This document shows positions 1 to 64,000 of a DNA stretch of 64,000 bases, in pieces. This DNA comes from a virus. Location: the IMG/VR virus record IMGVR_UViG_3300031857_000027; one strand, given 5' to 3'. The notes under the pieces were generated by a model, which was not told the origin of the DNA, searched no databases, and saw only the letters and a list, made by a program, of their open reading frames with translations. A program made the position numbers and the translations under genes. The first letter of the stretch is position 1; every line of letters begins with the position of its first letter.

Positions 1-266
1 GCTGTGTGTGCTTGGCCTTTTGTGTCACCAATGTATAGAATATTGCTTTCATTCCAACCAAGTGGTTTGATTGCTTCAACAAGTTGATCTTTGAAATAAA
101 TGTCTCTTTTATTGGCCACAAGAATCAGTTGTGTAACCCAACCAAGATTCTTCAAAATATCATATATGATTGTCTTGTCATTCCAAGGCAAAAGATATTT
201 TGGTATGTCAAAGCCAACATCATGAAAACGGGTGTTATATCCCGCCATACAGATTATGAGATTCAT
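1..266 (-). CDS. Sugar-phosphate nucleotidyltransferase (NTP_transferase family), 3'-truncated by the window edge; not in the ORF track
   Basis: Manual translation from the ATG at 266 (ATGA overlap with the upstream stop) gives MNLIICMAGYNTRFHDVGFDIPKYLLPWNDKTII...GDTKGQAHT, matching the AGxxxRF...PKxL nucleotidyltransferase signature. Confidence 0.8.
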   Translation of the reverse strand, partial: MNLIICMAGYNTRFHDVGFDIPKYLLPWNDKTIIYDILKNLGWVTQLILVANKRDIYFKDQLVEAIKPLGWNESNILYIGDTKGQAHT

Positions 267-976
267 TTCAACCATTCTTCCATATCATTTCGTAACAGTG
301 AATGCCATGTGCCATTATACTCACCAGGTGAGAATGGATGATTGACATCACAGTATACTAGATTTTCACCAACAAGACCGTATCGTTTCCAGTTGGCACT
401 CATAAAGTCTTCCATCATGAACTGCACACCATTATTGTAGAATTCATCATAGTGTTGATATGCATATGAATACTTGTCCATGTTTTCTGAGGATGAAAAC
501 GCAAACTGATCATTACCAAAATCACGATTAGGTGACATACGACAGTTTGGAATGTATAGTTTGTTCGGATTCAATGTGTCAAAAGGAATACGAGCATTAA
601 TTGCAAAATCAAACCGTGAACGAACAACCCAATCAAACTTCATGTTGTGATATTCTTCATACTCACGCTTTGTACGCATACATTCGTAAATTGCAAACAT
701 CTGCGCCCATGTTGACATGCGACCATCTTTAACTTTCCAGTTTGGTGATGGTGGCGGTGTGTTTGTGTATTTTGATAAATCAATTGTGGGATTTGGTGAT
801 GTGATGAAACTATGTGCATTATATTTCTCTGAAATATTTTGCATTTCTTCTGCTGGCATTTCCCACGAATGCAGAAACACAGTTACATCGTTGTTTTTGA
901 TAATGTTTAGATTGTGATACTCAAAGCCTTTTTCCCACATTCTTGGTTGGCCAGAGATACAGAGTGCTATCTTCAT
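263..976 (-). CDS. Putative glycosyltransferase-like / polysaccharide-associated protein
   Basis: MKIALCISGQPR start, FxHxW, RxRFD and NDQFA motifs typical of an uncharacterised GT-like family found in glycan loci; glycan-gene neighbours. Confidence 0.55.
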   Translation of the reverse strand: MKIALCISGQPRMWEKGFEYHNLNIIKNNDVTVFLHSWEMPAEEMQNISEKYNAHSFITSPNPTIDLSKYTNTPPPSPNWKVKDGRMSTWAQMFAIYECMRTKREYEEYHNMKFDWVVRSRFDFAINARIPFDTLNPNKLYIPNCRMSPNRDFGNDQFAFSSSENMDKYSYAYQHYDEFYNNGVQFMMEDFMSANWKRYGLVGENLVYCDVNHPFSPGEYNGTWHSLLRNDMEEWLK

Positions 977-1653
977 AGGTCACGCCCCACATTTGCTTTG
1001 TTGTCTGTAATGCCGAATGTCTTCAGTTGTTCTTTTTCCATCACGACCATGCTGTTATAGAATGATACAGAATAAAGATTGTTATACACCGCAAGTGCTT
1101 CATCAGAAATTGGTGAGCCTTGAAAGTGTTGTTGATTCACAATATCTGTCACACGCTTACAGTGTTCAGTAAATGTGCCAGCACCACGGAATACACCACC
1201 CCATGGCTGTGGCCAATAACTTGTGTGAGTGTCTTCACAAATATAAACACCACCCTCTTTGATGTGTGTAAATACACTGTTCAATGTAGTGATTTGATGA
1301 TTCATTACATGAGAGCCGTCATCAATCACAATATCAAAATTGTTTTGTGTTTTCAAGAATTCTGACCAGAAGGCAGCGTCACCTTGGTCACCCATCACAA
1401 CTTTAACATCACCGTTGTATTCATATTTCAAACACTCTTCATTGATATCAACTGCCACAACTGAAGTATCAGGACCAAAATACTTTAGCCACATTTCAAT
1501 TGAACCACCACCAAGCACACCGATTTCTAAGATGCGTGGTGCTTTACCTACAAACTTCTTTAGGTGTCTTTCATAAACATCAAAGTAACCTGACCATTTT
1601 GTAGATGGCTTTTCTAAGTCCCAAAATAATTCTTTAATTCTATTTGTCGTCAT
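973..1653 (-). CDS. Class I SAM-dependent methyltransferase, sugar O-methyltransferase-like
   Basis: ILEIGVLGGGS motif I, VDIN, FDIVIDDGSH, GGVYICED; start taken at MTTNRIK (1653). Confidence 0.8.
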   Translation of the reverse strand: MTTNRIKELFWDLEKPSTKWSGYFDVYERHLKKFVGKAPRILEIGVLGGGSIEMWLKYFGPDTSVVAVDINEECLKYEYNGDVKVVMGDQGDAAFWSEFLKTQNNFDIVIDDGSHVMNHQITTLNSVFTHIKEGGVYICEDTHTSYWPQPWGGVFRGAGTFTEHCKRVTDIVNQQHFQGSPISDEALAVYNNLYSVSFYNSMVVMEKEQLKTFGITDNKANVGRDL

Positions 1654-2482
1654 ATTTTGCCTCAATCACTTTCTTCCATTCTGGCACACGATCATACTGA
1701 TGTACAATAGTATACTCTATTCCTGTTGAAGTTACAACCTTGTCACCTTCTAATTTCGGTGATGGTTCTAAAAGATGTGGTCTGAATTGATCAATCTTAC
1801 TTGGATCGGCAGTTGTGCCAAGTTGACATGCCCAACCATATTCTGACTGAGTGTACATTGACGAATCAATATATGGGTGTCTTGAAATCATTACATTGAA
1901 TACTGCTTGATCAACGATTGGTATTGGTCTGTTGATGCAGTTTAGAAACAACTGCAAAGTCAAATCCCTCATTGCATAACCACGACCAGCAAGAACACCG
2001 ACATTAAAGATCGTGTTGTTCTTAAAATCTTCGTAGATGCCTTGACCATAACACTGTGTTAGATTCTCACGACCCCATGGCTCATCTTTATATTTCATGC
2101 TTTCGGAAGAAAATACCAAATCTTCTTGTTTGGATAGATTTTCTTCTAACCATGTAACAGGGTTCTTTTGAAAGATAACATCTCGTACATCTGTGGTAAT
2201 TACATAACGATAGTCATTATCTTTGAGCAGTTTGTAAATGTGAATGAAACGCTCAACATGCACCATCAGTTGAGACTGATAAGTTAGATTGCCGTCTTTG
2301 TCTTGATTGAACGCTATGATTGAGAAGCCTGCGTCAGTTACCTTCTGTGCAGTTTCTTTATCGCAGTTCATGAGAATCAGAACTTTATCACCCTCAAAGC
2401 CTGATTCATTGATGGAATTAATCCAATATTTTAATTTTGCCCAGTCATAATTTGTTGAGCATCCCACGATCACATCTTTCAT
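1640..2482 (-). CDS. Putative GT-A fold glycosyltransferase
   Basis: ERF..Y, TDVRDVIFQKNP acidic motif, NVGVLAG, DQAVFN, IVHQYDR. Confidence 0.6.
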   Translation of the reverse strand: MKDVIVGCSTNYDWAKLKYWINSINESGFEGDKVLILMNCDKETAQKVTDAGFSIIAFNQDKDGNLTYQSQLMVHVERFIHIYKLLKDNDYRYVITTDVRDVIFQKNPVTWLEENLSKQEDLVFSSESMKYKDEPWGRENLTQCYGQGIYEDFKNNTIFNVGVLAGRGYAMRDLTLQLFLNCINRPIPIVDQAVFNVMISRHPYIDSSMYTQSEYGWACQLGTTADPSKIDQFRPHLLEPSPKLEGDKVVTSTGIEYTIVHQYDRVPEWKKVIEAKYDDK

Positions 2483-2497
2483 AATATCTCCAGTGAT

Positions 2498-2683
2498 TTA
2501 TTTTATGTCAGTTTCTTTCCAACTTCCTGTAAACTTTTTATATTGTTGTGTGCTTTGACCAGGAGTGTCATCAAGATATTTAGCAGTGAGTTCAGGTCTT
2601 CCCCACTCACCTCCGCCGGCCTTAGATACAAACTCTTGTCTGCTGTCTTTGTTTGCCTTTAAATAATCTTTGAATGTTTTCAT
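2498..2683 (-). CDS. Small hypothetical protein, possible internal head protein
   Basis: Start MKTFKDYLK at 2683 (ATGA overlap with the erpA stop); N-terminus resembles the T4 capsid-targeting sequence. Confidence 0.55.
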   Translation of the reverse strand: MKTFKDYLKANKDSRQEFVSKAGGGEWGRPELTAKYLDDTPGQSTQQYKKFTGSWKETDIK

Positions 2684-3003
2684 ATCGTGAATGAAGAACC
2701 GCAACCACACGTTGCAGTTACGTTTGGATTTTTGATTGTAAATGAAGCACCCATCATATCTTCTTTATAATCAATCACCGCTTCATTCATGTATTGCATA
2801 CTCATACTATCTATAACAACTCCAATACCATCTCTTTCAAATGTAAAGTCATCATCTGCTGCCGGCAATTCTTCTATTGAGAAGCCATATTGGAAACCAG
2901 AACAACCACCACCCTGAACGAACACACGTAGTTTGAGTGAAGGGTCTTCTTCAGCAATGATAGATTTAATTTTCTTTACAGCAGTGTCAGATATTGTAAC
3001 CAT
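2680..3003 (-). CDS. erpA: Iron-sulfur cluster insertion protein ErpA (A-type carrier, HesB/IscA family)
   Basis: LRVFVQGGGCSGFQYGF and C-terminal TCGCGSSF with all three conserved Cys. Confidence 0.92.
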   Translation of the reverse strand: MVTISDTAVKKIKSIIAEEDPSLKLRVFVQGGGCSGFQYGFSIEELPAADDDFTFERDGIGVVIDSMSMQYMNEAVIDYKEDMMGASFTIKNPNVTATCGCGSSFTI

Positions 3004-3275
3004 TATCCCCTCGTCAATTGCAATACTTTTTGCATTTGTTTCTCAATAATTGGACCACGATTTGGCCAATGAATGTATGGTTGACTTGCTGTCTTGTACA
3101 GATTTGTCAGAAATGGCATAATGATCTTTTCTACTTGCTGAAGTCTTGCTTTATACTCTTCAACAGTTTCATCTTTCTCCGCAATGACTGCTTGATATTC
3201 AACTTCATCAACTGTGCTGAAACCAAAATCATCATCACCATACTCTGCTAAAATTTTATTGATGTCGTAACTCAT
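3003..3275 (-). CDS. Hypothetical protein
   Basis: Coupled start/stop overlaps on both sides; DDFGFS...YIHWPNR; start taken at MSYDINK. Confidence 0.7.
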   Translation of the reverse strand: MSYDINKILAEYGDDDFGFSTVDEVEYQAVIAEKDETVEEYKARLQQVEKIIMPFLTNLYKTASQPYIHWPNRGPIIEKQMQKVLQLTRG

Positions 3276-4495
3276 TTGTCCCATGCCTTCTGTGCGTTAA
3301 AGTTTTGTCTGCTGAACTCAAGTCTATCTACCAGTTTCAATGCTTTACCAAGATGATCAACAGCAACGAAACCTTCTGGTGCAGTAATACGGAAGCCATC
3401 GTCAGTGCGAACAAATGTGCCAATGCTCTTGATAGTTTCCAACTTACGAATGATCATCAACTTAGCATCAACAATCAGATTCATTAGATCAAATATTTGT
3501 TTCAGTTGAATCGCATTTGAACGATAGAAACGCATCACTTCATTTTTCTCTTTGATGCGTTTTTGTTTTGTGTCTTCTTTCTTTGCTGCCAGAATTTCTT
3601 TGTTCAGTTTTGCTTCTACGTAGTTAATTAACTCTTGTGTATGAACTCTGGTGTCAGCAATCTTTTTGCCTTCACGAACTTTCGTGTTGTTGAATGTTTT
3701 GATCTGTGTAAGAAAAACATCCGATGCAGCAATACGATTCAATGTCAATGCAGGTATCGTGTTGAAAACTCTACCTGCGTTTGAAAGAATAGATGTGATT
3801 GCTGCTGTCTCTTCTTCAGTAAACGTGACAGAACCAGACGCATCAGTAAACGATGCATCACGAAACCAAACATCTTTTGTAGTCTTTAAATGACCAATAT
3901 CAATGTTGAATGATGCTTTCATTGTCTCTAATGTTTTACCGGAGTATGATGTGTGAAACACCACACCAATCTGTGCCGCTAACATTGTTTGTGCTAACTT
4001 TGATTTTACTGGCACAGCATATACGATTGTGTTTGGCTGAAAGATAATATATTCTTCACCCGCAATAGTTTCTTTTTTGATGTCGCCTTTGCTGAACATC
4101 ATGTCGCCTTGCAAAACACCTTTGATGCCCAACTTAGGCAAGAATGCCAATGCAAGTTTGAGTTTTTGATTTAAACCCTCACCAGGATGATTTTCGTCAA
4201 TGTCTTCATCAGTATAATTCAATTTTGCATTTTTTGCAAATACTGATTTCGTACCAACGAAAAATTTACCGTTTTCTGGATTTGTGCCAGCAAAGATAGC
4301 AGGCGCACCATCCCATTTTGTAGTCACATTTAATTTTGAGCCTGTGTGACCAGCAAGCATATTGCGTAAAGAACGGAGAAATTCTATTGCTTCACGTGCG
4401 CCCGATACACCGGCGTTTAATACATTATCTTCAAGATGTTCAAGGTGAACATTCTTGCCTTCTTTACTCTCTTTTATGTAATCCATGAATTTCAT
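3272..4495 (-). CDS. Conserved T4-like phage protein (DUF6267-like) with a ligase/nucleotidyltransferase-type KxDG motif
   Basis: KNVHLEHLED, TTKWDGAPAIFAG, LQGDMMF, PEGFVA and KLVDR resemble motifs I/III/IV/V of ATP-dependent ligases. Confidence 0.6.
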   Translation of the reverse strand: MKFMDYIKESKEGKNVHLEHLEDNVLNAGVSGAREAIEFLRSLRNMLAGHTGSKLNVTTKWDGAPAIFAGTNPENGKFFVGTKSVFAKNAKLNYTDEDIDENHPGEGLNQKLKLALAFLPKLGIKGVLQGDMMFSKGDIKKETIAGEEYIIFQPNTIVYAVPVKSKLAQTMLAAQIGVVFHTSYSGKTLETMKASFNIDIGHLKTTKDVWFRDASFTDASGSVTFTEEETAAITSILSNAGRVFNTIPALTLNRIAASDVFLTQIKTFNNTKVREGKKIADTRVHTQELINYVEAKLNKEILAAKKEDTKQKRIKEKNEVMRFYRSNAIQLKQIFDLMNLIVDAKLMIIRKLETIKSIGTFVRTDDGFRITAPEGFVAVDHLGKALKLVDRLEFSRQNFNAQKAWDK

Positions 4496-5232
4496 TTTGA
4501 CATGCTTAGAAATGGGTTTTGTTTTTTTGTACCTGGTGCCACGGAAAATTTACTGTCTGGCATTTTCTTAATTTTTATTTCGGCTTGCACTTCATAAAAT
4601 TCTGAACGTGTAGATACACGAACTTTGAAATCACCTGAGCCACTTAGAGCAGGAATACCTTTTATTTTAAGTGGATTCTTTTTTGATACCATATAAAAAT
4701 CATCACCCGCCTGCATATAGTATGCTGGTTTTGCTTTACCAATTGTATAATGCTCTGTTACGACATCACCGAGATTGTAATTTTCTTCATTAGCAATGTA
4801 GCGATTAATGCTTGGTTGACTAAAATATGCTTTCATAACACTCAATGGCACAGCACCTTCTTCTTTTAGACCACCTTTATTCGTAGGTATTTTTATTACT
4901 TTTTCAGGTATACCAGAAAACTTTGCAATGTCTTTAATGAATTTTTTTGCCTGTGCGGATTTATTGAGGATGTCTACAGTGTGTTTTGCAGCGGGTGTTG
5001 TATAGGTGGTATGCCATTTACCTTTTTCGTAAAAAACACGTGGATTGGAAAGATTGTCTGTGTGTGACATTTTCACTTCTAACCATATGGCATTTTCACC
5101 TTTGAATTTATCAATCTCAATTTTAACATCCGAATACTCCGTACTAACTTTTGGCCTCAAGGCTTTGATACCTGGAATTTTGTTGATGTTCTTAGCGACA
5201 TCATTTTCAAACTTGTCGGAAGCAGCACTCAT
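4492..5232 (-). CDS. Putative PD-(D/E)XK-fold nuclease-like protein
   Basis: FENDVAK...YSDVKI...WLEVK arrangement; basic protein; directly downstream of a late promoter. Confidence 0.45.
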   Translation of the reverse strand: MSAASDKFENDVAKNINKIPGIKALRPKVSTEYSDVKIEIDKFKGENAIWLEVKMSHTDNLSNPRVFYEKGKWHTTYTTPAAKHTVDILNKSAQAKKFIKDIAKFSGIPEKVIKIPTNKGGLKEEGAVPLSVMKAYFSQPSINRYIANEENYNLGDVVTEHYTIGKAKPAYYMQAGDDFYMVSKKNPLKIKGIPALSGSGDFKVRVSTRSEFYEVQAEIKIKKMPDSKFSVAPGTKKQNPFLSMSK

Positions 5233-5259
5233 TAAACACCCTTTCAGTGGTTATTAGAG

Positions 5260-5267
5260 TATTTATA
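5260..5267 (-). promoter_or_regulatory. T4-type late (gp55) promoter TATAAATA
   Basis: Exact consensus on the minus strand, about 27 nt upstream of the 5232 start. Confidence 0.8.
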
Positions 5268-5270
5268 TTA

Positions 5271-5834
5271 TCACAGATAGTGTAGATATCCTCCAATAAT
5301 GTATTTGGTGTTGTCTACTGGCCGACTTGCAATGTGTGGATGTGTCCATAAAGGTGGAAATATGAGCAATTTACCTTCTCTAGGCTGAACTTTGATCTTA
5401 GGTGGCACGTTCTTATTCAACTGAAATACAGTTTCTCCACCCTCCATAACATCATTTAGATACCAGAAAAACACAAGAAATCTTCGTGCGGAATCATGAT
5501 TCTCTACATCTACATGAAACTGTATTTCATCTTTATCGTTAGGAAAGTACCGTTTCATCCTCAATTCTTCAAAACCATATTCTTCTGGCCAAGCCATATC
5601 ATCCACACCAACATCTTTCTTATAAACTTCAATATAGGTGTGTAGAGTAGACATAAGATAATCTATCTCTTTCTTCCACGTGCTTGAATTTTGATTCAAG
5701 TTGATTTCTGTAAATGAGCGATGACCGTCAAGCACGACATTCTCTTGTTGGTCAACATTTTTTTCAAATTTATCTATTGTATTACGACAAAGTATTGGTG
5801 GTAAAACATTATCATATGTTTTCACGTAACTCAT
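5271..5834 (-). CDS. 2OG-Fe(II) oxygenase (prolyl-4-hydroxylase-like)
   Basis: HVD...YLNDVMEGGET...IFPPLWTHPH...KY: HxD...H facial triad. Confidence 0.9.
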   Translation of the reverse strand: MSYVKTYDNVLPPILCRNTIDKFEKNVDQQENVVLDGHRSFTEINLNQNSSTWKKEIDYLMSTLHTYIEVYKKDVGVDDMAWPEEYGFEELRMKRYFPNDKDEIQFHVDVENHDSARRFLVFFWYLNDVMEGGETVFQLNKNVPPKIKVQPREGKLLIFPPLWTHPHIASRPVDNTKYIIGGYLHYL

Positions 5835-7237
5835 ACTTTGAATCCTCCAAACTTGTTCTTCATCCCAGACTGACGTTCACGGTCACCAAAACTGTTCAGA
5901 GGTTTGTCATCAACTTGTCCGGTATCTACCAAATCATCCTGTGCTGACTGTTCCACATCATACAGTTTCATCTTGGCTCTGTCAATACCCACTACAAACC
6001 GCTTGAAATAATTCGGATCATTGTAGCGATTCTTTAGTTGCTTAATTAGTATCTGATTCAATTGTTGCAACTCTTCGGTACTTATCAAGGCGAACATAAA
6101 GTCTGCGGTCGCTGGTAAGCCAAAGGACTCTGAAGTATCCTCAAGACCAGGATCGCTGGAGGTGAAGCCGGAACGGGTCGTTTGTGTAGCCGATACTATC
6201 GGCACTTCAAACTCAACCGCAAGACCCCTGAGTTCTTCCGCAATAGCCTTAATATAAGAATAACTATTTACGTTAGCACCAGGTTTGATTCTGGCACTTG
6301 CACAAATGTTAAGATAGTCAATGAAAATGATGTCAGGTTTGAAACTCTTTTTTAGTTGCAATTCATTTAACAAAGCACGGAAGTGTAGTGCTGAGGCTGC
6401 TGCTGTTGGATACTCTTTGATGATGAGTTTACCATGTGTTTTGACTTTCAATGCAGAGAACTTGCGGTCATAATCTTGTTTACTGATAGAGTTCAGGTCA
6501 GCAATATCAATGTTCAATAGATTGGCGTCAATACGTTCAGCAATTCGTTCTTCAGCCATTTCCATCGTGATATACAAAACATTCAGACCTTGTGCCAAAC
6601 AAGAACCTGCAACGTGACACATGAACAATGATTTACCAACACCCGTACCAGCAAGTGCAATGTTCAATGTTTTCTTTGGTAGACCACCTTTGGTAATCTT
6701 GTTGAACAAATCAAGGTCAAAAGGAATCTTTGTTTCATGACGATGATAGAAATCAAAACGATTATCTGAATCATCAATATAATCATGACCAACAGAGTTA
6801 TCAAATGATACACCAAGTGCATCAGATAACATCTTTGGTATCATACCTTTATCTTCTTTATTTTCCCTATCATCAAGAATCTTAACAGACTTCATGATGG
6901 CATTATAGATTGCTTTGTCTTGGCAAAACTTTTCAGTTTGCTTGATGAGCCAATCTACATCTGTAGGATCAGTTTTGTCTGCATTGATTTCACGAATCAT
7001 CTCAACGGCTTTTCTGACCTGTTCTTCGGTCAGTTTACGTGATTCTGTAAAATTGATGACAAGTGATTCGTAGGTTGGAAGATGTTTGAACTGATTTATG
7101 TGGTCGTTTATTTCCTCAAACAGATTTTTTTCTGTTGAGTCTGTGAAGTATTCAGTCTTTAAAAAAGGAATAATCTTTCTTGTATAGTCCTCATTAAATA
7201 TCAAATTCTTCAGGATCGTAGTCTCTAGGCGCTTCAT
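5831..7237 (-). CDS. 41: Replicative DNA helicase gp41
   Basis: Walker A AGTGVGKS, YITMEM, IDYLNI, SATQTTR, KNRY; T4 synteny. Confidence 0.97.
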   Translation of the reverse strand: MKRLETTILKNLIFNEDYTRKIIPFLKTEYFTDSTEKNLFEEINDHINQFKHLPTYESLVINFTESRKLTEEQVRKAVEMIREINADKTDPTDVDWLIKQTEKFCQDKAIYNAIMKSVKILDDRENKEDKGMIPKMLSDALGVSFDNSVGHDYIDDSDNRFDFYHRHETKIPFDLDLFNKITKGGLPKKTLNIALAGTGVGKSLFMCHVAGSCLAQGLNVLYITMEMAEERIAERIDANLLNIDIADLNSISKQDYDRKFSALKVKTHGKLIIKEYPTAAASALHFRALLNELQLKKSFKPDIIFIDYLNICASARIKPGANVNSYSYIKAIAEELRGLAVEFEVPIVSATQTTRSGFTSSDPGLEDTSESFGLPATADFMFALISTEELQQLNQILIKQLKNRYNDPNYFKRFVVGIDRAKMKLYDVEQSAQDDLVDTGQVDDKPLNSFGDRERQSGMKNKFGGFKV

Positions 7238-7505
7238 AATTCTTTGAGGTTAAAATTTCAGTTAATATGTCACCAATGAGTGTATGAAACTCGGTGTCCT
7301 GCGTTAAATCATCAATCGGTATTTGTGGTGAAGTGACTATTGTATAAGAAAAAGTCATCTTAGCATGGTCTTCTTCTTCAGATAGTCTAACTTTACCATA
7401 ATGATAAAGAACTCCCTGATACGGACCCTTTAGTATGCCAACACCAGTTTTAAATCCATCATCAGAATCAAGAAGTGTGAAATCTTCATTAATTTGTGGC
7501 TTCAT
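7194..7505 (-). CDS. Hypothetical protein in the T4 gp40 position
   Basis: Lies between uvsX and gp41; probable start MKPQINEDF overlapping the uvsX end. Confidence 0.6.
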   Translation of the reverse strand: MKPQINEDFTLLDSDDGFKTGVGILKGPYQGVLYHYGKVRLSEEEDHAKMTFSYTIVTSPQIPIDDLTQDTEFHTLIGDILTEILTSKNYEAPRDYDPEEFDI

Positions 7506-8550
7506 CTTCTTCTTCCAAAACGGCATCTTCTCCAAGAATGCTGCTATAAGTGATTTCATATTTTTTCCTTACATATTCTTTGAAACTTTCATTTGCAAGA
7601 ATATCTTTCCAGAACTCTTCATTTTGAGTATCAGCAAAACGTTTCTTCTCAAGAACTTCACCAGTTTCTTGATCTACTTTAGCGTACCAACCATTGCTTG
7701 GCTTAGTGACGAAATTACCTTCGAGTGCAATATCCAATAGGCCAGACCACTTGTTAATACCACCGTCAAAGGATACAGTAACAGGTATTTTGGATTTTTC
7801 TCTGACATATCTACTTTTTTCTACGTTGATAATGAAGTTATAGCCGACAATTTCTGTACCATCTTTGTCTTGTTGACGACCAAGAATCCAGATTGTGTCT
7901 GCTGAGTAATAAGAACCTGTGCCACCACCAACGATATCTTTAGGATACATACCAATCTCTTTGTATGTGTGATTGACAACAATCATTGGAATGTCTTTGA
8001 TTGTCAAATGTGGTGTGACCATACGAAACAAAGATTTCATCTGTTTTGCTCGGCTCATGTCAGCAACAGATTTACCTTCAATTGAATCTTCAACTTCTTT
8101 CTTTGAAGCCAAATTGCCAATCGAATCAAGCACAATAATCACTTTATCATCTTTTTCAATATTTTGCAACTGATTCATGATATCATGTTTCAATTGTTCA
8201 ACATCGGTAATTGGTGTGTGTAACACTCTTTCAGTATCAATACCGAATGCGTCAAAATAACTTTGTGGTGTGCCGAACTCAGAATCATAAAACAGAACAA
8301 CAGCGTCTTCATACTTCTTCATGTATGATTTTGCCATGAGTAAAGCAAATGCGGTTTTAAAATGTTTTGATGGACCAGCAAACATCGTTAGACCTGGTGT
8401 CAAACCACCATCTAAATTACCTGATAGTGCCACGTTAATGATAGGCACATCAGTTTGAATCATATCTTTATCGGTAAAAAACTTTGATTTAGAAAGCACC
8501 GATGTCTCTTTAATCGTTGATGCTTTTTTTAGTTTATCAAGTACGCTCAT
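7489..8550 (-). CDS. uvsX: RecA-like recombinase UvsX
   Basis: AGPSKHFKT, YDSEFG, DSIGNLASKKE, GGGTG. Confidence 0.97.
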   Translation of the reverse strand: MSVLDKLKKASTIKETSVLSKSKFFTDKDMIQTDVPIINVALSGNLDGGLTPGLTMFAGPSKHFKTAFALLMAKSYMKKYEDAVVLFYDSEFGTPQSYFDAFGIDTERVLHTPITDVEQLKHDIMNQLQNIEKDDKVIIVLDSIGNLASKKEVEDSIEGKSVADMSRAKQMKSLFRMVTPHLTIKDIPMIVVNHTYKEIGMYPKDIVGGGTGSYYSADTIWILGRQQDKDGTEIVGYNFIINVEKSRYVREKSKIPVTVSFDGGINKWSGLLDIALEGNFVTKPSNGWYAKVDQETGEVLEKKRFADTQNEEFWKDILANESFKEYVRKKYEITYSSILGEDAVLEEEDEATN

Positions 8551-9448
8551 TCATATCTCCAATATCTGCAATTTTGTCTTTTGGTATTACCGTGTGCTTA
8601 TCATCCACAAAGAATGATTCTAACGTGCGTGACGGTGTGCTGTCAAGTTTTTTCTTCTTTACTGCCTTTTTGATCGGTTCAATCTCACCTTTATCTTCTC
8701 TAATTCTGCGGTATGTTTGATTTGCTGCTATCAATAATAACACAGCAAGTGGGTCAAATACAATAATGATGATGAAGATAACCAATCGTACTGCTTTATC
8801 AATCAAGTCACGATCTTGTGTGCCATAAACTACTTCTGCCACATATTTTATAGGCCCCAAATCCGATTCAGCCTTTTTAACTTCCAAGGATAAAGGGAGC
8901 TTCTCTTCCGTGAGTAACTGTATTTCTTTTTGTAGCCTCTTAGTCTCAGCAATGATTCTCTCACGGTCTTTCTGTTGGGCTTTACGAATTTGGTTCGCCC
9001 GTTCAGCCCCCTTTTCATCTTTCGTTCTGCCCATAATTTGATCGACAGCCTCATCATACTGACTAAGGTTCTTGTTGTTCCTCTCAATTTGCGATTGAAT
9101 AACTTTGATCTTTTCATCATAGATTTCTACCTTTGCTGCTTGTGGTGCTATTGTGCTTGAATGTTCAATGTGTGCTTTTGAAAGATACCCAAAGATTCCC
9201 ATTGATGTAATACCCATCAACAGAACCACAGCAATGAGGAAGTAAAGTTTGAGTGCAGAGAATGTTGTTTTCCAATGATTGTATACCCACGACACAGTTA
9301 CCAGTTTTGCTGCTTCAAGCACAGAACCCATAATGATGATAGGCCAGTATGAACCTGGAAATATCTGTGCAAGACCAATCACCGAGTAATATGCAGCAAT
9401 ACCCGATAAAGCAAGAGCAGTCAAAAATGGTAATATTACATGTGTCAT
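8537..9448 (-). CDS. Membrane protein: 3 N-terminal TM helices, long coiled coil, 4th TM, basic tail
   Basis: Hydrophobic segments at about aa 4-30, 34-56, 64-89 and 222-243; heptad-rich middle region. Confidence 0.8.
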   Translation of the reverse strand: MTHVILPFLTALALSGIAAYYSVIGLAQIFPGSYWPIIIMGSVLEAAKLVTVSWVYNHWKTTFSALKLYFLIAVVLLMGITSMGIFGYLSKAHIEHSSTIAPQAAKVEIYDEKIKVIQSQIERNNKNLSQYDEAVDQIMGRTKDEKGAERANQIRKAQQKDRERIIAETKRLQKEIQLLTEEKLPLSLEVKKAESDLGPIKYVAEVVYGTQDRDLIDKAVRLVIFIIIIVFDPLAVLLLIAANQTYRRIREDKGEIEPIKKAVKKKKLDSTPSRTLESFFVDDKHTVIPKDKIADIGDMNERT

Positions 9449-9990
9449 GGATTGTTTTTAGAGTGTGGTACATCAAAAACAAAAGTTATCCTATCAACGT
9501 CACCGACATTGAGTGTTCCGTGTAATGCCTTATTATTAAACCAAAGTAAAGTTCCTGGTTCAACAATAACTGATTCATCACCAACAAAGTATTCGTATCT
9601 ACCTTGTATTGATAGATGATAACGATCCTTTGTCAGATAATAAGTACCTTCATCTATATGTCTACCAACTGTTTGACCAACACCTAATTTCAAAAAACCA
9701 CAACGACAAAACTTTTTAAAATGTCTTTTGACAAAACTTATGATTTCTGTGTGATGCTTGTATGCCGGTGTTGGAATACAAAGTTCACTATCACCAACAA
9801 ATTGTTCTTCTCTTTCCAAACCTGCCATAACCAACTGAAGTACATCGGTTGTAACAATGTACTTCTCATGGTCAAGTTGTTCAGTGCCTTTTACTTTTTT
9901 TTGGTTGCCCCAGTCTTCTGGATACTGCTGCAACTGTTTCAATATCTTTGAGACATTAATACCAGTTCTGATTACACGTATATTTTTCAT
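9445..9990 (-). CDS. Aspartyl/asparaginyl beta-hydroxylase-domain 2OG-Fe(II) oxygenase
   Basis: HIDEGTYY...RYHLSI...WFNNKALHG...RITFVFD. Confidence 0.8.
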   Translation of the reverse strand: MKNIRVIRTGINVSKILKQLQQYPEDWGNQKKVKGTEQLDHEKYIVTTDVLQLVMAGLEREEQFVGDSELCIPTPAYKHHTEIISFVKRHFKKFCRCGFLKLGVGQTVGRHIDEGTYYLTKDRYHLSIQGRYEYFVGDESVIVEPGTLLWFNNKALHGTLNVGDVDRITFVFDVPHSKNNP

Positions 9991-12515
9991 GAAAAGAAAC
10001 TCTCAAGTGTGTATTGCTTCTCTGTTTGCCAACCGATACAATCAAGAATCAATTTAATCGGTTCAAGAAATGTTTTTTCAAACTGTGTTTCATAATCAAT
10101 ATATTCTTGCAACTCAAACTCTTTTGGCAATCTTGTTGGAAATGAAACAACCATATCTCTGAAAGGGTTTGGTGTTTTGAGATAGGTAAACTTCAACTTT
10201 TCACCTTCTTGTATCAAAGGATACTTAGTCATCAGATTGTGCTGTTTAAGGAAATGATTATACAGTATTGCACCCTTCACATGAATAGGTGTGCCTTTCT
10301 TGTATATTGTAACAGAATCCGCATATTCTTTCAAGCCATTACAGCCACGTGGAAAAGAAATATCTTCAACAGGTAACTTACGAAACTCTTCTCTAAAGTC
10401 GGCAACAAACTTTTGTACCGTTTCTTCGTCGGTGTTTACAACCAAATCAACCAATTGATACATCTTGGCACGTACAGCGGTAGGTGTAGATGACTTGACC
10501 ATCTCAAGACCCATGACCTTGATTTTTGGTTTTGCATACTGAACACCTTCGTTGTTGTACACATTTAGAATATAACGTTTCTTTGCAGTCCAGATACCTT
10601 TATCGGACAAGCCTTCACGTTTCATCTGCATTTTTTGGTCGAACGCATGAACATATTCAGCAAGTTCTTGATAACTCTTATCAATATATGGTTGAATTTT
10701 CTCTTCACAGATTTTGTCCATGAAGGCGATAACTTTCTGAGCCTCTGGTTTTTCTTTATACACAGAGTCAACCAGTGGACCAAGATTAAGATAGATTGAA
10801 TCTGTATCCGAAGCAATAACATAGTCAGTATTAGATTTTAGAATTTTATTCAAATAATCGTTGAGTTTGTTTTCAATCCAACGAATAGAGAGTTGACCCG
10901 CTTGTGTAACAGCAAGTGCTTGGCGCAAATCATAAAACCTAAAATACTGAGAACCCATTGCACCGTAGGCAGAGTTTAGCGAAACTTTCTTTGCAAGTTG
11001 TAGATTGTTGTATCTTGCAATTAACTTCTCAATTTCTTTTTTTCTACCTTTGTCTTTTTCGTTTTCATAATCTTGCTGTTCTTTCAACATCAACTTCTTA
11101 AACTTTTTACGGTCTTCATACATCTCAATCATCATTGCTGGTAGAAAACCTTGCTTGTCTGTACGAAAGAATTGACCATTTGGTGTAACTGTCACATCTT
11201 TCATCACACTCGTATCAATTTTTTGGTCAAGCAAACTTTCTACCGATGCCTGTGTTGAAATACGGCGCATATCATCAGTATAATCATCTTTCTCAATCAA
11301 GGTCTCTGGTGAGATGTTGTATTGCATAATCAAATGCGGATACAGACTGTTTAAGTCAAATGATGCGACCCAATTATGTAAACCAATTTTTGGTTCTTTG
11401 ACATAAGCACCTTCAAATGCTTCACTCTTTTTGGCAATACGGCGTGGTGGCACAACAATCTTCTTATCAAGTAGATAGTTGTAGATCAGTGCATCCCACA
11501 TTCTTGTTTGTGCAAATACATCATCATAGTTACACTTGGTGTCATACGCCAGAGTCAGTGCAAGTTCAACCAGTTTTAGTTTATCTTCCAGTTTCAAAAT
11601 CAGATGCACATCTTTGATGTTATACTCAATAAACTTTTGATGATCAAGTCTATAGAGTTGATGTAAATTATCATACTCATCATATGATAGTTTGCTTTCA
11701 CCAAGTTCTACACTGGCGATTGTATCTAGACGATAGTTCTCGGCGTTTTTACCACCAGGTGCATACCATTGGTACAGTTCAAGATAATCAAGAACAGAAA
11801 TGCCGACCAGATCATAAACAATCTGCTCTTTGCCTTTGAACACAGTCTTTCTTTCAGAATAGACAGACCATGGTGACAACTTGTTTACTACATCATCCCC
11901 AAATAAACGTGAGAAACGATTGACAAGGTAAGGAATATCAAAGAACTTGATATTCCAACCAGTAACAACGTCAGGATGGTCGCTTGACCAATCAGCAATA
12001 AACCGTTCACAAAGATTGATTTCATCTTCACACTTAATGTATGTTTCTTCACCTTTTACCTCATAATCACCACAACCATAAACCGTAGTACCGCCATTCA
12101 ATTGATGAATAGCGATTGCTGTAATAGGCTCAGTAGCCTTGTATGGATCAGGAAATCCATTTTCAGAACCAACCTCAATGTCTATGAAAGCGACAGAGAG
12201 ATGAGAAATATCCCAATCAACAATCCCTCTAAAATTGTCAGCAATGAATGCGTATTCATAGCGTGTATTGCCGTAGATTTTAAAGTTTGAAACATCTTCG
12301 TAACGTTTGACAAAATCACGTGCCTCCCGAATAGTATCAAAAGTCATAGGTTCCAATGGCTCATTGAACAATGAACGCCATTGGTTTTGTTTATTAGACT
12401 GCAAAAACAAAGTCGGAGAGTATTTGACCTTTGTCTTAACTCTCCGACCGTTGTTCACTCCACGAAAAAGTATGTGATTGCCGTGGACGCAAACATTCGT
12501 ATAATATTTACTCAT
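9987..12515 (-). CDS. 43: Family B DNA polymerase gp43
   Basis: ExoI DIEV, SFDLNSLYPH, KVSLNSAYG, DTDS, KKRY; C-terminal clamp-binding TLESFF. Confidence 0.98.
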   Translation of the reverse strand: MSKYYTNVCVHGNHILFRGVNNGRRVKTKVKYSPTLFLQSNKQNQWRSLFNEPLEPMTFDTIREARDFVKRYEDVSNFKIYGNTRYEYAFIADNFRGIVDWDISHLSVAFIDIEVGSENGFPDPYKATEPITAIAIHQLNGGTTVYGCGDYEVKGEETYIKCEDEINLCERFIADWSSDHPDVVTGWNIKFFDIPYLVNRFSRLFGDDVVNKLSPWSVYSERKTVFKGKEQIVYDLVGISVLDYLELYQWYAPGGKNAENYRLDTIASVELGESKLSYDEYDNLHQLYRLDHQKFIEYNIKDVHLILKLEDKLKLVELALTLAYDTKCNYDDVFAQTRMWDALIYNYLLDKKIVVPPRRIAKKSEAFEGAYVKEPKIGLHNWVASFDLNSLYPHLIMQYNISPETLIEKDDYTDDMRRISTQASVESLLDQKIDTSVMKDVTVTPNGQFFRTDKQGFLPAMMIEMYEDRKKFKKLMLKEQQDYENEKDKGRKKEIEKLIARYNNLQLAKKVSLNSAYGAMGSQYFRFYDLRQALAVTQAGQLSIRWIENKLNDYLNKILKSNTDYVIASDTDSIYLNLGPLVDSVYKEKPEAQKVIAFMDKICEEKIQPYIDKSYQELAEYVHAFDQKMQMKREGLSDKGIWTAKKRYILNVYNNEGVQYAKPKIKVMGLEMVKSSTPTAVRAKMYQLVDLVVNTDEETVQKFVADFREEFRKLPVEDISFPRGCNGLKEYADSVTIYKKGTPIHVKGAILYNHFLKQHNLMTKYPLIQEGEKLKFTYLKTPNPFRDMVVSFPTRLPKEFELQEYIDYETQFEKTFLEPIKLILDCIGWQTEKQYTLESFFS

Positions 12516-12823
12516 TAAATCACAAGACCAGGTGGTGCAATTTCAATTCGGCTAAACATTTTTCTATATTGTGCCAGCAAATCAGAAACGGGTGTATTGG
12601 TTGTTAGAATGTCATTATTATTGAAAGTAATACCTTTATCAAACTCTTCAACAAAAGCAAGATATGGCGCAAAGCCAACACCACCCGGATCACTTGCTGA
12701 ACGTGGTGGCACTGCAATGACTTGCATTGGGTTTTTTACTTTTACACCAATCTCACCTTTATCAACTACTTCACCAATGATTGTTTGATGTGTTTTAAAT
12801 GTGATACAAACTATTTCACTCAT
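12515..12823 (-). CDS. Small beta-rich (Sm-like) hypothetical protein
   Basis: IIGEV...VKNPMQV...GFAPY pattern; position immediately upstream of gp43. Confidence 0.65.
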   Translation of the reverse strand: MSEIVCITFKTHQTIIGEVVDKGEIGVKVKNPMQVIAVPPRSASDPGGVGFAPYLAFVEEFDKGITFNNNDILTTNTPVSDLLAQYRKMFSRIEIAPPGLVI

Positions 12824-13050
12824 ACAGATACCCTTGTAGTTGGTTCATAAACATCAAGTGTTACCCACTTTTTTGGAAACAACATTTCACGACCGACAAA
12901 ATCGGCAATGTCATATGTTGGATCATCAACAAGACCGATCAATTCAACCTTGTTGTCAAACTCACGCATCACAAGATCATACTTGTATGCTTTAGAGATT
13001 TTAGGATTGGCTTCAGCCAATTGTTTTGCTACTTTTGTGATATTGCTCAT
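12820..13050 (-). CDS. Hypothetical protein
   Basis: GAGGAG SD; ATGA overlap with the next gene. Confidence 0.7.
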   Translation of the reverse strand: MSNITKVAKQLAEANPKISKAYKYDLVMREFDNKVELIGLVDDPTYDIADFVGREMLFPKKWVTLDVYEPTTRVSV

Positions 13051-13053
13051 AAT

Positions 13054-13548
13054 TTACTCCTCACATTGAATAACTTTAATTTCACATTTTTTTAGAAAAT
13101 TGATACCTGAATCACTTCTGTAGGCGTTTTTGTAGTAAACCTCCTTGATTCCTGACTGATATATCATCTTAGCACATTCCAAGCACGGTGCGTGGGTAAT
13201 AAACATTGTTGCCCCATCACTTGAGTTTGTTGACCGAGAAACTTTAGCAATAGCATTAGATTCGGCATGTAGAACTTCTGGTTTAGACGTTAACCGTGTC
13301 CAACCATGAGCAGTTTCGGTATAACCATTGGCAATCATCCATTCCGGTGTCTCATAACATTCATCTTTGAGGACATATAAAGTTTCTTCACAGTTGTTAT
13401 CCCAACCAGATGGCATGCCGTTATATCCGATACCAATGATGGTATTGTCTTTGACGATTACACAACCTACATGTAATCTACGAGCAGTTGAAAGTTCAGC
13501 ATAAACGCTGGCCGCTTTCATATGGGCTTTTACGTATTTTTCTTTCAT
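13054..13548 (-). CDS. cd: dCMP deaminase
   Basis: VGCVIVK, GYNG, HAESNA and PCLEC zinc motifs. Confidence 0.93.
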   Translation of the reverse strand: MKEKYVKAHMKAASVYAELSTARRLHVGCVIVKDNTIIGIGYNGMPSGWDNNCEETLYVLKDECYETPEWMIANGYTETAHGWTRLTSKPEVLHAESNAIAKVSRSTNSSDGATMFITHAPCLECAKMIYQSGIKEVYYKNAYRSDSGINFLKKCEIKVIQCEE

Positions 13549-13600
13549 TATAAGTAAGCACTCACTTCATGCATGGCGCACGACGAAAAAATCGTTCCGA

Positions 13601-14416
13601 CTATTCCAAAATGACAAGTGACGTTCTAGCCACGTTTACGTTGTTGGCGTGTAGGAAGAATGGTAAAAATCTTTCACCTAAAAAACCTGGATATCTCCAA
13701 GGCAATGGCTCAGATGTTGTTGTAGTTGTTGGATATACTCTGCTTGTGTTCTGCCACACATATTCTAAAAGTTCAAATAACTCAGAAGCATATTTTCTGA
13801 ACAGTTGCTTACGCATGACATAACATGTTTCAAAACTGGCGCCGTTGTCATCCCACCAACTCATCTTGTCTCTGTAATCAGGTAATAACTTTTCAATACC
13901 CTCTAAAAACAGATTCAAATACTCTGCTGGTTGTGACTGTAGATACTGATTACGAACTGAGTATGGCAATGGTGTGATGTGATTCGTAATCGCATCGTGT
14001 GTCTCAAGTAGTTTGAGTGCGGCCGCCTTCTGTTCATCGGATGACATGTAATTAGCACTTTCTTGTGTGGCCGGCAACGATGATTTCAGAATATTTTTAC
14101 CCAAGTCACCTTTGAAGTCCAAATAACGACGATATGTTGTACAGCCAATGAAGTCTGCACGACCATTATGCCACAAGTAATACTCGGATGCTTGTTGTGC
14201 TAATGCACGAAGAAACTCATCTTCACTACACATGCTGTAATAGTGACGATAGCCATATACACTTTTATGTTGTGATGTGTTGATCCAATTGCCGGGACCT
14301 GGTGGTTGCCACTTGTATGGCGCATGAGAACCAGCGTATGCTGCTTTCAGCCAAGAGGATTCATGATTAAAAGGAAAGTCTTTATGAAAGTGACTTACCA
14401 TCAACAGATCAGTCAC
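13601..14416 (-). CDS. DUF4422-like glycosyltransferase
   Basis: DFIGCTTYRRY, YVMRKQLFRKY..ELF..L and RYPGFLGERF resemble DUF4422; probable GTG start at 14416 after GAGG. Confidence 0.65.
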   Translation of the reverse strand: MTDLLMVSHFHKDFPFNHESSWLKAAYAGSHAPYKWQPPGPGNWINTSQHKSVYGYRHYYSMCSEDEFLRALAQQASEYYLWHNGRADFIGCTTYRRYLDFKGDLGKNILKSSLPATQESANYMSSDEQKAAALKLLETHDAITNHITPLPYSVRNQYLQSQPAEYLNLFLEGIEKLLPDYRDKMSWWDDNGASFETCYVMRKQLFRKYASELFELLEYVWQNTSRVYPTTTTTSEPLPWRYPGFLGERFLPFFLHANNVNVARTSLVILE

Positions 14417-14573
14417 CTTGCACCTCTTCTTTTTTCTTCTTCTTGAATTCAATTCGTGGAGCAATGATTGCTTGAATCATCTCACGCTTGTAGTCAGTCT
14501 TGTTTTTACCAGAAAGACCTGAAAGTAGAACCTTCAGTTCTTTGCCCATTTTAAAGTTTGAATTTGATTTCAT
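14409..14573 (-). CDS. Small basic hypothetical protein (54 aa), not in the ORF track
   Basis: MKSNSNFKMGKELKVLLSGLSGKNKTDYKREMIQAIIAPRIEFKKKKKEEVQGD; TAATG overlap with the upstream stop; fills the gap exactly. Confidence 0.7.
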   Translation of the reverse strand: MKSNSNFKMGKELKVLLSGLSGKNKTDYKREMIQAIIAPRIEFKKKKKEEVQGD

Positions 14574-15151
14574 TACCATGTCCAAGCAACATAAGAGTAT
14601 CGTGTGCCTTTCGTCACCAGATCGACTCTGTGTGGATAAAGGAAGTTTGATGGGAAAATCATAATCTCACCAGACTTCAAAGTTATAGGAGTGTCTTGCC
14701 AAAATACCAAATCACCACCATCATAGCCGCCATTCAAACCACCAAGAATAGTAAGTGTTGGTATACCCTTACGTTGACCATCAAACATTGAATGAATGTG
14801 GTCGCAGTGAAGTTTCATTTGTGTATCTTCACGATAACGGTTGAAACGAACTTCAGTGAATCCTTGCCAAGATTGATACCAATTACAACCCCAATCAGTA
14901 AGTTCTTTGTGATATCTCTGCAAGCCATCCCATATTCTTTGCATGATGTACTCTTTGTGCTTTACATTTGACCATGTAACAGCAAGTTCATGCTCATACG
15001 AATGATTAGAATTATTCTGATAGTCGTAGAACTGGTGCGTCTGAAACTGTCCTTCAACTAGTTCAAGTTCGTCAACAGTTTCTTGACACACTTCTGGTGT
15101 GAGCCAATCGGAATAGATTTTGAGATATGATCGTAGGTCTTTGTCCATCAT
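14573..15151 (-). CDS. 2OG-Fe(II) oxygenase (prolyl-4-hydroxylase-like)
   Basis: RFNRY...HCDH...GGDL...IFPSNFLYPHRV...RYS; start at MMDKDL after GAAGGA. Confidence 0.9.
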   Translation of the reverse strand: MMDKDLRSYLKIYSDWLTPEVCQETVDELELVEGQFQTHQFYDYQNNSNHSYEHELAVTWSNVKHKEYIMQRIWDGLQRYHKELTDWGCNWYQSWQGFTEVRFNRYREDTQMKLHCDHIHSMFDGQRKGIPTLTILGGLNGGYDGGDLVFWQDTPITLKSGEIMIFPSNFLYPHRVDLVTKGTRYSYVAWTW

Positions 15152-15159
15152 GTATCCTT

Positions 15160-15183
15160 CAAAGTGGGGCTTGCGCCCCACTG
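15160..15183 (-). terminator. GC-rich hairpin with GCAA tetraloop after hsp20 (weak terminator or stabiliser)
   Basis: AGTGGGGC-GCAA-GCCCCACT followed by only a short T-run. Confidence 0.55.
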
Positions 15184-15184
15184 T

Positions 15185-15670
15185 TTATGCAGCCTGTTTT
15201 TCTTCTTGTAGAAGTTTAGGCTCAAAAAATTTCAGTTCATTACCAATTTCAATGCGTTTTGGCTTTTGATGTTCTGGAATAACATTAATAAGACCAACAC
15301 GCAGAATACCATCTTTGAGTTCTGAACTATGTACTTCAATAGTGTCAGCAATGGTAATTGTTTTTGTGAAGTTACGTGCAGCAATACCTCTGTGTAGATA
15401 TTCTGCTTGTCCCATATCTTCATCTTCTTTATTACCTTTGATTACCAAAGTATTTTTTTCTCTGGTAATTTCAATGTCGTCTTTACTGAAGCCTGCAACC
15501 GCAAGTTCAATAATGTAACGATTGTCATCTACTCTGATAATATTGTGATACGGAAAAGTATTTCCAGTATGTTGTGCTGGCGTAGCAGACAACAACTTCT
15601 CAATGTCATCAAAGAAACGATCAAAGCCAAGAGTATGATGTAGTAAAGGACTAATACGAGTAATAGTCAT
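15185..15670 (-). CDS. Small heat shock protein Hsp20 (IbpA-like)
   Basis: GFDRFF, FPYHNI, IELAVAGF, YLHRGIAARNF, LKDGIL, PEHQKPKRIEI. Confidence 0.95.
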   Translation of the reverse strand: MTITRISPLLHHTLGFDRFFDDIEKLLSATPAQHTGNTFPYHNIIRVDDNRYIIELAVAGFSKDDIEITREKNTLVIKGNKEDEDMGQAEYLHRGIAARNFTKTITIADTIEVHSSELKDGILRVGLINVIPEHQKPKRIEIGNELKFFEPKLLQEEKQAA

Positions 15671-15720
15671 AGTTTTCTCCTTTTAAGCAAGTAAAATTAC
15701 GTGACCCCGAAGGCATCACG
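15671..15720 (-). promoter_or_regulatory. ROSE-like RNA thermometer leader of hsp20
   Basis: C(UUCG)G hairpin followed by CUUGCU-UAAA-AGGAG pairing over the SD with a bulged G. Confidence 0.6.
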
Positions 15721-15722
15721 AC

Positions 15723-15905
15723 TCACTTGGCAATCGCAAATGCTGTACGATTGACAAGATAAGTTCTTTGTGGATTACTTTGATTGAAGACTTTAATGAA
15801 CTCATTATTGCCTTCTTTTATCACATCATCGTAATTCCGTGTGTACACCTCTTCTTTGGTGTACTTGTTAACCAGTTTAATCGCATTGTTTTTCACTTTG
15901 CTCAT
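15723..15905 (-). CDS. Small hypothetical protein
   Basis: 60-aa ORF with GGTGA SD, between regA and hsp20. Confidence 0.65.
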   Translation of the reverse strand: MSKVKNNAIKLVNKYTKEEVYTRNYDDVIKEGNNEFIKVFNQSNPQRTYLVNRTAFAIAK

Positions 15906-15917
15906 GATGCATCACCG

Positions 15918-16322
15918 TTATTCAGTTCTACCTTTTTTACCTATGTTATATTTAGCAACTAGTTCCCATTCATCTTTTTCTTTGAAAGCAATAATCTTAA
16001 TTTGATGAATTGGTGCCATATTATTCTCTACTATATCATAGTTTACAATCTTTAGCAAGCCCCATTCCTCAAGTAAATTGGCAATAGCGTTACGTCTTTG
16101 TATATCATTTTCGGTAATTGTTGATAGCTTACCATCTAATGCAAATAATTCTTTGAAGTGTACGATATAATACTTACCTTGTTTATGTAGAATATGGCAA
16201 GACTGATACAGCACCCTCTCTTTACGACTTGAGACACCGATTCTTGTGAGTGTCTCACGAATTTTTAAAAAGTCATCTTGATTTGAAAGAACGACTTCAA
16301 CAAACTTTGATAAATCAACCAT
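15918..16322 (-). CDS. regA: Translational repressor RegA
   Basis: DDFLKIRETLTRIG, LYQSCHILHKQG, YIVHFKELFALDG. Confidence 0.97.
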   Translation of the reverse strand: MVDLSKFVEVVLSNQDDFLKIRETLTRIGVSSRKERVLYQSCHILHKQGKYYIVHFKELFALDGKLSTITENDIQRRNAIANLLEEWGLLKIVNYDIVENNMAPIHQIKIIAFKEKDEWELVAKYNIGKKGRTE

Positions 16323-16323
16323 G

Positions 16324-16710
16324 TCATTTCCTTAACCCACCCGTCAGGGTTTCTTCTTTTAGTTTTTGGATTTGTTCTTTGCTGAGAAGTCTCAAAGCCT
16401 CACGTGCTTTGGAATCGGACAGGCCATAGACCAGTTTGACACATTCCAAATCATCGTTTTTTTCAGCCTTAGCCCACTTCGCAAACGGTCTTTTCATAGA
16501 CCTGACGGTATTTAGCAAATAGTCAAATTGTAGTTTCTTTTCAAGGTAGTGCCTACTATTCATCTCATTCGCAAAGGCCAGACAATCCTTGTGTTGAGAC
16601 AAGGCTCGGTTGACCAGAAAAGGAGCATAGTCTTTCTCGGTTATATCATCTACAATCATTTGCTTCTTAGTTTGTAGGATGGCAGTTGCATAGTCAAATG
16701 GATTACTCAT
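16324..16710 (-). CDS. 62: Clamp loader small subunit gp62
   Basis: YAPFLVNRALS, ANEMN, QFDYL, KRPFAKWAK; synteny. Confidence 0.93.
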   Translation of the reverse strand: MSNPFDYATAILQTKKQMIVDDITEKDYAPFLVNRALSQHKDCLAFANEMNSRHYLEKKLQFDYLLNTVRSMKRPFAKWAKAEKNDDLECVKLVYGLSDSKAREALRLLSKEQIQKLKEETLTGGLRK

Positions 16711-17704
16711 ATTTAAAAATCACCGTGTCATCTAAACTTTTCTCATTTTTAAGTTCATTCTGCAATGCCTGCCTTTTGCTGCTGACCAGTGAGAATTTAT
16801 CAAAAACGTAATAATGTTTTTCAAAGTGAACATTCTTAACATCATCTATCATGTTTTTATTTCCGACTTTACCGACGTTCCAACAACTCACACCATCTTC
16901 TTTCAAATGGCTTAGTGATTTTTCAATCAAAGGTTTGAGAAACTCTGCAATCCAGGATTCATAGTTAGTTACATTGTTTATTGATTGAGTTGACTCTTTA
17001 GTATAAACTTCAACATCAAAATAGGGTGGGCTGGTCAAAACCATATCCACTTTAGGTAAATTATAGTTAGCCATATTTAAAGCATCATCACATATGATTG
17101 TAACTTTATCTTCAATATTTAAAAACTTAATCAGTCTTTGTAAATTTTTATAAGTTTCTGTATTTGGTTCAAAAGCAATGTATCTTGCACCACTTGAAAC
17201 CACACCTAACATTCTTCCACCCCAACCAGCACATGGGTCTAAAACTATTTTTGGTTTATATTTCAAACACAAAAGTTTTGCCATTTGTGGTCTATACATT
17301 GTACTTTTGGTTAGACCACAACAAAAATAAACTCCACGTTTTAGTTCTGAAAGATATGGTGTGCTATGACTCTTTCTATTCCAACGTAAAATTTTTTGCA
17401 GATTTTCAGCAGTCCAACTGTTGGCAAAACTTTTACCACGATTGTCTTCTATTTTATAGAAGTTTGGGAAAAAGTGTTCACACAATTTCATTCCAATTCT
17501 TGAAGTTGAATTGATGGTGTTTTCATTTGAAAACCAACGAATCAAATTGTTCCAATCTGTCCTTAGTTGTTCTTCAGTATAAAGTGTTTTGTAATCTATA
17601 CCTTCTAATTGAGTGGCTAAGTCATTGACTATACCCTCAAATTGTTCATCGGAAAGATTTCTGGTACTATATCTGATATTCAAAAAGTCTTTTATTTCAA
17701 CCAA
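16703..17704 (-). CDS. Amino-DNA methyltransferase (N4-C / N6-A)
   Basis: SAM motif VLDPCAGWGGR followed by catalytic TSPPYF. Confidence 0.85.
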   Translation of the reverse strand: MVEIKDFLNIRYSTRNLSDEQFEGIVNDLATQLEGIDYKTLYTEEQLRTDWNNLIRWFSNENTINSTSRIGMKLCEHFFPNFYKIEDNRGKSFANSWTAENLQKILRWNRKSHSTPYLSELKRGVYFCCGLTKSTMYRPQMAKLLCLKYKPKIVLDPCAGWGGRMLGVVSSGARYIAFEPNTETYKNLQRLIKFLNIEDKVTIICDDALNMANYNLPKVDMVLTSPPYFDVEVYTKESTQSINNVTNYESWIAEFLKPLIEKSLSHLKEDGVSCWNVGKVGNKNMIDDVKNVHFEKHYYVFDKFSLVSSKRQALQNELKNEKSLDDTVIFKYE

Positions 17705-18261
17705 AATTCTAGACCTCTTAGTTCTTCCTTATTTTTCCATTCAGAAATGTCGTAGACAAAATCCAAATCAAAAAAATTATCAAAATTACCCATCAAAATG
17801 TAATCGTCATTCTTTATTTTTTCACCACCTTGTTGATGTTTAAACAAAGGAGAAGGTGTGTTGTCCATATGGTCAATAAAGTCTTGTTTCTTGAAGAATA
17901 CCATTTTTGACTTTGAAAGATCATAGTTGACTCCAAGAAAGATCAATCTTTCCCAATCTTTTTTTATTGAAATGTGATTAAGCGCAAATTGATTGTGTAC
18001 TGTTTCATGTGCTAAACTAATTTTAACTTCGGTTTTATAACCATCAATTAAAAAATCCTGTCCTGAATTTTTTCTTTCTCTTACAGAACAGTTTAGTAAT
18101 GTCATGTATTTACCTACTATTTTCTCTCCCAAGGCGCCTTTGTTTTTGTTGGATATCAATGGATACTTTTCAAAGAGTGTGCCTTCCCACAAGTTTTTAG
18201 ACTTTTCTTCCATAAACTTGTTGAGTTTGCCATCTTTAAATAAGGTATCAAAAGGTATCAT
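17692..18261 (-). CDS. Putative PD-(D/E)XK restriction-type endonuclease
   Basis: KGALGEKIV...QDFLIDGYKTEVKIS; coupled to the MTase. Confidence 0.65.
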   Translation of the reverse strand: MIPFDTLFKDGKLNKFMEEKSKNLWEGTLFEKYPLISNKNKGALGEKIVGKYMTLLNCSVRERKNSGQDFLIDGYKTEVKISLAHETVHNQFALNHISIKKDWERLIFLGVNYDLSKSKMVFFKKQDFIDHMDNTPSPLFKHQQGGEKIKNDDYILMGNFDNFFDLDFVYDISEWKNKEELRGLEFWLK

Positions 18262-19187
18262 TTGAATTCCACGTTAGCCATGATTTCTGTCAGGCAAGCA
18301 ACAAGATTGATTTCATGGTCAGCAACAAATGCTTGCTTGTATTGGTAGTCAGCAAGAATTAAGACTGCTTGTGGTATACTCTGAGGCTTTGCAATGTCAT
18401 ACAAAGCATCATAGAGTTTGCGAAAGAATGTCGTGTTATCAATTTCCGACGTTGCTGCCCATTTACGGACGGACGTAAAGTCTTTTTCTTTCAAATGTTT
18501 GACAATCTGTGTTAGAGAAATATCACCAATCTGAGAGAGGATGCCTACATCAATCTTGCCGAGTTTGGAATAGCGTTGAAGTTCATTGATAACACGACGA
18601 AAATCTGGAAAGTGTTTCTTGACTACTTCGGCAATTACCTTTTCGTCAAATTCAACTTTCTCTGTATCAAGTATGTGTGTGATGCGTTTGAAAAACGCAG
18701 AAGCCATTTGCGCTTTTTCACCATTCTTCAAACCAAATTCAATGACCGCACAACGACTGTGTAGTGGATCAATGATTTTGTTTTTATAGTTGCAGGTGAA
18801 AATGAAAGAACAGTTTGCAGCAAACTCTTCAATCGCATTACGCAGAATTGCTTGTGCGTTTGGTGTTAGATAATCTGCTTCATCTAGAATGACAACCTTA
18901 CGGCCACCAGAAAGTGAAACCGATGATGCATAGTTTTTGATTTTGACACGAATTGTATCGACGCCGTTCTCATCAGAACCATTGATTACCATGTAGTCGC
19001 AACCGATTTCGTTGCACATGGCTTTGGCGATTGTCGTCTTGCCCACACCCGCCCCACCAGCCAGAAGGAGATTTGGCATCTCTTTCTGGTTTACGTATTG
19101 TTGAAACACTGCTTTCAAACGTTCTGGTAGAATACATTCTTCCACTGTTCGTGGCCGATACTTTTCTGTCCATAGAAGATGTTCCAT
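18258..19187 (-). CDS. 44: Clamp loader large subunit gp44
   Basis: WTEKYRP, GAGVGKT, ILDEAD, SRC, FPDFRR. Confidence 0.97.
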   Translation of the reverse strand: MEHLLWTEKYRPRTVEECILPERLKAVFQQYVNQKEMPNLLLAGGAGVGKTTIAKAMCNEIGCDYMVINGSDENGVDTIRVKIKNYASSVSLSGGRKVVILDEADYLTPNAQAILRNAIEEFAANCSFIFTCNYKNKIIDPLHSRCAVIEFGLKNGEKAQMASAFFKRITHILDTEKVEFDEKVIAEVVKKHFPDFRRVINELQRYSKLGKIDVGILSQIGDISLTQIVKHLKEKDFTSVRKWAATSEIDNTTFFRKLYDALYDIAKPQSIPQAVLILADYQYKQAFVADHEINLVACLTEIMANVEFK

Positions 19188-19219
19188 GGTAACCTTTCAC
19201 AAAAATCATAATGTAATAT

Positions 19220-19248
19220 ATTATATCAGTCAGCGTTCAATTTTGCAA
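19220..19248 (-). promoter_or_regulatory. Sigma70-type promoter for gp44
   Basis: TTGCAA-17 bp-TATAAT with an extended TG. Confidence 0.65.
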
Positions 19249-19441
19249 GCACTTCAAGATATGGTTCTTTAACTTGCCAATCAATATTATTGACACCGTA
19301 AATAACAGTTCTTGGTTGTAGTTGTGCATTTGAATCTGGCTGAATTAGTTCAAAGACTGATGCAACAATGTCTTTATTGATAGCGATTGAATCACCATCG
19401 TGGTTTAGTGATGCATTTGTAAAAATAACAAACTTACCCAT
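19226..19441 (-). CDS. Small hypothetical protein, FlbD-like pattern
   Basis: INKDIVASV...TVIY...VKEPYLEVLAKL resembles the FlbD/SwrD family spacing. Confidence 0.5.
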   Translation of the reverse strand: MGKFVIFTNASLNHDGDSIAINKDIVASVFELIQPDSNAQLQPRTVIYGVNNIDWQVKEPYLEVLAKLNAD

Positions 19442-19443
19442 GA

Positions 19444-20124
19444 TTAACCTTTCTCATATTTTGAGCCTGCTTCAGTTGCAATCCAATACTGAATGCTCAT
19501 TGATTTGTGTTTGAAGTGTGCAATACCCTTTGAAGAGATAGTTACTGAATAAGCACCAGCAAGCATCTTCAAATTCTCTGTTTTGAACAGCATCTTGTAC
19601 TTGTCACCATTGCTCTTTGACACTTCAAGAGATTCTGTGTGTGCTGCATCATTCTGCAAATCAAATGCAGTTACAGAAACTTTACTACCATCAGATTCAA
19701 TAGCAATATGTGGTGAAGAAAGGACATTGGCAGCACGAAGAATCCAATCAAAGTCTTCTGCACTCAAATCAAATTTGATTTCTGGATTGTTGAGTTCCAG
19801 ATTCTTATCTGGTGCAGCAACGATCATGCTTGATGCACAGAAGCGATATTTGATTTTGCTGCGACCTTGTAGACCAGAGATGAGAACATTTGCCTCATCA
19901 AAGTCAATCACAGGTTCTTCTTTGTGTAGTGAAAGAACGGACAAAAAGTTGTTCAGATCATATACACCAAACTCTTTTGGAATTTCTTCAGAGACAACAG
20001 CCTCAGCAAGAATATTCTTATGAGTAGAAATGGTACGAATTGTTTTGCCTGGTTTGAAAAGAATGCCTTGATTAATACTGGCAAAGTTTTTCAATACAGA
20101 CAGAGTTTCATTTGAAAGTTTCAT
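19444..20124 (-). CDS. 45: Sliding clamp gp45
   Basis: MKLSNETLSVLKNFASIN, FGVYDLNNFL, YWIATE. Confidence 0.96.
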   Translation of the reverse strand: MKLSNETLSVLKNFASINQGILFKPGKTIRTISTHKNILAEAVVSEEIPKEFGVYDLNNFLSVLSLHKEEPVIDFDEANVLISGLQGRSKIKYRFCASSMIVAAPDKNLELNNPEIKFDLSAEDFDWILRAANVLSSPHIAIESDGSKVSVTAFDLQNDAAHTESLEVSKSNGDKYKMLFKTENLKMLAGAYSVTISSKGIAHFKHKSMSIQYWIATEAGSKYEKG

Positions 20125-20127
20125 GAT

Positions 20128-20397
20128 TTATTTCCTCGTCAAGTCATGATTATGTAAGGCCATTATAGCATAGTGTACAACTTTTAACAAGTCATCTCGA
20201 TTATAGCCGTTCTTTTTGCCGTAACGCTGTGCATACTTCATGATGTTTCCAATAAAGAATCCTTCACCGTGCCCACAGTCTATAATGAATTCTGAAGTTT
20301 GGAATTTGTTTAGTGAGTAGTGTTGACCGTATGTCTTGTCGATGTATTTTTTTAACTCTTCAAGAATACGGTCTTCACTGTATTTGTAGTCGATCAA
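20128..20397 (-). CDS. DUF3310 (SaV-like) protein
   Basis: HY...GFFIGNIMKYAQRYGKKNG...DLLKVVHY. Confidence 0.8.
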   Translation of the reverse strand: MIDYKYSEDRILEELKKYIDKTYGQHYSLNKFQTSEFIIDCGHGEGFFIGNIMKYAQRYGKKNGYNRDDLLKVVHYAIMALHNHDLTRK

Positions 20398-21209
20398 AGT
20401 CTACCGGTATACTGAGCAACAGCGGGCATGTTGCCAGTAAATGCGTATGTACCGATATGCTGAGTTCTCATCCAAGGACACAACCAAATGTTTCCACCCA
20501 TCTTGCGCCACATTTGACAGAACATATAATCTTCTGACAGATAACGCTCAGAGCCACCACCAACACATGAATCAGTTGTGTCAATCACGGTATCAAAGTA
20601 TGCATGAATGTAACGTGAGCCATCGAAATGTGCTTGACCAATATGATCGGGCTTATAACGAATGAAAGGATATTCTTCTTTCATCTTATCAAACACCTGA
20701 CGCTTGATCATCATATGACCTGTACCAATTTCCATTACTTCTAATGGCTCGGATACTTGGAATTGTTGTGTGCCTTTTACTACGTTGAATACGTATTCAC
20801 CAACAAGATTCTCAAGTTCTTTTGGATTCAGGTCTGGATGTTTGCGGGCTGTTTCCGCAATGTTGCCCCAGTTGATTGACTTCTTGGGATAAGGACCACC
20901 AATAACATCTTTATCTAATGCCATCAGTGCTACGATATCATTCGGATCAAAGTGAATGTCCGAATCAATGAACATCATGTGTGTAAAATCTGTGCGTAGA
21001 AACTCATCTACCAAATAGTTTCTTGCTCTTGTGATGAGTGATTCGTTGAAGAGAAAAGAAAACTTTGTTTCAATGCCATAACGAATCATGATAGTTTGTA
21101 AGTCAAGGCAAGACTTCATATACAAACCGTGATTCATACCACCATACATTGGTGTAGCCACGAACAGTTTATTCTTTCTCAGTTCTTCAAGGTTAACTTG
21201 TAATTGCAT
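20394..21209 (-). CDS. GT2-like (GT-A) glycosyltransferase
   Basis: FVATPMYGG, ESLITRARN, FIDSD (DxD), GTGHMMI, LSEDYMFC, HIG. Confidence 0.7.
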   Translation of the reverse strand: MQLQVNLEELRKNKLFVATPMYGGMNHGLYMKSCLDLQTIMIRYGIETKFSFLFNESLITRARNYLVDEFLRTDFTHMMFIDSDIHFDPNDIVALMALDKDVIGGPYPKKSINWGNIAETARKHPDLNPKELENLVGEYVFNVVKGTQQFQVSEPLEVMEIGTGHMMIKRQVFDKMKEEYPFIRYKPDHIGQAHFDGSRYIHAYFDTVIDTTDSCVGGGSERYLSEDYMFCQMWRKMGGNIWLCPWMRTQHIGTYAFTGNMPAVAQYTGRL

Positions 21210-21220
21210 AATTTATCCAT

Positions 21221-21260
21221 AAAAAAAGAGTGAGAACACATAATATATATGCTCTCACTC
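21221..21260 (-). terminator. Rho-independent terminator after the wHTH gene
   Basis: GAGTGAGA...TCTCACTC stem followed by T7. Confidence 0.75.
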
Positions 21261-21279
21261 CACCAGTTTCTAGCCTAAT

Positions 21280-21543
21280 TTAGGCAAACGCTTCTGCTCC
21301 AAGAACAGCATGTGCCATAGCAACCATTTCTTTGGTTGGTTTGCCGAGTTTGTAGTAAGTGATACGACGACCATCAGCAAGAGTTTTCTTGTTGGTATAG
21401 ATGCAGTAGCCTTCAGCACGAAGTTCTTCAATGCGGGCACCAACGTTTACGATACCGAAACGGGCACGTGCTTGTGCAGAAGTCAAGGTATTGTAAGGAC
21501 CGTCCTTAGAAAGGAACTTTAGAATTTTCTCTTTAGCAGACAT
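21280..21543 (-). CDS. Winged-helix DNA-binding protein
   Basis: ILKFL...LTSAQA...ARIEELRAEGYCI...YYKL; has its own promoter and terminator. Confidence 0.75.
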   Translation of the reverse strand: MSAKEKILKFLSKDGPYNTLTSAQARARFGIVNVGARIEELRAEGYCIYTNKKTLADGRRITYYKLGKPTKEMVAMAHAVLGAEAFA

Positions 21544-21614
21544 TCAATTTACTCCATAAAAATTAGTCGCACGAAAAATGAATAGTAGAGGCGACTTTTC
21601 TCTACATAGTTAAT

Positions 21615-21650
21615 AGTATATACAAAAAAAGAGAGTGTGTCAACACTCTC
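21615..21650 (-). promoter_or_regulatory. Sigma70 promoter nested in a terminator stem-loop
   Basis: TTGACA-17-TATACT; -35 centred on the loop of GAGAGTGT/ACACTCTC, followed by T7. Confidence 0.85.
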
Positions 21651-21668
21651 TTAGGCAATAGTGAAAAA

Positions 21669-23045
21669 TTAAGCAAATGTTACCGCTTGATCAGACCAAC
21701 GATTACCTTTTTTATTGTTGTATTCAGCGCAAACAAGTTGACCGTTTTCAATAGTAGTTTCACCACCTAGATCGTGTGGTAGAATGTGATCGGCTTGCCA
21801 CTTTTTGTGATTGTTGATCTCATGTTCTGGAATTTCTTTACCAGTTTTAGGGCAAACACCACCTTGTTTTGACCATAATTCATACTTCTGTGCTTGTGTA
21901 TAAAAACGTTCTTTATCACGTGCAGTCACAAGTTTACCAAGGCAATCAACTTTATTGAACTCACGCAACAAAGTATCTTTACGTGCAGTCAATTCTGGTG
22001 CAGACATGGTATCATTACATGAACTATAAGTACGTGATTCACCACCTGAAGTTGTCATGATTGGTTTATCATTTGCAATCAAACGATTCTCTGTAGCCAT
22101 AAACCACTTGAAAAAATCACCTTCATTCAAAATTTTCATGTTGTTGTCTTGAATATGTGTAGTCAACATATAAAGATTGAATAATGTTGATGAGTTTTTA
22201 AAACCATCATCAGCATATTTTTTCACAAGGCGCAGAACTTCTTCAATGCGTTTCTCTGCACGATTTGTACCACGTGATACCGCAGAGTCATCTTCATAGG
22301 CTTTTTTCTTTTCACCCAATTGAATTGTTTTTTGGGTGCCAAACGTTGAGTAAATTGCCATTGAAACAATAAAGTCATCAATAGAACGGCGAACAAATTG
22401 TTTCTCTGTTGGAAAAACTTTTTTCAAAACTGGATAGTGTTCTTTAACACGATCACGAACCCAACCCGAAAAAGGAACTAGAATAGCATTTAGTTTTTCT
22501 TGTGAGTTAAGAGATACACCGTCATTGATATTCAAAAACAATTGTGTCATATCATAACGTGTAGCATTCGTATATGCAACATAAGCCACTTGCACATACT
22601 CATCAACATATTTGCGGAAAATTTTCTTGAATGTATTATAATTGTCGCAGGTTTTATCAACGTGTACCGTTGTACCATTAGGCAGTGTATAATCTCCATG
22701 TGCAATGGAAATTTTGCCTTCTAAAAATTCATTGATAGTAATGGTGCGGTTGTTACCGTCAATTGAAATCCATTCATATCCTTGGTCTTGCCAATATTTG
22801 AAGTATTTCCAGTCATCTGAACCCTCGATAACATTTTCAAGGCACTTCTCGACATTACAAAGAACAATTTTTGATGGTGCCATGCCTGTAACAAGTGATG
22901 TTACAAATGCGGTTTTTGTATCATCAGACCATCGTGCAGATGATTGAAAGGAAAGGTCTAGACCTGTTTTTTTACGCAAGTCAAAAAGTTGCGGATCAAT
23001 AAGTTTGAAGGATGCATTATAGCAATGCAGTGTATTGTATTTCAT
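21669..23045 (-). CDS. DUF262 (ParB/GmrS-like) + C-terminal HNH endonuclease
   Basis: FQ...W...FVTSL..G, IDGNNR, LFLNINDGVSL; C-terminal CPKTG...DHILPHDLGGET...NGQLVC...N. Confidence 0.75.
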   Translation of the reverse strand: MKYNTLHCYNASFKLIDPQLFDLRKKTGLDLSFQSSARWSDDTKTAFVTSLVTGMAPSKIVLCNVEKCLENVIEGSDDWKYFKYWQDQGYEWISIDGNNRTITINEFLEGKISIAHGDYTLPNGTTVHVDKTCDNYNTFKKIFRKYVDEYVQVAYVAYTNATRYDMTQLFLNINDGVSLNSQEKLNAILVPFSGWVRDRVKEHYPVLKKVFPTEKQFVRRSIDDFIVSMAIYSTFGTQKTIQLGEKKKAYEDDSAVSRGTNRAEKRIEEVLRLVKKYADDGFKNSSTLFNLYMLTTHIQDNNMKILNEGDFFKWFMATENRLIANDKPIMTTSGGESRTYSSCNDTMSAPELTARKDTLLREFNKVDCLGKLVTARDKERFYTQAQKYELWSKQGGVCPKTGKEIPEHEINNHKKWQADHILPHDLGGETTIENGQLVCAEYNNKKGNRWSDQAVTFA

Positions 23046-23134
23046 AATTTCTCCTAGTTTAGTTTCTGACCAGTAGTCAGAGTTTAAAAAAGTGTCACTT
23101 ACTTAAACATTGTTTGTTCAGTGACACAAATATA

Positions 23135-23163
23135 ATCCTAACAGAGGACTAAGCCTCTGTCAA
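23135..23163 (-). promoter_or_regulatory. Sigma70 promoter with a spacer inverted repeat
   Basis: TTGACA-17-TAGGAT; ACAGAGG/CCTCTGT stem. Confidence 0.7.
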
Positions 23164-23166
23164 GAA

Positions 23167-24348
23167 TTAAAACGGCTGTTCTTCAGAAGTTGTTACCGGT
23201 TCAATCTGTTCAGTTGATACCAATTCACTAGGATCAATACCAGCATCAATCTTAGTATACAGATCAAGGAAGGTAATCTTAGTATCGGCATCAAAACGAT
23301 TCAAGCAATACTCAATCGCTTTTTTCTTATCACCGTAAATACCGAATGTTTTCACAATGTGTACCAAACGGCGGGTTGAAATAACCTCATCACAACCACC
23401 ATCAGCAAAGGTATTACGAATCGTATTAGCCCAAGTAACTAGATTTTTGGCAAATACATCATCAGAACGACCGACTGAATCAAGTTCTTTGTTGATAATT
23501 TTTTCTTCAATACGTGCAGGTGGAAACTCTTGCTCCATTGTATTTGGGAAACGCTCAAGAAACGCCTCATTCAATACATTGGTAAACATATAGCGACCAT
23601 CTTCAGAGCCTTTACCTTTTGTGTTAGCGGTAGCAAACACGGTAAAACCTGGCGCAGGTGTAACCAGTTCATTCTTTTTCTTTAGCAAGAATGGCTTACC
23701 CTCAAGTACCCGTTGTAAGCAGGAAAGATTCTGAGCGCCGTAGTCAATCTCATCAATACAGAGTACAGCACCTTGGCGGGCTGCCACAGTCACAGGACCG
23801 TCACGCCATTCCATTTGACCGTTGATCAGAACATAGTTACCAAGCAAATCACTCTCATCAGAATCAGGTGTCATTGATACGCAAACGAATTTGCGTTTTG
23901 CTTTGGCGCAAGCCTGTTCAATACTCATGGTCTTACCGTTACCAGATTGACCAGTGATGAACACAGGGAAGAATTGTTTTGATTTCACAATTGACAACAC
24001 ATCATCAAAGTTGCCAAAAGGAACATAGTTGTCATATTGAAAAGGAACCAGATTCTCAAGTTCAAGATCAGTTGTCACATTTGCAATACGATTACCTTGC
24101 ACAGGTTCGGGTTTTGCCATAGGTATTACCTGTGCAGCCAGACTGATGGCTGGTGTAGCACCAGAGGCGCCAGGAACACGATATACACCACGTTTGACCT
24201 TATTACTCTCATCGTTAGTGAACCAGTAGGGAATCGCCAGACCAGCATCGGAGGCAATGTCTTTCACTTCTGACAACGATACCTCAGCCTTACCAGTTGC
24301 ATTAAGAGCATCAATAAAAGCCTGACGTTTATTAGCACGACTTGTCAT
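23167..24348 (-). CDS. CobS-like / MoxR-type AAA+ ATPase
   Basis: GQSGNGKT, CIDEID, ATANTKGKGSEDGRY, NEAFLERF, ISTRRL. Confidence 0.9.
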   Translation of the reverse strand: MTSRANKRQAFIDALNATGKAEVSLSEVKDIASDAGLAIPYWFTNDESNKVKRGVYRVPGASGATPAISLAAQVIPMAKPEPVQGNRIANVTTDLELENLVPFQYDNYVPFGNFDDVLSIVKSKQFFPVFITGQSGNGKTMSIEQACAKAKRKFVCVSMTPDSDESDLLGNYVLINGQMEWRDGPVTVAARQGAVLCIDEIDYGAQNLSCLQRVLEGKPFLLKKKNELVTPAPGFTVFATANTKGKGSEDGRYMFTNVLNEAFLERFPNTMEQEFPPARIEEKIINKELDSVGRSDDVFAKNLVTWANTIRNTFADGGCDEVISTRRLVHIVKTFGIYGDKKKAIEYCLNRFDADTKITFLDLYTKIDAGIDPSELVSTEQIEPVTTSEEQPF

Positions 24349-24380
24349 AATATAAATTCTCCATCACTTTAGGAACTACC

Positions 24381-24419
24381 ATTATATAAGGATACCACCA
24401 CTTTGTCAAGCGGTGGTAT
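24381..24419 (-). promoter_or_regulatory. Consensus sigma70 promoter with -35 inside a 12-bp stem-loop
   Basis: TTGACA-17-TATAAT; ATACCACCGCTT-GACA-AAGTGGTGGTAT. Confidence 0.9.
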
Positions 24420-24423
24420 GTTA

Positions 24424-26712
24424 TCAAACTGCTATCATACCGATGAAACGTGATACCAGAACACGGTTGACTTGACGATTTTTGGTATACTTACTGAACG
24501 CCTTGGTCAAAGTTGAGGTGGTAACTTTTGTTGGTGCCTCAAAGTCTTCATCCTCAATATTCAAATCACTACCACCTGGTAGAATAAAGAATGATTCATA
24601 GCCAACATTCTTTGATTCAAGATACTTATCTTTGCGAATCAATTTCATGTACTTTGAATACGCATCTTTCAATTGATAGTAATTCTCACGTGGTGATTTA
24701 CGCAGTTCATTAATTTCATCATTAAACAAACGGCGGCGTACAGCATTTTTCATCATGTAGTTGGGCGACAAATAGAAGCCGATGATTTTTACACCGGTTG
24801 TTTTCGTCAACCAATTACTAATGGCAATACGAATACCATCATCACCTTCAGGTACCGCTTGTTGAATTTTGTTTTTCTTATCACATAGAAAAACGTTCTG
24901 ATAATTTGTACTGAAGAAGTTTCGGTTGCCATTGATGCTTTCACCTTCATTCGGTTTGTGATATGAATTGATATCATCAGCATCACCATCATGAACCACA
25001 CACAAGTTTACAATATCAAGATTGTTCACAGTGCGGAACTCTTTGATAATTGATTGGCAAGCAATCATCGCCTCAGTCAACGGTGTATTGGACAGTGAAT
25101 CGGATTGTGGGCGATAAAAATTAGCACCTCTAGAATAACGACCACCAGACCAAGCATTCATGAGACACAGAATATTCTTTGTTGCCTTAGAAAATTCTGA
25201 GTTACTCATCTTTGAGTTAATTAACTCACGAAGATACACCGAAGACAAGTGCATCTCACGATTGTTTTCAGAGAAACAACCATAAGATTTACCTGTACCA
25301 GGTTCTTCACGGTAGTCAATCGTTTCACGAACATGATCAGCATTACCGAAACCATATGCTGCAAATGGAATGTTTACTTTGCGGCAGAAGGTAGCCAACA
25401 CAAGTATCTGTTCATATGATGCACCAAGATTCTCTGACATTGAACCAGACTTATCAAGCAACAAAATCAAGCCGTGCGATTTACCTTTAGGCACACGCAT
25501 AACTTTTTTGAAAATGTTATCATCAATCTGATATTTGAAAACACGGCTTACATCAATGTCACCAGTTGACGATGTTTTCGCTTTAGAAAACTTATCGGCA
25601 GCCTTACGCATCTCAAATTCTTTTGCCAACAATGAAATGAATCGTTCATTCTTACGACGAAAATCATTGTACAAAGTATTGGCAATTGATTGATAGTCAG
25701 AAGGTCGCTGTTTTGAAAACTCTTCAGTCAGAACTTCCTGTACACGTTTTGCTGGTGTGACAATCTTTGTCAGATTCGGCTTAGGTATATCAACATAAAC
25801 ATACTCACGTGCATGTTTCGCAATGAGTTTGCCTTCATTCTGACGGAAGTTTTCATCAGTCTCACACCGTGGTTCGGGAGTTTGATCCTCACGTACACTC
25901 TGAGATTCTTTGGTGCGATTTACACCATCTTTGTCTTCACCCTCATCATCACCTTCCTCTTCACCATCTTGGCTAGCGTTTGATGCCGATTCATTTTCTT
26001 GATCACCATCTTCACCTTTGGCTTTAGTCTTAGATTTTTGTTCACCTTCGCCATCAGTCTCAGCATCACCTTCATTTGAACCAGGTTGGGTTTCATAATC
26101 TTCATCACCCTCATCGGACTCAAAATTATCTTGAGGCATATTAGTCTGAGACTGTTCTTCTTTTGAATAGTCCCAAATCTCATTGGTAACTTTGAGAACA
26201 TCATCCCATGTTTCACAGGTCTGAACACGTTCAACAAACTCCTGTTCTTTTGCATTGAATGCAACAGGAATGGTGTAGCCAGATTTTGAATAGATGTTCA
26301 AACGGTCAATGAACGACATTGTATTAACATCACGACCAGCCAGACCAAAGAAGTCTTTGTCCATGAGTTCATTGAAACCGTTGACAAACGAACGGCGCAG
26401 ACCAGGATAACGGCGCTTTTGTCGTTTTTCAATACGTGCATCTTCAACTACATTCAAAAAGCCTTTGTAGTTTGCACCACGTTCATGTACAGCACCATGC
26501 CAACCATCGGCAGGAGTATCAATAGCGTGACCAACTTCATGACCCATTAGCAAGTCATAAAGGTCGCCTGACATTTGTTCCCAAATAGGACAGGTTAGAA
26601 CACGATTTTTAGGATCAAACATTGCCGTTGGAACTTTGGCATGTTGAACGATAAGATTCTCGGTGGCCATGAGTTTGGCCAGACCGGACTTTTGATTTTG
26701 AATGTTACTCAT
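24424..26712 (-). CDS. CobT-like protein: HExxH metallopeptidase-like N-domain, acidic linker, vWA domain
   Basis: HEVGH and NVVEDARIE; D/E-rich linker; MIDAS LDKSGSM, TPL, HDGD. Confidence 0.85.
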   Translation of the reverse strand: MSNIQNQKSGLAKLMATENLIVQHAKVPTAMFDPKNRVLTCPIWEQMSGDLYDLLMGHEVGHAIDTPADGWHGAVHERGANYKGFLNVVEDARIEKRQKRRYPGLRRSFVNGFNELMDKDFFGLAGRDVNTMSFIDRLNIYSKSGYTIPVAFNAKEQEFVERVQTCETWDDVLKVTNEIWDYSKEEQSQTNMPQDNFESDEGDEDYETQPGSNEGDAETDGEGEQKSKTKAKGEDGDQENESASNASQDGEEEGDDEGEDKDGVNRTKESQSVREDQTPEPRCETDENFRQNEGKLIAKHAREYVYVDIPKPNLTKIVTPAKRVQEVLTEEFSKQRPSDYQSIANTLYNDFRRKNERFISLLAKEFEMRKAADKFSKAKTSSTGDIDVSRVFKYQIDDNIFKKVMRVPKGKSHGLILLLDKSGSMSENLGASYEQILVLATFCRKVNIPFAAYGFGNADHVRETIDYREEPGTGKSYGCFSENNREMHLSSVYLRELINSKMSNSEFSKATKNILCLMNAWSGGRYSRGANFYRPQSDSLSNTPLTEAMIACQSIIKEFRTVNNLDIVNLCVVHDGDADDINSYHKPNEGESINGNRNFFSTNYQNVFLCDKKNKIQQAVPEGDDGIRIAISNWLTKTTGVKIIGFYLSPNYMMKNAVRRRLFNDEINELRKSPRENYYQLKDAYSKYMKLIRKDKYLESKNVGYESFFILPGGSDLNIEDEDFEAPTKVTTSTLTKAFSKYTKNRQVNRVLVSRFIGMIAV

Positions 26713-26741
26713 TTGATAACCTCGTCAATCACTGAGTAACC

Positions 26742-26770
26742 ATTATATATGGTTTGACGGGGTTTGTCAA
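26742..26770 (-). promoter_or_regulatory. Consensus sigma70 promoter (proximal of a tandem pair)
   Basis: TTGACA-17-TATAATGGT. Confidence 0.9.
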
Positions 26771-26830
26771 GCACATCAGAAAAGTGTTGCAAAAAAGACA
26801 TCAATACCTCCATATCAAACTGTACACACC

Positions 26831-26859
26831 ATTATAACTGGTATGCTGGAGATTGTCAA
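26831..26859 (-). promoter_or_regulatory. Consensus sigma70 promoter (distal of a tandem pair)
   Basis: TTGACA-17-TATAATGGT. Confidence 0.9.
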
Positions 26860-26871
26860 GTTGCTTTTTTG

Positions 26872-28200
26872 CTAACGACCGACCTGCGGTAGGTACTTAG
26901 CCTTGGTCTCTTCCCACGATAGTTCAATTAAGTCATCATAAAACAGTGTTTCATAAGATACATTGTCTTTCTTCATCAACTGTTTGATACGACCTTTGGC
27001 ATGTTTGTCTCTCCAGATACCAACTAATGAATCGTAGTCAGTAGGAAAGGCCTTGACTAATTCACTTTCTTTGATTCGGTCACAAAGAAAATCGTTTGTG
27101 TTTGTATACAATGAACTAAAGTAAATGCCACGTGCATGTTCAGAACGAATGAGTTCTTTAGGCACTTTCAGTTGTGAATAAGTAAAGTTCAAAGAACGAT
27201 TCTTATGGTCACGTTTGTGTGGCTGACCACTTGGTTTTACCGCTTCATACCATTCAAAGTATTTGCGTGTGTGATTTTTTTTCAGCCATTCACGAATCTC
27301 ATATCGTGTATCTTTTTCTGGTTCAAATGAAACAGAACCAGAGGTGAAACCCATTGGCTGCCAATGATCTAGATTATCATACTGTGATAAACCACCCGCC
27401 TTAGTTTTACCATAAAGAGAAGTTGTGGTAACACCAACAAGCACATCACCATAAACTCTTTTCCAGATATTTTGCACTTCATCTGACAGACACAACAATG
27501 CTAGTAGTTTACCACCAACATAGTTGAAGCCTAGTGGTTGAAAAGGTACAATCGTAGAACCAATAGCAGTATGATTAATCATAGCACCTTGTGTCTTACG
27601 TTCACGTGACCAACCAATAAAGTTATCACGTGGTGTCAGATCAAGAAAATCTGATGAGATACAAATCACACCAAGATATTTACCAGTAACATCGTCTTTG
27701 ACAATAAAGTTTAGATTACGACCGATATTGGAATTGTTTTTCATCGTAGAGATGAATGTACGAATCGTATTCCAAGTTTCTGGTAGTTTCTTGTTTCTTT
27801 TCTTTGTGATTGTTACTGAAGAACCATCAATACCAGTTTTTGTAATTTCACCAGAATCATCGGTATACTCTAGAACAGGTTTAAGATTCAAATAGTCTTC
27901 AGCGGATTCTGGCACCCAAATATTTGATTTGACATCCTCAATAGATGCCGCTTGTGACAAATCAATTAGTTGTTTCTCAACACCAAACAATGTTGAAACT
28001 TCTCTACTAGGATATTTGTCTTGTACTTCACACCATTTCTGATACAAAGTATACTCTTTGACATCCATTTGTGAAACATAAGTCAACTCACGTATAACTT
28101 TTTCACGCAGGTAATCAACATCAATATCGGAAAAAGAACTGGCGGGATTTTTGTCCTGCCATTCTTGCCATTGTTGCTCTACAAATGTTTTCTCATCCAT
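26872..28200 (-). CDS. DUF4338 / Druantia DruA-like protein
   Basis: GRNLNFIVKD..TGKYLGVI, RDNFIGW, VPFQPLGFNYVGGKLLA, TTTSLYG, MGFTSG. Confidence 0.75.
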   Translation of the reverse strand: MDEKTFVEQQWQEWQDKNPASSFSDIDVDYLREKVIRELTYVSQMDVKEYTLYQKWCEVQDKYPSREVSTLFGVEKQLIDLSQAASIEDVKSNIWVPESAEDYLNLKPVLEYTDDSGEITKTGIDGSSVTITKKRNKKLPETWNTIRTFISTMKNNSNIGRNLNFIVKDDVTGKYLGVICISSDFLDLTPRDNFIGWSRERKTQGAMINHTAIGSTIVPFQPLGFNYVGGKLLALLCLSDEVQNIWKRVYGDVLVGVTTTSLYGKTKAGGLSQYDNLDHWQPMGFTSGSVSFEPEKDTRYEIREWLKKNHTRKYFEWYEAVKPSGQPHKRDHKNRSLNFTYSQLKVPKELIRSEHARGIYFSSLYTNTNDFLCDRIKESELVKAFPTDYDSLVGIWRDKHAKGRIKQLMKKDNVSYETLFYDDLIELSWEETKAKYLPQVGR

Positions 28201-28771
28201 TTTTTTTGCTATTACGAATAATTTTTTTCACAAGTTTAGTTGCTCTTTGTCTTGCCATTCTCAGTGCTACGGGCTTCACATAGTTCGTATAATGAATTCC
28301 ATTCATGTGGTCCATTTCATGCATAAAACAACGAGCCGTTAATCCATCAAGTCTCATTTCTTGTTTTTCACCATGCTCATTAAGAAATTCAACTTCAATC
28401 CAATCAGGTCTTTCTACATTTAAAAACAGACCTGGATAAGATAAGCATCCTTCTTTTTCTTTTACTTTATTGGCAGACATTATTTTTAGTTTAGGATTCA
28501 AGCATGTTAGTTGAAAGTCGTCCATACCAATAACAAACATTCTCTCAGCAACACCGCATTGGTTTGCAGACAATCCTAAACCAGAATACAATTTCATGGT
28601 AGTACGCAAACGTTTTGCCAAATGAACAATTGCGGGATTAGGAAAGTCTCCTTTATACTCAGGTATAGGAACACTCAACATAAAGTAATCTTCACCATGT
28701 ACAGGCAAAGGATTTACTTTCTCTATTTGTTGTAAGCCAGCGGCAGTATCAATTGTTAGTATCTCACTCAT
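28193..28771 (-). CDS. def: Peptide deformylase
   Basis: GLGLSANQ, EGCLS, HEMDH. Confidence 0.95.
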   Translation of the reverse strand: MSEILTIDTAAGLQQIEKVNPLPVHGEDYFMLSVPIPEYKGDFPNPAIVHLAKRLRTTMKLYSGLGLSANQCGVAERMFVIGMDDFQLTCLNPKLKIMSANKVKEKEGCLSYPGLFLNVERPDWIEVEFLNEHGEKQEMRLDGLTARCFMHEMDHMNGIHYTNYVKPVALRMARQRATKLVKKIIRNSKKNG

Positions 28772-30474
28772 TTCACCATCCTTGAAAAATTTTTGACTTT
28801 CTCAAATTTAATTGTATTTGCAAACTTATCTTGTAGTATGTCACCTTTATGGCTGATGACAAACAGATTTACACCTTCAAGTGTATGTAATATCTTCATC
28901 AAGTCTTCTGTGCCACTTGTATCTAAACTTGAATCAAACACTTCATCAAGTATCAATAGATTGGTATTGGTGGAGTTCTTTAGTTTTGCAACTGCTCTCC
29001 ATGTCAACATCAATGCCATATCAATACGCTGTTTCTCACCTTCTGAAAAATTATGGTAAGAAAATTCATCACGATGCCTAGACTTAATTGTTTCTTTGAA
29101 TGACTCATCAAGATTGAAGTTCACAAAGAAATCCATACTTGTCAGATACTTGTTCACCAATTTGTTTATTACTGGCAAATATTGCTTGATGATGTTTGTT
29201 TTGATGCCGGTATCTTTCAACAATGAAGAAGCAACATCGTAATATGCTTTATCATCCAACAACTGCTTCAGTTCATCTTGTGCTTGTTCAACCTCTTTCT
29301 TGATGGTATCTAATTCATCCTCATCAACGTCTTCTTTTGGCTTTTGTATTTGTTTGATTTGTTTTTCTAGTTTGATAATTGAATCATTCAAACCTTTGAC
29401 ACCAGTCTGTGTTGTCGCCAATTGAATGCGTACATTTGATAGTTCTTTTTCTTTTTCACGCAGTTCAGCAACTACATTTTCTTGATCTGTAATTTTTGTT
29501 TGTAATTCCGTCAAAGCACTAGCAAGTTCGTGTTCTTTTGTGCCAAGTTCTGTGAGTTGCCCTTCTTTAAACTCCATGGTAATGGCCTGCCTACAGGTTG
29601 GGCAATCAGCATTGTGTTCATAGAAACTTCTATCATTTCCCACTTTGGATATCTTGCTCTCAATTTGTGACTCAACTTTTTTAAACGCAGTAATCTTCTT
29701 TTCATTTTCAGGAATTTTAGCACAGACTTCGGATAAGGTCTGCTTGGTTTGTTCCAAGCTGTCAATGTCACCATGTAAGGTGCGAATGGTTTCTCTGTGC
29801 AGAAGTATCTCTTCCTCATATTCTTTTACCTTTGCTTCATTATCTTGATTGAGTTTATCTTGATGCTCTTTCTTCAATTGATACTTCTGCATCAACAAAG
29901 ATATATCACTCTTTTTTGCTACCGTCAGGTCTTTATTGTTTGACAATCTTTCTTTGATTAGACCATTCATTGTAGAGAAAATCTGAATGTCTAACAAGTC
30001 TTCAATAATTGCTCTACGGTCGGCAGAAGACAACTGCATGAACGGCGTAAACGATGCTGAACCAAGAATAACGATCTGTGTGAAAGACTTGTAGTTTAGT
30101 TTGAGAATAAACCTCTCTAGGTAGTCTTGATAATCTCTTACAGCCGCATCTTGATTCAGCAAAACTTTATCTTGGTAGATTTCAAAGATGTTTGGTTTGA
30201 TACCACGAACAATCTTGAACTCTTTGCTACCAATTGAAAACTCTATTTCAACTACAGCATCCCGATTGTTGATTGAGTTTACAAGATTTGGTTTGTTAAT
30301 TGCACGAAAAGGTTTACCAAACAAACCAAAACACAAGGCGTCAAGCATCGTTGACTTACCAGAGCCATTCGTACCTACAATTAATGTATTAGCGTTACTG
30401 TTTAGTGCTATTTCGGTAAAGTAATTACCGGTACTTAACAGATTTTTCCAACGCAGTGTTTTAAATAATATCAT
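28768..30474 (-). CDS. 46: Recombination endonuclease ATPase subunit gp46 (Rad50/SbcC-like)
   Basis: GTNGSGKS, coiled coil with CPTC hook, FSEGE, LDEVFD, ISH. Confidence 0.97.
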   Translation of the reverse strand: MILFKTLRWKNLLSTGNYFTEIALNSNANTLIVGTNGSGKSTMLDALCFGLFGKPFRAINKPNLVNSINNRDAVVEIEFSIGSKEFKIVRGIKPNIFEIYQDKVLLNQDAAVRDYQDYLERFILKLNYKSFTQIVILGSASFTPFMQLSSADRRAIIEDLLDIQIFSTMNGLIKERLSNNKDLTVAKKSDISLLMQKYQLKKEHQDKLNQDNEAKVKEYEEEILLHRETIRTLHGDIDSLEQTKQTLSEVCAKIPENEKKITAFKKVESQIESKISKVGNDRSFYEHNADCPTCRQAITMEFKEGQLTELGTKEHELASALTELQTKITDQENVVAELREKEKELSNVRIQLATTQTGVKGLNDSIIKLEKQIKQIQKPKEDVDEDELDTIKKEVEQAQDELKQLLDDKAYYDVASSLLKDTGIKTNIIKQYLPVINKLVNKYLTSMDFFVNFNLDESFKETIKSRHRDEFSYHNFSEGEKQRIDMALMLTWRAVAKLKNSTNTNLLILDEVFDSSLDTSGTEDLMKILHTLEGVNLFVISHKGDILQDKFANTIKFEKVKNFSRMVK

Positions 30475-31547
30475 TCAGTAGTGGTACTCAGTGCCTCAAC
30501 ATAAAGTTCCTGCATAATACTTTTTAGTTTAACAGGCTCTACATTGATTGTCAAGTTATCGATATACTTTGAAAGTATTGTCATGGTATCTTCTGCCTGA
30601 TCAACTAATTCTTGGTCAATATCAGTTGTTGTATCGGTGAAATCTTCAACGACAGATATATCGGCAGCACCGGCTTTGTATATACTATCAATCACAATGT
30701 CAAACAAAAATGGATTTAGTTTGTTGATCACAACCACCTTGACATAACAACCCTCATAGATCGAATAGTCCATGAATGTTGGTTTATAACCTTCAGCGAA
30801 ATTTTCTAGTTCATCATTATAATTTAACTTGTAAAACATTCTGTATGGGTTCTTGACAAACTCTTGTTCACGGGTATGTGTGTCAAAGATGACAAAGCCA
30901 CGTGGGTCATTATAATCTGCCCATGTCATTTCATTTGGTGAACCAACGTAGTAAATGTGTCCATCATCAGAACGATGATGAAAATGACCAGACAAAACTA
31001 TATCATACTTGTTAAACAGTGCCTTGTCAATACCCTCATGGCAAATATTACCACGATCCATTTCAAAGCCTGCTATTTCAAAATGACCAAAAACGATTTG
31101 TGATTTGGAGTCTTTTAGTCTTTGAGTGATTTCAACTTCGTTATCGTCACATATCCAAGGTACCAGGTCAATATCAATGCCGCCAAACTGCATTGTAGTA
31201 AAAGTATCCAGTACAGTAACATTATCATAACCGTTTAGAAGTAACTTTGAGGAGTTAACCTGAAGGGTGTTTTTGAAAGCGACATCATGGTTACCAAGGA
31301 ATGTGATGAACGTGATGCCATTTTCTTGTAGTTTATCAAAGAAATATTTACGACATAGATAGAGTGAATTGAAGTTAATAAACTTACGGCGGTCGAAAAG
31401 ATCACCAAGTTGTACAACGGTTGTAACATTGTGATCCTTTAAGTAGGGGAAGAACACGTTATCGTAGAACTTCTCTATGTATTTATGAAAGTCTAAAGAA
31501 TCACCTCTCATACCGAAGTGAGTATCACCAAGCACACATATTTTCAT
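30471..31547 (-). CDS. 47: Recombination endonuclease subunit gp47 (Mre11/SbcD-like)
   Basis: DTHFG, GDLFD, GNHD, GHFH. Confidence 0.96.
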   Translation of the reverse strand: MKICVLGDTHFGMRGDSLDFHKYIEKFYDNVFFPYLKDHNVTTVVQLGDLFDRRKFINFNSLYLCRKYFFDKLQENGITFITFLGNHDVAFKNTLQVNSSKLLLNGYDNVTVLDTFTTMQFGGIDIDLVPWICDDNEVEITQRLKDSKSQIVFGHFEIAGFEMDRGNICHEGIDKALFNKYDIVLSGHFHHRSDDGHIYYVGSPNEMTWADYNDPRGFVIFDTHTREQEFVKNPYRMFYKLNYNDELENFAEGYKPTFMDYSIYEGCYVKVVVINKLNPFLFDIVIDSIYKAGAADISVVEDFTDTTTDIDQELVDQAEDTMTILSKYIDNLTINVEPVKLKSIMQELYVEALSTTTE

Positions 31548-31551
31548 AATA

Positions 31552-32091
31552 TTACTCTACATCATCATCTAGAAATTGTTCAAGACCCTCCGACTTCTTT
31601 TCTTTTTTCTTTTTCTTATTTTCCTCAAAGTTATGAATGAACTCTGAGATGTTATCATACAACTCAAACTGCTTCATGTTACCATTTTCATCTTCATACA
31701 TCTCACCCTCATCAAGCAAACCAAACTGTTGTGTGGCTTTATACTTCACATACAGTTGCTTCTTCTCACGCATAATTCTACGCAGAAAAGCATAGTAAAT
31801 TATCTGTGTGAAGTAAGCAAATGGATTCTTTGATTTGGCAGGATCAAAGTTACGAAAATACATCAGACAGTTTTCAACACCATCTGATATCATCTCATCA
31901 CGGTATGTGTATGAAATAAAGTTTGGCTTACGTGATAGGTGTTCTGCAATCTTTAGAAAGCATTCGCCAATGTAATCTGGTATCTTTGGCTCTGGTTTAT
32001 TTTCTTCTTTAGCAGTGGCACATTCTGTACGATACTTAACAAGTGCTGCTAGAAAATCTGCATTATTAACGTAATGATTTGCTGTTGTCAT
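31552..32091 (-). CDS. 55: Late-transcription sigma factor gp55
   Basis: HYVNN, KIAEHLS, NF..YTY..EMISDG, NPFAYFTQI. Confidence 0.96.
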   Translation of the reverse strand: MTTANHYVNNADFLAALVKYRTECATAKEENKPEPKIPDYIGECFLKIAEHLSRKPNFISYTYRDEMISDGVENCLMYFRNFDPAKSKNPFAYFTQIIYYAFLRRIMREKKQLYVKYKATQQFGLLDEGEMYEDENGNMKQFELYDNISEFIHNFEENKKKKKEKKSEGLEQFLDDDVE

Positions 32092-33023
32092 TATACATTA
32101 CCGTAAATGTTATTCTTCAAGTATGTATAGCCCTTGATAAGTTCTTCTACACCATCATCTAGTGTATGATAAGGTGCCCAACCTGTTGATTCTAGTTTTT
32201 CATTTGACACAATATAGTTACGTTGATCTGGGTCTTTTTTGATATCACCCCCTACCACTGTGAAAGTAGGAATATGTTTCTTGATAATGTCACAGAGTTC
32301 TAGTTTAGATACATTTGCCGATGACAAACCTACATTATAGATATTGCTCTTCATGTAATCAAACTGAAAGAGTGCATGTAAGAATGCTTCACATACATCA
32401 CGTACATGAATGTAGTTACGTTTGAAATGACCTTCAAAGATAATTACATAGCCATCATTGACTGCACGATAGACCAAATCATTTACTAGTAAGTCTGAAC
32501 GCATACGTGGTGACATACCAAACACGGTAGCAAGACGGTAACTGATTGAGTTCTCACGCTCCATCAATCTTTCTTCTACTGCAACCTTATCAATCGCATA
32601 CTTAGAGATTGGCCGCAGTGGTGATTCTTCTGTGCAGAAATTGTTTTCATCACCTGTGCCATATGCTGAATTGGTTGTAGGCATAATGATACGCTGTTCA
32701 TTTGAAACAGCATTTAACATCCAGAACATTGCATCTTTGTTTGTCGTGTCTGCACCAACAACATCTTTATTACACAGCGGCGCACCAACAAGTGCTGCAA
32801 GTGGTATAACAACATCTGCTTTTTTCAACAGAGGCGTCATATGATATGGATTACGAATGTCTCCATTTACAATGGTAAGTTTTTTGTTTTCACAAAGATG
32901 ATTCAGTCCAGTTTGCTTGTACATGAAGTTGTCAATGACAGTCACTTCATGTCCTGTCTGAAGTAAATACTCTGTTAAAATGCAGCCAATATAGCCAGCG
33001 CCGCCAGTCACCAATATGTTCAT
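32091..33023 (-). CDS. NAD-dependent epimerase/dehydratase/reductase (extended SDR)
   Basis: TGGAGYIG, YxxxK (YAIDK), RLATVFG, RNYIHVRD. Confidence 0.92.
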   Translation of the reverse strand: MNILVTGGAGYIGCILTEYLLQTGHEVTVIDNFMYKQTGLNHLCENKKLTIVNGDIRNPYHMTPLLKKADVVIPLAALVGAPLCNKDVVGADTTNKDAMFWMLNAVSNEQRIIMPTTNSAYGTGDENNFCTEESPLRPISKYAIDKVAVEERLMERENSISYRLATVFGMSPRMRSDLLVNDLVYRAVNDGYVIIFEGHFKRNYIHVRDVCEAFLHALFQFDYMKSNIYNVGLSSANVSKLELCDIIKKHIPTFTVVGGDIKKDPDQRNYIVSNEKLESTGWAPYHTLDDGVEELIKGYTYLKNNIYGNV

Positions 33024-33024
33024 A

Positions 33025-34206
33025 TTATACCCTATTCAGTACAGTTGTGATTTCGTCAATTGCCATCTTACTTAATGTTGGATAGTTACCAATGTAGAAC
33101 GAATAAAAGTGCATGTGATCAGTGTTTGGAAAGTTCTTGTAATGATCTTCTGGCACAATGTTCTTCAAGTATGGTTGACGCAGTTGATTGCCGCCACCAG
33201 CAGAACCACGACGAAACTCAATTTGTTCATCACGCATCTTACCCATCAATCTTTGAGCAAACTCTTTGTTTGCATACTCTGGCTGCAATACAATGTTAAA
33301 GGCATAGTTGCTGCAACCAATCAATCTAAAATCAACCTTATACTTTTTCTGGTCTAGTTTAGCCAAAAAGTAAAATAGATTCTCATTACGTAGTCTAACA
33401 TTTTCATCCAAATGTTTCAACTGATTTTGACCAAGTATACCGCCAATCTCATTGTTACGCATGTTGTATGCTGGATAGGCAAAGATAAAGTCAGAGTTCA
33501 ACTCAGGGTACTCTGCCTTATACTTCTCGGACATTTCTTCTGATGCACACTCACGAACCATACCGTGTGAACGAAGCATACGAACTGTGTGATATACTTC
33601 AGGGTCGTTTGTACATACCATACCACCTTCAATGGTAGACATGTGATGTGCAAAGTAGAAAGAGAAGTTAGACATCCAACCATAACTACCCAACAGTTTA
33701 CCGTTGTGTGTTGCACCATGTGATTCACAGACATCTTCAATCAAAGGTATGCTACGATGACGTAGAACTTCCAATACTCTGTCAGATAAACAATCAAAAC
33801 CTTGTGCATACGTAATAAACACTGCTCTTGTTTTATCAGTGATTGCATTGAGTATGCCAAAATCATTCATGCCAAGTGTATCCAAATCAATGTCAACAAA
33901 TACTGGTGTGAAACCACATTGAATAATAGATGCGATATCAGATACCCATGTGAATGGTGGCACAATCACTTCACCACCTTCTGGATGTTTGATCTTCAAC
34001 ATTGTCATTGACAATAGATTAGCAGAAGCACCTGAGTTGACAAACACAGAATATTTTACACCAAGCCATTTACTCCATGCTTCTTCAAAAGCACGGCACT
34101 CAGGACCATTTGTAAGTTTAGGATTATCTTTTTTAAGATGTTCTATTACCAAATCTAAATCTTCTCTAGTAATATTGTCTGACATTAAAGGATACTTCAT
34201 TCTCAC
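33025..34206 (-). CDS. PLP/PMP-dependent DegT-fold enzyme, ColD-type sugar 3-dehydratase
   Basis: VNSGASAN, EDVCESHGA, SFYFAHHMSTIEGG with His at the usual Schiff-base Lys position. Confidence 0.8.
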   Translation of the reverse strand: MRMKYPLMSDNITREDLDLVIEHLKKDNPKLTNGPECRAFEEAWSKWLGVKYSVFVNSGASANLLSMTMLKIKHPEGGEVIVPPFTWVSDIASIIQCGFTPVFVDIDLDTLGMNDFGILNAITDKTRAVFITYAQGFDCLSDRVLEVLRHRSIPLIEDVCESHGATHNGKLLGSYGWMSNFSFYFAHHMSTIEGGMVCTNDPEVYHTVRMLRSHGMVRECASEEMSEKYKAEYPELNSDFIFAYPAYNMRNNEIGGILGQNQLKHLDENVRLRNENLFYFLAKLDQKKYKVDFRLIGCSNYAFNIVLQPEYANKEFAQRLMGKMRDEQIEFRRGSAGGGNQLRQPYLKNIVPEDHYKNFPNTDHMHFYSFYIGNYPTLSKMAIDEITTVLNRV

Positions 34207-35186
34207 TCCATTATAATTTTAGAGCCTTCAAAATCAAATCTGAAGGGCACCCATACATTAATTTCTGGTATTGCTTGTCTTATCTTCTCATGTGCATCAG
34301 GCGGTGCAAGAAACATAAAGAATCCACCACCACCCGCACCCATCAATTTACCACCGTATGCACCAGCATTCATTGCTTTATTGTATATTGTATCTATGTA
34401 ACTAGTTGTAACACTATCCGTGAGTTCTCTTTTCCGTTTCCACTGATAGTCTAACAACTCACCTATGTTTTCTATTTTACCATGATTTTCAAAAATATAC
34501 AATGCATTATTTGTGACTGAAGTTATTTCTTCCAATAACTTTGTAGACTTACCCTCTTTGATAGCATCAATTTGGTGTTTGGCGTGAACACTTGAAAATC
34601 TATCAATGCCTGAAAAACCTAGCATGATATGTTCTTCTAGGTTGAGTGTATAATCATCTTTAATTCTTAGGTCACGAACATTGATACCCTCATCAGATAA
34701 TTCAATGACACGAATGCCACCATAAGCCGCCATGATTTGGTCTTGTACACCAACAGACTCACCAATACAGTTCTGTTCTATATTGATAGCATCAATTGCA
34801 AGACCATACGGCGTTGGCAATTTTTTCTTTGAAGCCAGTATGGCGTGAATCAATCCAACAGTAAATGAAGAACTTGATCCAATGCCTGAACGAGCAGGTA
34901 AATCGCCGTCATGGCTAATAGAAATCCCATTAGGTATATCATAGTATTTCAAACACTCCCTTACAGAAGGATGATCTATTTGTGAAATATCTGATACGCT
35001 TTCAATTTTAGAATAGATAACTCTATTCACATAGTCAAAGTAAGGCGGTAACTTCTTTAAACTTATATAGCAGTAGTGTGCCATGGCAGCAGATATGACC
35101 TTAGAAGGTCTGTTTTGATACCATGCTGGATAATCTGTACCACCACCAAACAAAGAAAGACGATAAGGAGTTCTAGATATAATCAT
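34203..35186 (-). CDS. GHMP sugar kinase, HddA (heptose-7-phosphate kinase)-like
   Basis: RLSLFGGGTDYP, LPARSGIGSSS, GVQDQ, GGKLMGAGGGGF. Confidence 0.88.
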   Translation of the reverse strand: MIISRTPYRLSLFGGGTDYPAWYQNRPSKVISAAMAHYCYISLKKLPPYFDYVNRVIYSKIESVSDISQIDHPSVRECLKYYDIPNGISISHDGDLPARSGIGSSSSFTVGLIHAILASKKKLPTPYGLAIDAINIEQNCIGESVGVQDQIMAAYGGIRVIELSDEGINVRDLRIKDDYTLNLEEHIMLGFSGIDRFSSVHAKHQIDAIKEGKSTKLLEEITSVTNNALYIFENHGKIENIGELLDYQWKRKRELTDSVTTSYIDTIYNKAMNAGAYGGKLMGAGGGGFFMFLAPPDAHEKIRQAIPEINVWVPFRFDFEGSKIIME

Positions 35187-35713
35187 TTTTCGTTATAGTA
35201 GTCTCCGTACTCTACAAGTATCGTAGCAATACCATCTTTTCTTTCATATGCCTTTGTATATGCAGGCATAATATCTTCTGGTTCTTCTAGTCTTATCACA
35301 TCAACATTTTCACACAACATTCTAAAAGCATCGGTGTAATCACCGACATGTTGGTGTTGTGGGTGCAAAGGTCTTTCTGAGCCAATACTTGTACGAATGA
35401 TGATACGTGGTTTGTAATCAGACATCATCGTAATTTTATCAACATGATTGACAAGTTGATTTGTTGCACAGATTAAAAAATTCCATCGTGGATAAATGCT
35501 CACAGGAATAAAACCAGCAAGTGCAAGACCAAGTGTCATACCCATTTGTGTGTCTTCAAACACAGGCATTTCTAACAACTGTTCTTTTGGTACATCTTTC
35601 AATGTGTTTGTCATGGCAGTGCCAGCATACTCAACTGCTTGACCCATGAACATTACACGTGAATCTTTTGACAGCATCTCCATTGCTGCTTTGAGTTCTT
35701 CAAAGTATTTCAA
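35183..35713 (-). CDS. ThDP-dependent enzyme, E1-beta/transketolase Pyr domain only
   Basis: GQAV, EMPVFEDTQMG...GLAL.G, NQLVN, HPQHQH; only 176 aa. Confidence 0.82.
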   Translation of the reverse strand: MKYFEELKAAMEMLSKDSRVMFMGQAVEYAGTAMTNTLKDVPKEQLLEMPVFEDTQMGMTLGLALAGFIPVSIYPRWNFLICATNQLVNHVDKITMMSDYKPRIIIRTSIGSERPLHPQHQHVGDYTDAFRMLCENVDVIRLEEPEDIMPAYTKAYERKDGIATILVEYGDYYNEK

Positions 35714-36309
35714 AATTGCACCCTCATTCCTGCACCAGCATGTGGATATTTGGTTTCATATTCATAGTAATAAATGTATTCTTGGTCAAGATGTTTGTAT
35801 AATGATTGATTTAAACCCCATGTCTTCATCGTGTCTGTACACACTGACTTACCATTGTCTTCAACAATAAACTTGATAGGCAAATTATTAGCCATGCTGT
35901 ACTTTAAGTTCTCAGAAAAGACGCCCGATTCAGCAGTCATGTCACCAACAAAACAATAAACTTTTGTATCAATCTTTTTTCTCTTCATAGCCATTGCAGC
36001 ACCAACAGCAATTGGTATGTTACCACCAACGATTGCTGATGAGTAGATATTGAATTCTGGATAGCACAGTGAAATTGATTTGCCTTCCAAAATATCTTTT
36101 TCTATTTGTTCTGGTGGTACACCTTTCAGCAAACATTGATAGTGTGAACGCCATGAACAGAACACCCAATCTTTTGAACGAATATCTTTAAAGATTTTAA
36201 TCAGTTCATTTTCATTGCCATAGTAAAGATGAATTGGCGCACGAATACGAGCATTATTAAAATGCTCTGCCATCTTCTCTTCAAATTCTATAAGTTCTTG
36301 CTTAGTCAC
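35710..36309 (-). CDS. ThDP-dependent enzyme, E1-alpha-like PP domain
   Basis: HLYYGNE, WRSHY, AIVGG, ThDP motif GDMTAESG...EDN. Confidence 0.85.
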   Translation of the reverse strand: MTKQELIEFEEKMAEHFNNARIRAPIHLYYGNENELIKIFKDIRSKDWVFCSWRSHYQCLLKGVPPEQIEKDILEGKSISLCYPEFNIYSSAIVGGNIPIAVGAAMAMKRKKIDTKVYCFVGDMTAESGVFSENLKYSMANNLPIKFIVEDNGKSVCTDTMKTWGLNQSLYKHLDQEYIYYYEYETKYPHAGAGMRVQF

Positions 36310-37822
36310 CTAGTATCTTCCTCTTCAATTTAATCTTTGACATCTCTTGAATGTTCTGTCTTGATTGTGTGCCAAATTTATTCTCAACAAGATTTAGAAA
36401 TGGTTCATGTGAAAAGTATTTGTGCCATGCTTCATCACGAAACTTTAAAACTTCAGCACCAGTTAGTGCTTTTGTTCTGAGTGGTTTACAATCATATGAA
36501 AGAAATGCAAACTCTTCAAATGTCTCTGGCAATTCCCATTTATTATTAATTGCTTCCATGTATAGTGGACTGCCAGGTAATGCCATTGCTGCATAGAAGT
36601 TTGCATGTTCACAATTCAACTCAAGTGCAAGGTCAAGTGTCTCTTGCATTGTTTCTTGTGTGTCTTCTGGAAAACCAAACATGTAATTACCAAGTACGTT
36701 GATGCCTGCATCTTTGATATCTTGTACAACTTCACGAATGTCAACTTGCTTAAAGCGACCTTTATCAATCTCTAAACGAACTTGTGGATTACCTGCTTCA
36801 ATACCAAGTGCAAGCCAATTAACACCTGCTTCTTTAAATAGTTCAAGTTGATCCTTGCGAACAGAATCAACACGTGCATATGCCCAAAAGTTAAACTTCA
36901 TACCACGATCAACAAGACCTTGTAAAATAGGCACATAGTATTTCTTGTTCAGAAAGAACATTTCATCAGTCAAACGAACTGTACGCACACCGTTTTCCCA
37001 CAGAAACTCAAATTCTTTGAGCATCAATTCTGGTGAAAAGAAACGCATACCACGTGAGTCTGACGATACTGTACCTTGCTGATACGATGTACGATTCACG
37101 ATGTTGATCATACAGAAGTTGCAACCAAATGAGCAGCCTAATGATGTTGAGATTGCGGCAAACGGTGTACGATCTTCATCTAAGAAGTTTGTATGCCAAT
37201 AATGTGCCCTGTACTTGTCTAAAAGATTTGTTTTCTTTGGTAGCAAATCCCATGCATAACCAGGCATTACACGATCCATGTCTTCTGTTTTGACAATTTC
37301 TCCTGGTGCACCTGTTGCAGCAAAGCCATGCTTCTTATAAACAAGACCACGAACTTTATCCAAGTGATCTTTGTAGTTTGTTTGAAGTAGGTCTAGTAAA
37401 CCATATACACCTTCATTGATGAATACAAAATCAACATAAGGTAAACCAATCACATCATACGGCAATGCAGATGCATGAGAGCCAATGAATACAGTTTTGA
37501 TTGAAGGCCGAATGAGTTTGAGTTGTCTTGCTAGTCTTGATGCACCAATCATCATTGTGGTGCCTGAGTTTGGATTTTGTCCATAAAGAACAAACACTGC
37601 TATGTCTGTATTCGTAGCAGAGATACGATGAGCCGAATGCTCAAGGTCTGGTGATGGGTCCGCATCAAAGTCTAAGATACAAGGATCATGTCCTTCTTTA
37701 CGAACTGCTTGCGCCAAAAGGAGTGCCCATGTCGGCGGCTCAATAGCCGAATATTTTTGTGACAGGTCCTGATAGGCCTGCTTGGCACTGCTTGGTATCA
37801 CAAATGTCACCACTTTTGACAT
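36302..37822 (-). CDS. Cobalamin-dependent radical SAM enzyme
   Basis: N-terminal B12-binding domain (EPPTW...GSHAS...NEG), CSFGCNFC, DEMF, GIEAG, MFGFP, PGSPLY. Confidence 0.9.
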   Translation of the reverse strand: MSKVVTFVIPSSAKQAYQDLSQKYSAIEPPTWALLLAQAVRKEGHDPCILDFDADPSPDLEHSAHRISATNTDIAVFVLYGQNPNSGTTMMIGASRLARQLKLIRPSIKTVFIGSHASALPYDVIGLPYVDFVFINEGVYGLLDLLQTNYKDHLDKVRGLVYKKHGFAATGAPGEIVKTEDMDRVMPGYAWDLLPKKTNLLDKYRAHYWHTNFLDEDRTPFAAISTSLGCSFGCNFCMINIVNRTSYQQGTVSSDSRGMRFFSPELMLKEFEFLWENGVRTVRLTDEMFFLNKKYYVPILQGLVDRGMKFNFWAYARVDSVRKDQLELFKEAGVNWLALGIEAGNPQVRLEIDKGRFKQVDIREVVQDIKDAGINVLGNYMFGFPEDTQETMQETLDLALELNCEHANFYAAMALPGSPLYMEAINNKWELPETFEEFAFLSYDCKPLRTKALTGAEVLKFRDEAWHKYFSHEPFLNLVENKFGTQSRQNIQEMSKIKLKRKILGD

Positions 37823-37836
37823 AACAAAAATTCCTA

Positions 37837-38253
37837 TTAATGAAGTTTTTTATTCTTTGCTTCTTGTATGCTTTGAATAACTTCTTCTATGATTTGATGT
37901 TGCACATCTTCTTCTTCTTGCTCTTGTTCTTCTAAGAGATTATCAATCATCTTATCTGAATCTGCCATCTCTTCAATTGTTCGCTCAACAAGTTTGTCAT
38001 AGTATCGTATCATTGATTCTTTAGGCTCTACAACAGTCACGATGTCTGAATAATAAATCATCGCAGAGTTTTCTTTGATCAACTCTACTGGTAACCATGG
38101 CATCATCATCATGACCGTTTGACCTGTAGGTAAACGACGAAACACAATACGCATAGGATCGTTGATTTGTATTTGATCAGAATTCTCTTCTTCAAACATA
38201 GAAGCCATGATATCTTCACCAGATTGCATTCTTATAAGTTTGACGTTATGCAT
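37837..38253 (-). CDS. Conserved Sm-like hypothetical protein downstream of uvsW
   Basis: VKLIRMQSGEDI...INDPM...PWL; acidic tail. Confidence 0.7.
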   Translation of the reverse strand: MHNVKLIRMQSGEDIMASMFEEENSDQIQINDPMRIVFRRLPTGQTVMMMMPWLPVELIKENSAMIYYSDIVTVVEPKESMIRYYDKLVERTIEEMADSDKMIDNLLEEQEQEEEDVQHQIIEEVIQSIQEAKNKKLH

Positions 38254-39727
38254 TCTTGACCTCTATATTGTAAAACTTGTACTTAAACTTTTCTTCATCG
38301 TATATCCTAACACGTTCTTGCAAGTGTTGCAAGGTATAGTTTACATGTTTACCTATACGAAAGTCATCGGCTATATCATAGAGAACTGCTTCACTTTTGT
38401 TATCACCTATTCTTAGACCTCTACCAATTGATTGTAGATTTCTAACCCTTGACTTAGACGGTGATGCAAAGATGACATTATGTAGATTGCGAATGTTGAT
38501 ACCCGTACTAAAGGTACCGTATGATGCCACGATAATGGCATTGTTTTGTTTTTCGGTAATAGCACGAACTTGTTCACGGACATCAACGTCTGTGCCACCA
38601 TAAACAAAAAACACATGACGATTGGTGGCCTTTTCTTCAATCATCTTGTGTAGATGTTTACCATGCTTCTCTACTAGATTGAATAGTATAAGTGAGTTGC
38701 CTTCAAGTGACAATGCAAGATTACGTATGAATTCATTTCTTGCGGTACTTCTTACTATGTAGTCTATCTCAGATTGATAATCCCAACCTCTAGAGAGTTT
38801 ACACACCTCTTCAGAATATTTCAGTACCAGACACTTAATACGGAAGTCTGCCAGTTGTTTATTCTCAATCAGTTTAGCAGTAGTGGTAGACTGATACACA
38901 GGACCAAATAGTCCTTCTAACACTAGTTTGTGAGTCTGTGTGCCGTCAACTGTACCTGTGCAACCAATACGATATGATGCATTCTTCAGACCAGTCATAA
39001 TGGTAGTCAATGACTTTGCTTTGAACTGATGTGCTTCATCACCCAATACAAAATCAAATTGCTCAAAGTATTCTGGTGGATTCTTGTAGATAGATTGCCA
39101 TGTGGTAATGGTTAGAAACTTATCTGTGTGCTTCTCTTTGCCTGAATACTGACGATGACAATAAGTGTCTGCATCATAACCATATGACTTGAAATCGGAA
39201 TACATTTGCTCAACAAGTGATGTTGTTGGTACAATCAGTAATCCTTTTCTGTAATCTTTGTATTGTAAATACCGAAGAATAAGATACTGTATCAGAGACT
39301 TACCTGAACCAGTGGGTGATAACAACAACATTCTCTTTCTTCTTACGGCAGTAATGAATGCTTTGTATTGATACTCCCTTACACCTTCTGTTATAATGGT
39401 CTTGTCCAAATGAAGTTGCTCCAAAAACTCATTGGCCTCCAATGCTGAAAAACTCTCTGTATTGTTTACAGCAGCATCAACCTCAAGTTTGTAACCTCTT
39501 TCTTCACAGAACTTTTCAATGTAAGGTACAAGTCCATGGTAGATAGTGTATGTTCGTAGGTCAGCAAGTCTTATCTTACCATCCCAAAGACGATTCTTGT
39601 ACGCTGGCATGAATTGATAACCAGGTACAAAGAATGTAAAGTAGTCTGCAAGTTCTTGTGCGACACTTTTCTCACACGTAAACCTGATGAATGCTTCATT
39701 TTGTTTATATAATATTAAATCAAACAC
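38246..39727 (-). CDS. uvsW: SF2 helicase UvsW
   Basis: WDGKIRL, SPTGSGKS, DEAH, QSIGRGLR; probable GTG start at 39727. Confidence 0.96.
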   Translation of the reverse strand: MFDLILYKQNEAFIRFTCEKSVAQELADYFTFFVPGYQFMPAYKNRLWDGKIRLADLRTYTIYHGLVPYIEKFCEERGYKLEVDAAVNNTESFSALEANEFLEQLHLDKTIITEGVREYQYKAFITAVRRKRMLLLSPTGSGKSLIQYLILRYLQYKDYRKGLLIVPTTSLVEQMYSDFKSYGYDADTYCHRQYSGKEKHTDKFLTITTWQSIYKNPPEYFEQFDFVLGDEAHQFKAKSLTTIMTGLKNASYRIGCTGTVDGTQTHKLVLEGLFGPVYQSTTTAKLIENKQLADFRIKCLVLKYSEEVCKLSRGWDYQSEIDYIVRSTARNEFIRNLALSLEGNSLILFNLVEKHGKHLHKMIEEKATNRHVFFVYGGTDVDVREQVRAITEKQNNAIIVASYGTFSTGINIRNLHNVIFASPSKSRVRNLQSIGRGLRIGDNKSEAVLYDIADDFRIGKHVNYTLQHLQERVRIYDEEKFKYKFYNIEVKNA

Positions 39728-40154
39728 CTTGTATGAATTTTTCCCAGTCAATGAATGAACGAAGTTCCCATGTTCGGTTGTTCAATTCTTTTAATATTGC
39801 CTGACAGACTTCAACAATTTCTTCATGCAACAACTTCTTTGCAAGGTACTTATTGATATCTTCATCCGCTTCTAAGTATGTATTGATCTCAGATTTGAGT
39901 GTAAATGGAAATGGCTGCCAACCATATTTGGTCAAATCTTCATCATCAAGTCTACCTGTATAGTATTCCCATTTCAACTTACGCCATTTGTTGTAGTTGA
40001 ACTCTGCTTCTTTGGCTAGTAACCGATGTGAAGAAAGAATGTTCAGATACTTTGAGTGAAGTTTGGGAATATCAATCAGTGCTTTACCTGGTTCAGTGCG
40101 GTCAATGTTAGAATCCGCAGTCCACATTTGTAATACTTCGTCAAGTTTGCTCAT
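39720..40154 (-). CDS. uvsY: Recombination mediator UvsY
   Basis: IPKLHSKYL, KWEYYTG, YLEADED; synteny. Confidence 0.92.
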   Translation of the reverse strand: MSKLDEVLQMWTADSNIDRTEPGKALIDIPKLHSKYLNILSSHRLLAKEAEFNYNKWRKLKWEYYTGRLDDEDLTKYGWQPFPFTLKSEINTYLEADEDINKYLAKKLLHEEIVEVCQAILKELNNRTWELRSFIDWEKFIQGV

Positions 40155-40184
40155 ATTATACCTCCTATTAGGAGTATATCACAA

Positions 40185-40724
40185 TTAAAATAATTTTTCT
40201 ACGTTATAATAGGTAAATCTGAATGTAGCGTCTGCTGTGATGATTGTATCTGGTGTGTCAGTAGAAGACATAACAAAACCAGATAGTGAAATTGGAAATA
40301 AATCTTTGAAGTTGAAACGGTAATAAGGTTTGTTTGATGCAGAAAGAATAGTCACTGCACCATCAGAATACTGTGGAGTCTTTGTTGGTATTGCTGAAGC
40401 AAATTGATTTAGTTTTGACAAATTCTGATATTCTTCATACTCAGTTGGGAATGTTACTGCACGAAGCCAGTCATGTACTTCTAACCACGACAACATTTCA
40501 GCATCAACAATAAAGGTAACATTCAACACATCATAGATTGCTTTTTCACCAGGAGCATACAGTTCAACAAATGGGTTCTGTACAGGAATTTCTGAAGTAG
40601 AAAGACCAGGTAAAGAAATTGTTTGAGTAAAGTATTGCAGATTCGGTGTACGAGCCAGATTCAGCGTAAACTTATTCGGCTGTAACGAATTTGGATTTGT
40701 AGGGTTACGTGTAAGGACTGTCAT
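40185..40724 (-). CDS. 3: Tail tube terminator / tail completion protein gp3
   Basis: LQPNKF, PG, F.VD..M..W..VHDW, FPISLS, ATFRF; synteny after gp23. Confidence 0.85.
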   Translation of the reverse strand: MTVLTRNPTNPNSLQPNKFTLNLARTPNLQYFTQTISLPGLSTSEIPVQNPFVELYAPGEKAIYDVLNVTFIVDAEMLSWLEVHDWLRAVTFPTEYEEYQNLSKLNQFASAIPTKTPQYSDGAVTILSASNKPYYRFNFKDLFPISLSGFVMSSTDTPDTIITADATFRFTYYNVEKLF

Positions 40725-40743
40725 ACTCTTATTTATGCACCAT

Positions 40744-40772
40744 AAAAAAAGAGGCTCCCGAAGGAGCCTCTC
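40744..40772 (-). terminator. Rho-independent terminator after gp23
   Basis: AGAGGCTCC-TTCG-GGAGCCTCT plus T-run; a CATAAATA late promoter follows at 40730-40737. Confidence 0.9.
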
Positions 40773-40800
40773 TAAATCCCACTCTACGGTGGTTATTTAA

Positions 40801-42144
40801 TTACATCAGGTTTGCAATACGGAAGCCACGGTAGTAGTTGTTGCTCTGTGTTGTCAGAGCGCCGAGGCCTTGATCTGTACCTTCTGCGAATGGATTTGCT
40901 ACCAGACCGTAACGAGTCTTGAAGCCAATCTTTGGCTGGAATGTACCAGTATCTACAGCACGAACCATTTGCAGCGGTACGTATGGGCAGTAGAACATAC
41001 CAGCATCGTATGCGTTTGTGCCTTTGTAACCAACTACAGCAAATTCAGATGTCGAACCAACTGGGAAGTATGGGTCGATGTAGACTTTGATACGACCGAA
41101 GATTGTACCAGCAAATGTGTTGCCTGTATCGTCAACTGTCAGTGATACTTGACCAGCAAGTGCTGAGTTATAGTCAAGGATACCAGCCATTGCCAGAGCA
41201 GAAGCTACGTCTGAAGAACAGATAACGATGTTACCTTTTCCACGACGGGTTGTCTTAGCGATTTGGTTTGCTTCACGCTCAATTTGGAATGCCAGACCTT
41301 TGATCTTTTCAACCATCCAACGACCGTTTGAGTCTGTGTCAAGGTTGAATGCGCCTCTAGTTGTTGTACCTGCTTGGCAACCTGGCTTAGCAATCTTGTA
41401 GATTGTACGGATAACTTCACGGTTGATTTCAGCAAGAATTTCAGCGGACAGAATGTTAGCCAGTTCTGTTTCAGCGTCAAGACCATGAACTGCTTTCAAG
41501 TCTTGTGCCAGTTCCATTGAGTATTCTGCTTTCAGCGCACGTGTACGGGCTGTTACAGTGACTTTCTCAATTGAGAATGCCATTTCTTGGAATGTGTTAC
41601 CAGCAGCGCCATCACCCAGTGCTTCAGCAGAACCAGTTGTCATAGCACCAGTTGGAGCAGCGTTACCTGTAAACAGATAATCTGTTGTGTTACCAGCGAT
41701 TGTCATTGAAGAAGCAACGATTGCACCGTTAGCACCCGAGAATGCTGTGTTTGCTTCGTTGTAGAATGCTTCGTTACCGCCTTGTGATGCATACTTAGTA
41801 CGCATTGCAAAGATCAGACCTGTAGGACCTGTCATTGGCTGAACGCCGCAAACGTCATAAGCGATCAGGTTAGGCAGTGAACGACGAACCAGGCTGATCA
41901 GGATTGGATCGAAACCAGCAACTGGACCAGCAGCAGCAGAACCGCCACTAAAACCACCTGTACCAGCAAAGTTAGTTGGTGAACCAGTTTCACTCAGAAT
42001 ACCTGCTTCTTTCATCATTTCTTGAGCTTGGTTCTCAAGAATTACCGCTGTAACGGCTTTACGATATGGGTCAGCAATTTTTGGCATATCTGGATGATCC
42101 AGTACACCTTCCCATTTGTTTTGTAGATTTTCAGACAAATACAT
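40801..42144 (-). CDS. 23: Major capsid protein gp23
   Basis: LISLVRR..PNLIAYDVCGVQPMTGPTGLIFAMR, ELAQDLKAVHGLDAE, YCPYVPL, GFKTRYG. Confidence 0.99.
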   Translation of the reverse strand: MYLSENLQNKWEGVLDHPDMPKIADPYRKAVTAVILENQAQEMMKEAGILSETGSPTNFAGTGGFSGGSAAAGPVAGFDPILISLVRRSLPNLIAYDVCGVQPMTGPTGLIFAMRTKYASQGGNEAFYNEANTAFSGANGAIVASSMTIAGNTTDYLFTGNAAPTGAMTTGSAEALGDGAAGNTFQEMAFSIEKVTVTARTRALKAEYSMELAQDLKAVHGLDAETELANILSAEILAEINREVIRTIYKIAKPGCQAGTTTRGAFNLDTDSNGRWMVEKIKGLAFQIEREANQIAKTTRRGKGNIVICSSDVASALAMAGILDYNSALAGQVSLTVDDTGNTFAGTIFGRIKVYIDPYFPVGSTSEFAVVGYKGTNAYDAGMFYCPYVPLQMVRAVDTGTFQPKIGFKTRYGLVANPFAEGTDQGLGALTTQSNNYYRGFRIANLM

Positions 42145-42168
42145 CTTTGTATCTCCTTAGTTTATTAT

Positions 42169-43263
42169 TTAAATTTTTGTTCTTGAAATTGCATTAACAA
42201 CCGAAGCAACGTATGGATCAGCGGATACTTTCTTTTCGCTACCATCGTCTTCTACTTCTTCATGAAGTTGTGCAACATCGGCTTTTTTAACGCCTGATGG
42301 GAAGTAATTCTCACGAATTGTCTCAAGTTTTTCTACGAACTCTTCCTCTGTGGAGAATTCAACACTCTCTGCAAGTGACTTGATTTTTTCTACTTGAGTT
42401 GCTGTGAGACCTTCGCAAACTTCATTTACTAGTTGTACTTTAATTGCTTCAGTAAGTTGTTTCTTGTACTGAATATTGGCTTCAATTTCTTCATTCAATT
42501 TAACTTCCAGTTCTTCGACTTTAGATGCAAGTTCATCTACCAGTTCGACTTTATCTTCTGGAACGTTGATGTAGTTTTCGGCAAACAGATTACGCAAACC
42601 AGCAATAAAGTCTTCAGTGATTTCGGAACGCAGACCGCTTTCAATAGCGATTTCGTTCTCTTGCATCCACTGCTCTACTACGTAGTTTAGGTAATCATCT
42701 ACCTTTTCTGTAAGTTCAGATTTGATTTCTTCAAGAGCCTCGGCTAACATGCCAGCATATTCTGCTTCCATTTGTTCTTGAATCTGTGCAACACGGTCAA
42801 ATACACGTGCTTCAAAGATTGTAGCAGCCTTTACTTTGAAGTCTTCTGAAATGTTTGAATCGTCAGCAAACAATGAAGCAACATCTTCTTTCATTTGTGC
42901 TTTCATTTCTGCGATTGCTGATTCGTCATCAATCAGTTCTTCTTCTTCGTTGGTTTGTTCAGGCATCATTGCTGTACCTGTACCCGCTTTCATGTTCTTG
43001 TCGCCAAGTTGAACATCGCTTGATGCAGCAGAAGGCTTAGTTGTAGGTGCTGTTGCACTCTTAGCACTACCTTTGCTTGACAACTTGTTAGAATCATCAG
43101 TAGGTTTGTTGTTCTGTGGTGTAGGACCGCCTAAGTCTTCAGGTGTTCCAGGATTGCCTGGAGGTGTATTCTGAGTTAATTTAGGCATTGGCATACCAGG
43201 AGCAGATGACTTGCTTCCTGCAAGAATTTCTGCCGCTGCTTCCATGAGTTTGTTTGTTGCCAT
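42169..43263 (-). CDS. 22: Prohead core scaffold protein gp22
   Basis: KAATIFEA, VDDYLNYVVEQW, acidic coiled coil; synteny. Confidence 0.93.
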   Translation of the reverse strand: MATNKLMEAAAEILAGSKSSAPGMPMPKLTQNTPPGNPGTPEDLGGPTPQNNKPTDDSNKLSSKGSAKSATAPTTKPSAASSDVQLGDKNMKAGTGTAMMPEQTNEEEELIDDESAIAEMKAQMKEDVASLFADDSNISEDFKVKAATIFEARVFDRVAQIQEQMEAEYAGMLAEALEEIKSELTEKVDDYLNYVVEQWMQENEIAIESGLRSEITEDFIAGLRNLFAENYINVPEDKVELVDELASKVEELEVKLNEEIEANIQYKKQLTEAIKVQLVNEVCEGLTATQVEKIKSLAESVEFSTEEEFVEKLETIRENYFPSGVKKADVAQLHEEVEDDGSEKKVSADPYVASVVNAISRTKI

Positions 43264-43285
43264 TGAATATCTCCTTATGATTTCT

Positions 43286-43293
43286 TATTTATA
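43286..43293 (-). promoter_or_regulatory. T4-type late promoter TATAAATA
   Basis: Exact consensus upstream of gp22. Confidence 0.85.
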
Positions 43294-43297
43294 AATT

Positions 43298-43948
43298 TTA
43301 AAGTTTTCGTAGGAAGTTTTCGAAGAGTTGTAATCCGACAGATTCAACATCTCTGCGTGATGCTTTACGAATTTGCTGTTTAGCATAGTCAATATGTGAC
43401 TCGACAAACTTACCCTCTACGAACATCCATTCTTTGTTTTCCATGATGCCCTGAACAAAAGCACCGGGAGCAGAAGGGTCAGCAACGATATCAGCAGCAG
43501 TTGCAAGGCGCAGGTCATCTTGTACTAGATTATAACCTTCTTTTGTCATTACGACAGAACCCAAAGCACGTGATGAAACACCAAGACCGACACCAGACTC
43601 AATGAGATTCTTGGCGATCAAACCATATGGTGTTTCCATGATGAGTGCTTTACCGACAAATGTATTACCATTCTCTACCAAACTTGTAATCTTGTGTGAC
43701 ACACGTTCTAGATTCAGTGATGGTGTATCTGGATGTCCCAGTTCACCAAGCGCACGATTTGTGTTGATATACTCTTCGGTATATCGTTCAACTTCATTGC
43801 GAAGTGTGTCCATTTTGTACATACGATTGTTACGGTTGACTGCATCGCCAACCAAAAATATACCTTCAATGTAAAGATTCTTTTTACCGTCTTCTGTTTT
43901 TTCGGTAAGATATCTTACATTCTCAATATGTTCTTTAATAAGTTTCAT
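43298..43948 (-). CDS. 21: Prohead protease gp21
   Basis: IEGIF, NRNNRMY, GELGHP, GVSSRALGS, DIVADPSAPGA. Confidence 0.97.
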   Translation of the reverse strand: MKLIKEHIENVRYLTEKTEDGKKNLYIEGIFLVGDAVNRNNRMYKMDTLRNEVERYTEEYINTNRALGELGHPDTPSLNLERVSHKITSLVENGNTFVGKALIMETPYGLIAKNLIESGVGLGVSSRALGSVVMTKEGYNLVQDDLRLATAADIVADPSAPGAFVQGIMENKEWMFVEGKFVESHIDYAKQQIRKASRRDVESVGLQLFENFLRKL

Positions 43949-44310
43949 TAGATTGATACTCCTGTATATGGATCAACATTGTATGTTGCATACTTGGCCA
44001 AGTGTAAAATAATTGTGCCGCCAGTATTGATTTCAATTACAATGCTTTGAGTGTTATTGTTTGCGACCGAATATCCATAAGAATCAAAATCCATGTCACC
44101 ACCATTTTGGAGTGCTAACAAAGGTATACCATTTCGTGTGATACGGATGTTACCATTTGTTGACCACAAAACATGTTTAATGTCGGCGGCGGTAACAGTT
44201 TCGGTTGTAGCATTTGCTCTTAAATTATTGAGAGTGATCGTGTATGTACCAGGATCCACTGCTCGTACAATTGATGAACCTCTTAGAGTATTCGTAATTT
44301 CAAATGGCAT
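43948..44310 (-). CDS. Hypothetical virion-associated beta-rich protein
   Basis: Coupled ORF inside the head operon. Confidence 0.7.
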   Translation of the reverse strand: MPFEITNTLRGSSIVRAVDPGTYTITLNNLRANATTETVTAADIKHVLWSTNGNIRITRNGIPLLALQNGGDMDFDSYGYSVANNNTQSIVIEINTGGTIILHLAKYATYNVDPYTGVSI

Positions 44311-44311
44311 T

Positions 44312-44773
44312 TTATTTTAGTCCCATAGCTTGACGACGACGCATTGACATTTTTCTTTTCATCAACGTGCGTCTTAGTTTACTTTTTCTTGTTGTTTTCC
44401 AAGAACGTTTTAACAAACGTGCTTTGCGTAATCTTACTGTTGCAGGTATGCGCTTTATTGTATTACCAGAAATACGGTAACCTTTTATTCCTGATTTGCG
44501 TACATTTCTCTGTACAACAATTCTACCTTTTTTATTGCGACGAATGCGGCGGCGTACCTTTGTAATACGACCCATCTTTTGAATGTTTGGATTGCGTTTC
44601 TTAGCCGCTTCCTCTAACACTTCTTCGTCAACTTCAATCTCTTCAAACATTGCATCAACGACATATGGCTTTGCTTCTTCCATACGAACAGAAGCAATGT
44701 CGTTCAGACGTTCAAAGATTAACTCTTTGGCTTCGTCTAATCTATTTTGCAGAATTAGTTCTACAAAACTCAT
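44312..44773 (-). CDS. Prohead core protein (gp68-like) with Arg/Lys-rich C-half
   Basis: Acidic N-half, then RRRIRR...KRKMSMRRRQAMGL; located between gp20 and gp21. Confidence 0.6.
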   Translation of the reverse strand: MSFVELILQNRLDEAKELIFERLNDIASVRMEEAKPYVVDAMFEEIEVDEEVLEEAAKKRNPNIQKMGRITKVRRRIRRNKKGRIVVQRNVRKSGIKGYRISGNTIKRIPATVRLRKARLLKRSWKTTRKSKLRRTLMKRKMSMRRRQAMGLK

Positions 44774-45401
44774 ATAGTTTTCCGAATGTTGCTACAGATT
44801 CAGTTAGTTGTTGCCAAAAGATTTCTTTACTATCTTCTTCTAACTGACCGTATGTGTTTATGATTTGTTGTTTTGTTTCTTCGTTTAGAGAAATTGTATT
44901 GCCATCATTCAGCATCAATTCTTCTGCTTCTACTAGTTCTTTAATGTATTCTTCTGCTTGAACTGGAGCATCAACCATTGGACCATAAGGAATGCTAAAT
45001 GCTCTTTTTATTTTATCACTCCAATACAGAGCAATACGTGTGCCGTCTGGATACAATCTTACCGCTTTACGTTTGATTACCAAAACCACTGGAGGGTCTG
45101 GTACCAATGGTGTATCCATACGTGCTTCTTCAAGTTCCACTTCCTCACGAACTGCTTGTCTTGCTTTACCGTAAATCTGTTTACTTGAAACTAAATCTAC
45201 CATGCGATTGAAAAGATTACGCATGATCTCACGATCAGCACTGTTGAACTGTGGGCGTTCTTCACCCATCTTATCCAAGATTTTGTGAATACGAGCCAAC
45301 TGTGCTTTGTTTGCAAGACCAGCACGAACAAGTGCATCAAACTTAGAGTAGTCTTGCTTCTCTTCTTCTACGATAGATTTAAATTCAAGTAATGATTTCA
45401 T
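44742..45401 (-). CDS. Hypothetical head-region protein
   Basis: 219-aa ORF in the head operon with several (L/V)xE putative gp21 cleavage sites. Confidence 0.7.
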   Translation of the reverse strand: MKSLLEFKSIVEEEKQDYSKFDALVRAGLANKAQLARIHKILDKMGEERPQFNSADREIMRNLFNRMVDLVSSKQIYGKARQAVREEVELEEARMDTPLVPDPPVVLVIKRKAVRLYPDGTRIALYWSDKIKRAFSIPYGPMVDAPVQAEEYIKELVEAEELMLNDGNTISLNEETKQQIINTYGQLEEDSKEIFWQQLTESVATFGKLYEFCRTNSAK

Positions 45402-45598
45402 TCTTGCTCTACGGCTTCTTCACTGTCGGTAACTTCTTCGTCGCCTTGCTCTTTCCCGCCAAATAAAGTTGCAGCCATTTCTTGCTTACGGCCTTGGAGC
45501 GCATCGAACGCTTTTGCGGATAAAACATTTTCTATACCTTCTTTTGCGGCGGCGCTATCACCAGCGGCAATATTGTTGACAATATCTTTTAATTCCAT
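45398..45598 (-). CDS. Prohead core protein gp67-like
   Basis: Small acidic protein directly after the portal; preceded by TATAAATA at 45624-45631. Confidence 0.7.
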   Translation of the reverse strand: MELKDIVNNIAAGDSAAAKEGIENVLSAKAFDALQGRKQEMAATLFGGKEQGDEEVTDSEEAVEQE

Positions 45599-45609
45599 AA
45601 TAACCTTCC

Positions 45610-47277
45610 TTATCTGCGTCTATTATTTATACTGACAACCGATTTACTTACTTCATCATCTAAACCAGGTGTCAATGACTCTTCTTCTTCGGCATTTTCT
45701 ACCGTATTATCTTCTGGCTCTGCTTGTGGTTCAGCACCTTGTGGTGGTCCACCTAAAACAGGACCTTGCATGTCATCAGGCAATGTGTCTTTTTCTTTTT
45801 GAATCTCTTCCTGCATTGCTTCAATTTCTTCATCCGTCATCATGAGAATCTTATTCATCACATAATTGTTAGAGAAGTAACGACCAACAAATGGATCAAC
45901 TTGACTTACCATTTGCAATCTATTTTGTAGCAACTCTGCTTCACGCAGTTCGGTAAAGTTATTGTCTTTACGGAAGTCGTAGTAGATGTCTTCTTTGAAT
46001 TTATCCCACTCTTCACGTGTACAAATACCTTTGAGTACCAGTTGTACTTTCAATGCTTCGTCAAAGATTTGTGAGAATTTATTACGCAGACGAATGACAA
46101 ACTTGGCAAACTTTAATTCATCACGGGTAACTTCTTGTGAACGACCAAGACCTGCTAACCCACCTTCTTGTGATTCAAGTCTTGAATATGGTACGTTTAG
46201 AGATTGTAAAAGTTTCTTTTGAAAATATTTTACGTCTTCTAGTTCACCTAAGTTTTGACCAGCAGGCAATGTAGTAATCTCTGTACCCTTACCACCTTCA
46301 CGGCGTGGCAGCCAGAAGTCTTCAAGCATTGACATGTGCTTACGTTCGTCACGAATTTCACCTGTGTTGGCATCGTAAACTAATTTGTTACGGTACTTGA
46401 TCATGATGTCACGCAGATATTGTTCTGCTTTACCACGTGGTAAGTTACCAACGTCAATGTAGAAAATACGGCGTTCTGGCGCTCTTGAAATACGGTAGAT
46501 AACAATCGCATCTTCAATCATACGCAACTGATTGAGTGGCTTGATTGCTTTGTGTAGATATGAAATAACAAATGTATTCTTAGCATCCATCAAACCAGAA
46601 TTCACATTGATGATAGCATCTGGTGCAATACGAATACCTTGACCTACGTTTGATGTAAATGTCTGTGTCGTGGTACCACGATCATTGTAGACATAGTATT
46701 CAGCAACCGATACAACAACCATTGCTCCTGTTTTTGGATCACGGTCTTTCTTAATCTCACGCACTTTACGAATCTTGCGTGGATCAATGTATCTAAGTTC
46801 TTGAATACCTTCTTTAGGATTCTTATCGTTGACTACGATATGATAAAAAACACGGCCATCAATATACCAACGTTTGAAAACATCATCGGCCAAATTACTA
46901 AAGTTCAACATCTTCAATACATTGTTGAACTCTTCAATAATTTTCTTTTTGATTGTTTCAGGTTGTTTTAGATTGTCAAGCACGATGTCAACTACTTTAC
47001 CCTGATCATCATGTGTGATGGCTTCATTGACGATTTCATCAATTGCCATTTGACATTCTGGGTGATTTGACATCTCACGATATCGTGTGATAAGTTCTAT
47101 TTCGTTGCGAACAGAACCTTCAAGATCAACATATGTACCGTAATACGCATTTTGCGTAACGGTAACCGCACCATCATCTACGGTTGCGGAAGGCAGCGCA
47201 AAGGATGCCTGCTCAGGCTTTTCAGCCTTGACGACATCCTTCGAGCCTATTGTAAAGCCGAAAAGTTTAATTGCCAT
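45610..47277 (-). CDS. 20: Portal protein gp20
   Basis: WYIDGR, YRISRAPERRIFYIDVGNLP, EDFWLPRREGGKGTEITTLP. Confidence 0.98.
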   Translation of the reverse strand: MAIKLFGFTIGSKDVVKAEKPEQASFALPSATVDDGAVTVTQNAYYGTYVDLEGSVRNEIELITRYREMSNHPECQMAIDEIVNEAITHDDQGKVVDIVLDNLKQPETIKKKIIEEFNNVLKMLNFSNLADDVFKRWYIDGRVFYHIVVNDKNPKEGIQELRYIDPRKIRKVREIKKDRDPKTGAMVVVSVAEYYVYNDRGTTTQTFTSNVGQGIRIAPDAIINVNSGLMDAKNTFVISYLHKAIKPLNQLRMIEDAIVIYRISRAPERRIFYIDVGNLPRGKAEQYLRDIMIKYRNKLVYDANTGEIRDERKHMSMLEDFWLPRREGGKGTEITTLPAGQNLGELEDVKYFQKKLLQSLNVPYSRLESQEGGLAGLGRSQEVTRDELKFAKFVIRLRNKFSQIFDEALKVQLVLKGICTREEWDKFKEDIYYDFRKDNNFTELREAELLQNRLQMVSQVDPFVGRYFSNNYVMNKILMMTDEEIEAMQEEIQKEKDTLPDDMQGPVLGGPPQGAEPQAEPEDNTVENAEEEESLTPGLDDEVSKSVVSINNRRR

Positions 47278-47295
47278 TAAAAATCATCCTATATT

Positions 47296-47320
47296 AAAAA
47301 GTAGGGCAAATGCCCTACTC
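47296..47320 (-). terminator. Rho-independent terminator after gp19
   Basis: AGTAGGGC-ATTT-GCCCTACT followed by a T-run. Confidence 0.8.
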
Positions 47321-47866
47321 TTAGACCACACCGTCTGCAACTGCTTCCCACCACTGGTAGGTTAGCGTTACAGAAAACTCTTCAATCGTATCATTTGAAC
47401 CCCAATCAACATCAATTGGAGTGATGTCAGAAGGGAACATTCCTACAAATTTATATTTTTTGATAGTATTACCCGCTTTACCAAATTGCGTAACTTCACC
47501 ATCTTGTGTGTAGCCTAATGGTGTAGTTGCAACTGGATTGCGAACGTTTAGATTGTGGCTATTGATGCCATTCATCCAACGTTCAAATGCATTGCGAACA
47601 ATAAAGTCTTCATCGTTGATGATTGTTACTGTCCAATCAGCAAAAGTACGATTACCCACAAACTTTAATTCACGGCCAAAGTATTGTACAGGTACAACAC
47701 CCAGAGTTGAACCTGGAAGTTGTGCTGTCTTACACATGAACGTCATTTTTGTTTGTGCGTTTCCTGGTATTGAGAACGCAGGAAACGGCATACTTACCTC
47801 AAATAGATTTGGGCGGGCACCGTCACCTGTTAATTGTGAACGGAACTGATTTACGTTAAATGCCAT
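47321..47866 (-). CDS. 19: Tail tube protein gp19
   Basis: GARPNLFEV, GRELKFVGNRTFADWTVT, IEEFSVT. Confidence 0.96.
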   Translation of the reverse strand: MAFNVNQFRSQLTGDGARPNLFEVSMPFPAFSIPGNAQTKMTFMCKTAQLPGSTLGVVPVQYFGRELKFVGNRTFADWTVTIINDEDFIVRNAFERWMNGINSHNLNVRNPVATTPLGYTQDGEVTQFGKAGNTIKKYKFVGMFPSDITPIDVDWGSNDTIEEFSVTLTYQWWEAVADGVV

Positions 47867-47892
47867 TTAATTTTCTCCTGTTTCTCTTTTAT

Positions 47893-49581
47893 TTAGACTG
47901 AACCTACTACCTCATTGAAACTTACACCTGTGCGTACTGCCACGAAGTTAAGTTGAATGAAGTTGATAGAACGAGCAGGTTTGATGTAAATGTCACCAAC
48001 AAATTCATTACGGTCAATAATTTCTGCTGTGTTATTAGTGTCATCGCAGACTACACGGAAGTCTGTGATACCACGACGACCTTGAACATCACGCAGGTAG
48101 GGTTCTACAAGAGCGACAAACTGGGCACGTGTGAACTGATCGTTGAATTCAAACAGAGAGAAACGTGCTGCACGTGCAATTGCTTTTTCAATTGTGATAA
48201 ACAAACGACGAACATTAATGCGGTCAAATGCGCTTGGTTTTGCAAGCATTGTTTTGTCACCATACAGAACAGTACCTTCACCTGGGAAAGAAACAACAGG
48301 GTTAATGCCTTTTAGATACAGTGTATCACGTTCTGCTTTAGTTGGATTCCAAGCAAGTTTGATTACATTTTTGATTTGACCACGATTCATACCACCAGGT
48401 GAGAACCAAGGGTCACGTTCGTTATCTGTACGTACACACAGACCGGCAATATCACCGTTCAATGGAATCCAACGGTAAACATCGTTGTACTTGTCGTATT
48501 GATATTTGTATCCAGAATCAATTACTGCATATGAAGATGATGTCAATGCATCACGGAATGCTGTAACATCGGTTGCTTCAGTTCCGGCATTATCAACAAC
48601 GTCTGCTTTTTCTGGTGAAATGAATGCAACACAGTCTTTACGAGTTTCTGCAACATTGCTAATAACATGTGTAGCAATTGTGCTGTTACCTGTACCAGTT
48701 ACGAGCAATGATACATCAACTGCTTCAGCATTCTTAAACAGGTCCCAACCAGAAGTGATTTGTGATGAACCTACTGAGCCATCTGCACCATTTGAGAACG
48801 AGTATTCTACATTTGCTGTTGTTGTTTTGAATGCCGATGCGTTAGCAGTAGAACCCCATGCAGTACCAGAACTCAGATTTGCTGTTGCTGGATGTGCAAC
48901 CCACCATACATATTTTGATTTATTTGAAATAACATTCTTATAGTAGTTGCTATTACCCGAATCATCTTTAGCATCTGATGCTTTTGAAACGAATGCGTAT
49001 TTTTCAAGAACTGTACCTGCTGTACCTGACCACAAACCATCTTCGTCAACGACAACAATATGAACTTCGTCGTTTGCACCACCACGGCTTGCAACGTATG
49101 ATGATGTTCCAGTGTTTGCGTTAAATTGTGAGCGATATGGCCATGTTGCAAATGTTCCCAAGTCTGCCACGGAAACTTTTAATGAGTTGCCTAATGCACC
49201 AGGGAATTTTGCTGCCCAACCACCGTATGCACCATCGGCATACCCGCTGTGATTGTCTGTCCAGTCGTCTTCGTTTCTGATTACTAAAGCACCACCATTT
49301 GCAGTAGCGTTGTTAGCACCACCTGGTGTGGCACGAACGATTTTTAGATTGTTACCATATGCTAGGAAGTTCGCTGCGGAGAACCAATATTCATAATTTA
49401 CGCTATCTGGTTTACCGAATGTGTCCACTAGACGAACTTCATCGGAAATAGTTGTGACTACACCACATGGTCCCCAATTAAAAGGTCCTGCAAAAGCGCC
49501 AGTAGAAGTGGCAACTGAAGGAATAACTGTAGTCAGATCGATCTCTGATACATTCACTCCAGGTGATAATTGAAATGCCAT
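47893..49581 (-). CDS. 18: Tail sheath protein gp18
   Basis: SPGVNVSEIDLT, PWFSPGG, FDRINVRRLF, IKPARSINFIQLNF; CTAAATA late promoter at 49626-49632. Confidence 0.97.
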   Translation of the reverse strand: MAFQLSPGVNVSEIDLTTVIPSVATSTGAFAGPFNWGPCGVVTTISDEVRLVDTFGKPDSVNYEYWFSAANFLAYGNNLKIVRATPGGANNATANGGALVIRNEDDWTDNHSGYADGAYGGWAAKFPGALGNSLKVSVADLGTFATWPYRSQFNANTGTSSYVASRGGANDEVHIVVVDEDGLWSGTAGTVLEKYAFVSKASDAKDDSGNSNYYKNVISNKSKYVWWVAHPATANLSSGTAWGSTANASAFKTTTANVEYSFSNGADGSVGSSQITSGWDLFKNAEAVDVSLLVTGTGNSTIATHVISNVAETRKDCVAFISPEKADVVDNAGTEATDVTAFRDALTSSSYAVIDSGYKYQYDKYNDVYRWIPLNGDIAGLCVRTDNERDPWFSPGGMNRGQIKNVIKLAWNPTKAERDTLYLKGINPVVSFPGEGTVLYGDKTMLAKPSAFDRINVRRLFITIEKAIARAARFSLFEFNDQFTRAQFVALVEPYLRDVQGRRGITDFRVVCDDTNNTAEIIDRNEFVGDIYIKPARSINFIQLNFVAVRTGVSFNEVVGSV

Positions 49582-49636
49582 TGGATTTCTCCTTTTATTG
49601 TTGGGTCAATATTCTTTTTATTGTCTATTTAGTTTT

Positions 49637-51268
49637 TTACAAACTTGATGATAAATAACCCGCTGGTGGCTCCCACATGTCTCCATCTTCCACTTCCATC
49701 TCTCTACGCAGTCCGTCTTCAATAAAACCGAACGGCAGCATACTTTCTTCTCCCAAAATGTTCTGTTCTTCTAGCATAATCTTACGAATGTCAATTCTTG
49801 TTTCGTCTTTGAAGAAAGTCTGTGCTGTCAGCCAAGCATAAAGCACTAAACCCATTACGATATCGTCATTGTTACCTTCTTCGGCTGCATAGGTATCTCT
49901 TGTACGAACAAAAGTATTCAGTTCTGCGATGGTATCAAAGTCGTTGATAATGAGTTTGTCGTTCTCAATCAGCGTTTTCAAGTTAGCACAACCAATTTTC
50001 TTGACTGATTTGGTCGTCTTTACACCAAAAGCAACTGAGCGTTTGAAACCAGCGGAGATGCTCTGACCTTTGATGTGATGATGTTCTAACTTATAGATGT
50101 TCTCGTATTCTAAGTCATAATGCAGAATATCTACCACTTGCTGACCCACATTGTTGGTTTCAATTAGCACATAAGCCTGATTGTAACGGTTTGCTAAAGC
50201 ATAAATTGCTGTAGGTAAGAACAATAGCGGCAATTTATTGTTGCGGTATCGTGCAACTTGTTTATACGGTGCTTCTGTAGCATCCAAAACATTGATGGTG
50301 TGATAGTCCATACCAACACCCTCTGAACAATCCACTGTAGCAATGTATATTCTACCTGGTCGTGGGTCTTCATACACAAACAAGTGGCCATCGTCTTCAA
50401 TACGCATTGGATCATAGAACGCCAATGAGCGCAATTTAGAACCAGAAATCAATGTTGCTGAAGAACCAATAAATTCTGTCTCAAACTCTTGACGGAATTG
50501 TTCTTCAGAAGTATTTCGTATCGTTTCTTCTTTCCACTTTTCATCACGACCTGGCACCATTGACCAGTGGATTTCTAGTGTTTTGTAAGTTGAACGTTTT
50601 TCAATCGCATCTGTCCACATCTTATAGAACAGATTCAAGCCGTTTGGCGTAGAAACAATAATTACTTTAGATGTCTTACCAGATGAAATAACAGGGTAAG
50701 TAGAAGTAAAAAAGTCTACTGCCATGTTGTGCGGCACAAATGCGAATTCATCAAGGAAGATTAGATTGTATGAACCACCTCGGACACCTGCTGCTGATGT
50801 TGCATACGCATAAATCTTTGAACCGTTCTCTAATTCAATTGATCGTTTATTCCAGTTGATGATACCTTGCTGAAGCCACATGGGTAAATACTCATAGGCT
50901 TTCTGTATCTTGGCTAGAATGTCTTGTGCAAGTTGAAGTTTGTTGGCAAGAATACCAATAACAAATTCTTCGTTGAACAGTGCAGACCACAGCATGTAAC
51001 CAACAGTCGTGGTTGTTTTACCAACCTGTCGTGGCATCTTTGCAATGACAAAACGATTGTTATGAAATTGATTGACCATTTCTTCCTGAAATGGCCACAT
51101 CTCAAAAGGAACAAGACCTTTATCTACGTTGACAATCTTAACGTAGGTACGAATAAAATACACCGGATCTTCGGTGCATTTTACAATCTCTTTTAGTTGC
51201 TCTTCAGTGTAGGATATTTCAACACCGACTCGTTTGAGCCGTGCATTACCAAGGTACCCGTCATCCAT
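49637..51268 (-). CDS. 17: Terminase large subunit gp17
   Basis: PRQVGKTT, FLDEFAF, STPNG, nuclease D...ETNN...DD. Confidence 0.98.
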   Translation of the reverse strand: MDDGYLGNARLKRVGVEISYTEEQLKEIVKCTEDPVYFIRTYVKIVNVDKGLVPFEMWPFQEEMVNQFHNNRFVIAKMPRQVGKTTTTVGYMLWSALFNEEFVIGILANKLQLAQDILAKIQKAYEYLPMWLQQGIINWNKRSIELENGSKIYAYATSAAGVRGGSYNLIFLDEFAFVPHNMAVDFFTSTYPVISSGKTSKVIIVSTPNGLNLFYKMWTDAIEKRSTYKTLEIHWSMVPGRDEKWKEETIRNTSEEQFRQEFETEFIGSSATLISGSKLRSLAFYDPMRIEDDGHLFVYEDPRPGRIYIATVDCSEGVGMDYHTINVLDATEAPYKQVARYRNNKLPLLFLPTAIYALANRYNQAYVLIETNNVGQQVVDILHYDLEYENIYKLEHHHIKGQSISAGFKRSVAFGVKTTKSVKKIGCANLKTLIENDKLIINDFDTIAELNTFVRTRDTYAAEEGNNDDIVMGLVLYAWLTAQTFFKDETRIDIRKIMLEEQNILGEESMLPFGFIEDGLRREMEVEDGDMWEPPAGYLSSSL

Positions 51269-51271
51269 AAT

Positions 51272-51706
51272 TTATCGTGTAAAACTCTTCAGCATCCAAC
51301 CATGTTTTTGATGAGCATCTAAAATGTCTTGTAAGAAGTTACCTACAGCAGGTTCGTCAGCAGCGTCAGCAATTGCAATACCAGCACGTAGTTCCATAAT
51401 GAACTTATCATTATCGGCAGCAAGTTCGGACATCATGATAAGCGGTGAAGGAATAGCAACGATGTCTTGCACCTTTGATAGTTCCATCATTCTTGCCAAA
51501 GTTGTAGGAGCATATGAATTTAAAGCACGAATGTGTTCGGCAATCGGATCGGTCTGATCAAACACTGCTTCATAAAAGTCTCCTAAGAAACCATGATACT
51601 GTGCAAAGTCAGGACCTTCTACATTCCAATGGAAGGTGTGTGCTTTGAAGTACAAACCAAAGTTTGTACCCAAAATAACCTTCATCTGTTCGATTAGTTG
51701 TTCCAT
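51272..51706 (-). CDS. dps: Dps-family mini-ferritin
   Basis: HWNVEGPDFAQYH...DPIAEHIRAL ferroxidase motif; KHGWML. Confidence 0.9.
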   Translation of the reverse strand: MEQLIEQMKVILGTNFGLYFKAHTFHWNVEGPDFAQYHGFLGDFYEAVFDQTDPIAEHIRALNSYAPTTLARMMELSKVQDIVAIPSPLIMMSELAADNDKFIMELRAGIAIADAADEPAVGNFLQDILDAHQKHGWMLKSFTR

Positions 51707-51710
51707 AATT

Positions 51711-52112
51711 TTATTTATTTCCTTTAATCATTTTGAGTAATTCGTTGGTGGAGCCAACAAACACTGCTTTATCTATGTTGACTCCTTTTGCGGATTCAGA
51801 TTGGGGTGCAAGCTCTCTTTTCCGTTTCTGAAGTTCCAACAAATCTTTGTTCATCTCAGCCAGATTTTTCATCATTGTGGCTAAGACTTCATATGCTCTT
51901 GGTGACTCTGATTGATTTGCAACTGATGCCAGTTCAGTTAATGCTCTATTGCCATTGTCAATTAATGAACGCATGTTTGTGCGGGCAAATTCAGCATCGG
52001 CATCAATTTGATTAGCGTTGTCATTTACGGCAACAGGCAAAGTTTCAATGAATTTCTCTTCAATGGGTTCCACATCAAAGATTTCAGATAAGTTTTTGTT
52101 TAGTTTTTTCAT
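51711..52112 (-). CDS. 16: Terminase small subunit gp16
   Basis: ESPRAYEV, VFVGSTNEL. Confidence 0.93.
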   Translation of the reverse strand: MKKLNKNLSEIFDVEPIEEKFIETLPVAVNDNANQIDADAEFARTNMRSLIDNGNRALTELASVANQSESPRAYEVLATMMKNLAEMNKDLLELQKRKRELAPQSESAKGVNIDKAVFVGSTNELLKMIKGNK

Positions 52113-53110
52113 GATAAAGTATCAGGCCATTCTCTAATTGTTTCAATGAATCCAAAATCAGAAGGCGGTGCGGCAGTTGTTGGATTAGGTTCAACTATTA
52201 CAGCAGCAGCATTAATTGAAGTGCTGTCTAATGTGGATACATTGTATCTTGCACCAGAGTAATCACCTGTAAGTGTGTATCCTGGTTTAATGTATTCATT
52301 GCCTCCAGTAATTACAAGTGTACCGAGTGAAGTGTTACTGAAGTATTCTACCGTACCAAAGAATCCATTTGCACTGTCACGAATCGTTTCACCGGTAGTA
52401 AACACATTGTTACCATTTGCATAGTCAACATAGACCTTCTGTATTTGTTTAGATGTGAGGTCAATGTTGATGTTTGTGTTGGCTTGATTAATAAGTTTGC
52501 CAGTTTTAACTGGTGGCCAAATGAAACTCTTAGCAGTGAATGTTAAGTCCCAAATAATGATTCTTGTTGTGCCGTCACCCATGCCACCTTCATACTCAAC
52601 GGTAGATGCGACAGAATTCAATATGATAGGCACCGTATACTTCTGTCCCATTTGAGGAATAAAATCTACTACAACACTAAAATCTGGTGTGAAGAATGGT
52701 AAAATTTGTTCCAGTATTTGTGTGCCGTCTTCTGTATTACGAACATAGATAGACAAACTAAATTCATAGTTGTATGGCACAGGCAAATACTGTGTTGCAA
52801 CACCGGTGTTTGTAACAGCAGCAAAATTTTGTAATGTAGAAATCTGTTTGCGACTTGCATCATACTCAAGACTGTCAAGATTAAATGACATTCTTGGTAT
52901 AACAGAGTTAACCGACTTAACTAAATTTGGATCAGAAGTAATCTGTGTCAGATATCTTTCTTTTGGTCCATAAGACAATGGTACTTTAAGTTTTTCTTTT
53001 GGATTACCTGCTTGTGTGTAACGAACAATCTCAAGGTCGTTAAACATTGTACCAAACACAACGACCATCTTACGAATGGTGCGGTGATAAAATTGTGCAT
53101 TACCTAACAT
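52109..53110 (-). CDS. 15: Tail sheath stabiliser / neck protein gp15
   Basis: FGTMFN, VPLSYGPKE, PRMSF, QILEQILPFFTP; extra C-terminal beta domain. Confidence 0.93.
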   Translation of the reverse strand: MLGNAQFYHRTIRKMVVVFGTMFNDLEIVRYTQAGNPKEKLKVPLSYGPKERYLTQITSDPNLVKSVNSVIPRMSFNLDSLEYDASRKQISTLQNFAAVTNTGVATQYLPVPYNYEFSLSIYVRNTEDGTQILEQILPFFTPDFSVVVDFIPQMGQKYTVPIILNSVASTVEYEGGMGDGTTRIIIWDLTFTAKSFIWPPVKTGKLINQANTNINIDLTSKQIQKVYVDYANGNNVFTTGETIRDSANGFFGTVEYFSNTSLGTLVITGGNEYIKPGYTLTGDYSGARYNVSTLDSTSINAAAVIVEPNPTTAAPPSDFGFIETIREWPDTLS

Positions 53111-54015
53111 TACGGTTCTCCAAACGGATTAACTTCCGTAAAGTCAATGATACCATCACTTGCTGCTTCAATACGAGCGTTGTCAATGATGTCTTCAAAT
53201 GGTGTATTTTGTGTTGGTGCATCAGACGCTAGTGTTACTGTCCACTGTGCGCTGCTTGTGTTACCGTGTACGTTCGCTGATGATGTGAAATCACCTTGCA
53301 TACGGTAGACATCAATATATGCATTTGGTTGAAAGTCATAAACTAATGCTTGTGCTGTAGAAGTTGATAGTGATGAACCTTGATATACAATTTCATCATT
53401 TAAGAATTTACCTGAACCTGAACCTAATGAGATACGAAGTTTGGGATAGTAATTACGAATGTTTCCATCAATTTCATCAATACCAGTTTCAATGATCTCA
53501 CTTGAGAAATAAAACTGTTTCATTTTCAAAGCATACACATACACATTACCACCACGACCACGACCTAATGTATAAAACATTGCTTGATCGTTCTCTGATT
53601 CTACACTAGTAATCTCAAAGAAACTTGTGGTCATTGGTATATAAATCAAATCACCTTCAAGAGGTCTTGTCAGACCATTGACTGCATATCTAAATCTCAG
53701 TCGTGAGACAAGCAATGTTGCTTCGTCACGAATCTCTAAACCAAACTTAGATATAAAGTCTTGATCACCATCAAAACCATTTACATTTTCCAAATACATT
53801 TCAATTGGATGTGCAGTGCGATATTCTTTGAGAACATCTTCACCAAACAGATAGTCTACTTGATCACGTGTTGTGCGTGGTAGATAATAAACATCCAAGC
53901 CATAAATCTTGAGTGCTTCAATAACAAGATTTTCAACCAATAGTTGTTCAGGGGTGATGACATTGCCACCACCCAACTTTGACGGGAAATTATTGAAATA
54001 AAAATTAGTAGTCAT
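53110..54015 (-). CDS. 14: Neck protein gp14
   Basis: EALKIYG.DVYYLPR, SKFGLEIRD, RPLEGDLIY, DFTEVNPFG. Confidence 0.93.
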   Translation of the reverse strand: MTTNFYFNNFPSKLGGGNVITPEQLLVENLVIEALKIYGLDVYYLPRTTRDQVDYLFGEDVLKEYRTAHPIEMYLENVNGFDGDQDFISKFGLEIRDEATLLVSRLRFRYAVNGLTRPLEGDLIYIPMTTSFFEITSVESENDQAMFYTLGRGRGGNVYVYALKMKQFYFSSEIIETGIDEIDGNIRNYYPKLRISLGSGSGKFLNDEIVYQGSSLSTSTAQALVYDFQPNAYIDVYRMQGDFTSSANVHGNTSSAQWTVTLASDAPTQNTPFEDIIDNARIEAASDGIIDFTEVNPFGEP

Positions 54016-54968
54016 TAGCCTGTAAAGATTTCTGACGGCAGTGAACCCATCATGTAAATCTGTTCTTCCATTTCTTTAATTTCTTCCGACGCTTCATCGT
54101 AAATCTTTTGACCATTCAGTGTCACACCACCAGGCATTTGAATGCCTTCAAACTTTTTGAGGTTGTTGCCCCATTGTTGTTTGATTTTTGCTGTGGCTAA
54201 CTGCTTCAGAAAACGGTCATTCCATACATCAGTTGTGCCTTCAATTTGAATAGCCGAATTATTGTGTGTTGTTGATGGCGGACCAATCAGTGTTAGGCTT
54301 GTTGGTGACTCAATATTGCCAACTTGTTTTGACTCTCCACCAATTGTAATGAAATCAAACGGCACGATTTCTTGGTCAAACTTTGTGCCGTAACCAATTA
54401 TTGTGTTTGATGATGGTGAACCCGTTACTGTACCCGTCAATACAACCGTTTCAGGCTGAACTGTACGATAGCACTCAACTACAACCCAATCACCAGGTTG
54501 TACATCCCTAGTCCAATCAATATCTAAGAACACTTTATTTTGATGACGGTTAAATCTGAATTGAGGTGTACCAGAAAATAATAAGTTCAGTGTGCGTAAA
54601 TGCTGCATCGTGATTTCATATGACACATATGATACAGATGTAAAGTCGTAAAGATCGTGCAGACGCAACTGATAACGCAAGTCAAACATGTTGATTGATG
54701 CGTTTGATTGGTCAAACGGAAAAATACCTGTGACAAACTGTACCGCATCTGGACAATAAATCCATTTGCGATTAATATCTTCTTGTGTAATCTGATGCTT
54801 CATGAACAGTTTTTCTGTTCCATCGTAATGATAGTCACGCCAAAAACCGAGTGCGTCATCAATACGATCATCAACTTGATCATCATCTACGTTAATTTCA
54901 ATGACTGGCCAACCAAGTCGGCGTAAGCAGTAGTCTTTGAACTGTTGTCTTGTGTTTATAGTTGCCAT
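54015..54968 (-). CDS. 13: Neck protein gp13
   Basis: YCLRRLGWPVIEINV, QWGNNLKKF, PGGVTLNG. Confidence 0.94.
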   Translation of the reverse strand: MATINTRQQFKDYCLRRLGWPVIEINVDDDQVDDRIDDALGFWRDYHYDGTEKLFMKHQITQEDINRKWIYCPDAVQFVTGIFPFDQSNASINMFDLRYQLRLHDLYDFTSVSYVSYEITMQHLRTLNLLFSGTPQFRFNRHQNKVFLDIDWTRDVQPGDWVVVECYRTVQPETVVLTGTVTGSPSSNTIIGYGTKFDQEIVPFDFITIGGESKQVGNIESPTSLTLIGPPSTTHNNSAIQIEGTTDVWNDRFLKQLATAKIKQQWGNNLKKFEGIQMPGGVTLNGQKIYDEASEEIKEMEEQIYMMGSLPSEIFTG

Positions 54969-54983
54969 AGTTGTTTATTTATT

Positions 54984-57431
54984 CTAAGTCCATTTGAGAA
55001 TGACTACACCTGAACCACCAGCACCACCGGCACCACCAGAATACAGCCATCCGCCGCCTCCACCACCACCGGAGTTGGTATTTGCTGCGGCTGCCGCATT
55101 TGTAGCACCAGCACTACCGCCTTGAGAAGCAGTTCCTCCACTGTTTCCGCTACCACCACCGCCACCACCGGCATATCCAATACTCGAACCAGAAAGTGTT
55201 GAAAATAATCCTACACCACCAGTGCCACCGCCTCCACCAACTGCACCATTCTGTCCTGCTCCTCCTGCACCACCGCCGCCACCGCCAGCATCATTAGCAC
55301 CATTTCCGCCGCTGTTTCCTTGACCTGGTGTTCCAGGTGCGCCGGCTATTAGACCTGCCGGTTGTCCAGGATAAGAAGTGCCTCCTCCACCAGAACCACC
55401 ACTTCTTGCAAATGTGCCACTGCTTGGAGCACCAGTAGCACCACCACCTCCACCGGTTGCCCACAAACTAGACACTGGTGATGTGCTAAAAACGCCTGAA
55501 TTTGATCCATTTGTTCCCGCTACTTGTGATGGACCACCTCCACCACCACCTCCAACGACAACTGTATAAACTTGTCCCGGAGATACTGCTAAATTTGTGC
55601 CTGTAAGAAATCCACCAGCACCACCGCCACCTGCAACAGAACCTCCACCTCCACCACCGCCAGCGACGATTAGGTATTCAAGACTTGTTGTGCCTGTTGG
55701 TACTGTCCATGTTGTGGTGTTAGAGAAAACAGTAAATTTATTTTGTAAAGCCGATACTCTAATAACAGCAAAACCTGAGCCACCAGCACCACCAGCAGTT
55801 CCAGGTTCACCAGTATATCCACCACCACCGCCACCACCACCACGATTAGATACAGCAACACCTCCAGTTGCCGCCGATGGAGAATTTACGCCATTTGCAC
55901 CGCCACAAATAAAATGTCCAAATGGTGTGTTTGTTGGATTTAAATATGCACCACCGCCACCACCACCGGCATAACCAACATTAGCACCAGTAATTGATGA
56001 GAAAATTCCTATGCCACCATTTGAGGATGTTCCTGACGGGCTGCCAAAGCCAGCACCACCGCCACCACCTCCTCCACCAGAACGATCAGTGCCACCACCA
56101 ACCGCACTTCCACCGGCACCACCATCGAATCCTTGACCTGGTGTGCCTCTTCCTCCTGGCGTTGAATTATTTAAACCTCTGCCATTACCACCACCAGAAC
56201 CACCGGATTGTCCATATCCACTGTCTGTTGCAGCACCTCCCCCACCACCTATTGCAGTCAAAAGAACAGAAGAAGTTACTGTGTTTCCAGCAGAAAGAAC
56301 TGTGTTTACTCCATTACTACCGACACCAGGAGCACCCGCCGTGCCACCTCCACCAATCTGAATTGTGTAAAGTTGTTCGGGTGCTACTACATAACCTGTA
56401 CCTTGCAATAAACCGCCAGCACCACCGCCACCACCAATACGACCACCACCACCTCCACCTCCAGCAATTAATAGATAGTCAATATTAGTAACGCCGGGGG
56501 GTATTACTAATTGACCAGTGTTTGCAAATACATATACACCATTGACACCTGCGGTTTCTGTATAGCGAATGATGATGATGCCGGACCCACCTGCCCCACC
56601 TGCCGCTGTGTAAGCTCCGCCGCCACCGCCACCGCCAGTATTTGCTGTGCCACTTTGCACTGGCGGCGCACCGGGATAATTACCCCCACCATTACCACCA
56701 CCACCAATACCACCGCCACCTACAGTGCCGTTTGTGTATACACCTCCACCACCGCCGCCACCATATGCTACATTGGCACCAGATATAGTAGAGTATATTC
56801 CCGCACCACCTGCTGCACCAAAAGCACCATTTGCTTTCCCGTTTTGACCAGTGTTAGCAGCACCACCGCCGCCACCATGACCATAATTTGGTGTACCGCT
56901 TACACCAGAACCACCAGCACCTCCATTGTTTCCTTGTCCTGGAGTACCTAGTCCCCCAGGTGCATTAAAAGCAGGGTCAGAATTTGCGCCACCACCACCA
57001 GAGCCACCCGAAAACCCAGGTTGTCCAGCATATGGATTGCCATTTCTTGTTCCACCGCCACCACCACCTATCGCTGTTAGTGAACCGAATACTGAGTTGG
57101 AGCCGTTGCTTCCGTTTATACCATTATCGGAACTGGTAGCGGCAGCACCTCCACCACCTATTGTAATTGTGTATGATTGACCCGGCGTTACAGAAAAACC
57201 GATGCCTTGTAAAACTCCACCGGCACCACCGCCACCACCAAAAGAACCACCACCTCCACCACCGGCGACTAAAAGATAATCAACAGATGTCACACCCGAA
57301 GGTGCTACCCATGTTGTTGCTTGAGTGAATATTCTTGTGACTGTATATGAAACTATGGCAGCACTAGCAGAGATGCCTCTGCCAAGAATCCCAGGTAAAG
57401 AACCAACCGCAAAAGTTGACAACAAAGGCAT
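54984..57431 (-). CDS. Glycine-rich virion protein with three tandem Gly-rich domains
   Basis: Three repeats opening with P.G.T...YL..AGGGGGG and closing with GGSG..(I/V)(R/K). Confidence 0.85.
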   Translation of the reverse strand: MPLLSTFAVGSLPGILGRGISASAAIVSYTVTRIFTQATTWVAPSGVTSVDYLLVAGGGGGGSFGGGGGAGGVLQGIGFSVTPGQSYTITIGGGGAAATSSDNGINGSNGSNSVFGSLTAIGGGGGGTRNGNPYAGQPGFSGGSGGGGANSDPAFNAPGGLGTPGQGNNGGAGGSGVSGTPNYGHGGGGGAANTGQNGKANGAFGAAGGAGIYSTISGANVAYGGGGGGGVYTNGTVGGGGIGGGGNGGGNYPGAPPVQSGTANTGGGGGGGAYTAAGGAGGSGIIIIRYTETAGVNGVYVFANTGQLVIPPGVTNIDYLLIAGGGGGGGRIGGGGGAGGLLQGTGYVVAPEQLYTIQIGGGGTAGAPGVGSNGVNTVLSAGNTVTSSVLLTAIGGGGGAATDSGYGQSGGSGGGNGRGLNNSTPGGRGTPGQGFDGGAGGSAVGGGTDRSGGGGGGGGAGFGSPSGTSSNGGIGIFSSITGANVGYAGGGGGGAYLNPTNTPFGHFICGGANGVNSPSAATGGVAVSNRGGGGGGGGYTGEPGTAGGAGGSGFAVIRVSALQNKFTVFSNTTTWTVPTGTTSLEYLIVAGGGGGGGSVAGGGGAGGFLTGTNLAVSPGQVYTVVVGGGGGGGPSQVAGTNGSNSGVFSTSPVSSLWATGGGGGATGAPSSGTFARSGGSGGGGTSYPGQPAGLIAGAPGTPGQGNSGGNGANDAGGGGGGAGGAGQNGAVGGGGGTGGVGLFSTLSGSSIGYAGGGGGGSGNSGGTASQGGSAGATNAAAAANTNSGGGGGGGWLYSGGAGGAGGSGVVILKWT

Positions 57432-57571
57432 TACATTCCACCGAATAAAAACGCATCGTCAAAAATGTCGGGTGGTGAAACGATGTTGTTTGCGCTAACG
57501 GCGTTATTTGCAATCAAATTGCCTGTAACTGCACGAACTTGTATTATTCCAGTTTCAACTTTTTGTATCAT
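57431..57571 (-). CDS. 46-aa virion microprotein, not in the ORF track
   Basis: MIQKVETGIIQVRAVTGNLIANNAVSANNIVSPPDIFDDAFLFGGM; AGGTG SD; TAATG overlap; paralogous to the N-termini of its neighbours. Confidence 0.75.
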   Translation of the reverse strand: MIQKVETGIIQVRAVTGNLIANNAVSANNIVSPPDIFDDAFLFGGM

Positions 57572-57579
57572 TTTACACC

Positions 57580-58137
57580 TTAGGGGTTTTGATTTAACGC
57601 TCTTTGAAAATTACTATTTGCCGCTAATACTGTGTAAACATTTGCTGCCGTTTTTAAAATATTAAATGAATATATGTCAATGGATTCTTGTTGTGTAGTA
57701 GAAAAACCAGGAGCTGAATTTCCTGCCCACCAAGGATTTTGTAAAGTACCATCAACATAAACATTGGCACGATATCTCGTTGCACCATGCTTCAATAAAA
57801 TTGCCGCAGTAATTGTTTGTCCAATAGTCAACTGTGAATCAAGAGTATTTTGTGTGTTCGCTCTAAAATTAAAAGTTACATTTGCTGTTGTGTTTGAAGA
57901 AAAGAAATAAACAGTATTGTTTTCTAAATCAATGTTTACATTACCACCAACAGCAACGGAGTATACATTTGCAGATTCAAGAACTTGACTCAAAGATATG
58001 TGAAGGTTTGCAGCAAGAGTGTTGCCTGCAATTTGACCTGCTACAATATTGTTTGCACGAACGGCATTACCTGCAATTTTGTTTCCAATAATTGCACCAT
58101 CTGCAATACGACCTGATTCTACTTTTTGATCTGACAT
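57580..58137 (-). CDS. Putative tail-fibre-associated protein (paralog A)
   Basis: AI..xKIA repeats, then a beta domain ending DIYSF.I.KT...YTVLA. Confidence 0.7.
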   Translation of the reverse strand: MSDQKVESGRIADGAIIGNKIAGNAVRANNIVAGQIAGNTLAANLHISLSQVLESANVYSVAVGGNVNIDLENNTVYFFSSNTTANVTFNFRANTQNTLDSQLTIGQTITAAILLKHGATRYRANVYVDGTLQNPWWAGNSAPGFSTTQQESIDIYSFNILKTAANVYTVLAANSNFQRALNQNP

Positions 58138-58141
58138 TTAA

Positions 58142-58675
58142 TTAACCAAATCCATATGATGTTCTTGATCCTAAAACTGAAAACGCATTGGATCCTGTTT
58201 TAATTGATGTGAAGGTATAAACATCTAATTGTTGATTCGTAAGTGATGCTGCATAAGTCGGTCTAGTGTTACCACTCCATCTTGTATTGCCTGATTGATA
58301 AACACCATCAATTGCCAAATTGGCCAAGAACTGTGTGGAGCCTTGTGTCAATATGAATGCTGTAGTAATTGATTGACCGTTTGCCATAAAACTATTTAAA
58401 GTAGTTTCTGGACTTACCCGAATATTAAAAGTAACATTATCAGCAACATTACTGGTTACATAATAAACTGAATTGTCATCAAGTGATACATTTACATTAC
58501 CGCTTGTTGAACTTGAAATCAAATTAGCATTTTCCAATAAACGATTTACTGGAGCAAGTTTTACAGAAGCAATCGTGTTATTAGCAACCAAATTACCCGT
58601 AATTGTACCAACGGCTATTTTGGCTCCAGTAACCGAAGTATTGGCAAATCTATTAGTGTTTATTCTTTGCGTCAT
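58142..58675 (-). CDS. Putative tail-fibre-associated protein (paralog B)
   Basis: Collinear with paralog A: NVTFN.R, GQ.IT.A, DVYTF..IKT; CTAAATA late promoter upstream. Confidence 0.7.
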   Translation of the reverse strand: MTQRINTNRFANTSVTGAKIAVGTITGNLVANNTIASVKLAPVNRLLENANLISSSTSGNVNVSLDDNSVYYVTSNVADNVTFNIRVSPETTLNSFMANGQSITTAFILTQGSTQFLANLAIDGVYQSGNTRWSGNTRPTYAASLTNQQLDVYTFTSIKTGSNAFSVLGSRTSYGFG

Positions 58676-58702
58676 TTTATTTCATTTTTTGTTTATTTAG
58701 AG

Positions 58703-61700
58703 TTAGCCACCAAATACAATTGACATTGCAATTGCTTTACCTGTTGTCGCCGCAGACTGAATCGATGTATTAAGTGATGTACTCAATTTTTGTGAAGTTA
58801 TGCTGCCATCTGGAATAACAAATGCGTTTGCCGTTGTGTACATAGTGGCAACACGCACCAATTCACCATTAGCAGGAATTTCATCTAATGTAATTGTCTG
58901 TAAAGCGGTATTTACAGTATAATCATTTATAGACTGGACAATACCGTCAATTGTTACAATAAGTGTTTCACGGGCCTGAGGATTAAATCCTAAGTTAAAT
59001 GTAGCAGTTGTACCAGTTGATATTGTTTCAAATACAGATACAGAGACATTTGAACTTACATATTGAATATAATAAGGATTAATTTTTTCAAAGCCAACAA
59101 TTCGAATGTTTTCATTATTACCTGGCGCAGTGACAAATGTAACTGTGTTTGTTGATGGAGTTACGGTATACGCAGTTTCGGGTTGTAAAATACCACCAAT
59201 AGAAACAAAAATGGCTTTGTTTGATTCCGGTCTAAATCCAATACTAAATGCTTGAGTTGAACCATCACCAACAGCACTGTATGTTGATACTACAGCACCA
59301 GCAGAATTCGCAATGTCTAAGAAATAAGGTACTACATTATTAAATCCTGCCACACGAATGGATTGACCAGCAGGTGGAGGTTCATTAAATGAAATGGAAT
59401 TATTTGAACGAGTTACAATATAATCCACAAGTTCAGTTTGAACAATACCACCAATTGAAACAATCACCGCACTGTTAGATGCAGGTGTAAATCCTAAAGC
59501 GTAAGTAGAAACAGCACCATTTGATGTTGTGTTAAATGTTGTGACTTCAGCATTAGCACCCGTATTTGCTTTGTCAAATGCAGCATTTGCTTGAATAAAG
59601 GCAGCATTTGCTTGACCACGAACCCAAGGATCGGATGCATTATTCGCCGCATTGAATGCCGCATTCGCATGAACATATGATGAATTGGCGTGAATGAAAC
59701 CACTGTTGGCATGATTAAACGCCGACTGTGCATGAAGAATACCAGCATTTGCTTGTATAAACGCAGAATTTGCAGTGTTAAATGCTGGTTGTACTTGTGG
59801 TGCTACATTATTTGCTGAAGCAAACGCCGCATTCGCATGGTCAAATGCTGCATTGGCCTGTGACGAAGTTGCATTCGCTACAATGAATGATGCATTCGCT
59901 TGATTGTATGATGCATTCGCTTGAATGAATCCACTATTTGCATGGAAGAATGCAGAGTTTGCCTGCACAAATCCAGAATTTGCATGATCAAAACCAGCAT
60001 TCGCTTGAATCGTCGTAGCATTCGCAACGATAAATGCCGCATTTGCACGGTTACTTGCCGTTACTGCTTTATCGTCAGCAGTGTTAGCAGCATCAAATCC
60101 AGCATTTGCGTGATGAAAGGCTGACTGTGCATGAAGTATGCCAGCATTGGCTTGTATGAATGCTGCATTGGCGGTATGAAACGCCGGCTGAACTTGCGGT
60201 GCTACATTATTAGCAGCAGCAAACGCAGCATTCGCATGGGCGTATGCACCATTAGCGTATACACCAGCAGACGAAGCATTTGCATCAGCGTTGTTTGCTG
60301 TGATAAATGACGCATTGGCTTGAATGAATGCCGCATTGGCGGTATTAAACGCCGGTTGTACCTGTGGTGCTACATTGTTTGCAGAAGCAAATGCAGCGTT
60401 GGCGTGTACAAACGCAGAGTTAGCATATGATCCGGCAGATAGTGCATTTTGATCGGCCGTATTTGCTTTATCAAACGATGCATTAGCATGTATAAATGCT
60501 GAGTTGGCAGTATCGTATGCGGGCTGTACTTGCGGGAATACATTGTTTGCCGCCGCAAAGGCTGCATTGGCATGGTCAAACGATGCATTAGCCTGAATAA
60601 ATGCTGAATTGCCCGTGTTGAACGCCGCATTAGCAGAAGCGAATGCACCATTAGCATTGGCAAAAGCGGCATTGGCCATCGCAAGACCAGCATTTGCATT
60701 TGCAAAAGCAGCGTTGGCATAATTACCAGTTGAGTTTTGACTTACGTAAGCAGCATTGGCATGATCAAAGGCTGAGTTGACATGAATGTAACCACTGTTA
60801 GCATGTATAAATGCCGCATTTGCATATTGACCAGTCGCATTCTGTGACTGATATGCTGCGTTGGCATGACCGAATGCGGAGTTGGTATGAATAAATGCGC
60901 CGTTGGCTACAGTAAACGCAGCATTAGCGTATTGACCTGTAGCATTCTGTGACTGATATGCAGAGTTCGCATGTATAAATGCCGCATTGGCATATTGACC
61001 AGTTGCATTTTGCGATAGATAAGCCGCATTCGCATGAACATACGATGAGTTTGCCTGAATGAATCCGGAGTTTGCATGTTTAAAACTTGCAGTTGCTAAG
61101 TTCTCTGCAATGTTCGCTGTCGCAAATCCCGCTTTAGCGTGTTCATTTGTACTGTTTGCAAGATTCGCACCAATAGGATAAAACTCTTTTTCGTATGCTT
61201 CAAACGTGTCATATACTGCCCAACTGTTCGCAGTTTTATTTGCAAGAATAATATGGCCGGGTTCACCCGATCCTTCATATGCTAACCATTCATTAACAGT
61301 TTCATCCCAAAGAATATATGCGTTTGGTGATGAACCACGATTGACAATGATTGCGGCATTGAGTGTTGGTGTACCAGTAACATTGGCACTCAGAATTACA
61401 TTGTTACCACCAACAAACAATTGGTCCGTAGTAATTGTTTGAGCATTACTAATTACAAGATTGCCTGTGATAGTCAGATTACCTGTGAACAAACCATCAC
61501 CAGCAACGTGTAGGTTTGCTTGTGGGCTGTCTGTATCAATGCCTAAACGGTCGTTGGCATAATCCCAATACAGTTTAGTTGGGTCTTGATCAATTGCACC
61601 ATTACGACCAAACAGAATAGCACCATTTGTTTTATTCTTGCCTTCCATCAAATGTGAATAGACGAGAATTGAACCGTCTGTTACGTCTGACAGAGTAACA

Positions 61701-64000
61701 TAACCAACTGCCATTGGTATACTTGGCGGCACTGGAGGAGTTGTTTGATATTCACCCGGCGTATCTGACAAGAACAACTCTTGTCCAGCAGCCAATAATG
61801 AAGTGTTAAGTCCTCTGATTTTACCATGTATCGTTACATAACCATAATCATTATTTGCAATTGCAGTTGAAGTAACACCAACAACTTCTGCATTTGCAGC
61901 AATGTCAGCAGAAGCAAGTGCAACAGCAGGGAAGCCATTTGCTGATGCATCACCACCTATACGGGCAACTTTGCCTCTGTCAATCGTGGTACCAGAATTG
62001 TTCCATACACGAATTACTGTTTCTTGACCAAGTTGAATCGTGTTATCAGATTCGTTGTTGTATGCTAAAGTTTTTTGATCATTGTCGTAAAAAATACGAC
62101 CTTCATTTCTTGGTGGTACAGAAGATGATGTGTTTAGATCAATATACGAACCAACAAATACATTTTGTGTAGTTAGATTAGCATCAATTACAACATTAGC
62201 GGTAACTGTACCACCAAGATTTGCGTCTAATGAATTGTTAGCACGAATGAATGCTGAGTTTGAAGTATCTCTTGCAACATTATCAATACCATAGCCAATG
62301 AATGCTGTGAATTGTTTTGTAGAATCCGGAAATCTTATCTGGCCATCTGTACCAAAGTCCCATGTATTGCTTGTAGTTCCAGTGGTTTGAATATGTGCGC
62401 CACCCGGATCAACCCACATAACCGATTCGTCGGCAAAATTCATTCTTACATAACCAGCGCCACCGTTATTGTTATATAAATCAATACCATTCGGGAAACC
62501 ACTTCTACCGATATCTCCACGTGATGCTGGTAATGTTATTGTACCATCTTGAGTGAACGTGAAACTTCTTGTTGGTGAATCAAAAAGACCTTGATTCGTC
62601 TGAATAAGAACGCTAGTTTTACCATACAGCACTGCTTGACTAGCATTATCCAAATATATTCCAGTATTACCACTTTGTGCATTTGCTGTTATTGATAATA
62701 CTCCATCACCCTGATTGGTAATTCTTCCTTTGGAAGGTCCGAATATTAAAGTGCCGGGAAGAGCAAATGCACCATTTGAATGTAATTGAGCAGTGAAGCC
62801 ACTATTAACTAAGTTTGCTTTGTCAGTATTTGCTTGATTGTACGCAGCATTTGCCCAAATGAATGCAGCATTAGCATACTGACCAGTTGCATTCTGTGAG
62901 ATGTATGCCGCATTGGCGTGATCAAAAGCGGCATTCGTTTTTATAAATGCACTGTTAGCCTGAATGTATGCGGCGTTAGCAGCAGCAAAAGCACCGTTAG
63001 CGTTTGCAAAGGCAGCATTGGCTCTAGCAAAAGCACCATTGGCATTTGCGAAAGCATATGATGTGTAGACATACAGGTCTACTGTACCGTTTGCACCAAA
63101 GAAATAATTTGAGAAGATAGCATTAGCACCTGTAATGCTACCATTTGAACCCGTTGTTGTTAAAGTATTTGATGTAAGATTACCAACAATGACAACATCA
63201 CCAGTAACTTGACCACCAACGTTTGCATTGAGTGAATTGTTTGCACGAATAAATCCTGCATTTGCATGATTGAATGCGGCGTTGGACTGAATGAATCCTG
63301 AGTTTGCTTGAATATATGCAGCATTAGCAGCAGCAAAAGCACCATTGGCATTTGCAAATGCGGCATTGGCTCTAGCAAAGGCACCGTTGGCATTTGCAAA
63401 AGCAGCATTCGCATGATCAAACGCTGAGTTTGTTTTTATGAAGCCGCTATTTGCATGGATGAATGCTGCATTTGTCTGTATGAATGCTGAGTTTGCTTGA
63501 ATATAAGCAGCATTAGCAGCAGCAAATGCGCCGTTAGCATTTGCGAAAGCAGCATTCGCATGATGATACGCAGAGTTTGCTTGAATAAACCCGCTATTTG
63601 CGTAACTACCTGATGCATTCTGAAACTGAAACGCAGAGTTTGCATGAATAAATGCTGCGTTGGCTTGTTCAAATGCAGAGTTCGCACGAATACCACTTGT
63701 GTTCTGACTTGTGTATGCAGCATTCGCATGTAAGTATGCGGCATTTACATGAAAGAATGATGAATTAGCTTGAATGAATCCTGAGTTAGCATGAATATAT
63801 GCCGCATTGGCCATTGCAAGACCAGCATTTGCATTTGCAAACGAATAGTTAGCATGAAAGAATGCTGAGTTGGCTTGAATGAAACCACTATTCGCATGAT
63901 CAAACGAATAATTAGCATGTAAAAATGCGGAATTTGCTTTTACAAACGCAGAGTTGGCGTATGATGCTGGTGCCGAACCACCCAAGTCATCGTATGATAT
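58703..64000 (-). CDS. Giant fibre protein with Ala/Asn heptad repeats; 5' end lies outside the window
   Basis: Frame stays open to position 64000 (ISYDDLGGSAP...), so the TTG at 63985 is not the start; long AN(A/S)(A/G)(F/Y)xx arrays; three C-terminal beta repeats. Confidence 0.85.
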   Translation of the reverse strand: MSYDDLGGSAPASYANSAFVKANSAFLHANYSFDHANSGFIQANSAFFHANYSFANANAGLAMANAAYIHANSGFIQANSSFFHVNAAYLHANAAYTSQNTSGIRANSAFEQANAAFIHANSAFQFQNASGSYANSGFIQANSAYHHANAAFANANGAFAAANAAYIQANSAFIQTNAAFIHANSGFIKTNSAFDHANAAFANANGAFARANAAFANANGAFAAANAAYIQANSGFIQSNAAFNHANAGFIRANNSLNANVGGQVTGDVVIVGNLTSNTLTTTGSNGSITGANAIFSNYFFGANGTVDLYVYTSYAFANANGAFARANAAFANANGAFAAANAAYIQANSAFIKTNAAFDHANAAYISQNATGQYANAAFIWANAAYNQANTDKANLVNSGFTAQLHSNGAFALPGTLIFGPSKGRITNQGDGVLSITANAQSGNTGIYLDNASQAVLYGKTSVLIQTNQGLFDSPTRSFTFTQDGTITLPASRGDIGRSGFPNGIDLYNNNGGAGYVRMNFADESVMWVDPGGAHIQTTGTTSNTWDFGTDGQIRFPDSTKQFTAFIGYGIDNVARDTSNSAFIRANNSLDANLGGTVTANVVIDANLTTQNVFVGSYIDLNTSSSVPPRNEGRIFYDNDQKTLAYNNESDNTIQLGQETVIRVWNNSGTTIDRGKVARIGGDASANGFPAVALASADIAANAEVVGVTSTAIANNDYGYVTIHGKIRGLNTSLLAAGQELFLSDTPGEYQTTPPVPPSIPMAVGYVTLSDVTDGSILVYSHLMEGKNKTNGAILFGRNGAIDQDPTKLYWDYANDRLGIDTDSPQANLHVAGDGLFTGNLTITGNLVISNAQTITTDQLFVGGNNVILSANVTGTPTLNAAIIVNRGSSPNAYILWDETVNEWLAYEGSGEPGHIILANKTANSWAVYDTFEAYEKEFYPIGANLANSTNEHAKAGFATANIAENLATASFKHANSGFIQANSSYVHANAAYLSQNATGQYANAAFIHANSAYQSQNATGQYANAAFTVANGAFIHTNSAFGHANAAYQSQNATGQYANAAFIHANSGYIHVNSAFDHANAAYVSQNSTGNYANAAFANANAGLAMANAAFANANGAFASANAAFNTGNSAFIQANASFDHANAAFAAANNVFPQVQPAYDTANSAFIHANASFDKANTADQNALSAGSYANSAFVHANAAFASANNVAPQVQPAFNTANAAFIQANASFITANNADANASSAGVYANGAYAHANAAFAAANNVAPQVQPAFHTANAAFIQANAGILHAQSAFHHANAGFDAANTADDKAVTASNRANAAFIVANATTIQANAGFDHANSGFVQANSAFFHANSGFIQANASYNQANASFIVANATSSQANAAFDHANAAFASANNVAPQVQPAFNTANSAFIQANAGILHAQSAFNHANSGFIHANSSYVHANAAFNAANNASDPWVRGQANAAFIQANAAFDKANTGANAEVTTFNTTSNGAVSTYALGFTPASNSAVIVSIGGIVQTELVDYIVTRSNNSISFNEPPPAGQSIRVAGFNNVVPYFLDIANSAGAVVSTYSAVGDGSTQAFSIGFRPESNKAIFVSIGGILQPETAYTVTPSTNTVTFVTAPGNNENIRIVGFEKINPYYIQYVSSNVSVSVFETISTGTTATFNLGFNPQARETLIVTIDGIVQSINDYTVNTALQTITLDEIPANGELVRVATMYTTANAFVIPDGSITSQKLSTSLNTSIQSAATTGKAIAMSIVFGG
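59570..61100 (-). repeat. Degenerate 21-bp (7-aa) coding tandem repeat, block 1
   Basis: Recurrent GC(A/G)TT(A/T/C/G)GC every 21 nt on the + strand. Confidence 0.85.
62820..63965 (-). repeat. Degenerate 21-bp (7-aa) coding tandem repeat, block 2
   Basis: Same periodicity; near-duplicated FANANGAFARANAAFANANGAFAAANAAYIQAN units. Confidence 0.85.

Follow-up and report, generated by a model that had tools for sequence, protein, structure and literature searches.

This locus raises the question of why a membrane protein encoded between the polymerase and recombinase genes of a phage should carry in its tail the peptide that ends the polymerase. The window is a 64-kb stretch of the 133-kb genome of an uncultured T4-like lake phage, and the genes discussed here, with all their parts, lie on its minus strand. 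The gp43 DNA polymerase (9987-12515, 842 aa; Pfam DNA_pol_B) is followed by a cupin / Asp-Asn-hydroxylase-like gene (9445-9990; Pfam PF05118, phrog_32420), by the membrane-protein (MP) gene (8537-9448, 303 aa; from the ORF list and sequence) and by the uvsX recombinase (7489-8550; Pfam T4_UVSX_C and RecA). MP was correctly described as two genes downstream of gp43, the cupin-like gene intervening. At one end the start codon of MP and the stop codon of the cupin-like gene overlap as ATGA; at the other, the final 14 nt of MP run into the beginning of uvsX. In all of the approximately 200 loci examined the MP gene stands between gp43 and uvsX, with or without the cupin-like gene, which only some relatives have. 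The proposed partner of MP, the gp45 sliding clamp (19444-20124; Pfam gp45-slide_C and DNA_PPF), is matched by the RB69 and T4 clamps with E values of 1e-26 to 1e-24, and gp55 is encoded at 31552-32091 (phrog_234 late sigma factor, E 1.5e-63).

The description of MP as a coiled-coil protein with four transmembrane (TM) helices holds in the AF2 model. TM1-TM3 comprise residues 2-89 (9182-9445) and are indicated by hydrophobicity, loop charges and AF2 helices 2-29, 31-57 and 64-98 (pLDDT 85-94). Residues 101-196 (8861-9148) form an antiparallel coiled-coil hairpin of two helices, 101-141 and 145-196, for which the PDB matches were generic coiled coils only; the hairpin, with net acidic flanks, would face the periplasm. 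TM4 (residues 222-243; 8720-8785) lies within AF2 helix 213-253 and contains the invariant FDPLA, with F231, D232, P233 and A235 invariant across 124 sequences. The tail (residues 244-303; 8540-8719) is disordered, with pLDDT 43-66 and no secondary structure in the AF2 model. It follows the last TM helix and is rich in Lys and Arg, as had been stated, with 10 K/R among its first 25 residues. Counts of K/R over 124 homologues favour an N-in/C-in arrangement, which makes the tail probably cytoplasmic by the positive-inside rule, the sole basis of this topology.

The shared peptide is present as the original prediction reported. The polymerase ends in EKQYTLESFFS, with TLESFF at 9993-10010 (aca ctt gag agt ttc ttt), and MP residues 275-280 (8609-8626; acg tta gaa tca ttc ttt) repeat it as a candidate gp45-docking peptide on the evidence of sequence and conservation, followed by V-D-D, in the context TPSRTLESFFVDDKH, read as RTLESFFV. 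The two copies differ in four of their six codons, as claimed, which places the match at protein level. The MP copy is internal, with 23 residues beyond it, and not C-terminal as are the T4-family clamp peptides named with the original prediction. A hexapeptide common to two proteins of the phage is in itself ordinary, with 30-53 such pairs in shuffled proteomes, but a second copy of exactly TLESFF is expected only 0.0017 times per proteome. When every ORF of 40 aa or more in the 133-kb genome is considered, [ST]L[ED].F[FLY] occurs only in MP besides gp43. A more permissive pattern, [STG][LIV][ED].F[FYLMI], was found four times in the proteome versus 2.3 expected. When combined with a K-rich upstream and an acidic downstream stretch (five or more K/R within the preceding 20 residues and two or more D/E within the next four, a composite defined post hoc), it was found twice in the whole proteome, in gp55 and MP, versus 0.02 expected.

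Sliding-clamp-binding epitopes are carried by gp43, gp55 and gp33 of the T4 family (PMC2988020), those of T4 being SLDFLFG in gp43 and SLDFLYEAND in gp55. The C-terminus of gp43 fits [ST][LI][ED]xFF in every relative seen, over more than 190 loci, and the SLEAFFG of pelagiphage Mosig follows the same pattern. The epitope of gp55 here is GLEQFL (31570-31587), with KKKKKEKK upstream and DDDVE downstream. The 120 tails of its relatives show NKKKKK..KG[LIV][ED]xF[ILMF] and then acidic residues, mostly with 2-17 residues behind the motif. An epitope of this kind may therefore normally be internal and vary in its last residue. The three peptides of this phage are thus TLESFFS in gp43, GLEQFLDDDVE in gp55 and TLESFFVDD in MP, the last two both having a K-rich stretch upstream. 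As in the T4-family epitopes, the MP peptide is short, hydrophobic and acidic and is placed on a flexible, sequence-variable linker, and judged by sequence it fits the clamp-client pattern of its own clade. Unlike those epitopes, it is carried by an integral membrane protein and not by a soluble DNA or RNA enzyme, it is not terminal, its codons double as a predicted promoter, and clamp binding is a candidate function.

Modelling of the peptide on gp45, proposed with the original prediction, came out above the controls but in a weak band. A complex of the gp45 trimer with MP residues 262-303 was scored at 0.51, rated as weak support, versus 0.00 for the best of three controls. Of 80 solved complexes 58 pass the mark for support, as do 2 of 110 mismatched pairs; among those passing, scores of 0.60 or less comprise 7 of the 80 solved complexes and both mismatches. 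At least 61% of the contacts agreed between runs and the pLDDT of the partner was at least 44; no contacts were returned. A closely similar complex, the RB69 clamp with a polymerase peptide (1B8H), is already solved, and the score may therefore be recall.

The codons of the peptide are shared with a predicted promoter, which is new in this analysis. A sigma-70-type signature, TTGACA-N18-TAGAAT, is located at 8646-8617 within the tail codons and ahead of uvsX, the gene that it would serve. Its -35 hexamer TTGACA (8641-8646, minus strand) is read as NTT-GAC-A.. (L/V/I/F, D, N/S/T/K/I) and its -10 hexamer TAGAAT (8617-8622, minus strand; spacer 18 nt) as NTA-GAA-T.. (L/V/I, E, S), ending 66 nt before the uvsX ATG. 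MP residues 276-278 (L-E-S) are the -10 box in frame and the conserved (L/V/I)-D at 268-269 is the -35 box; the 30-nt segment encodes the tail and forms the predicted promoter, and is therefore dual-coding. The window contains four exact TTGACA-N16-18-TANAAT sites versus 0.6 expected, this one included; the other three are intergenic, each directly ahead of a gene of its own strand. The host-type (sigma-70) early promoters of the phage (24381-24409, 26742-26770 and 26831-26859) have TTGACA, 17-18 nt and TA.AAT and resemble the embedded one also in lying on the coding strand with a start codon some tens of nt downstream. The embedded promoter differs from them in standing inside a coding sequence and being read as amino acids, with an 18-nt spacer and a -10 of TAGAAT.

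It is unlikely that the segment is kept as the uvsX promoter only, with L-E-S being TTA-GAA-TCN in frame, the T and the FF accidental and no docking taking place. Besides the rarity of such sites in the window, this is favoured by the exact promoter occurring in 87 of 135 distinct uvsX-upstream regions at 64-70 nt ahead of the ATG. At nucleotide level the two hexamers are conserved to 90-99%, whereas the residues they encode are variable (L/V/I/F as NTT, L/V/I as NTA), and synonymous choice is extreme (D269: GAC 99 versus GAT 2; E277: GAA 106 versus GAG 4). A part of the apparent conservation of the peptide, and a large one, is therefore at DNA level. The promoter is also retained where the peptide is lost in at least four lineages (L158, L149, L159 and L156; L184 more weakly). 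However, the promoter does not explain F279, invariant in 113 distinct tails through both codons (TTT 57, TTC 56) and never Leu (TTA/TTG). The hydrophobic residue at 280 and the acidic D282 are likewise unexplained by it, as is residue 275, where each of the 113 tails has S or T, encoded through two codon families. Given L-E-S, the chance of the flanks [ST] and F[FYLMI] is roughly 1e-3, and the composite likeness to gp55 in lysine patch and acidic follow-up is left unaccounted for. Moreover, ten distinct tails of three lineages (SLETFF; TIENFF/TIDNFF; an insertion clade) keep [ST][LI][ED]xFF with a degraded promoter. Each signal being kept without the other in some lineages, the two are separable by sequence. 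Together with linkers that vary by 2-3 bits of entropy on either side of the peptide, these features indicate that selection acts on the MP protein sequence.

Conservation of the peptide among relatives, which the original prediction had made its test, is borne out within the clade, but owes a part to the promoter that had been overlooked. About 110 distinct relatives, down to 50% core identity, retain the peptide, the tails of the clade consisting of a lysine patch, a variable linker, [ST]-[LIV]-[ED]-x-F-[FYMIL] and acidic residues. The lysine patch KKAVKKKK (residues 260-267; 8648-8671) has K264 in 98%, K266 in 100% and K261 in 93% of the 113 distinct tails. In the same tails a second conserved element, IPKDKI (residues 288-293; 8570-8587), has I288 and I293 invariant and K290 in 98%, with P289 using all four codons; the RNA of the segment encoding it is not structured. 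Relatives of group B, also encoded between gp43 and uvsX, all lack the peptide, though their gp43 ends in the same motif, and MP clearly works without it, as the four or more lineages of loss also indicate. The other more distant homologues, in pelagiphage Mosig and jumbo phages, lack it as well. The peptide is thus an accessory of the tail that is specific to the clade, and not the raison d'etre of MP. Variants of the peptide in gp43 and MP show no real covariation; one lineage has SLDSFF in both.

The leading explanation, given slightly less than an even chance, is that MP is an integral inner-membrane protein whose tail, in one clade of uncultured aquatic T4-like phages, shows a gp43/gp55-type epitope and holds the clamp at the membrane. 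With this epitope gp43 and gp55 of the clade would dock on a hydrophobic patch of gp45, and MP would do likewise. It would be expressed early along with gp43 and uvsX, and the embedded promoter would start a uvsX transcript about 60 nt before the ATG. MP would then compete for or capture gp45 trimers, free or remaining on DNA, keeping clamp-bearing phage DNA or a clamp pool at the membrane. A new membrane-bound clamp client is plausible on these grounds, and binding of gp45 by its tail might affect replication or late transcription.

As improbable as the promoter-only account is that the peptide is a genuine short linear motif addressed to another partner, which could be a host factor, the membrane surface or a further protein of replication or recombination, or that it acts with IPKDKI. 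I-P-K-x-K-I is at least as conserved as the FF peptide and, unlike it, has a counterpart in group B (KENIAxV), so that some other contact is probably part of the ancestral function of the tail. A different conserved peptide, PKYDYDxxxxFREKGK, closes the group B tails, and the tail resembles a platform for changing peptides; the weak gp45 complex prediction points the same way. Against this, identity with the only class of peptide that is known to bind gp45 in the phage family would be a coincidence, and another partner was indicated by none of the tests made. Still less probable is that gp45 is bound for a purpose other than a replication anchor, be it titration or timing of the clamp pool that delays late transcription, or superinfection immunity or lysis control with the clamp as a sensor of replication. 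The MP gene is at the map position of T4 imm, between gene 43 and uvsX, and Imm is likewise an inner-membrane protein, of superinfection immunity; a mere anchor, moreover, needs no periplasmic coiled-coil hairpin. However, Imm has 83 aa, no coiled coil and no clamp-type peptide, and its sequence is not detectably similar to that of MP (E 13). In Mosig and in a Flavobacterium phage, homologues have lysis-type genes beside them (a glucosaminidase, with holin and chitinase nearby), and the core function of MP may be unrelated to DNA, whereas distant homologues adjoin replication genes, a clamp loader and a helicase in XacN1 and topoisomerase II in SCTP-2.

The MP core family is viral by Atlas and very large, with about 8000 close homologues and 4314 representative ones. 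A functional analogy to the proposed role is found in p1 and p16.7 of phi29, membrane proteins anchoring the replication machinery at the membrane (PMC4974454). These are early phage membrane proteins too, proposed to hold replication components via cytoplasmic protein-protein contact, but they have no homology to MP and a single TM helix; their handles are the terminal protein and ssDNA, phi29 having no sliding clamp. Membership in DUF4407 (PF14362) or Tetraspanin (PF00335) was rejected, the scores being 16-17 bits versus a curated cut-off of 31.3 and 19-23 versus 32.1. In these two membrane-protein families, as in MP, late TM helices are separated by a large helical loop, and their profiles match MP weakly; some Atlas clusters of the MP family are automatically named 'putative DUF4407'.

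The window corresponds, on the reverse strand, to the initial 63 kb of a phage genome of 133 kb (39% G+C), and its T4-like replication genes are gp41, UvsX, gp43, gp44 and gp45, together with gp55. The nearest cultured relatives are the cyanomyoviruses, with a gp43 identity of only ~51%. The order on the minus strand is gp43 (DNA polymerase, 9987-12515), a cupin-like gene (9445-9990), the gene of a 303-residue membrane protein, here called MP (8537-9448), and the recombinase gene uvsX (7489-8550), followed by gp41; the sliding clamp gp45 is located at 19444-20124. The MP gene overlaps its neighbours at both ends through start and stop codons. The cupin-like gene, which resembles Asp/Asn hydroxylases, is optional: MP directly follows gp43 in many relatives, and 9447 is joined to 9994 in metagenome contigs, where the gene is absent. 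RNA data (10 runs, as contigs) share at most 0.09 of the words of the stretch, the single RNA contig placed on it spanning a part of the cupin gene and nothing else. No T4 late-promoter box TATAAATA was found near the MP gene.

The polymerase ends in YTLESFFS, and residues 275-280 of MP (8609-8626) repeat the same hexapeptide in the context RTLESFFV. This match, the starting point of the original prediction, is correct to the base. It was also rightly taken as a match between proteins, and recent copying of DNA from the end of gp43 is ruled out because the codons differ at four of six positions and the flanks are unrelated. A hexapeptide common to some pair of proteins is expected (30-53 pairs in shuffled proteomes); a second copy of the functional end of the polymerase is expected 0.0017 times per proteome. 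The pattern [ST]L[ED].F[FLY] was identified in no further ORF (at least 40 aa, whole genome) besides gp43 and MP, and a looser pattern of the clade was observed four times against 2.3 expected. When a K-rich upstream and an acidic downstream segment are included only gp55 and MP are recovered (2 observed against 0.02 expected), this composite pattern having been defined after the data had been seen.

In T4 the clamp-binding ends are SLDFLFG on gp43 and SLDFLYEAND on the late sigma factor gp55, which closely resemble each other, being hydrophobic and acidic, can be interchanged and sit on a linker of divergent sequence (PMC2988020). In this clade the gp43 end is [ST][LI][ED]xFF and that of gp55 (120 relatives) is ..NKKKKK..KG[LIV][ED]xF[ILMF] followed by acidic residues, mostly with 2-17 residues after the motif. 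With TLESFF on gp43 and GLEQFL-DDD on gp55 in the window, the MP segment TLESFF-VDD matches the consensus of the clamp clients: Ser/Thr or Gly first, then an aliphatic and an acidic residue, an invariant Phe and a variable hydrophobic residue last. It also resembles the gp55 epitope in its acidic follow-up, its upstream lysine patch and a position that is not necessarily terminal, 23 residues following the peptide in MP as compared with up to 17 in the gp55 relatives. The linker that carries it is flexible and variable in sequence (entropy 2-3 bits). By the logic of its sequence, MP would work like the gp43 and gp55 epitopes. The known clients of T4-type sliding clamps are soluble enzymes and transcription factors, and literature searches gave no description of the MP family or of a membrane-bound clamp client, nor any integral membrane protein reported with a clamp-docking peptide. 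As a membrane anchor MP would be a functional analogue of p1 and p16.7, the membrane anchors of phi29 (PMC4974454), with no homology and a different handle.

A complex of the gp45 trimer and MP tail residues 262-303 was predicted in one job with own alignments. The score was 0.51, marked as 'weak support', against 0.00 for the best of three controls, in an output without contacts. Of 80 solved complexes 58 attain this mark, as do 2 of 110 mismatched pairs, scores of 0.60 or under being those of only 7 of the 80 solved complexes and of both passing mismatches. Between runs at least 61% of the contacts coincide, and the pLDDT of the partner is at least 44. Since a similar complex is already solved, the RB69 clamp with its polymerase peptide (1B8H; window gp45 against RB69 gp45, E 9e-26), the score may reflect likeness to that structure and not the behaviour of MP, and it shifts the odds of docking only slightly.

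The AF2 model of MP, obtained with 124 homologues (mean pLDDT 80), comprises helices 2-29, 31-57 and 64-98, two helices (101-141 and 145-196) packed as an antiparallel hairpin, the short conserved helix GPIKYVAE, a helix at 213-253 with the invariant FDPLA, and a disordered tail (pLDDT 43-66). Across these homologues the TM1-TM2 loop is devoid of Lys and Arg, the TM2-TM3 loop is basic, as is the segment that follows TM4, and the hairpin is flanked by sequence of net acidic character. Such counts favour an N-in/C-in arrangement where both termini would be cytoplasmic and the hairpin periplasmic, so that the cytoplasmic tail of the original prediction is probable by the positive-inside rule. A very basic ORF of 90 aa (8848-9120, minus strand, +1 frame) overlaps the coiled-coil region; that frame is open for 78-128 codons in relatives of at least 55% identity and for a median of 27 codons at 40-55%, and may only reflect codon composition.

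MP belongs to a very large family of viral proteins, which forms 4314 clusters at 50% identity, its core being one of the larger uncharacterised families of viral membrane proteins. Searches of Pfam, PHROGs, NCBIfam and PADLOC with MP gave only sub-threshold or coiled-coil noise matches. Tetraspanin (PF00335) reached 19.3 bits, under its gathering threshold of 32.1, and DUF4407 (PF14362) gave no match to the MP of the window and 15.8-17 bits in distant homologues, the cut-off being 31.3. The profile search of the PDB gave no match, Foldseek against the PDB nothing at E <= 0.001, and the wide VIA-align search generic helical hairpins only (Z <= 10.7, under the level meaningful for helical models).

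The core of the family (residues 1-255) is conserved and its tails, from 20 to 570 residues, are highly variable. The tails of 120 closely similar proteins (75-95% identity) consist of KK.KKKK-[LVI]D, a linker, [ST]LE[STA]F[FL],.DD.. and IPKDKI... Some 210 IMG/VR loci were gathered with four queries, and in every locus reaching both neighbours MP has uvsX on one side and gp43 on the other, the cupin gene intervening in some. Group A, with core identity down to ~50%, keeps [ST][LIV][ED]xF[FYMIL]. Group B has the same placement between gp43 and uvsX and a gp43 end identical in motif, and its MP lacks the peptide; its tails present a KENIAxV-like element and a distinct C-terminal peptide, PKYDYDxxxxFREKGK, which on the other proteins of those phages gave self matches only. 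The pelagiphage Mosig has a gp43 ending in SLEAFFG and an MP homologue (Mosig_00157), next to and after a glucosaminidase gene, without such a peptide. Conservation of the peptide among homologues, looked at by alignment, was thus found in group A and was not found in group B or in Mosig. As group B and the distant homologues lack it, the alignments indicate that the peptide is a clade-specific addition to the MP tail, apparently a platform on which short peptides are presented.

Other distant homologues were identified in jumbo phages, adjoining the clamp loader and helicase in XacN1 (ORF242) and between topoisomerase II and ClpX in SCTP-2 (gene 195), and in a Flavobacterium phage at ~2 kb from holin and chitinase (immuto35A_85). 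In Mosig, Mel-JY01, the Flavobacterium phage, XacN1 and SCTP-2 no convincing copy of the C-terminal peptide of the own polymerase was found, apart from loose resemblances within acidic tails of low complexity. The gp43 and MP variants of the peptide covary in one lineage only (SLDSFF in both), too little to count. A second element of the tail, I-P-K-x-K-I (residues 288-293, 8570-8587), equals the FF peptide in conservation; I288 and I293 never vary, and all four Pro codons occur at P289. Its counterpart in group B tails (relatives L187-L214) is KENIAxV/I, the FF peptide having none there. The putative uvsX leader RNA is unstructured (z = +1.45), so RNA structure does not account for the conserved IPKDKI codons. 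Among representatives of the wider family (P0127-P0270) many long-tailed members end in G(E/R)YD...L(S/T)D.E(Q/R)EQI..(Y/F)L, a third type of conserved tail end.

A consensus scan of the coding strand identified a putative early promoter of the sigma-70 type (host RNA polymerase), TTGACA (8646-8641), 18 nt and TAGAAT (8622-8617), inside the codons of the MP tail, upstream of uvsX, fitting the sigma-70 consensus at 11 of 12 positions. The window holds four exact TTGACA-N16-18-TANAAT sites where 0.6 are expected, and the three besides this one are intergenic and just upstream of genes. Among 113 distinct tails of group A, base conservation in the two hexamers is 90-99% and persists at codons whose residue varies. 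The residue preceding D269 is L, V, I or F, yet nearly always with an NTT codon; D269 is GAC in 99 tails and GAT in 2, and the next codon begins with A regardless of the residue. At residue 276 L, V and I all occur, yet the codon is NTA in 103 of 113; E277 is GAA in 106 and GAG in 4, and the codon of residue 278 begins with T in 104 of 113. Of 135 distinct relatives 87 carry the exact promoter sequence, 64-70 nt ahead of the uvsX ATG; group B lacks it. Since the bases are conserved where the residues vary, conservation of L-E-S and of the upstream (L/V/I)-D is not evidence for a docking peptide, a warning that a short motif conserved at the 3' end of a gene may stem from the promoter of the next one. 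The -35 box lies within an imperfect inverted repeat (TGACAGCACACCGTCA; 8630-8645).

The peptide segment could therefore be conserved simply as the uvsX promoter, and 142 distinct tails were classified by promoter match (of 12) and state of the peptide. With at least 11 matches the peptide is full in 96 tails, present at five of six positions (S[IV]ELF.) in 4 and absent in 4 (loci L158, L149, L159 and L156); with 10 matches the numbers are 1, 2 and 5 and with fewer than 10 they are 10, 1 and 19, the last of group B type, and as these counts are not phylogenetically independent they were treated as a few events each. Some of the 10/12 matches, located elsewhere in the tail, are probably due to chance. 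The ten tails with the full peptide and without the promoter form three lineages: one with SLETFF together with TAGAAA and TTGAAA, one with TIENFF or TIDNFF, and an insertion clade where the -35 box is displaced. At residues 276-278 the effects of the peptide and of the -10 box cannot be told apart. Residue 279 is always Phe (TTT in 57, TTC in 56) and never has a Leu codon, which shares the first two bases, and residue 275 is solely Ser (AGY) or Thr (ACN). Given the invariance of F279 in both codons, the restriction of 275 and the three promoter-less lineages, the peptide is under selection of its own, and the promoter likewise; a mere by-product of the promoter is unlikely. Docking peptide and recombinase-gene promoter may then occupy the same nucleotides, two functions in one stretch of 30 nt, in what would be a clear case of overlapping codes in nature.

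That the MP tail displays a true gp45-docking epitope is held tentatively, at somewhat less than an even chance. The wider reading, where MP of a large aquatic T4-like clade is a membrane-bound client of gp45 organising clamp-loaded replicating DNA or clamp-activated late transcription at the membrane, is doubtful. The likeness to the gp43 and gp55 ends speaks for gp45 as the partner; a motif for some other partner, perhaps acting together with the more widely conserved IPKDKI, is improbable, to the same degree as the promoter by-product. Clamp binding could also serve some other role of the membrane protein, for instance in timing, exclusion or lysis. T4 has imm, the superinfection-immunity gene, at the map position of MP, but this position is all that the two have in common, MP and T4 Imm showing no similarity (BLASTP E 13), and this alternative is considered quite unlikely. 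If the peptide binds gp45, docking by MP would show how a phage can anchor the hub of its replication and late transcription at the membrane, and membrane-associated phage replication would become directly testable with one peptide and an FF to AA mutant. There are old and still unsettled reports of membrane-attached T4 replication, for which it would provide a molecular handle.

Three more proteins were noted. An acidic ORF of 121 aa (7194-7559, minus strand) lies between uvsX and gp41, the map position of T4 gene 40, and has no family match in NCBIfam. The gp33 homologue, outside the window at C1:129929-130126 of the genome, ends in ...KGNRLPI without a hydrophobic-acidic clamp epitope, and the gp33 of this clade may lack the mode of clamp binding used by T4 gp33. 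Finally, a protein of 189 aa (phrog_6927; 17692-18261, minus strand) located among the clamp-loader genes ends in ...ELRGLEFWLK, possibly another peptide of the clamp type.

What the first reader, a model, noticed from the sequence alone, without database searches (positions are those of the whole stretch)
32091..37822. Six-gene phage operon that looks like a pathway for a branched, deoxygenated, possibly C-methylated nucleotide sugar
Seen: a tightly coupled block between uvsW and gp55 encoding a B12-dependent radical SAM enzyme, E1-alpha-like and truncated E1-beta-like ThDP subunits, an HddA-like GHMP kinase, a DegT-fold enzyme with His in place of the catalytic Lys, and an extended SDR. Known: the Lys-to-His change marks PMP-dependent 3-dehydratases (ColD, E1/RfbH). 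ThDP enzymes (YerE for yersiniose; split AviB1/AviB2 for avilamycin) add two-carbon branches to 4-keto NDP-sugars. B12 radical SAM enzymes methylate unactivated carbons or rearrange rings. Inference: the phage makes its own rare 3-deoxy, C4-branched hexose or heptose donor to decorate virion proteins, DNA or the host surface. I know of no characterised phage pathway with this combination. No clear 4,6-dehydratase is present unless the SDR does that step.
Basis: partly seen in the sequence, partly recalled or inferred. Interest (0 to 1): 0.88.

Follow-up and report, generated by a model that had tools for sequence, protein, structure and literature searches.

The report
Phage cassette for modified heptose sugar
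An uncultured T4-like aquatic phage carries six tightly packed genes, copied from a widespread but unstudied bacterial surface-sugar gene cluster, that most likely turn a seven-carbon sugar nucleotide into a 3-deoxy sugar altered by a vitamin-B1 enzyme and a vitamin-B12 radical enzyme; the sugar and its target are unknown.

Summary
Six minus-strand genes at 32091-37822 overlap or abut and lie between uvsW/DUF6561 and the late sigma factor gp55. They encode a B12-binding radical SAM enzyme, a minimal ThDP E1-alpha/E1-beta pair, an HddA-like GHMP kinase, a ColD-like DegT enzyme with His-His at the lysine position, and an extended SDR.

The SDR is not a 4,6-dehydratase. It matches PDB 6VO6 at E 2.6e-104, which I recall as Cj1427, the GDP-heptose C4-dehydrogenase of Campylobacter jejuni.

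The cassette recurs in at least 159 phage contigs. In some, the mini-E1 pair is replaced at the same position by a split transketolase or by a long E1 pair.

All 45 bacterial loci of at least 20 kb that carry the radical SAM orthologue have a ThDP enzyme nearby, and 38 hold the complete five-function set. Most add an NTP-transferase, and many add a GDP-fucose-synthase-like reductase, GmhA, a Wzt exporter or GT9 heptosyltransferases.

Best reading: tailoring of GDP-heptose by C4 oxidation, 3-deoxygenation, ThDP two-carbon addition and a radical SAM step. The last two steps and the glycosylation target are inferred.

The phage record lacks a cluster-type nucleotidyltransferase and GmhB, so it probably depends on the host.

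This scan has already flagged the same cassette on other phage and bacterial DNA.

The parts
36302..37822 (-). B12-binding radical SAM enzyme (506 aa), first gene of the cassette
   Evidence: PF04055 at 73.1 bits and PF02310 at 38.8 bits, both over their cut-offs. C230, C234 and C237 (CxxxCxxC) are invariant in 48 homologues. The best named profiles are HpnJ at 115 bits and BchE at 93 bits, both far below their cut-offs. The nearest structure is AprD4, 6fd2, E 8.7e-13. No PHROG matches.
35710..36309 (-). Minimal ThDP enzyme, PP-domain subunit (E1-alpha-like, 199 aa)
   Evidence: E1_dh at 54.7 bits over profile positions 5-171 of 300. The ThDP motif GDM...EDNG aligns to the GDG...NN motif of 2-oxoacid dehydrogenase E1-alpha. 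It matches phrog_34187, a fused 405-aa form found in cyanophages S-SM2 and P-TIM68.
35183..35713 (-). Minimal ThDP enzyme, PYR-domain subunit (E1-beta-like, 176 aa, no C-terminal domain)
   Evidence: Transket_pyr only. The cofactor-activating Glu (MPVFED) aligns to the conserved Glu of PDH E1-beta.
34203..35186 (-). HddA-like GHMP sugar kinase (327 aa)
   Evidence: GHMP N and C domains. NCBIfam HddA profile at 138 bits, the best hit but below the 600-bit cut-off. PDB matches: 4usm (putative sugar kinase) 1.4e-30, 3k85 (heptose phosphate kinase) 7e-30, 4n3o (putative heptose 7-phosphate kinase) 7e-29.
33025..34206 (-). ColD-like PLP/PMP-dependent sugar 3-dehydratase (393 aa)
   Evidence: DegT fold at 216.7 bits. 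ColD 2gms E 2.4e-52, against CDP-type E1 3bcx 5.6e-35. His-His lies at the lysine position and is conserved in the phage and bacterial orthologues.
32091..33023 (-). Extended SDR, homologue of the Cj1427-type GDP-heptose C4-dehydrogenase (310 aa)
   Evidence: PDB 6vo6/6vo8, E 2.6e-104, 351.7 bits over residues 2-309, with YxxxK conserved. The next best structure scores only 5e-19. That 6vo6 is Cj1427 rests on my memory. The Cj1427 reaction is described in PMC10680097.
37837..38253 (-). DUF6561 gene, upstream border of the variable slot
   Evidence: PF20198. It is conserved next to uvsW in all relatives, whatever fills the slot.
31552..32091 (-). gp55 late sigma factor, downstream border of the slot, start overlapping the SDR stop
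   Evidence: phrog_234, E 1.5e-63. In relatives without a cassette it directly follows DUF6561 (L180, L181, L183, L214).
13601..14464 (-). DUF4422 protein (287 aa), tentative candidate transferase for the product
   Evidence: PF14393 at 70.7 bits. It is 43% identical (E 5e-80) to the DUF4422 gene that sits inside the cassette of variant L191. A match was found in two other cassette-bearing records, G406 and G408; the G406 match is interrupted by two TAA stops. It was not found in a complete and an 85%-complete relative that carry a different cassette. The sample is small, so this is a lead only.

Best explanation
The six genes are a horizontally acquired tailoring module for a nucleotide-activated (probably GDP-linked) heptose. 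They were taken from a widespread, uncharacterised bacterial surface-polysaccharide cluster.

Proposed order of steps:
1. The HddA-like kinase phosphorylates D-glycero-D-manno-heptose 7-phosphate at C1. That substrate comes from sedoheptulose 7-phosphate through GmhA, and a GmhA-like gene lies elsewhere in the phage. Host enzymes supply the phosphatase and the nucleotidyltransferase.
2. The Cj1427-like SDR oxidises C4 of GDP-heptose without removing the 6-OH.
3. The ColD-like His-type enzyme removes the 3-OH, giving GDP-3-deoxy-4-keto-heptose.
4. [quoted passage not shown] In sister cassettes a split transketolase or a long E1 pair takes this place.
5. The B12-binding radical SAM enzyme performs a radical C-C or C-H step, either methylation or ring closure/rearrangement.

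The product would be used during infection to glycosylate a host or phage structure. Family assignments and co-occurrence are shown. Steps 1 to 3 follow from homology to characterised enzymes. Steps 4 and 5, their order, and the target are inferred.
For: Domain and structure-sequence matches for all six proteins.

[quoted passage not shown] The phage places homologues of these two enzymes side by side.

The cassette sits at the same place in related phage contigs (159 stretches encode a relative of the radical SAM enzyme).

Three different ThDP enzymes occupy the same position, which argues for a ThDP-specific tailoring step:
- the mini E1ab pair;
- a split transketolase of 258 + 314 aa;
- a long E1ab pair of 270 + 303 aa.

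Bacterial orthologues are 50-59% identical for the radical SAM enzyme and up to 71% for ColD-like. In the 45 loci of at least 20 kb:
- all 45 have a ThDP enzyme near the radical SAM gene;
- 38 have the full five-function set, within a median span of 8.1 kb;
- 41 have an NTP-transferase;
- 26 have a GDP-fucose-synthase-like reductase (7ll6, E 1.5e-99);
- 18 have GmhA/SIS, 13 have Wzt, 13 have NUDIX and 9 have GT9.

About half of the bacterial clusters, and all the phage cassettes, lack any 4-reductase. Something other than reduction must therefore consume the 4-keto group.

PDH-E1-like pairs (AviB1/B2, Pau11/12) and YerE are the two known ways to add a C2 branch to 4-keto sugars (PMC4425429; PMC9306805).
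Against: - Nothing is shown biochemically.
- All matches to NCBIfam equivalog models are far below their cut-offs.
- No cluster-type nucleotidyltransferase or GmhB was found in the phage record. Its one NTP_transferase is unrelated and belongs to another cluster.
- Where a GDP-fucose-synthase-like 4-reductase is present in bacteria, C4 may be reduced rather than branched.
- An Azospirillum plasmid carries a 40%-identical radical SAM gene with a kinase, NUDIX and a GDP-fucose synthase. No ThDP or ColD gene is annotated in the region, and PLSDB gene tables are incomplete. So the radical SAM step may not need the ThDP product.
- The split-transketolase variant keeps some residues that align to phosphate-binding positions of true transketolases. 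It could handle sugar phosphates.
- That 6vo6 is Cj1427 could not be checked in the held papers.
Confidence: 0.6

Rival explanations
1. The cassette makes a plain 3-deoxy-heptose, a heptose analogue of colitose. The ThDP enzyme only boosts precursor supply: transketolase-like production of sedoheptulose 7-phosphate. The radical SAM enzyme C-methylates the sugar. There is no C4 branch.
For: - One cassette variant carries a split transketolase whose nearest structure is a genuine split transketolase (6yaj, E 1.4e-23).
- 26 of 45 bacterial clusters have a GDP-fucose-synthase-like epimerase/reductase. With the C4-dehydrogenase and the 3-dehydratase, this forms a complete colitose-like trio.
- Cyanophages S-SM2 and P-TIM68 place a fused relative of the ThDP pair among GmhA, kinase and heptose-adenylyltransferase genes.
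Against: - The window's enzyme is E1-like, not transketolase-like, and is cut down to the two cofactor domains. E1 enzymes decarboxylate 2-oxoacids.
- To my knowledge, characterised GDP-heptose clusters need no dedicated transketolase.
- The phage cassettes and about half the bacterial clusters lack a reductase, which would leave a reactive 4-keto sugar.
- All 45 long bacterial loci link the radical SAM and ThDP genes. That is odd for a mere precursor-supply enzyme.
Confidence: 0.17
2. The cassette makes a group for DNA hypermodification, or a small-molecule metabolite, rather than a glycan building block.
For: - It lies in the replication/recombination module (uvsY, uvsW, gp55, gp47, gp46), not among structural genes.
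- No glycosyltransferase lies inside this cassette.
- The genome also encodes several 2OG-Fe(II) oxygenases and a dCMP deaminase.
Against: - Bacterial orthologous clusters sit with a Wzt ABC exporter, GT9 and GT2 transferases. That is surface-polysaccharide context.
- A sister phage cassette contains a DUF4422 gene.
- Other contents of the same slot are also NDP-sugar genes: a GMD-like SDR with a sugar C-methyltransferase, and a DegT with an SDR.
Confidence: 0.08
3. The ThDP pair is an ordinary 2-oxoacid dehydrogenase E1 that works with host E2 and E3, unrelated to its neighbours.
For: The best profile hits are PDH E1 alpha and beta.
Against: - The alpha subunit covers only half of the E1 profile, and the beta subunit lacks the C-terminal domain.
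- Scores are far below the equivalog cut-offs: 86.9 against 393.85 bits and 44.4 against 321 bits.
- The pair is swapped for a split transketolase at the same position.
- It co-occurs with the sugar genes in 23 of the 45 long bacterial loci; the other 22 have a transketolase (20) or a distant E1 (2).
Confidence: 0.02

Closest known systems
Campylobacter jejuni capsular GDP-heptose modification pathways (GmhA, HddA, GmhB, HddC; Cj1427 C4-dehydrogenase; HS:5 C3-dehydratase; Fcl-like C4-reductases)
   Same: The kinase is HddA-like. The SDR is a close homologue of the structure I recall as Cj1427. The 3-dehydratase is ColD/HS:5-type. Bacterial versions of the cluster add GmhA, an NTP-transferase and a GDP-fucose-synthase-like reductase. 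Cj1427 plus the C3-dehydratase gives GDP-3-deoxy-4-keto-heptose in vitro (PMC10680097).
   Different: C. jejuni has no ThDP enzyme or B12 radical SAM enzyme in these pathways. The Cj1427 plus 3-dehydratase combination was an artificial mix there, whereas here it is the native gene pairing. The phage lacks GmhB, HddC and a reductase.
ThDP-dependent C4 branching of 3-deoxy-4-keto NDP-sugars: YerE/ErwE (yersiniose, erwiniose) and PDH-E1-like AviB1/AviB2 and Pau11/Pau12 (eurekanate, paulomycose)
   Same: A 3-dehydratase makes a 3-deoxy-4-keto sugar, followed by a ThDP enzyme. The alpha/beta split resembles AviB1/B2 and Pau11/12.
   Different: YerE belongs to another ThDP fold family, a single-chain flavoprotein. 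Pau11/12 are full-length at 325 and 345 aa, against 199 and 176 aa here. The known acceptors are 6-deoxy hexoses on CDP or dTDP, not a GDP-heptose. No direct sequence comparison with AviB1/B2 was possible here.
Colitose pathway (GDP-mannose 4,6-dehydratase, ColD, ColC)
   Same: The 3-dehydratase is closest to ColD. The carrier nucleotide is probably GDP. Many bacterial clusters hold a ColC/Fcl-like enzyme.
   Different: There is no 4,6-dehydratase; a C4-dehydrogenase takes its place. The scaffold is a heptose, and two extra enzymes are present.
B12-binding radical SAM enzymes acting on sugars or cyclitols (HpnJ, BchE-like cyclases, GenK/Fom3-type methylases; AprD4 as nearest structure)
   Same: The domain architecture and the CxxxCxxC motif. 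The best full-length profile similarity is to HpnJ and BchE.
   Different: All scores are far below family cut-offs (115 against 577.6 bits for HpnJ). No member is known to act on a GDP-heptose. The reaction type cannot be read from the sequence.

Membership tests
B12-binding (class B type) radical SAM | CxxxCxxC cluster motif in a radical SAM core | tested here: met
   PF04055 at 73.1 bits. C230, C234 and C237 are invariant in the alignments.
B12-binding (class B type) radical SAM | N-terminal cobalamin-binding domain | tested here: met
   PF02310 at 38.8 bits against a cut-off of 32.1, residues 26-141.
B12-binding (class B type) radical SAM | Methyl transfer through methylcobalamin | not testable with these tools
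   The best profiles are the non-methylating HpnJ and BchE. Methylase profiles match mainly the core. This is not decisive.
ColD / E1 type sugar 3-dehydratase | DegT (fold type I aminotransferase) fold | tested here: met
   PF01041 at 216.7 bits.
ColD / E1 type sugar 3-dehydratase | His in place of the Schiff-base Lys | tested here: met
   AHHMSTIEGG aligns to ColD's SHHIATMEGG. The PDB variant 3b8x reads SNH at this spot, marking the first His. The motif is conserved in the relatives.
ColD / E1 type sugar 3-dehydratase | ColD subtype rather than the E1/E3-dependent CDP subtype | tested here: met
   ColD E 2.4e-52 against E1 5.6e-35. I did not check for E1's iron-sulfur cysteines.
Cj1427-type GDP-heptose C4-dehydrogenase | Close sequence kinship to the solved enzyme, with YxxxK | tested here: met
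   6vo6, E 2.6e-104 over the full length. The next structure scores 5e-19. The identity of the entry is from memory.
Cj1427-type GDP-heptose C4-dehydrogenase | [quoted passage not shown] | not testable with these tools
   Needs an enzyme assay.
HddA (heptose 7-phosphate kinase) | Score over the NCBIfam equivalog cut-off | tested here: not met
   138 bits against a cut-off of 600, although it is the top hit and covers the full length. I therefore call it HddA-like only.
HddA (heptose 7-phosphate kinase) | Genomic company of GmhA and a sugar-1-phosphate nucleotidyltransferase | tested here: met
   In the bacterial clusters, 41 of 45 have an NTP-transferase and 18 of 45 have SIS. The phage has a SIS gene elsewhere.
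2-oxoacid dehydrogenase E1 | Full-length alpha and beta subunits, the beta with a C-terminal domain | tested here: not met
   The alpha subunit matches profile positions 5-171 of 300. The beta subunit has Transket_pyr only. Scores are far below the cut-offs.
ThDP enzyme (general) | GDG-type diphosphate-binding motif and cofactor-activating Glu | tested here: met
   GDM...EDNG in the alpha subunit. Glu in MPVFED in the beta subunit. Bacterial orthologues show GDM (17) or GDG (5).
AviB1/AviB2-type sugar C2-branching enzymes | PDH-E1-like alpha/beta pair encoded among genes that make a 4-keto sugar | tested here: met
   The family is described in PMC4425429.
AviB1/AviB2-type sugar C2-branching enzymes | Direct sequence kinship to AviB1/AviB2 | not tested
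   No reference sequence was available through the tools.
YerE-type branching enzymes | Single-chain acetolactate-synthase-like ThDP flavoprotein | tested here: not met
   No TPP_enzyme_N or TPP_enzyme_M domain. The architecture is a two-subunit E1 or transketolase type.

The most novel reading that the evidence does not exclude
The module makes a nine-carbon carbocyclic sugar of the caryose type (4,8-cyclo-3,9-dideoxy-nonose). Heptose C1-C7 would be 3-deoxygenated. The ThDP enzyme would add C8-C9 from pyruvate onto the C4 ketone. The HpnJ-like B12 radical SAM enzyme would then close the C7-C8 bond. Each of the five enzyme types would have exactly one job and no reductase would be needed, which matches the phage's minimal gene set. 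The biosynthesis of caryose is unknown (PMC9092360). If true, phages would carry a pathway for a carbocyclic sugar, and a widespread bacterial surface sugar would be explained.
Probability: 0.12. Interest if true: 0.9.

Novelty: new variant of a known kind. Interest (0 to 1): 0.72.

Why it matters
- **Unknown product.** Homologues of the same gene set occur in methanotrophs, Nitrospira, Verrucomicrobiota, rhizobia, pseudomonads and other bacteria. About 2% of sampled Burkholderiales species have a radical SAM homologue. The gene set is also abundant in aquatic T4-like phages. Yet no product is known. It should be a new surface sugar, built with an unusually small ThDP enzyme and a B12 radical SAM enzyme of unknown reaction type.
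- **Phage biology.** The cassette sits in a slot that also takes other sugar cassettes or is empty. This points to a fast-changing glycan function, such as host-surface remodelling, exclusion of competing phages, or virion decoration.
- **Tractability.** Several cultured bacteria carry the cluster, so the chemistry can be tested directly.

Tried and rejected
- **DNA and protein searches of isolated phages.** No nucleotide match was found. No phage carries the full set. Only cyanophages S-SM2 and P-TIM68 have a fused relative of the ThDP pair.
- **Profile scan with the 48-sequence alignment.** A 15-sequence alignment worked.
- **Caryose test.** I tried to see whether the caryose producer (Burkholderia/Trinickia caryophylli) has the cluster. 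The genome search gives no genus names for genomes reached through loci. I obtained only a prevalence figure: 9 of 401 Burkholderiales species have a homologue at E <= 1e-60.
- **Bradyrhizose.** Considered and set aside. Its candidate 11-gene cluster is described around a dTDP-glucose 4,6-dehydratase, with no mention of these enzymes (PMC4743980).
- **Structure prediction.** A single-sequence AlphaFold model of the SDR was too poor to use (pLDDT 43).
- **Confirming that 6vo6 is Cj1427.** The papers are not held and text searches found nothing relevant.
- **Promoter and terminator scan.** Promoter-like sites were no more frequent than in shuffled sequence. No convincing terminator lies inside the cassette.
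- **Extra genes in the phage.** The phage's own NTP_transferase is unrelated to the cluster type. The phage's other extended SDR is only 23% identical to the Fcl-like reductase. The GmhA-like gene does not co-vary with the cassette in the records searched.

Full report
**1. What is there**

The window is one arm of a T4-like myovirus genome. It comes from an IMG/VR record of 133 kb that CheckV rates 75% complete. Its UvsW is about 53% identical to those of pelagimyophages and cyanomyophages.

All large genes run on the minus strand. Pfam confirms each family call:
- B12-binding plus Radical_SAM.
- A short E1_dh protein.
- A protein with Transket_pyr only.
- A GHMP kinase.
- A DegT protein.
- An extended SDR.

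The upstream neighbours are DUF6561 and UvsW. The downstream neighbour, whose start overlaps the SDR stop, is the late sigma factor gp55. gp47 and gp46 follow. GC content does not differ from the flanks. No convincing terminator lies inside the block.

**2. The individual enzymes**

*DegT protein.* It is closest to ColD (E 2.4e-52) and more distant from the CDP-type E1 dehydratase (5.6e-35). A His-His pair sits exactly where ColD has His188 in place of the Schiff-base lysine. The motif is found 46 times in the phage loci and in 46 of 58 bacterial orthologues.

*SDR.* It matches one solved structure far better than any other: 6vo6/6vo8, E 2.6e-104 over its whole length, against 5e-19 for the next. 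[quoted passage not shown] I could not confirm the entry's identity in the held papers. The enzyme's reaction is described in PMC10680097.

*Kinase.* It is HddA-like. HddA is the best NCBIfam profile, though far below its cut-off. The PDB matches are three heptose-phosphate kinases and one putative sugar kinase.

*ThDP pair.* It keeps the diphosphate-binding motif (GDM...EDNG) and the cofactor-activating glutamate. It is cut down to the two cofactor domains, and the beta subunit has no C-terminal domain.

*Radical SAM enzyme.* It has the CxxxCxxC motif and a cobalamin-binding domain. The best full-length profile similarity is to HpnJ and BchE. The nearest structure is AprD4. None comes near a family cut-off.

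**3. The cassette in phages**

The radical SAM protein found 159 related stretches in IMG/VR. The 80 best are 76-95% identical. In them the order uvsW, DUF6561, radical SAM, ThDP, kinase, dehydratase, SDR, gp55, gp47, gp46 is kept wherever the contig reaches far enough.

In roughly a third of these loci the mini-E1 pair is replaced, at the same position, by a split transketolase of 258 + 314 aa. Starting from UvsW instead shows that the DUF6561|gp55 junction is a variable slot. It can hold:
- nothing (L180, L181, L183, L214);
- the E1 cassette;
- the transketolase cassette;
- a third version: cupin, a 42%-identical radical SAM, DJ-1, long E1 alpha/beta and DUF4422, followed by the same kinase, dehydratase and SDR (L191);
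- unrelated sugar cassettes, for example a 2OG oxygenase with a GMD-like SDR and a sugar C-methyltransferase in L189.

No isolated phage in the 2025 GenBank collection carries the set, and the radical SAM protein matches no PHROG. Cyanophages S-SM2 and P-TIM68 have a fused relative of the ThDP pair inside heptose/LPS gene islands.

**4. The bacterial counterpart**

The 80 best are 50-59% identical to the phage radical SAM enzyme. They come from Methylomonas, Methylomicrobium, Methylotuvimicrobium, Pseudomonas turukhanskensis, Nitrospira, many Verrucomicrobiota, Rhizobium, Bradyrhizobium, Chlorobiaceae, Planctomycetes, Anaerolineae and others.

Orthologues of the other five phage proteins lie beside it, at up to 71% identity. 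In the 45 loci of at least 20 kb:
- every one has a ThDP enzyme near the radical SAM gene: 23 mini-E1, 20 split transketolase, 2 distant E1;
- 38 have the whole five-function set within a median of 8.1 kb.

The usual extra members are an NTP-transferase (41), a GDP-fucose-synthase-like epimerase/reductase (26; 7ll6, E 1.5e-99), GmhA/SIS (18), NUDIX (13), a Wzt exporter with its carbohydrate-binding domain (13) and GT9 heptosyltransferases (9). This is the signature of a GDP-heptose-derived sugar destined for an ABC-exported surface polysaccharide.

In a sample of 401 Burkholderiales species, 9 had a radical SAM homologue at E <= 1e-60.

**5. What the phage has and lacks**

Outside the cassette the phage encodes a GmhA-like SIS protein (G000:C1:90447-91070). 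It also encodes a DUF4422 protein at window 13601-14464, which is 43% identical to the DUF4422 gene inside the L191 cassette.

A DUF4422 match was found in two other cassette-bearing records that reach that region; one of the two is interrupted by two TAA stops. It was not found in a complete and an 85%-complete relative with a different cassette. This is a small sample and only a lead.

No GmhB, GT9 or cluster-type nucleotidyltransferase was found. The phage therefore probably relies on host enzymes. Its host may itself own the pathway. A SAR11 single-cell contig holds GT2, the radical SAM gene and the E1 pair (L086).

**6. Mechanism**

Steps 1 to 3 of the proposed route are anomeric phosphorylation, C4 oxidation and 3-deoxygenation. 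They rest on homology to characterised enzymes, and on the published in-vitro result that Cj1427 plus a C3-dehydratase yields GDP-3-deoxy-4-keto-heptose.

The ThDP step is inferred from four points:
- Three different ThDP enzymes are interchangeable at one position.
- They always accompany the radical SAM gene.
- The phage cassettes and about half the bacterial clusters contain no reductase to consume the 4-keto group.
- 3-deoxy-4-keto sugars are the acceptors of the YerE-type branching enzymes, and PDH-E1-like pairs add the same kind of two-carbon branch to 4-keto sugars.

The radical SAM reaction cannot be read from the sequence. Methylation, ring closure and rearrangement all remain open.

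There is contrary evidence. Many bacterial clusters have an Fcl-like reductase that could simply reduce C4. An Azospirillum plasmid has a 40%-identical radical SAM gene with a kinase, NUDIX and a GDP-fucose synthase, and no ThDP or ColD gene is annotated there.

**7. A more novel possibility**

Seven heptose carbons plus two from pyruvate, with 3-deoxygenation, a tertiary C4 and a radical C7-C8 closure, give exactly the constitution of caryose (4,8-cyclo-3,9-dideoxy-nonose). Its biosynthesis is unknown. I could not test whether the caryose producer has the cluster. I give this reading about 12%.

**8. Novelty and earlier notes**

No paper in the held library describes this gene combination. 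The pelagimyophage survey mentions only 'cassettes related to radical SAM proteins' and LPS genes.

This scan has flagged the same cassette before on other phage genomes, in the same uvsW-gp55 slot, and on bacterial genomes. Follow-up agents reached similar readings. I reached mine before reading those notes. I tested one of their leads here, the distant glycosyltransferase that comes and goes with the cassette.

Noticed in passing
window 263-1665 and beyond the window's left edge (L004:93-3164; L167:1742-6992 = G000:C1:61.6-70 kb): A second coupled sugar- or cyclitol-like cluster. In order: methyltransferase, DUF7796, NTP_transferase (nearest structure 4evw), APH-like kinase, a 3-dehydroquinate-synthase-like sugar-phosphate cyclase (378 aa), a short-chain dehydrogenase, an unknown 235-aa protein, and a 900-aa cytidylyltransferase-like plus zeta-toxin-like kinase protein. 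A cyclase with a kinase and a nucleotidyltransferase recalls NDP-cyclitol pathways fed by sedoheptulose 7-phosphate.
   Followed up: partly
DUF6561|gp55 junction, window 32091/37837; loci L180, L189, L191, L197, L212: The slot is a hot-spot. In close relatives (UvsW 79-98% identical) it is empty or holds one of at least five different sugar-gene cassettes.
   Followed up: yes
P0123 (818 aa) and other long homologues of the radical SAM protein (P0122-P0125, P0128, P0131): Several homologues carry an insert of about 270-400 aa just after the CxxxCxxC motif. In P0123 it is an intein (Intein_splicing/Hint, residues 247-543).
   Followed up: partly
window 2680-3003 (-): A phage-encoded IscA-type iron-sulfur cluster assembly protein (PF01521, E 2e-20). 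It could serve the radical SAM enzyme.
   Followed up: no
G000:C1:90447-91070 (L166:6448-7071) and neighbours: A GmhA-like SIS gene lies apart from the cassette, near a SegE-type GIY-YIG homing endonuclease. A D-Ala-D-Ala carboxypeptidase (Peptidase_S11) and a 2OG-Fe(II) oxygenase follow. The SIS gene was not found in five related records.
   Followed up: partly
G000:C1:115319-117699 (L168:5320-7700): A family-2 glycosyltransferase and a further extended SDR, only 23% identical to the bacterial Fcl-like reductase, sit next to T4 RNase H. This is another possible sugar-handling pair.
   Followed up: partly
window 13054-15670 (-): The DUF4422 gene is flanked by a dCMP deaminase, a 2OG-Fe(II) oxygenase and an HSP20 small heat-shock protein.
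   Followed up: no
L220 (Azospirillum lipoferum 4B plasmid AZO_p6, 20.2-24.9 kb): A 40%-identical radical SAM gene sits with a kinase, a NUDIX hydrolase and a GDP-L-fucose synthase. No ThDP or ColD gene is annotated in the region, and PLSDB gene tables are incomplete. This looks like a reduced relative of the module.
   Followed up: partly
L164 (Candidatus Nanopelagicus MAG, long-read assembly): The cluster is present, but the E1-beta and DegT genes appear as several short ORFs. These may be frameshifts from long-read errors or real decay.
   Followed up: no
window 63338-64000: The last 663 bases of the window lie outside the 133-kb IMG/VR record that holds the rest, although the large fibre ORF reads through them.
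   Followed up: no
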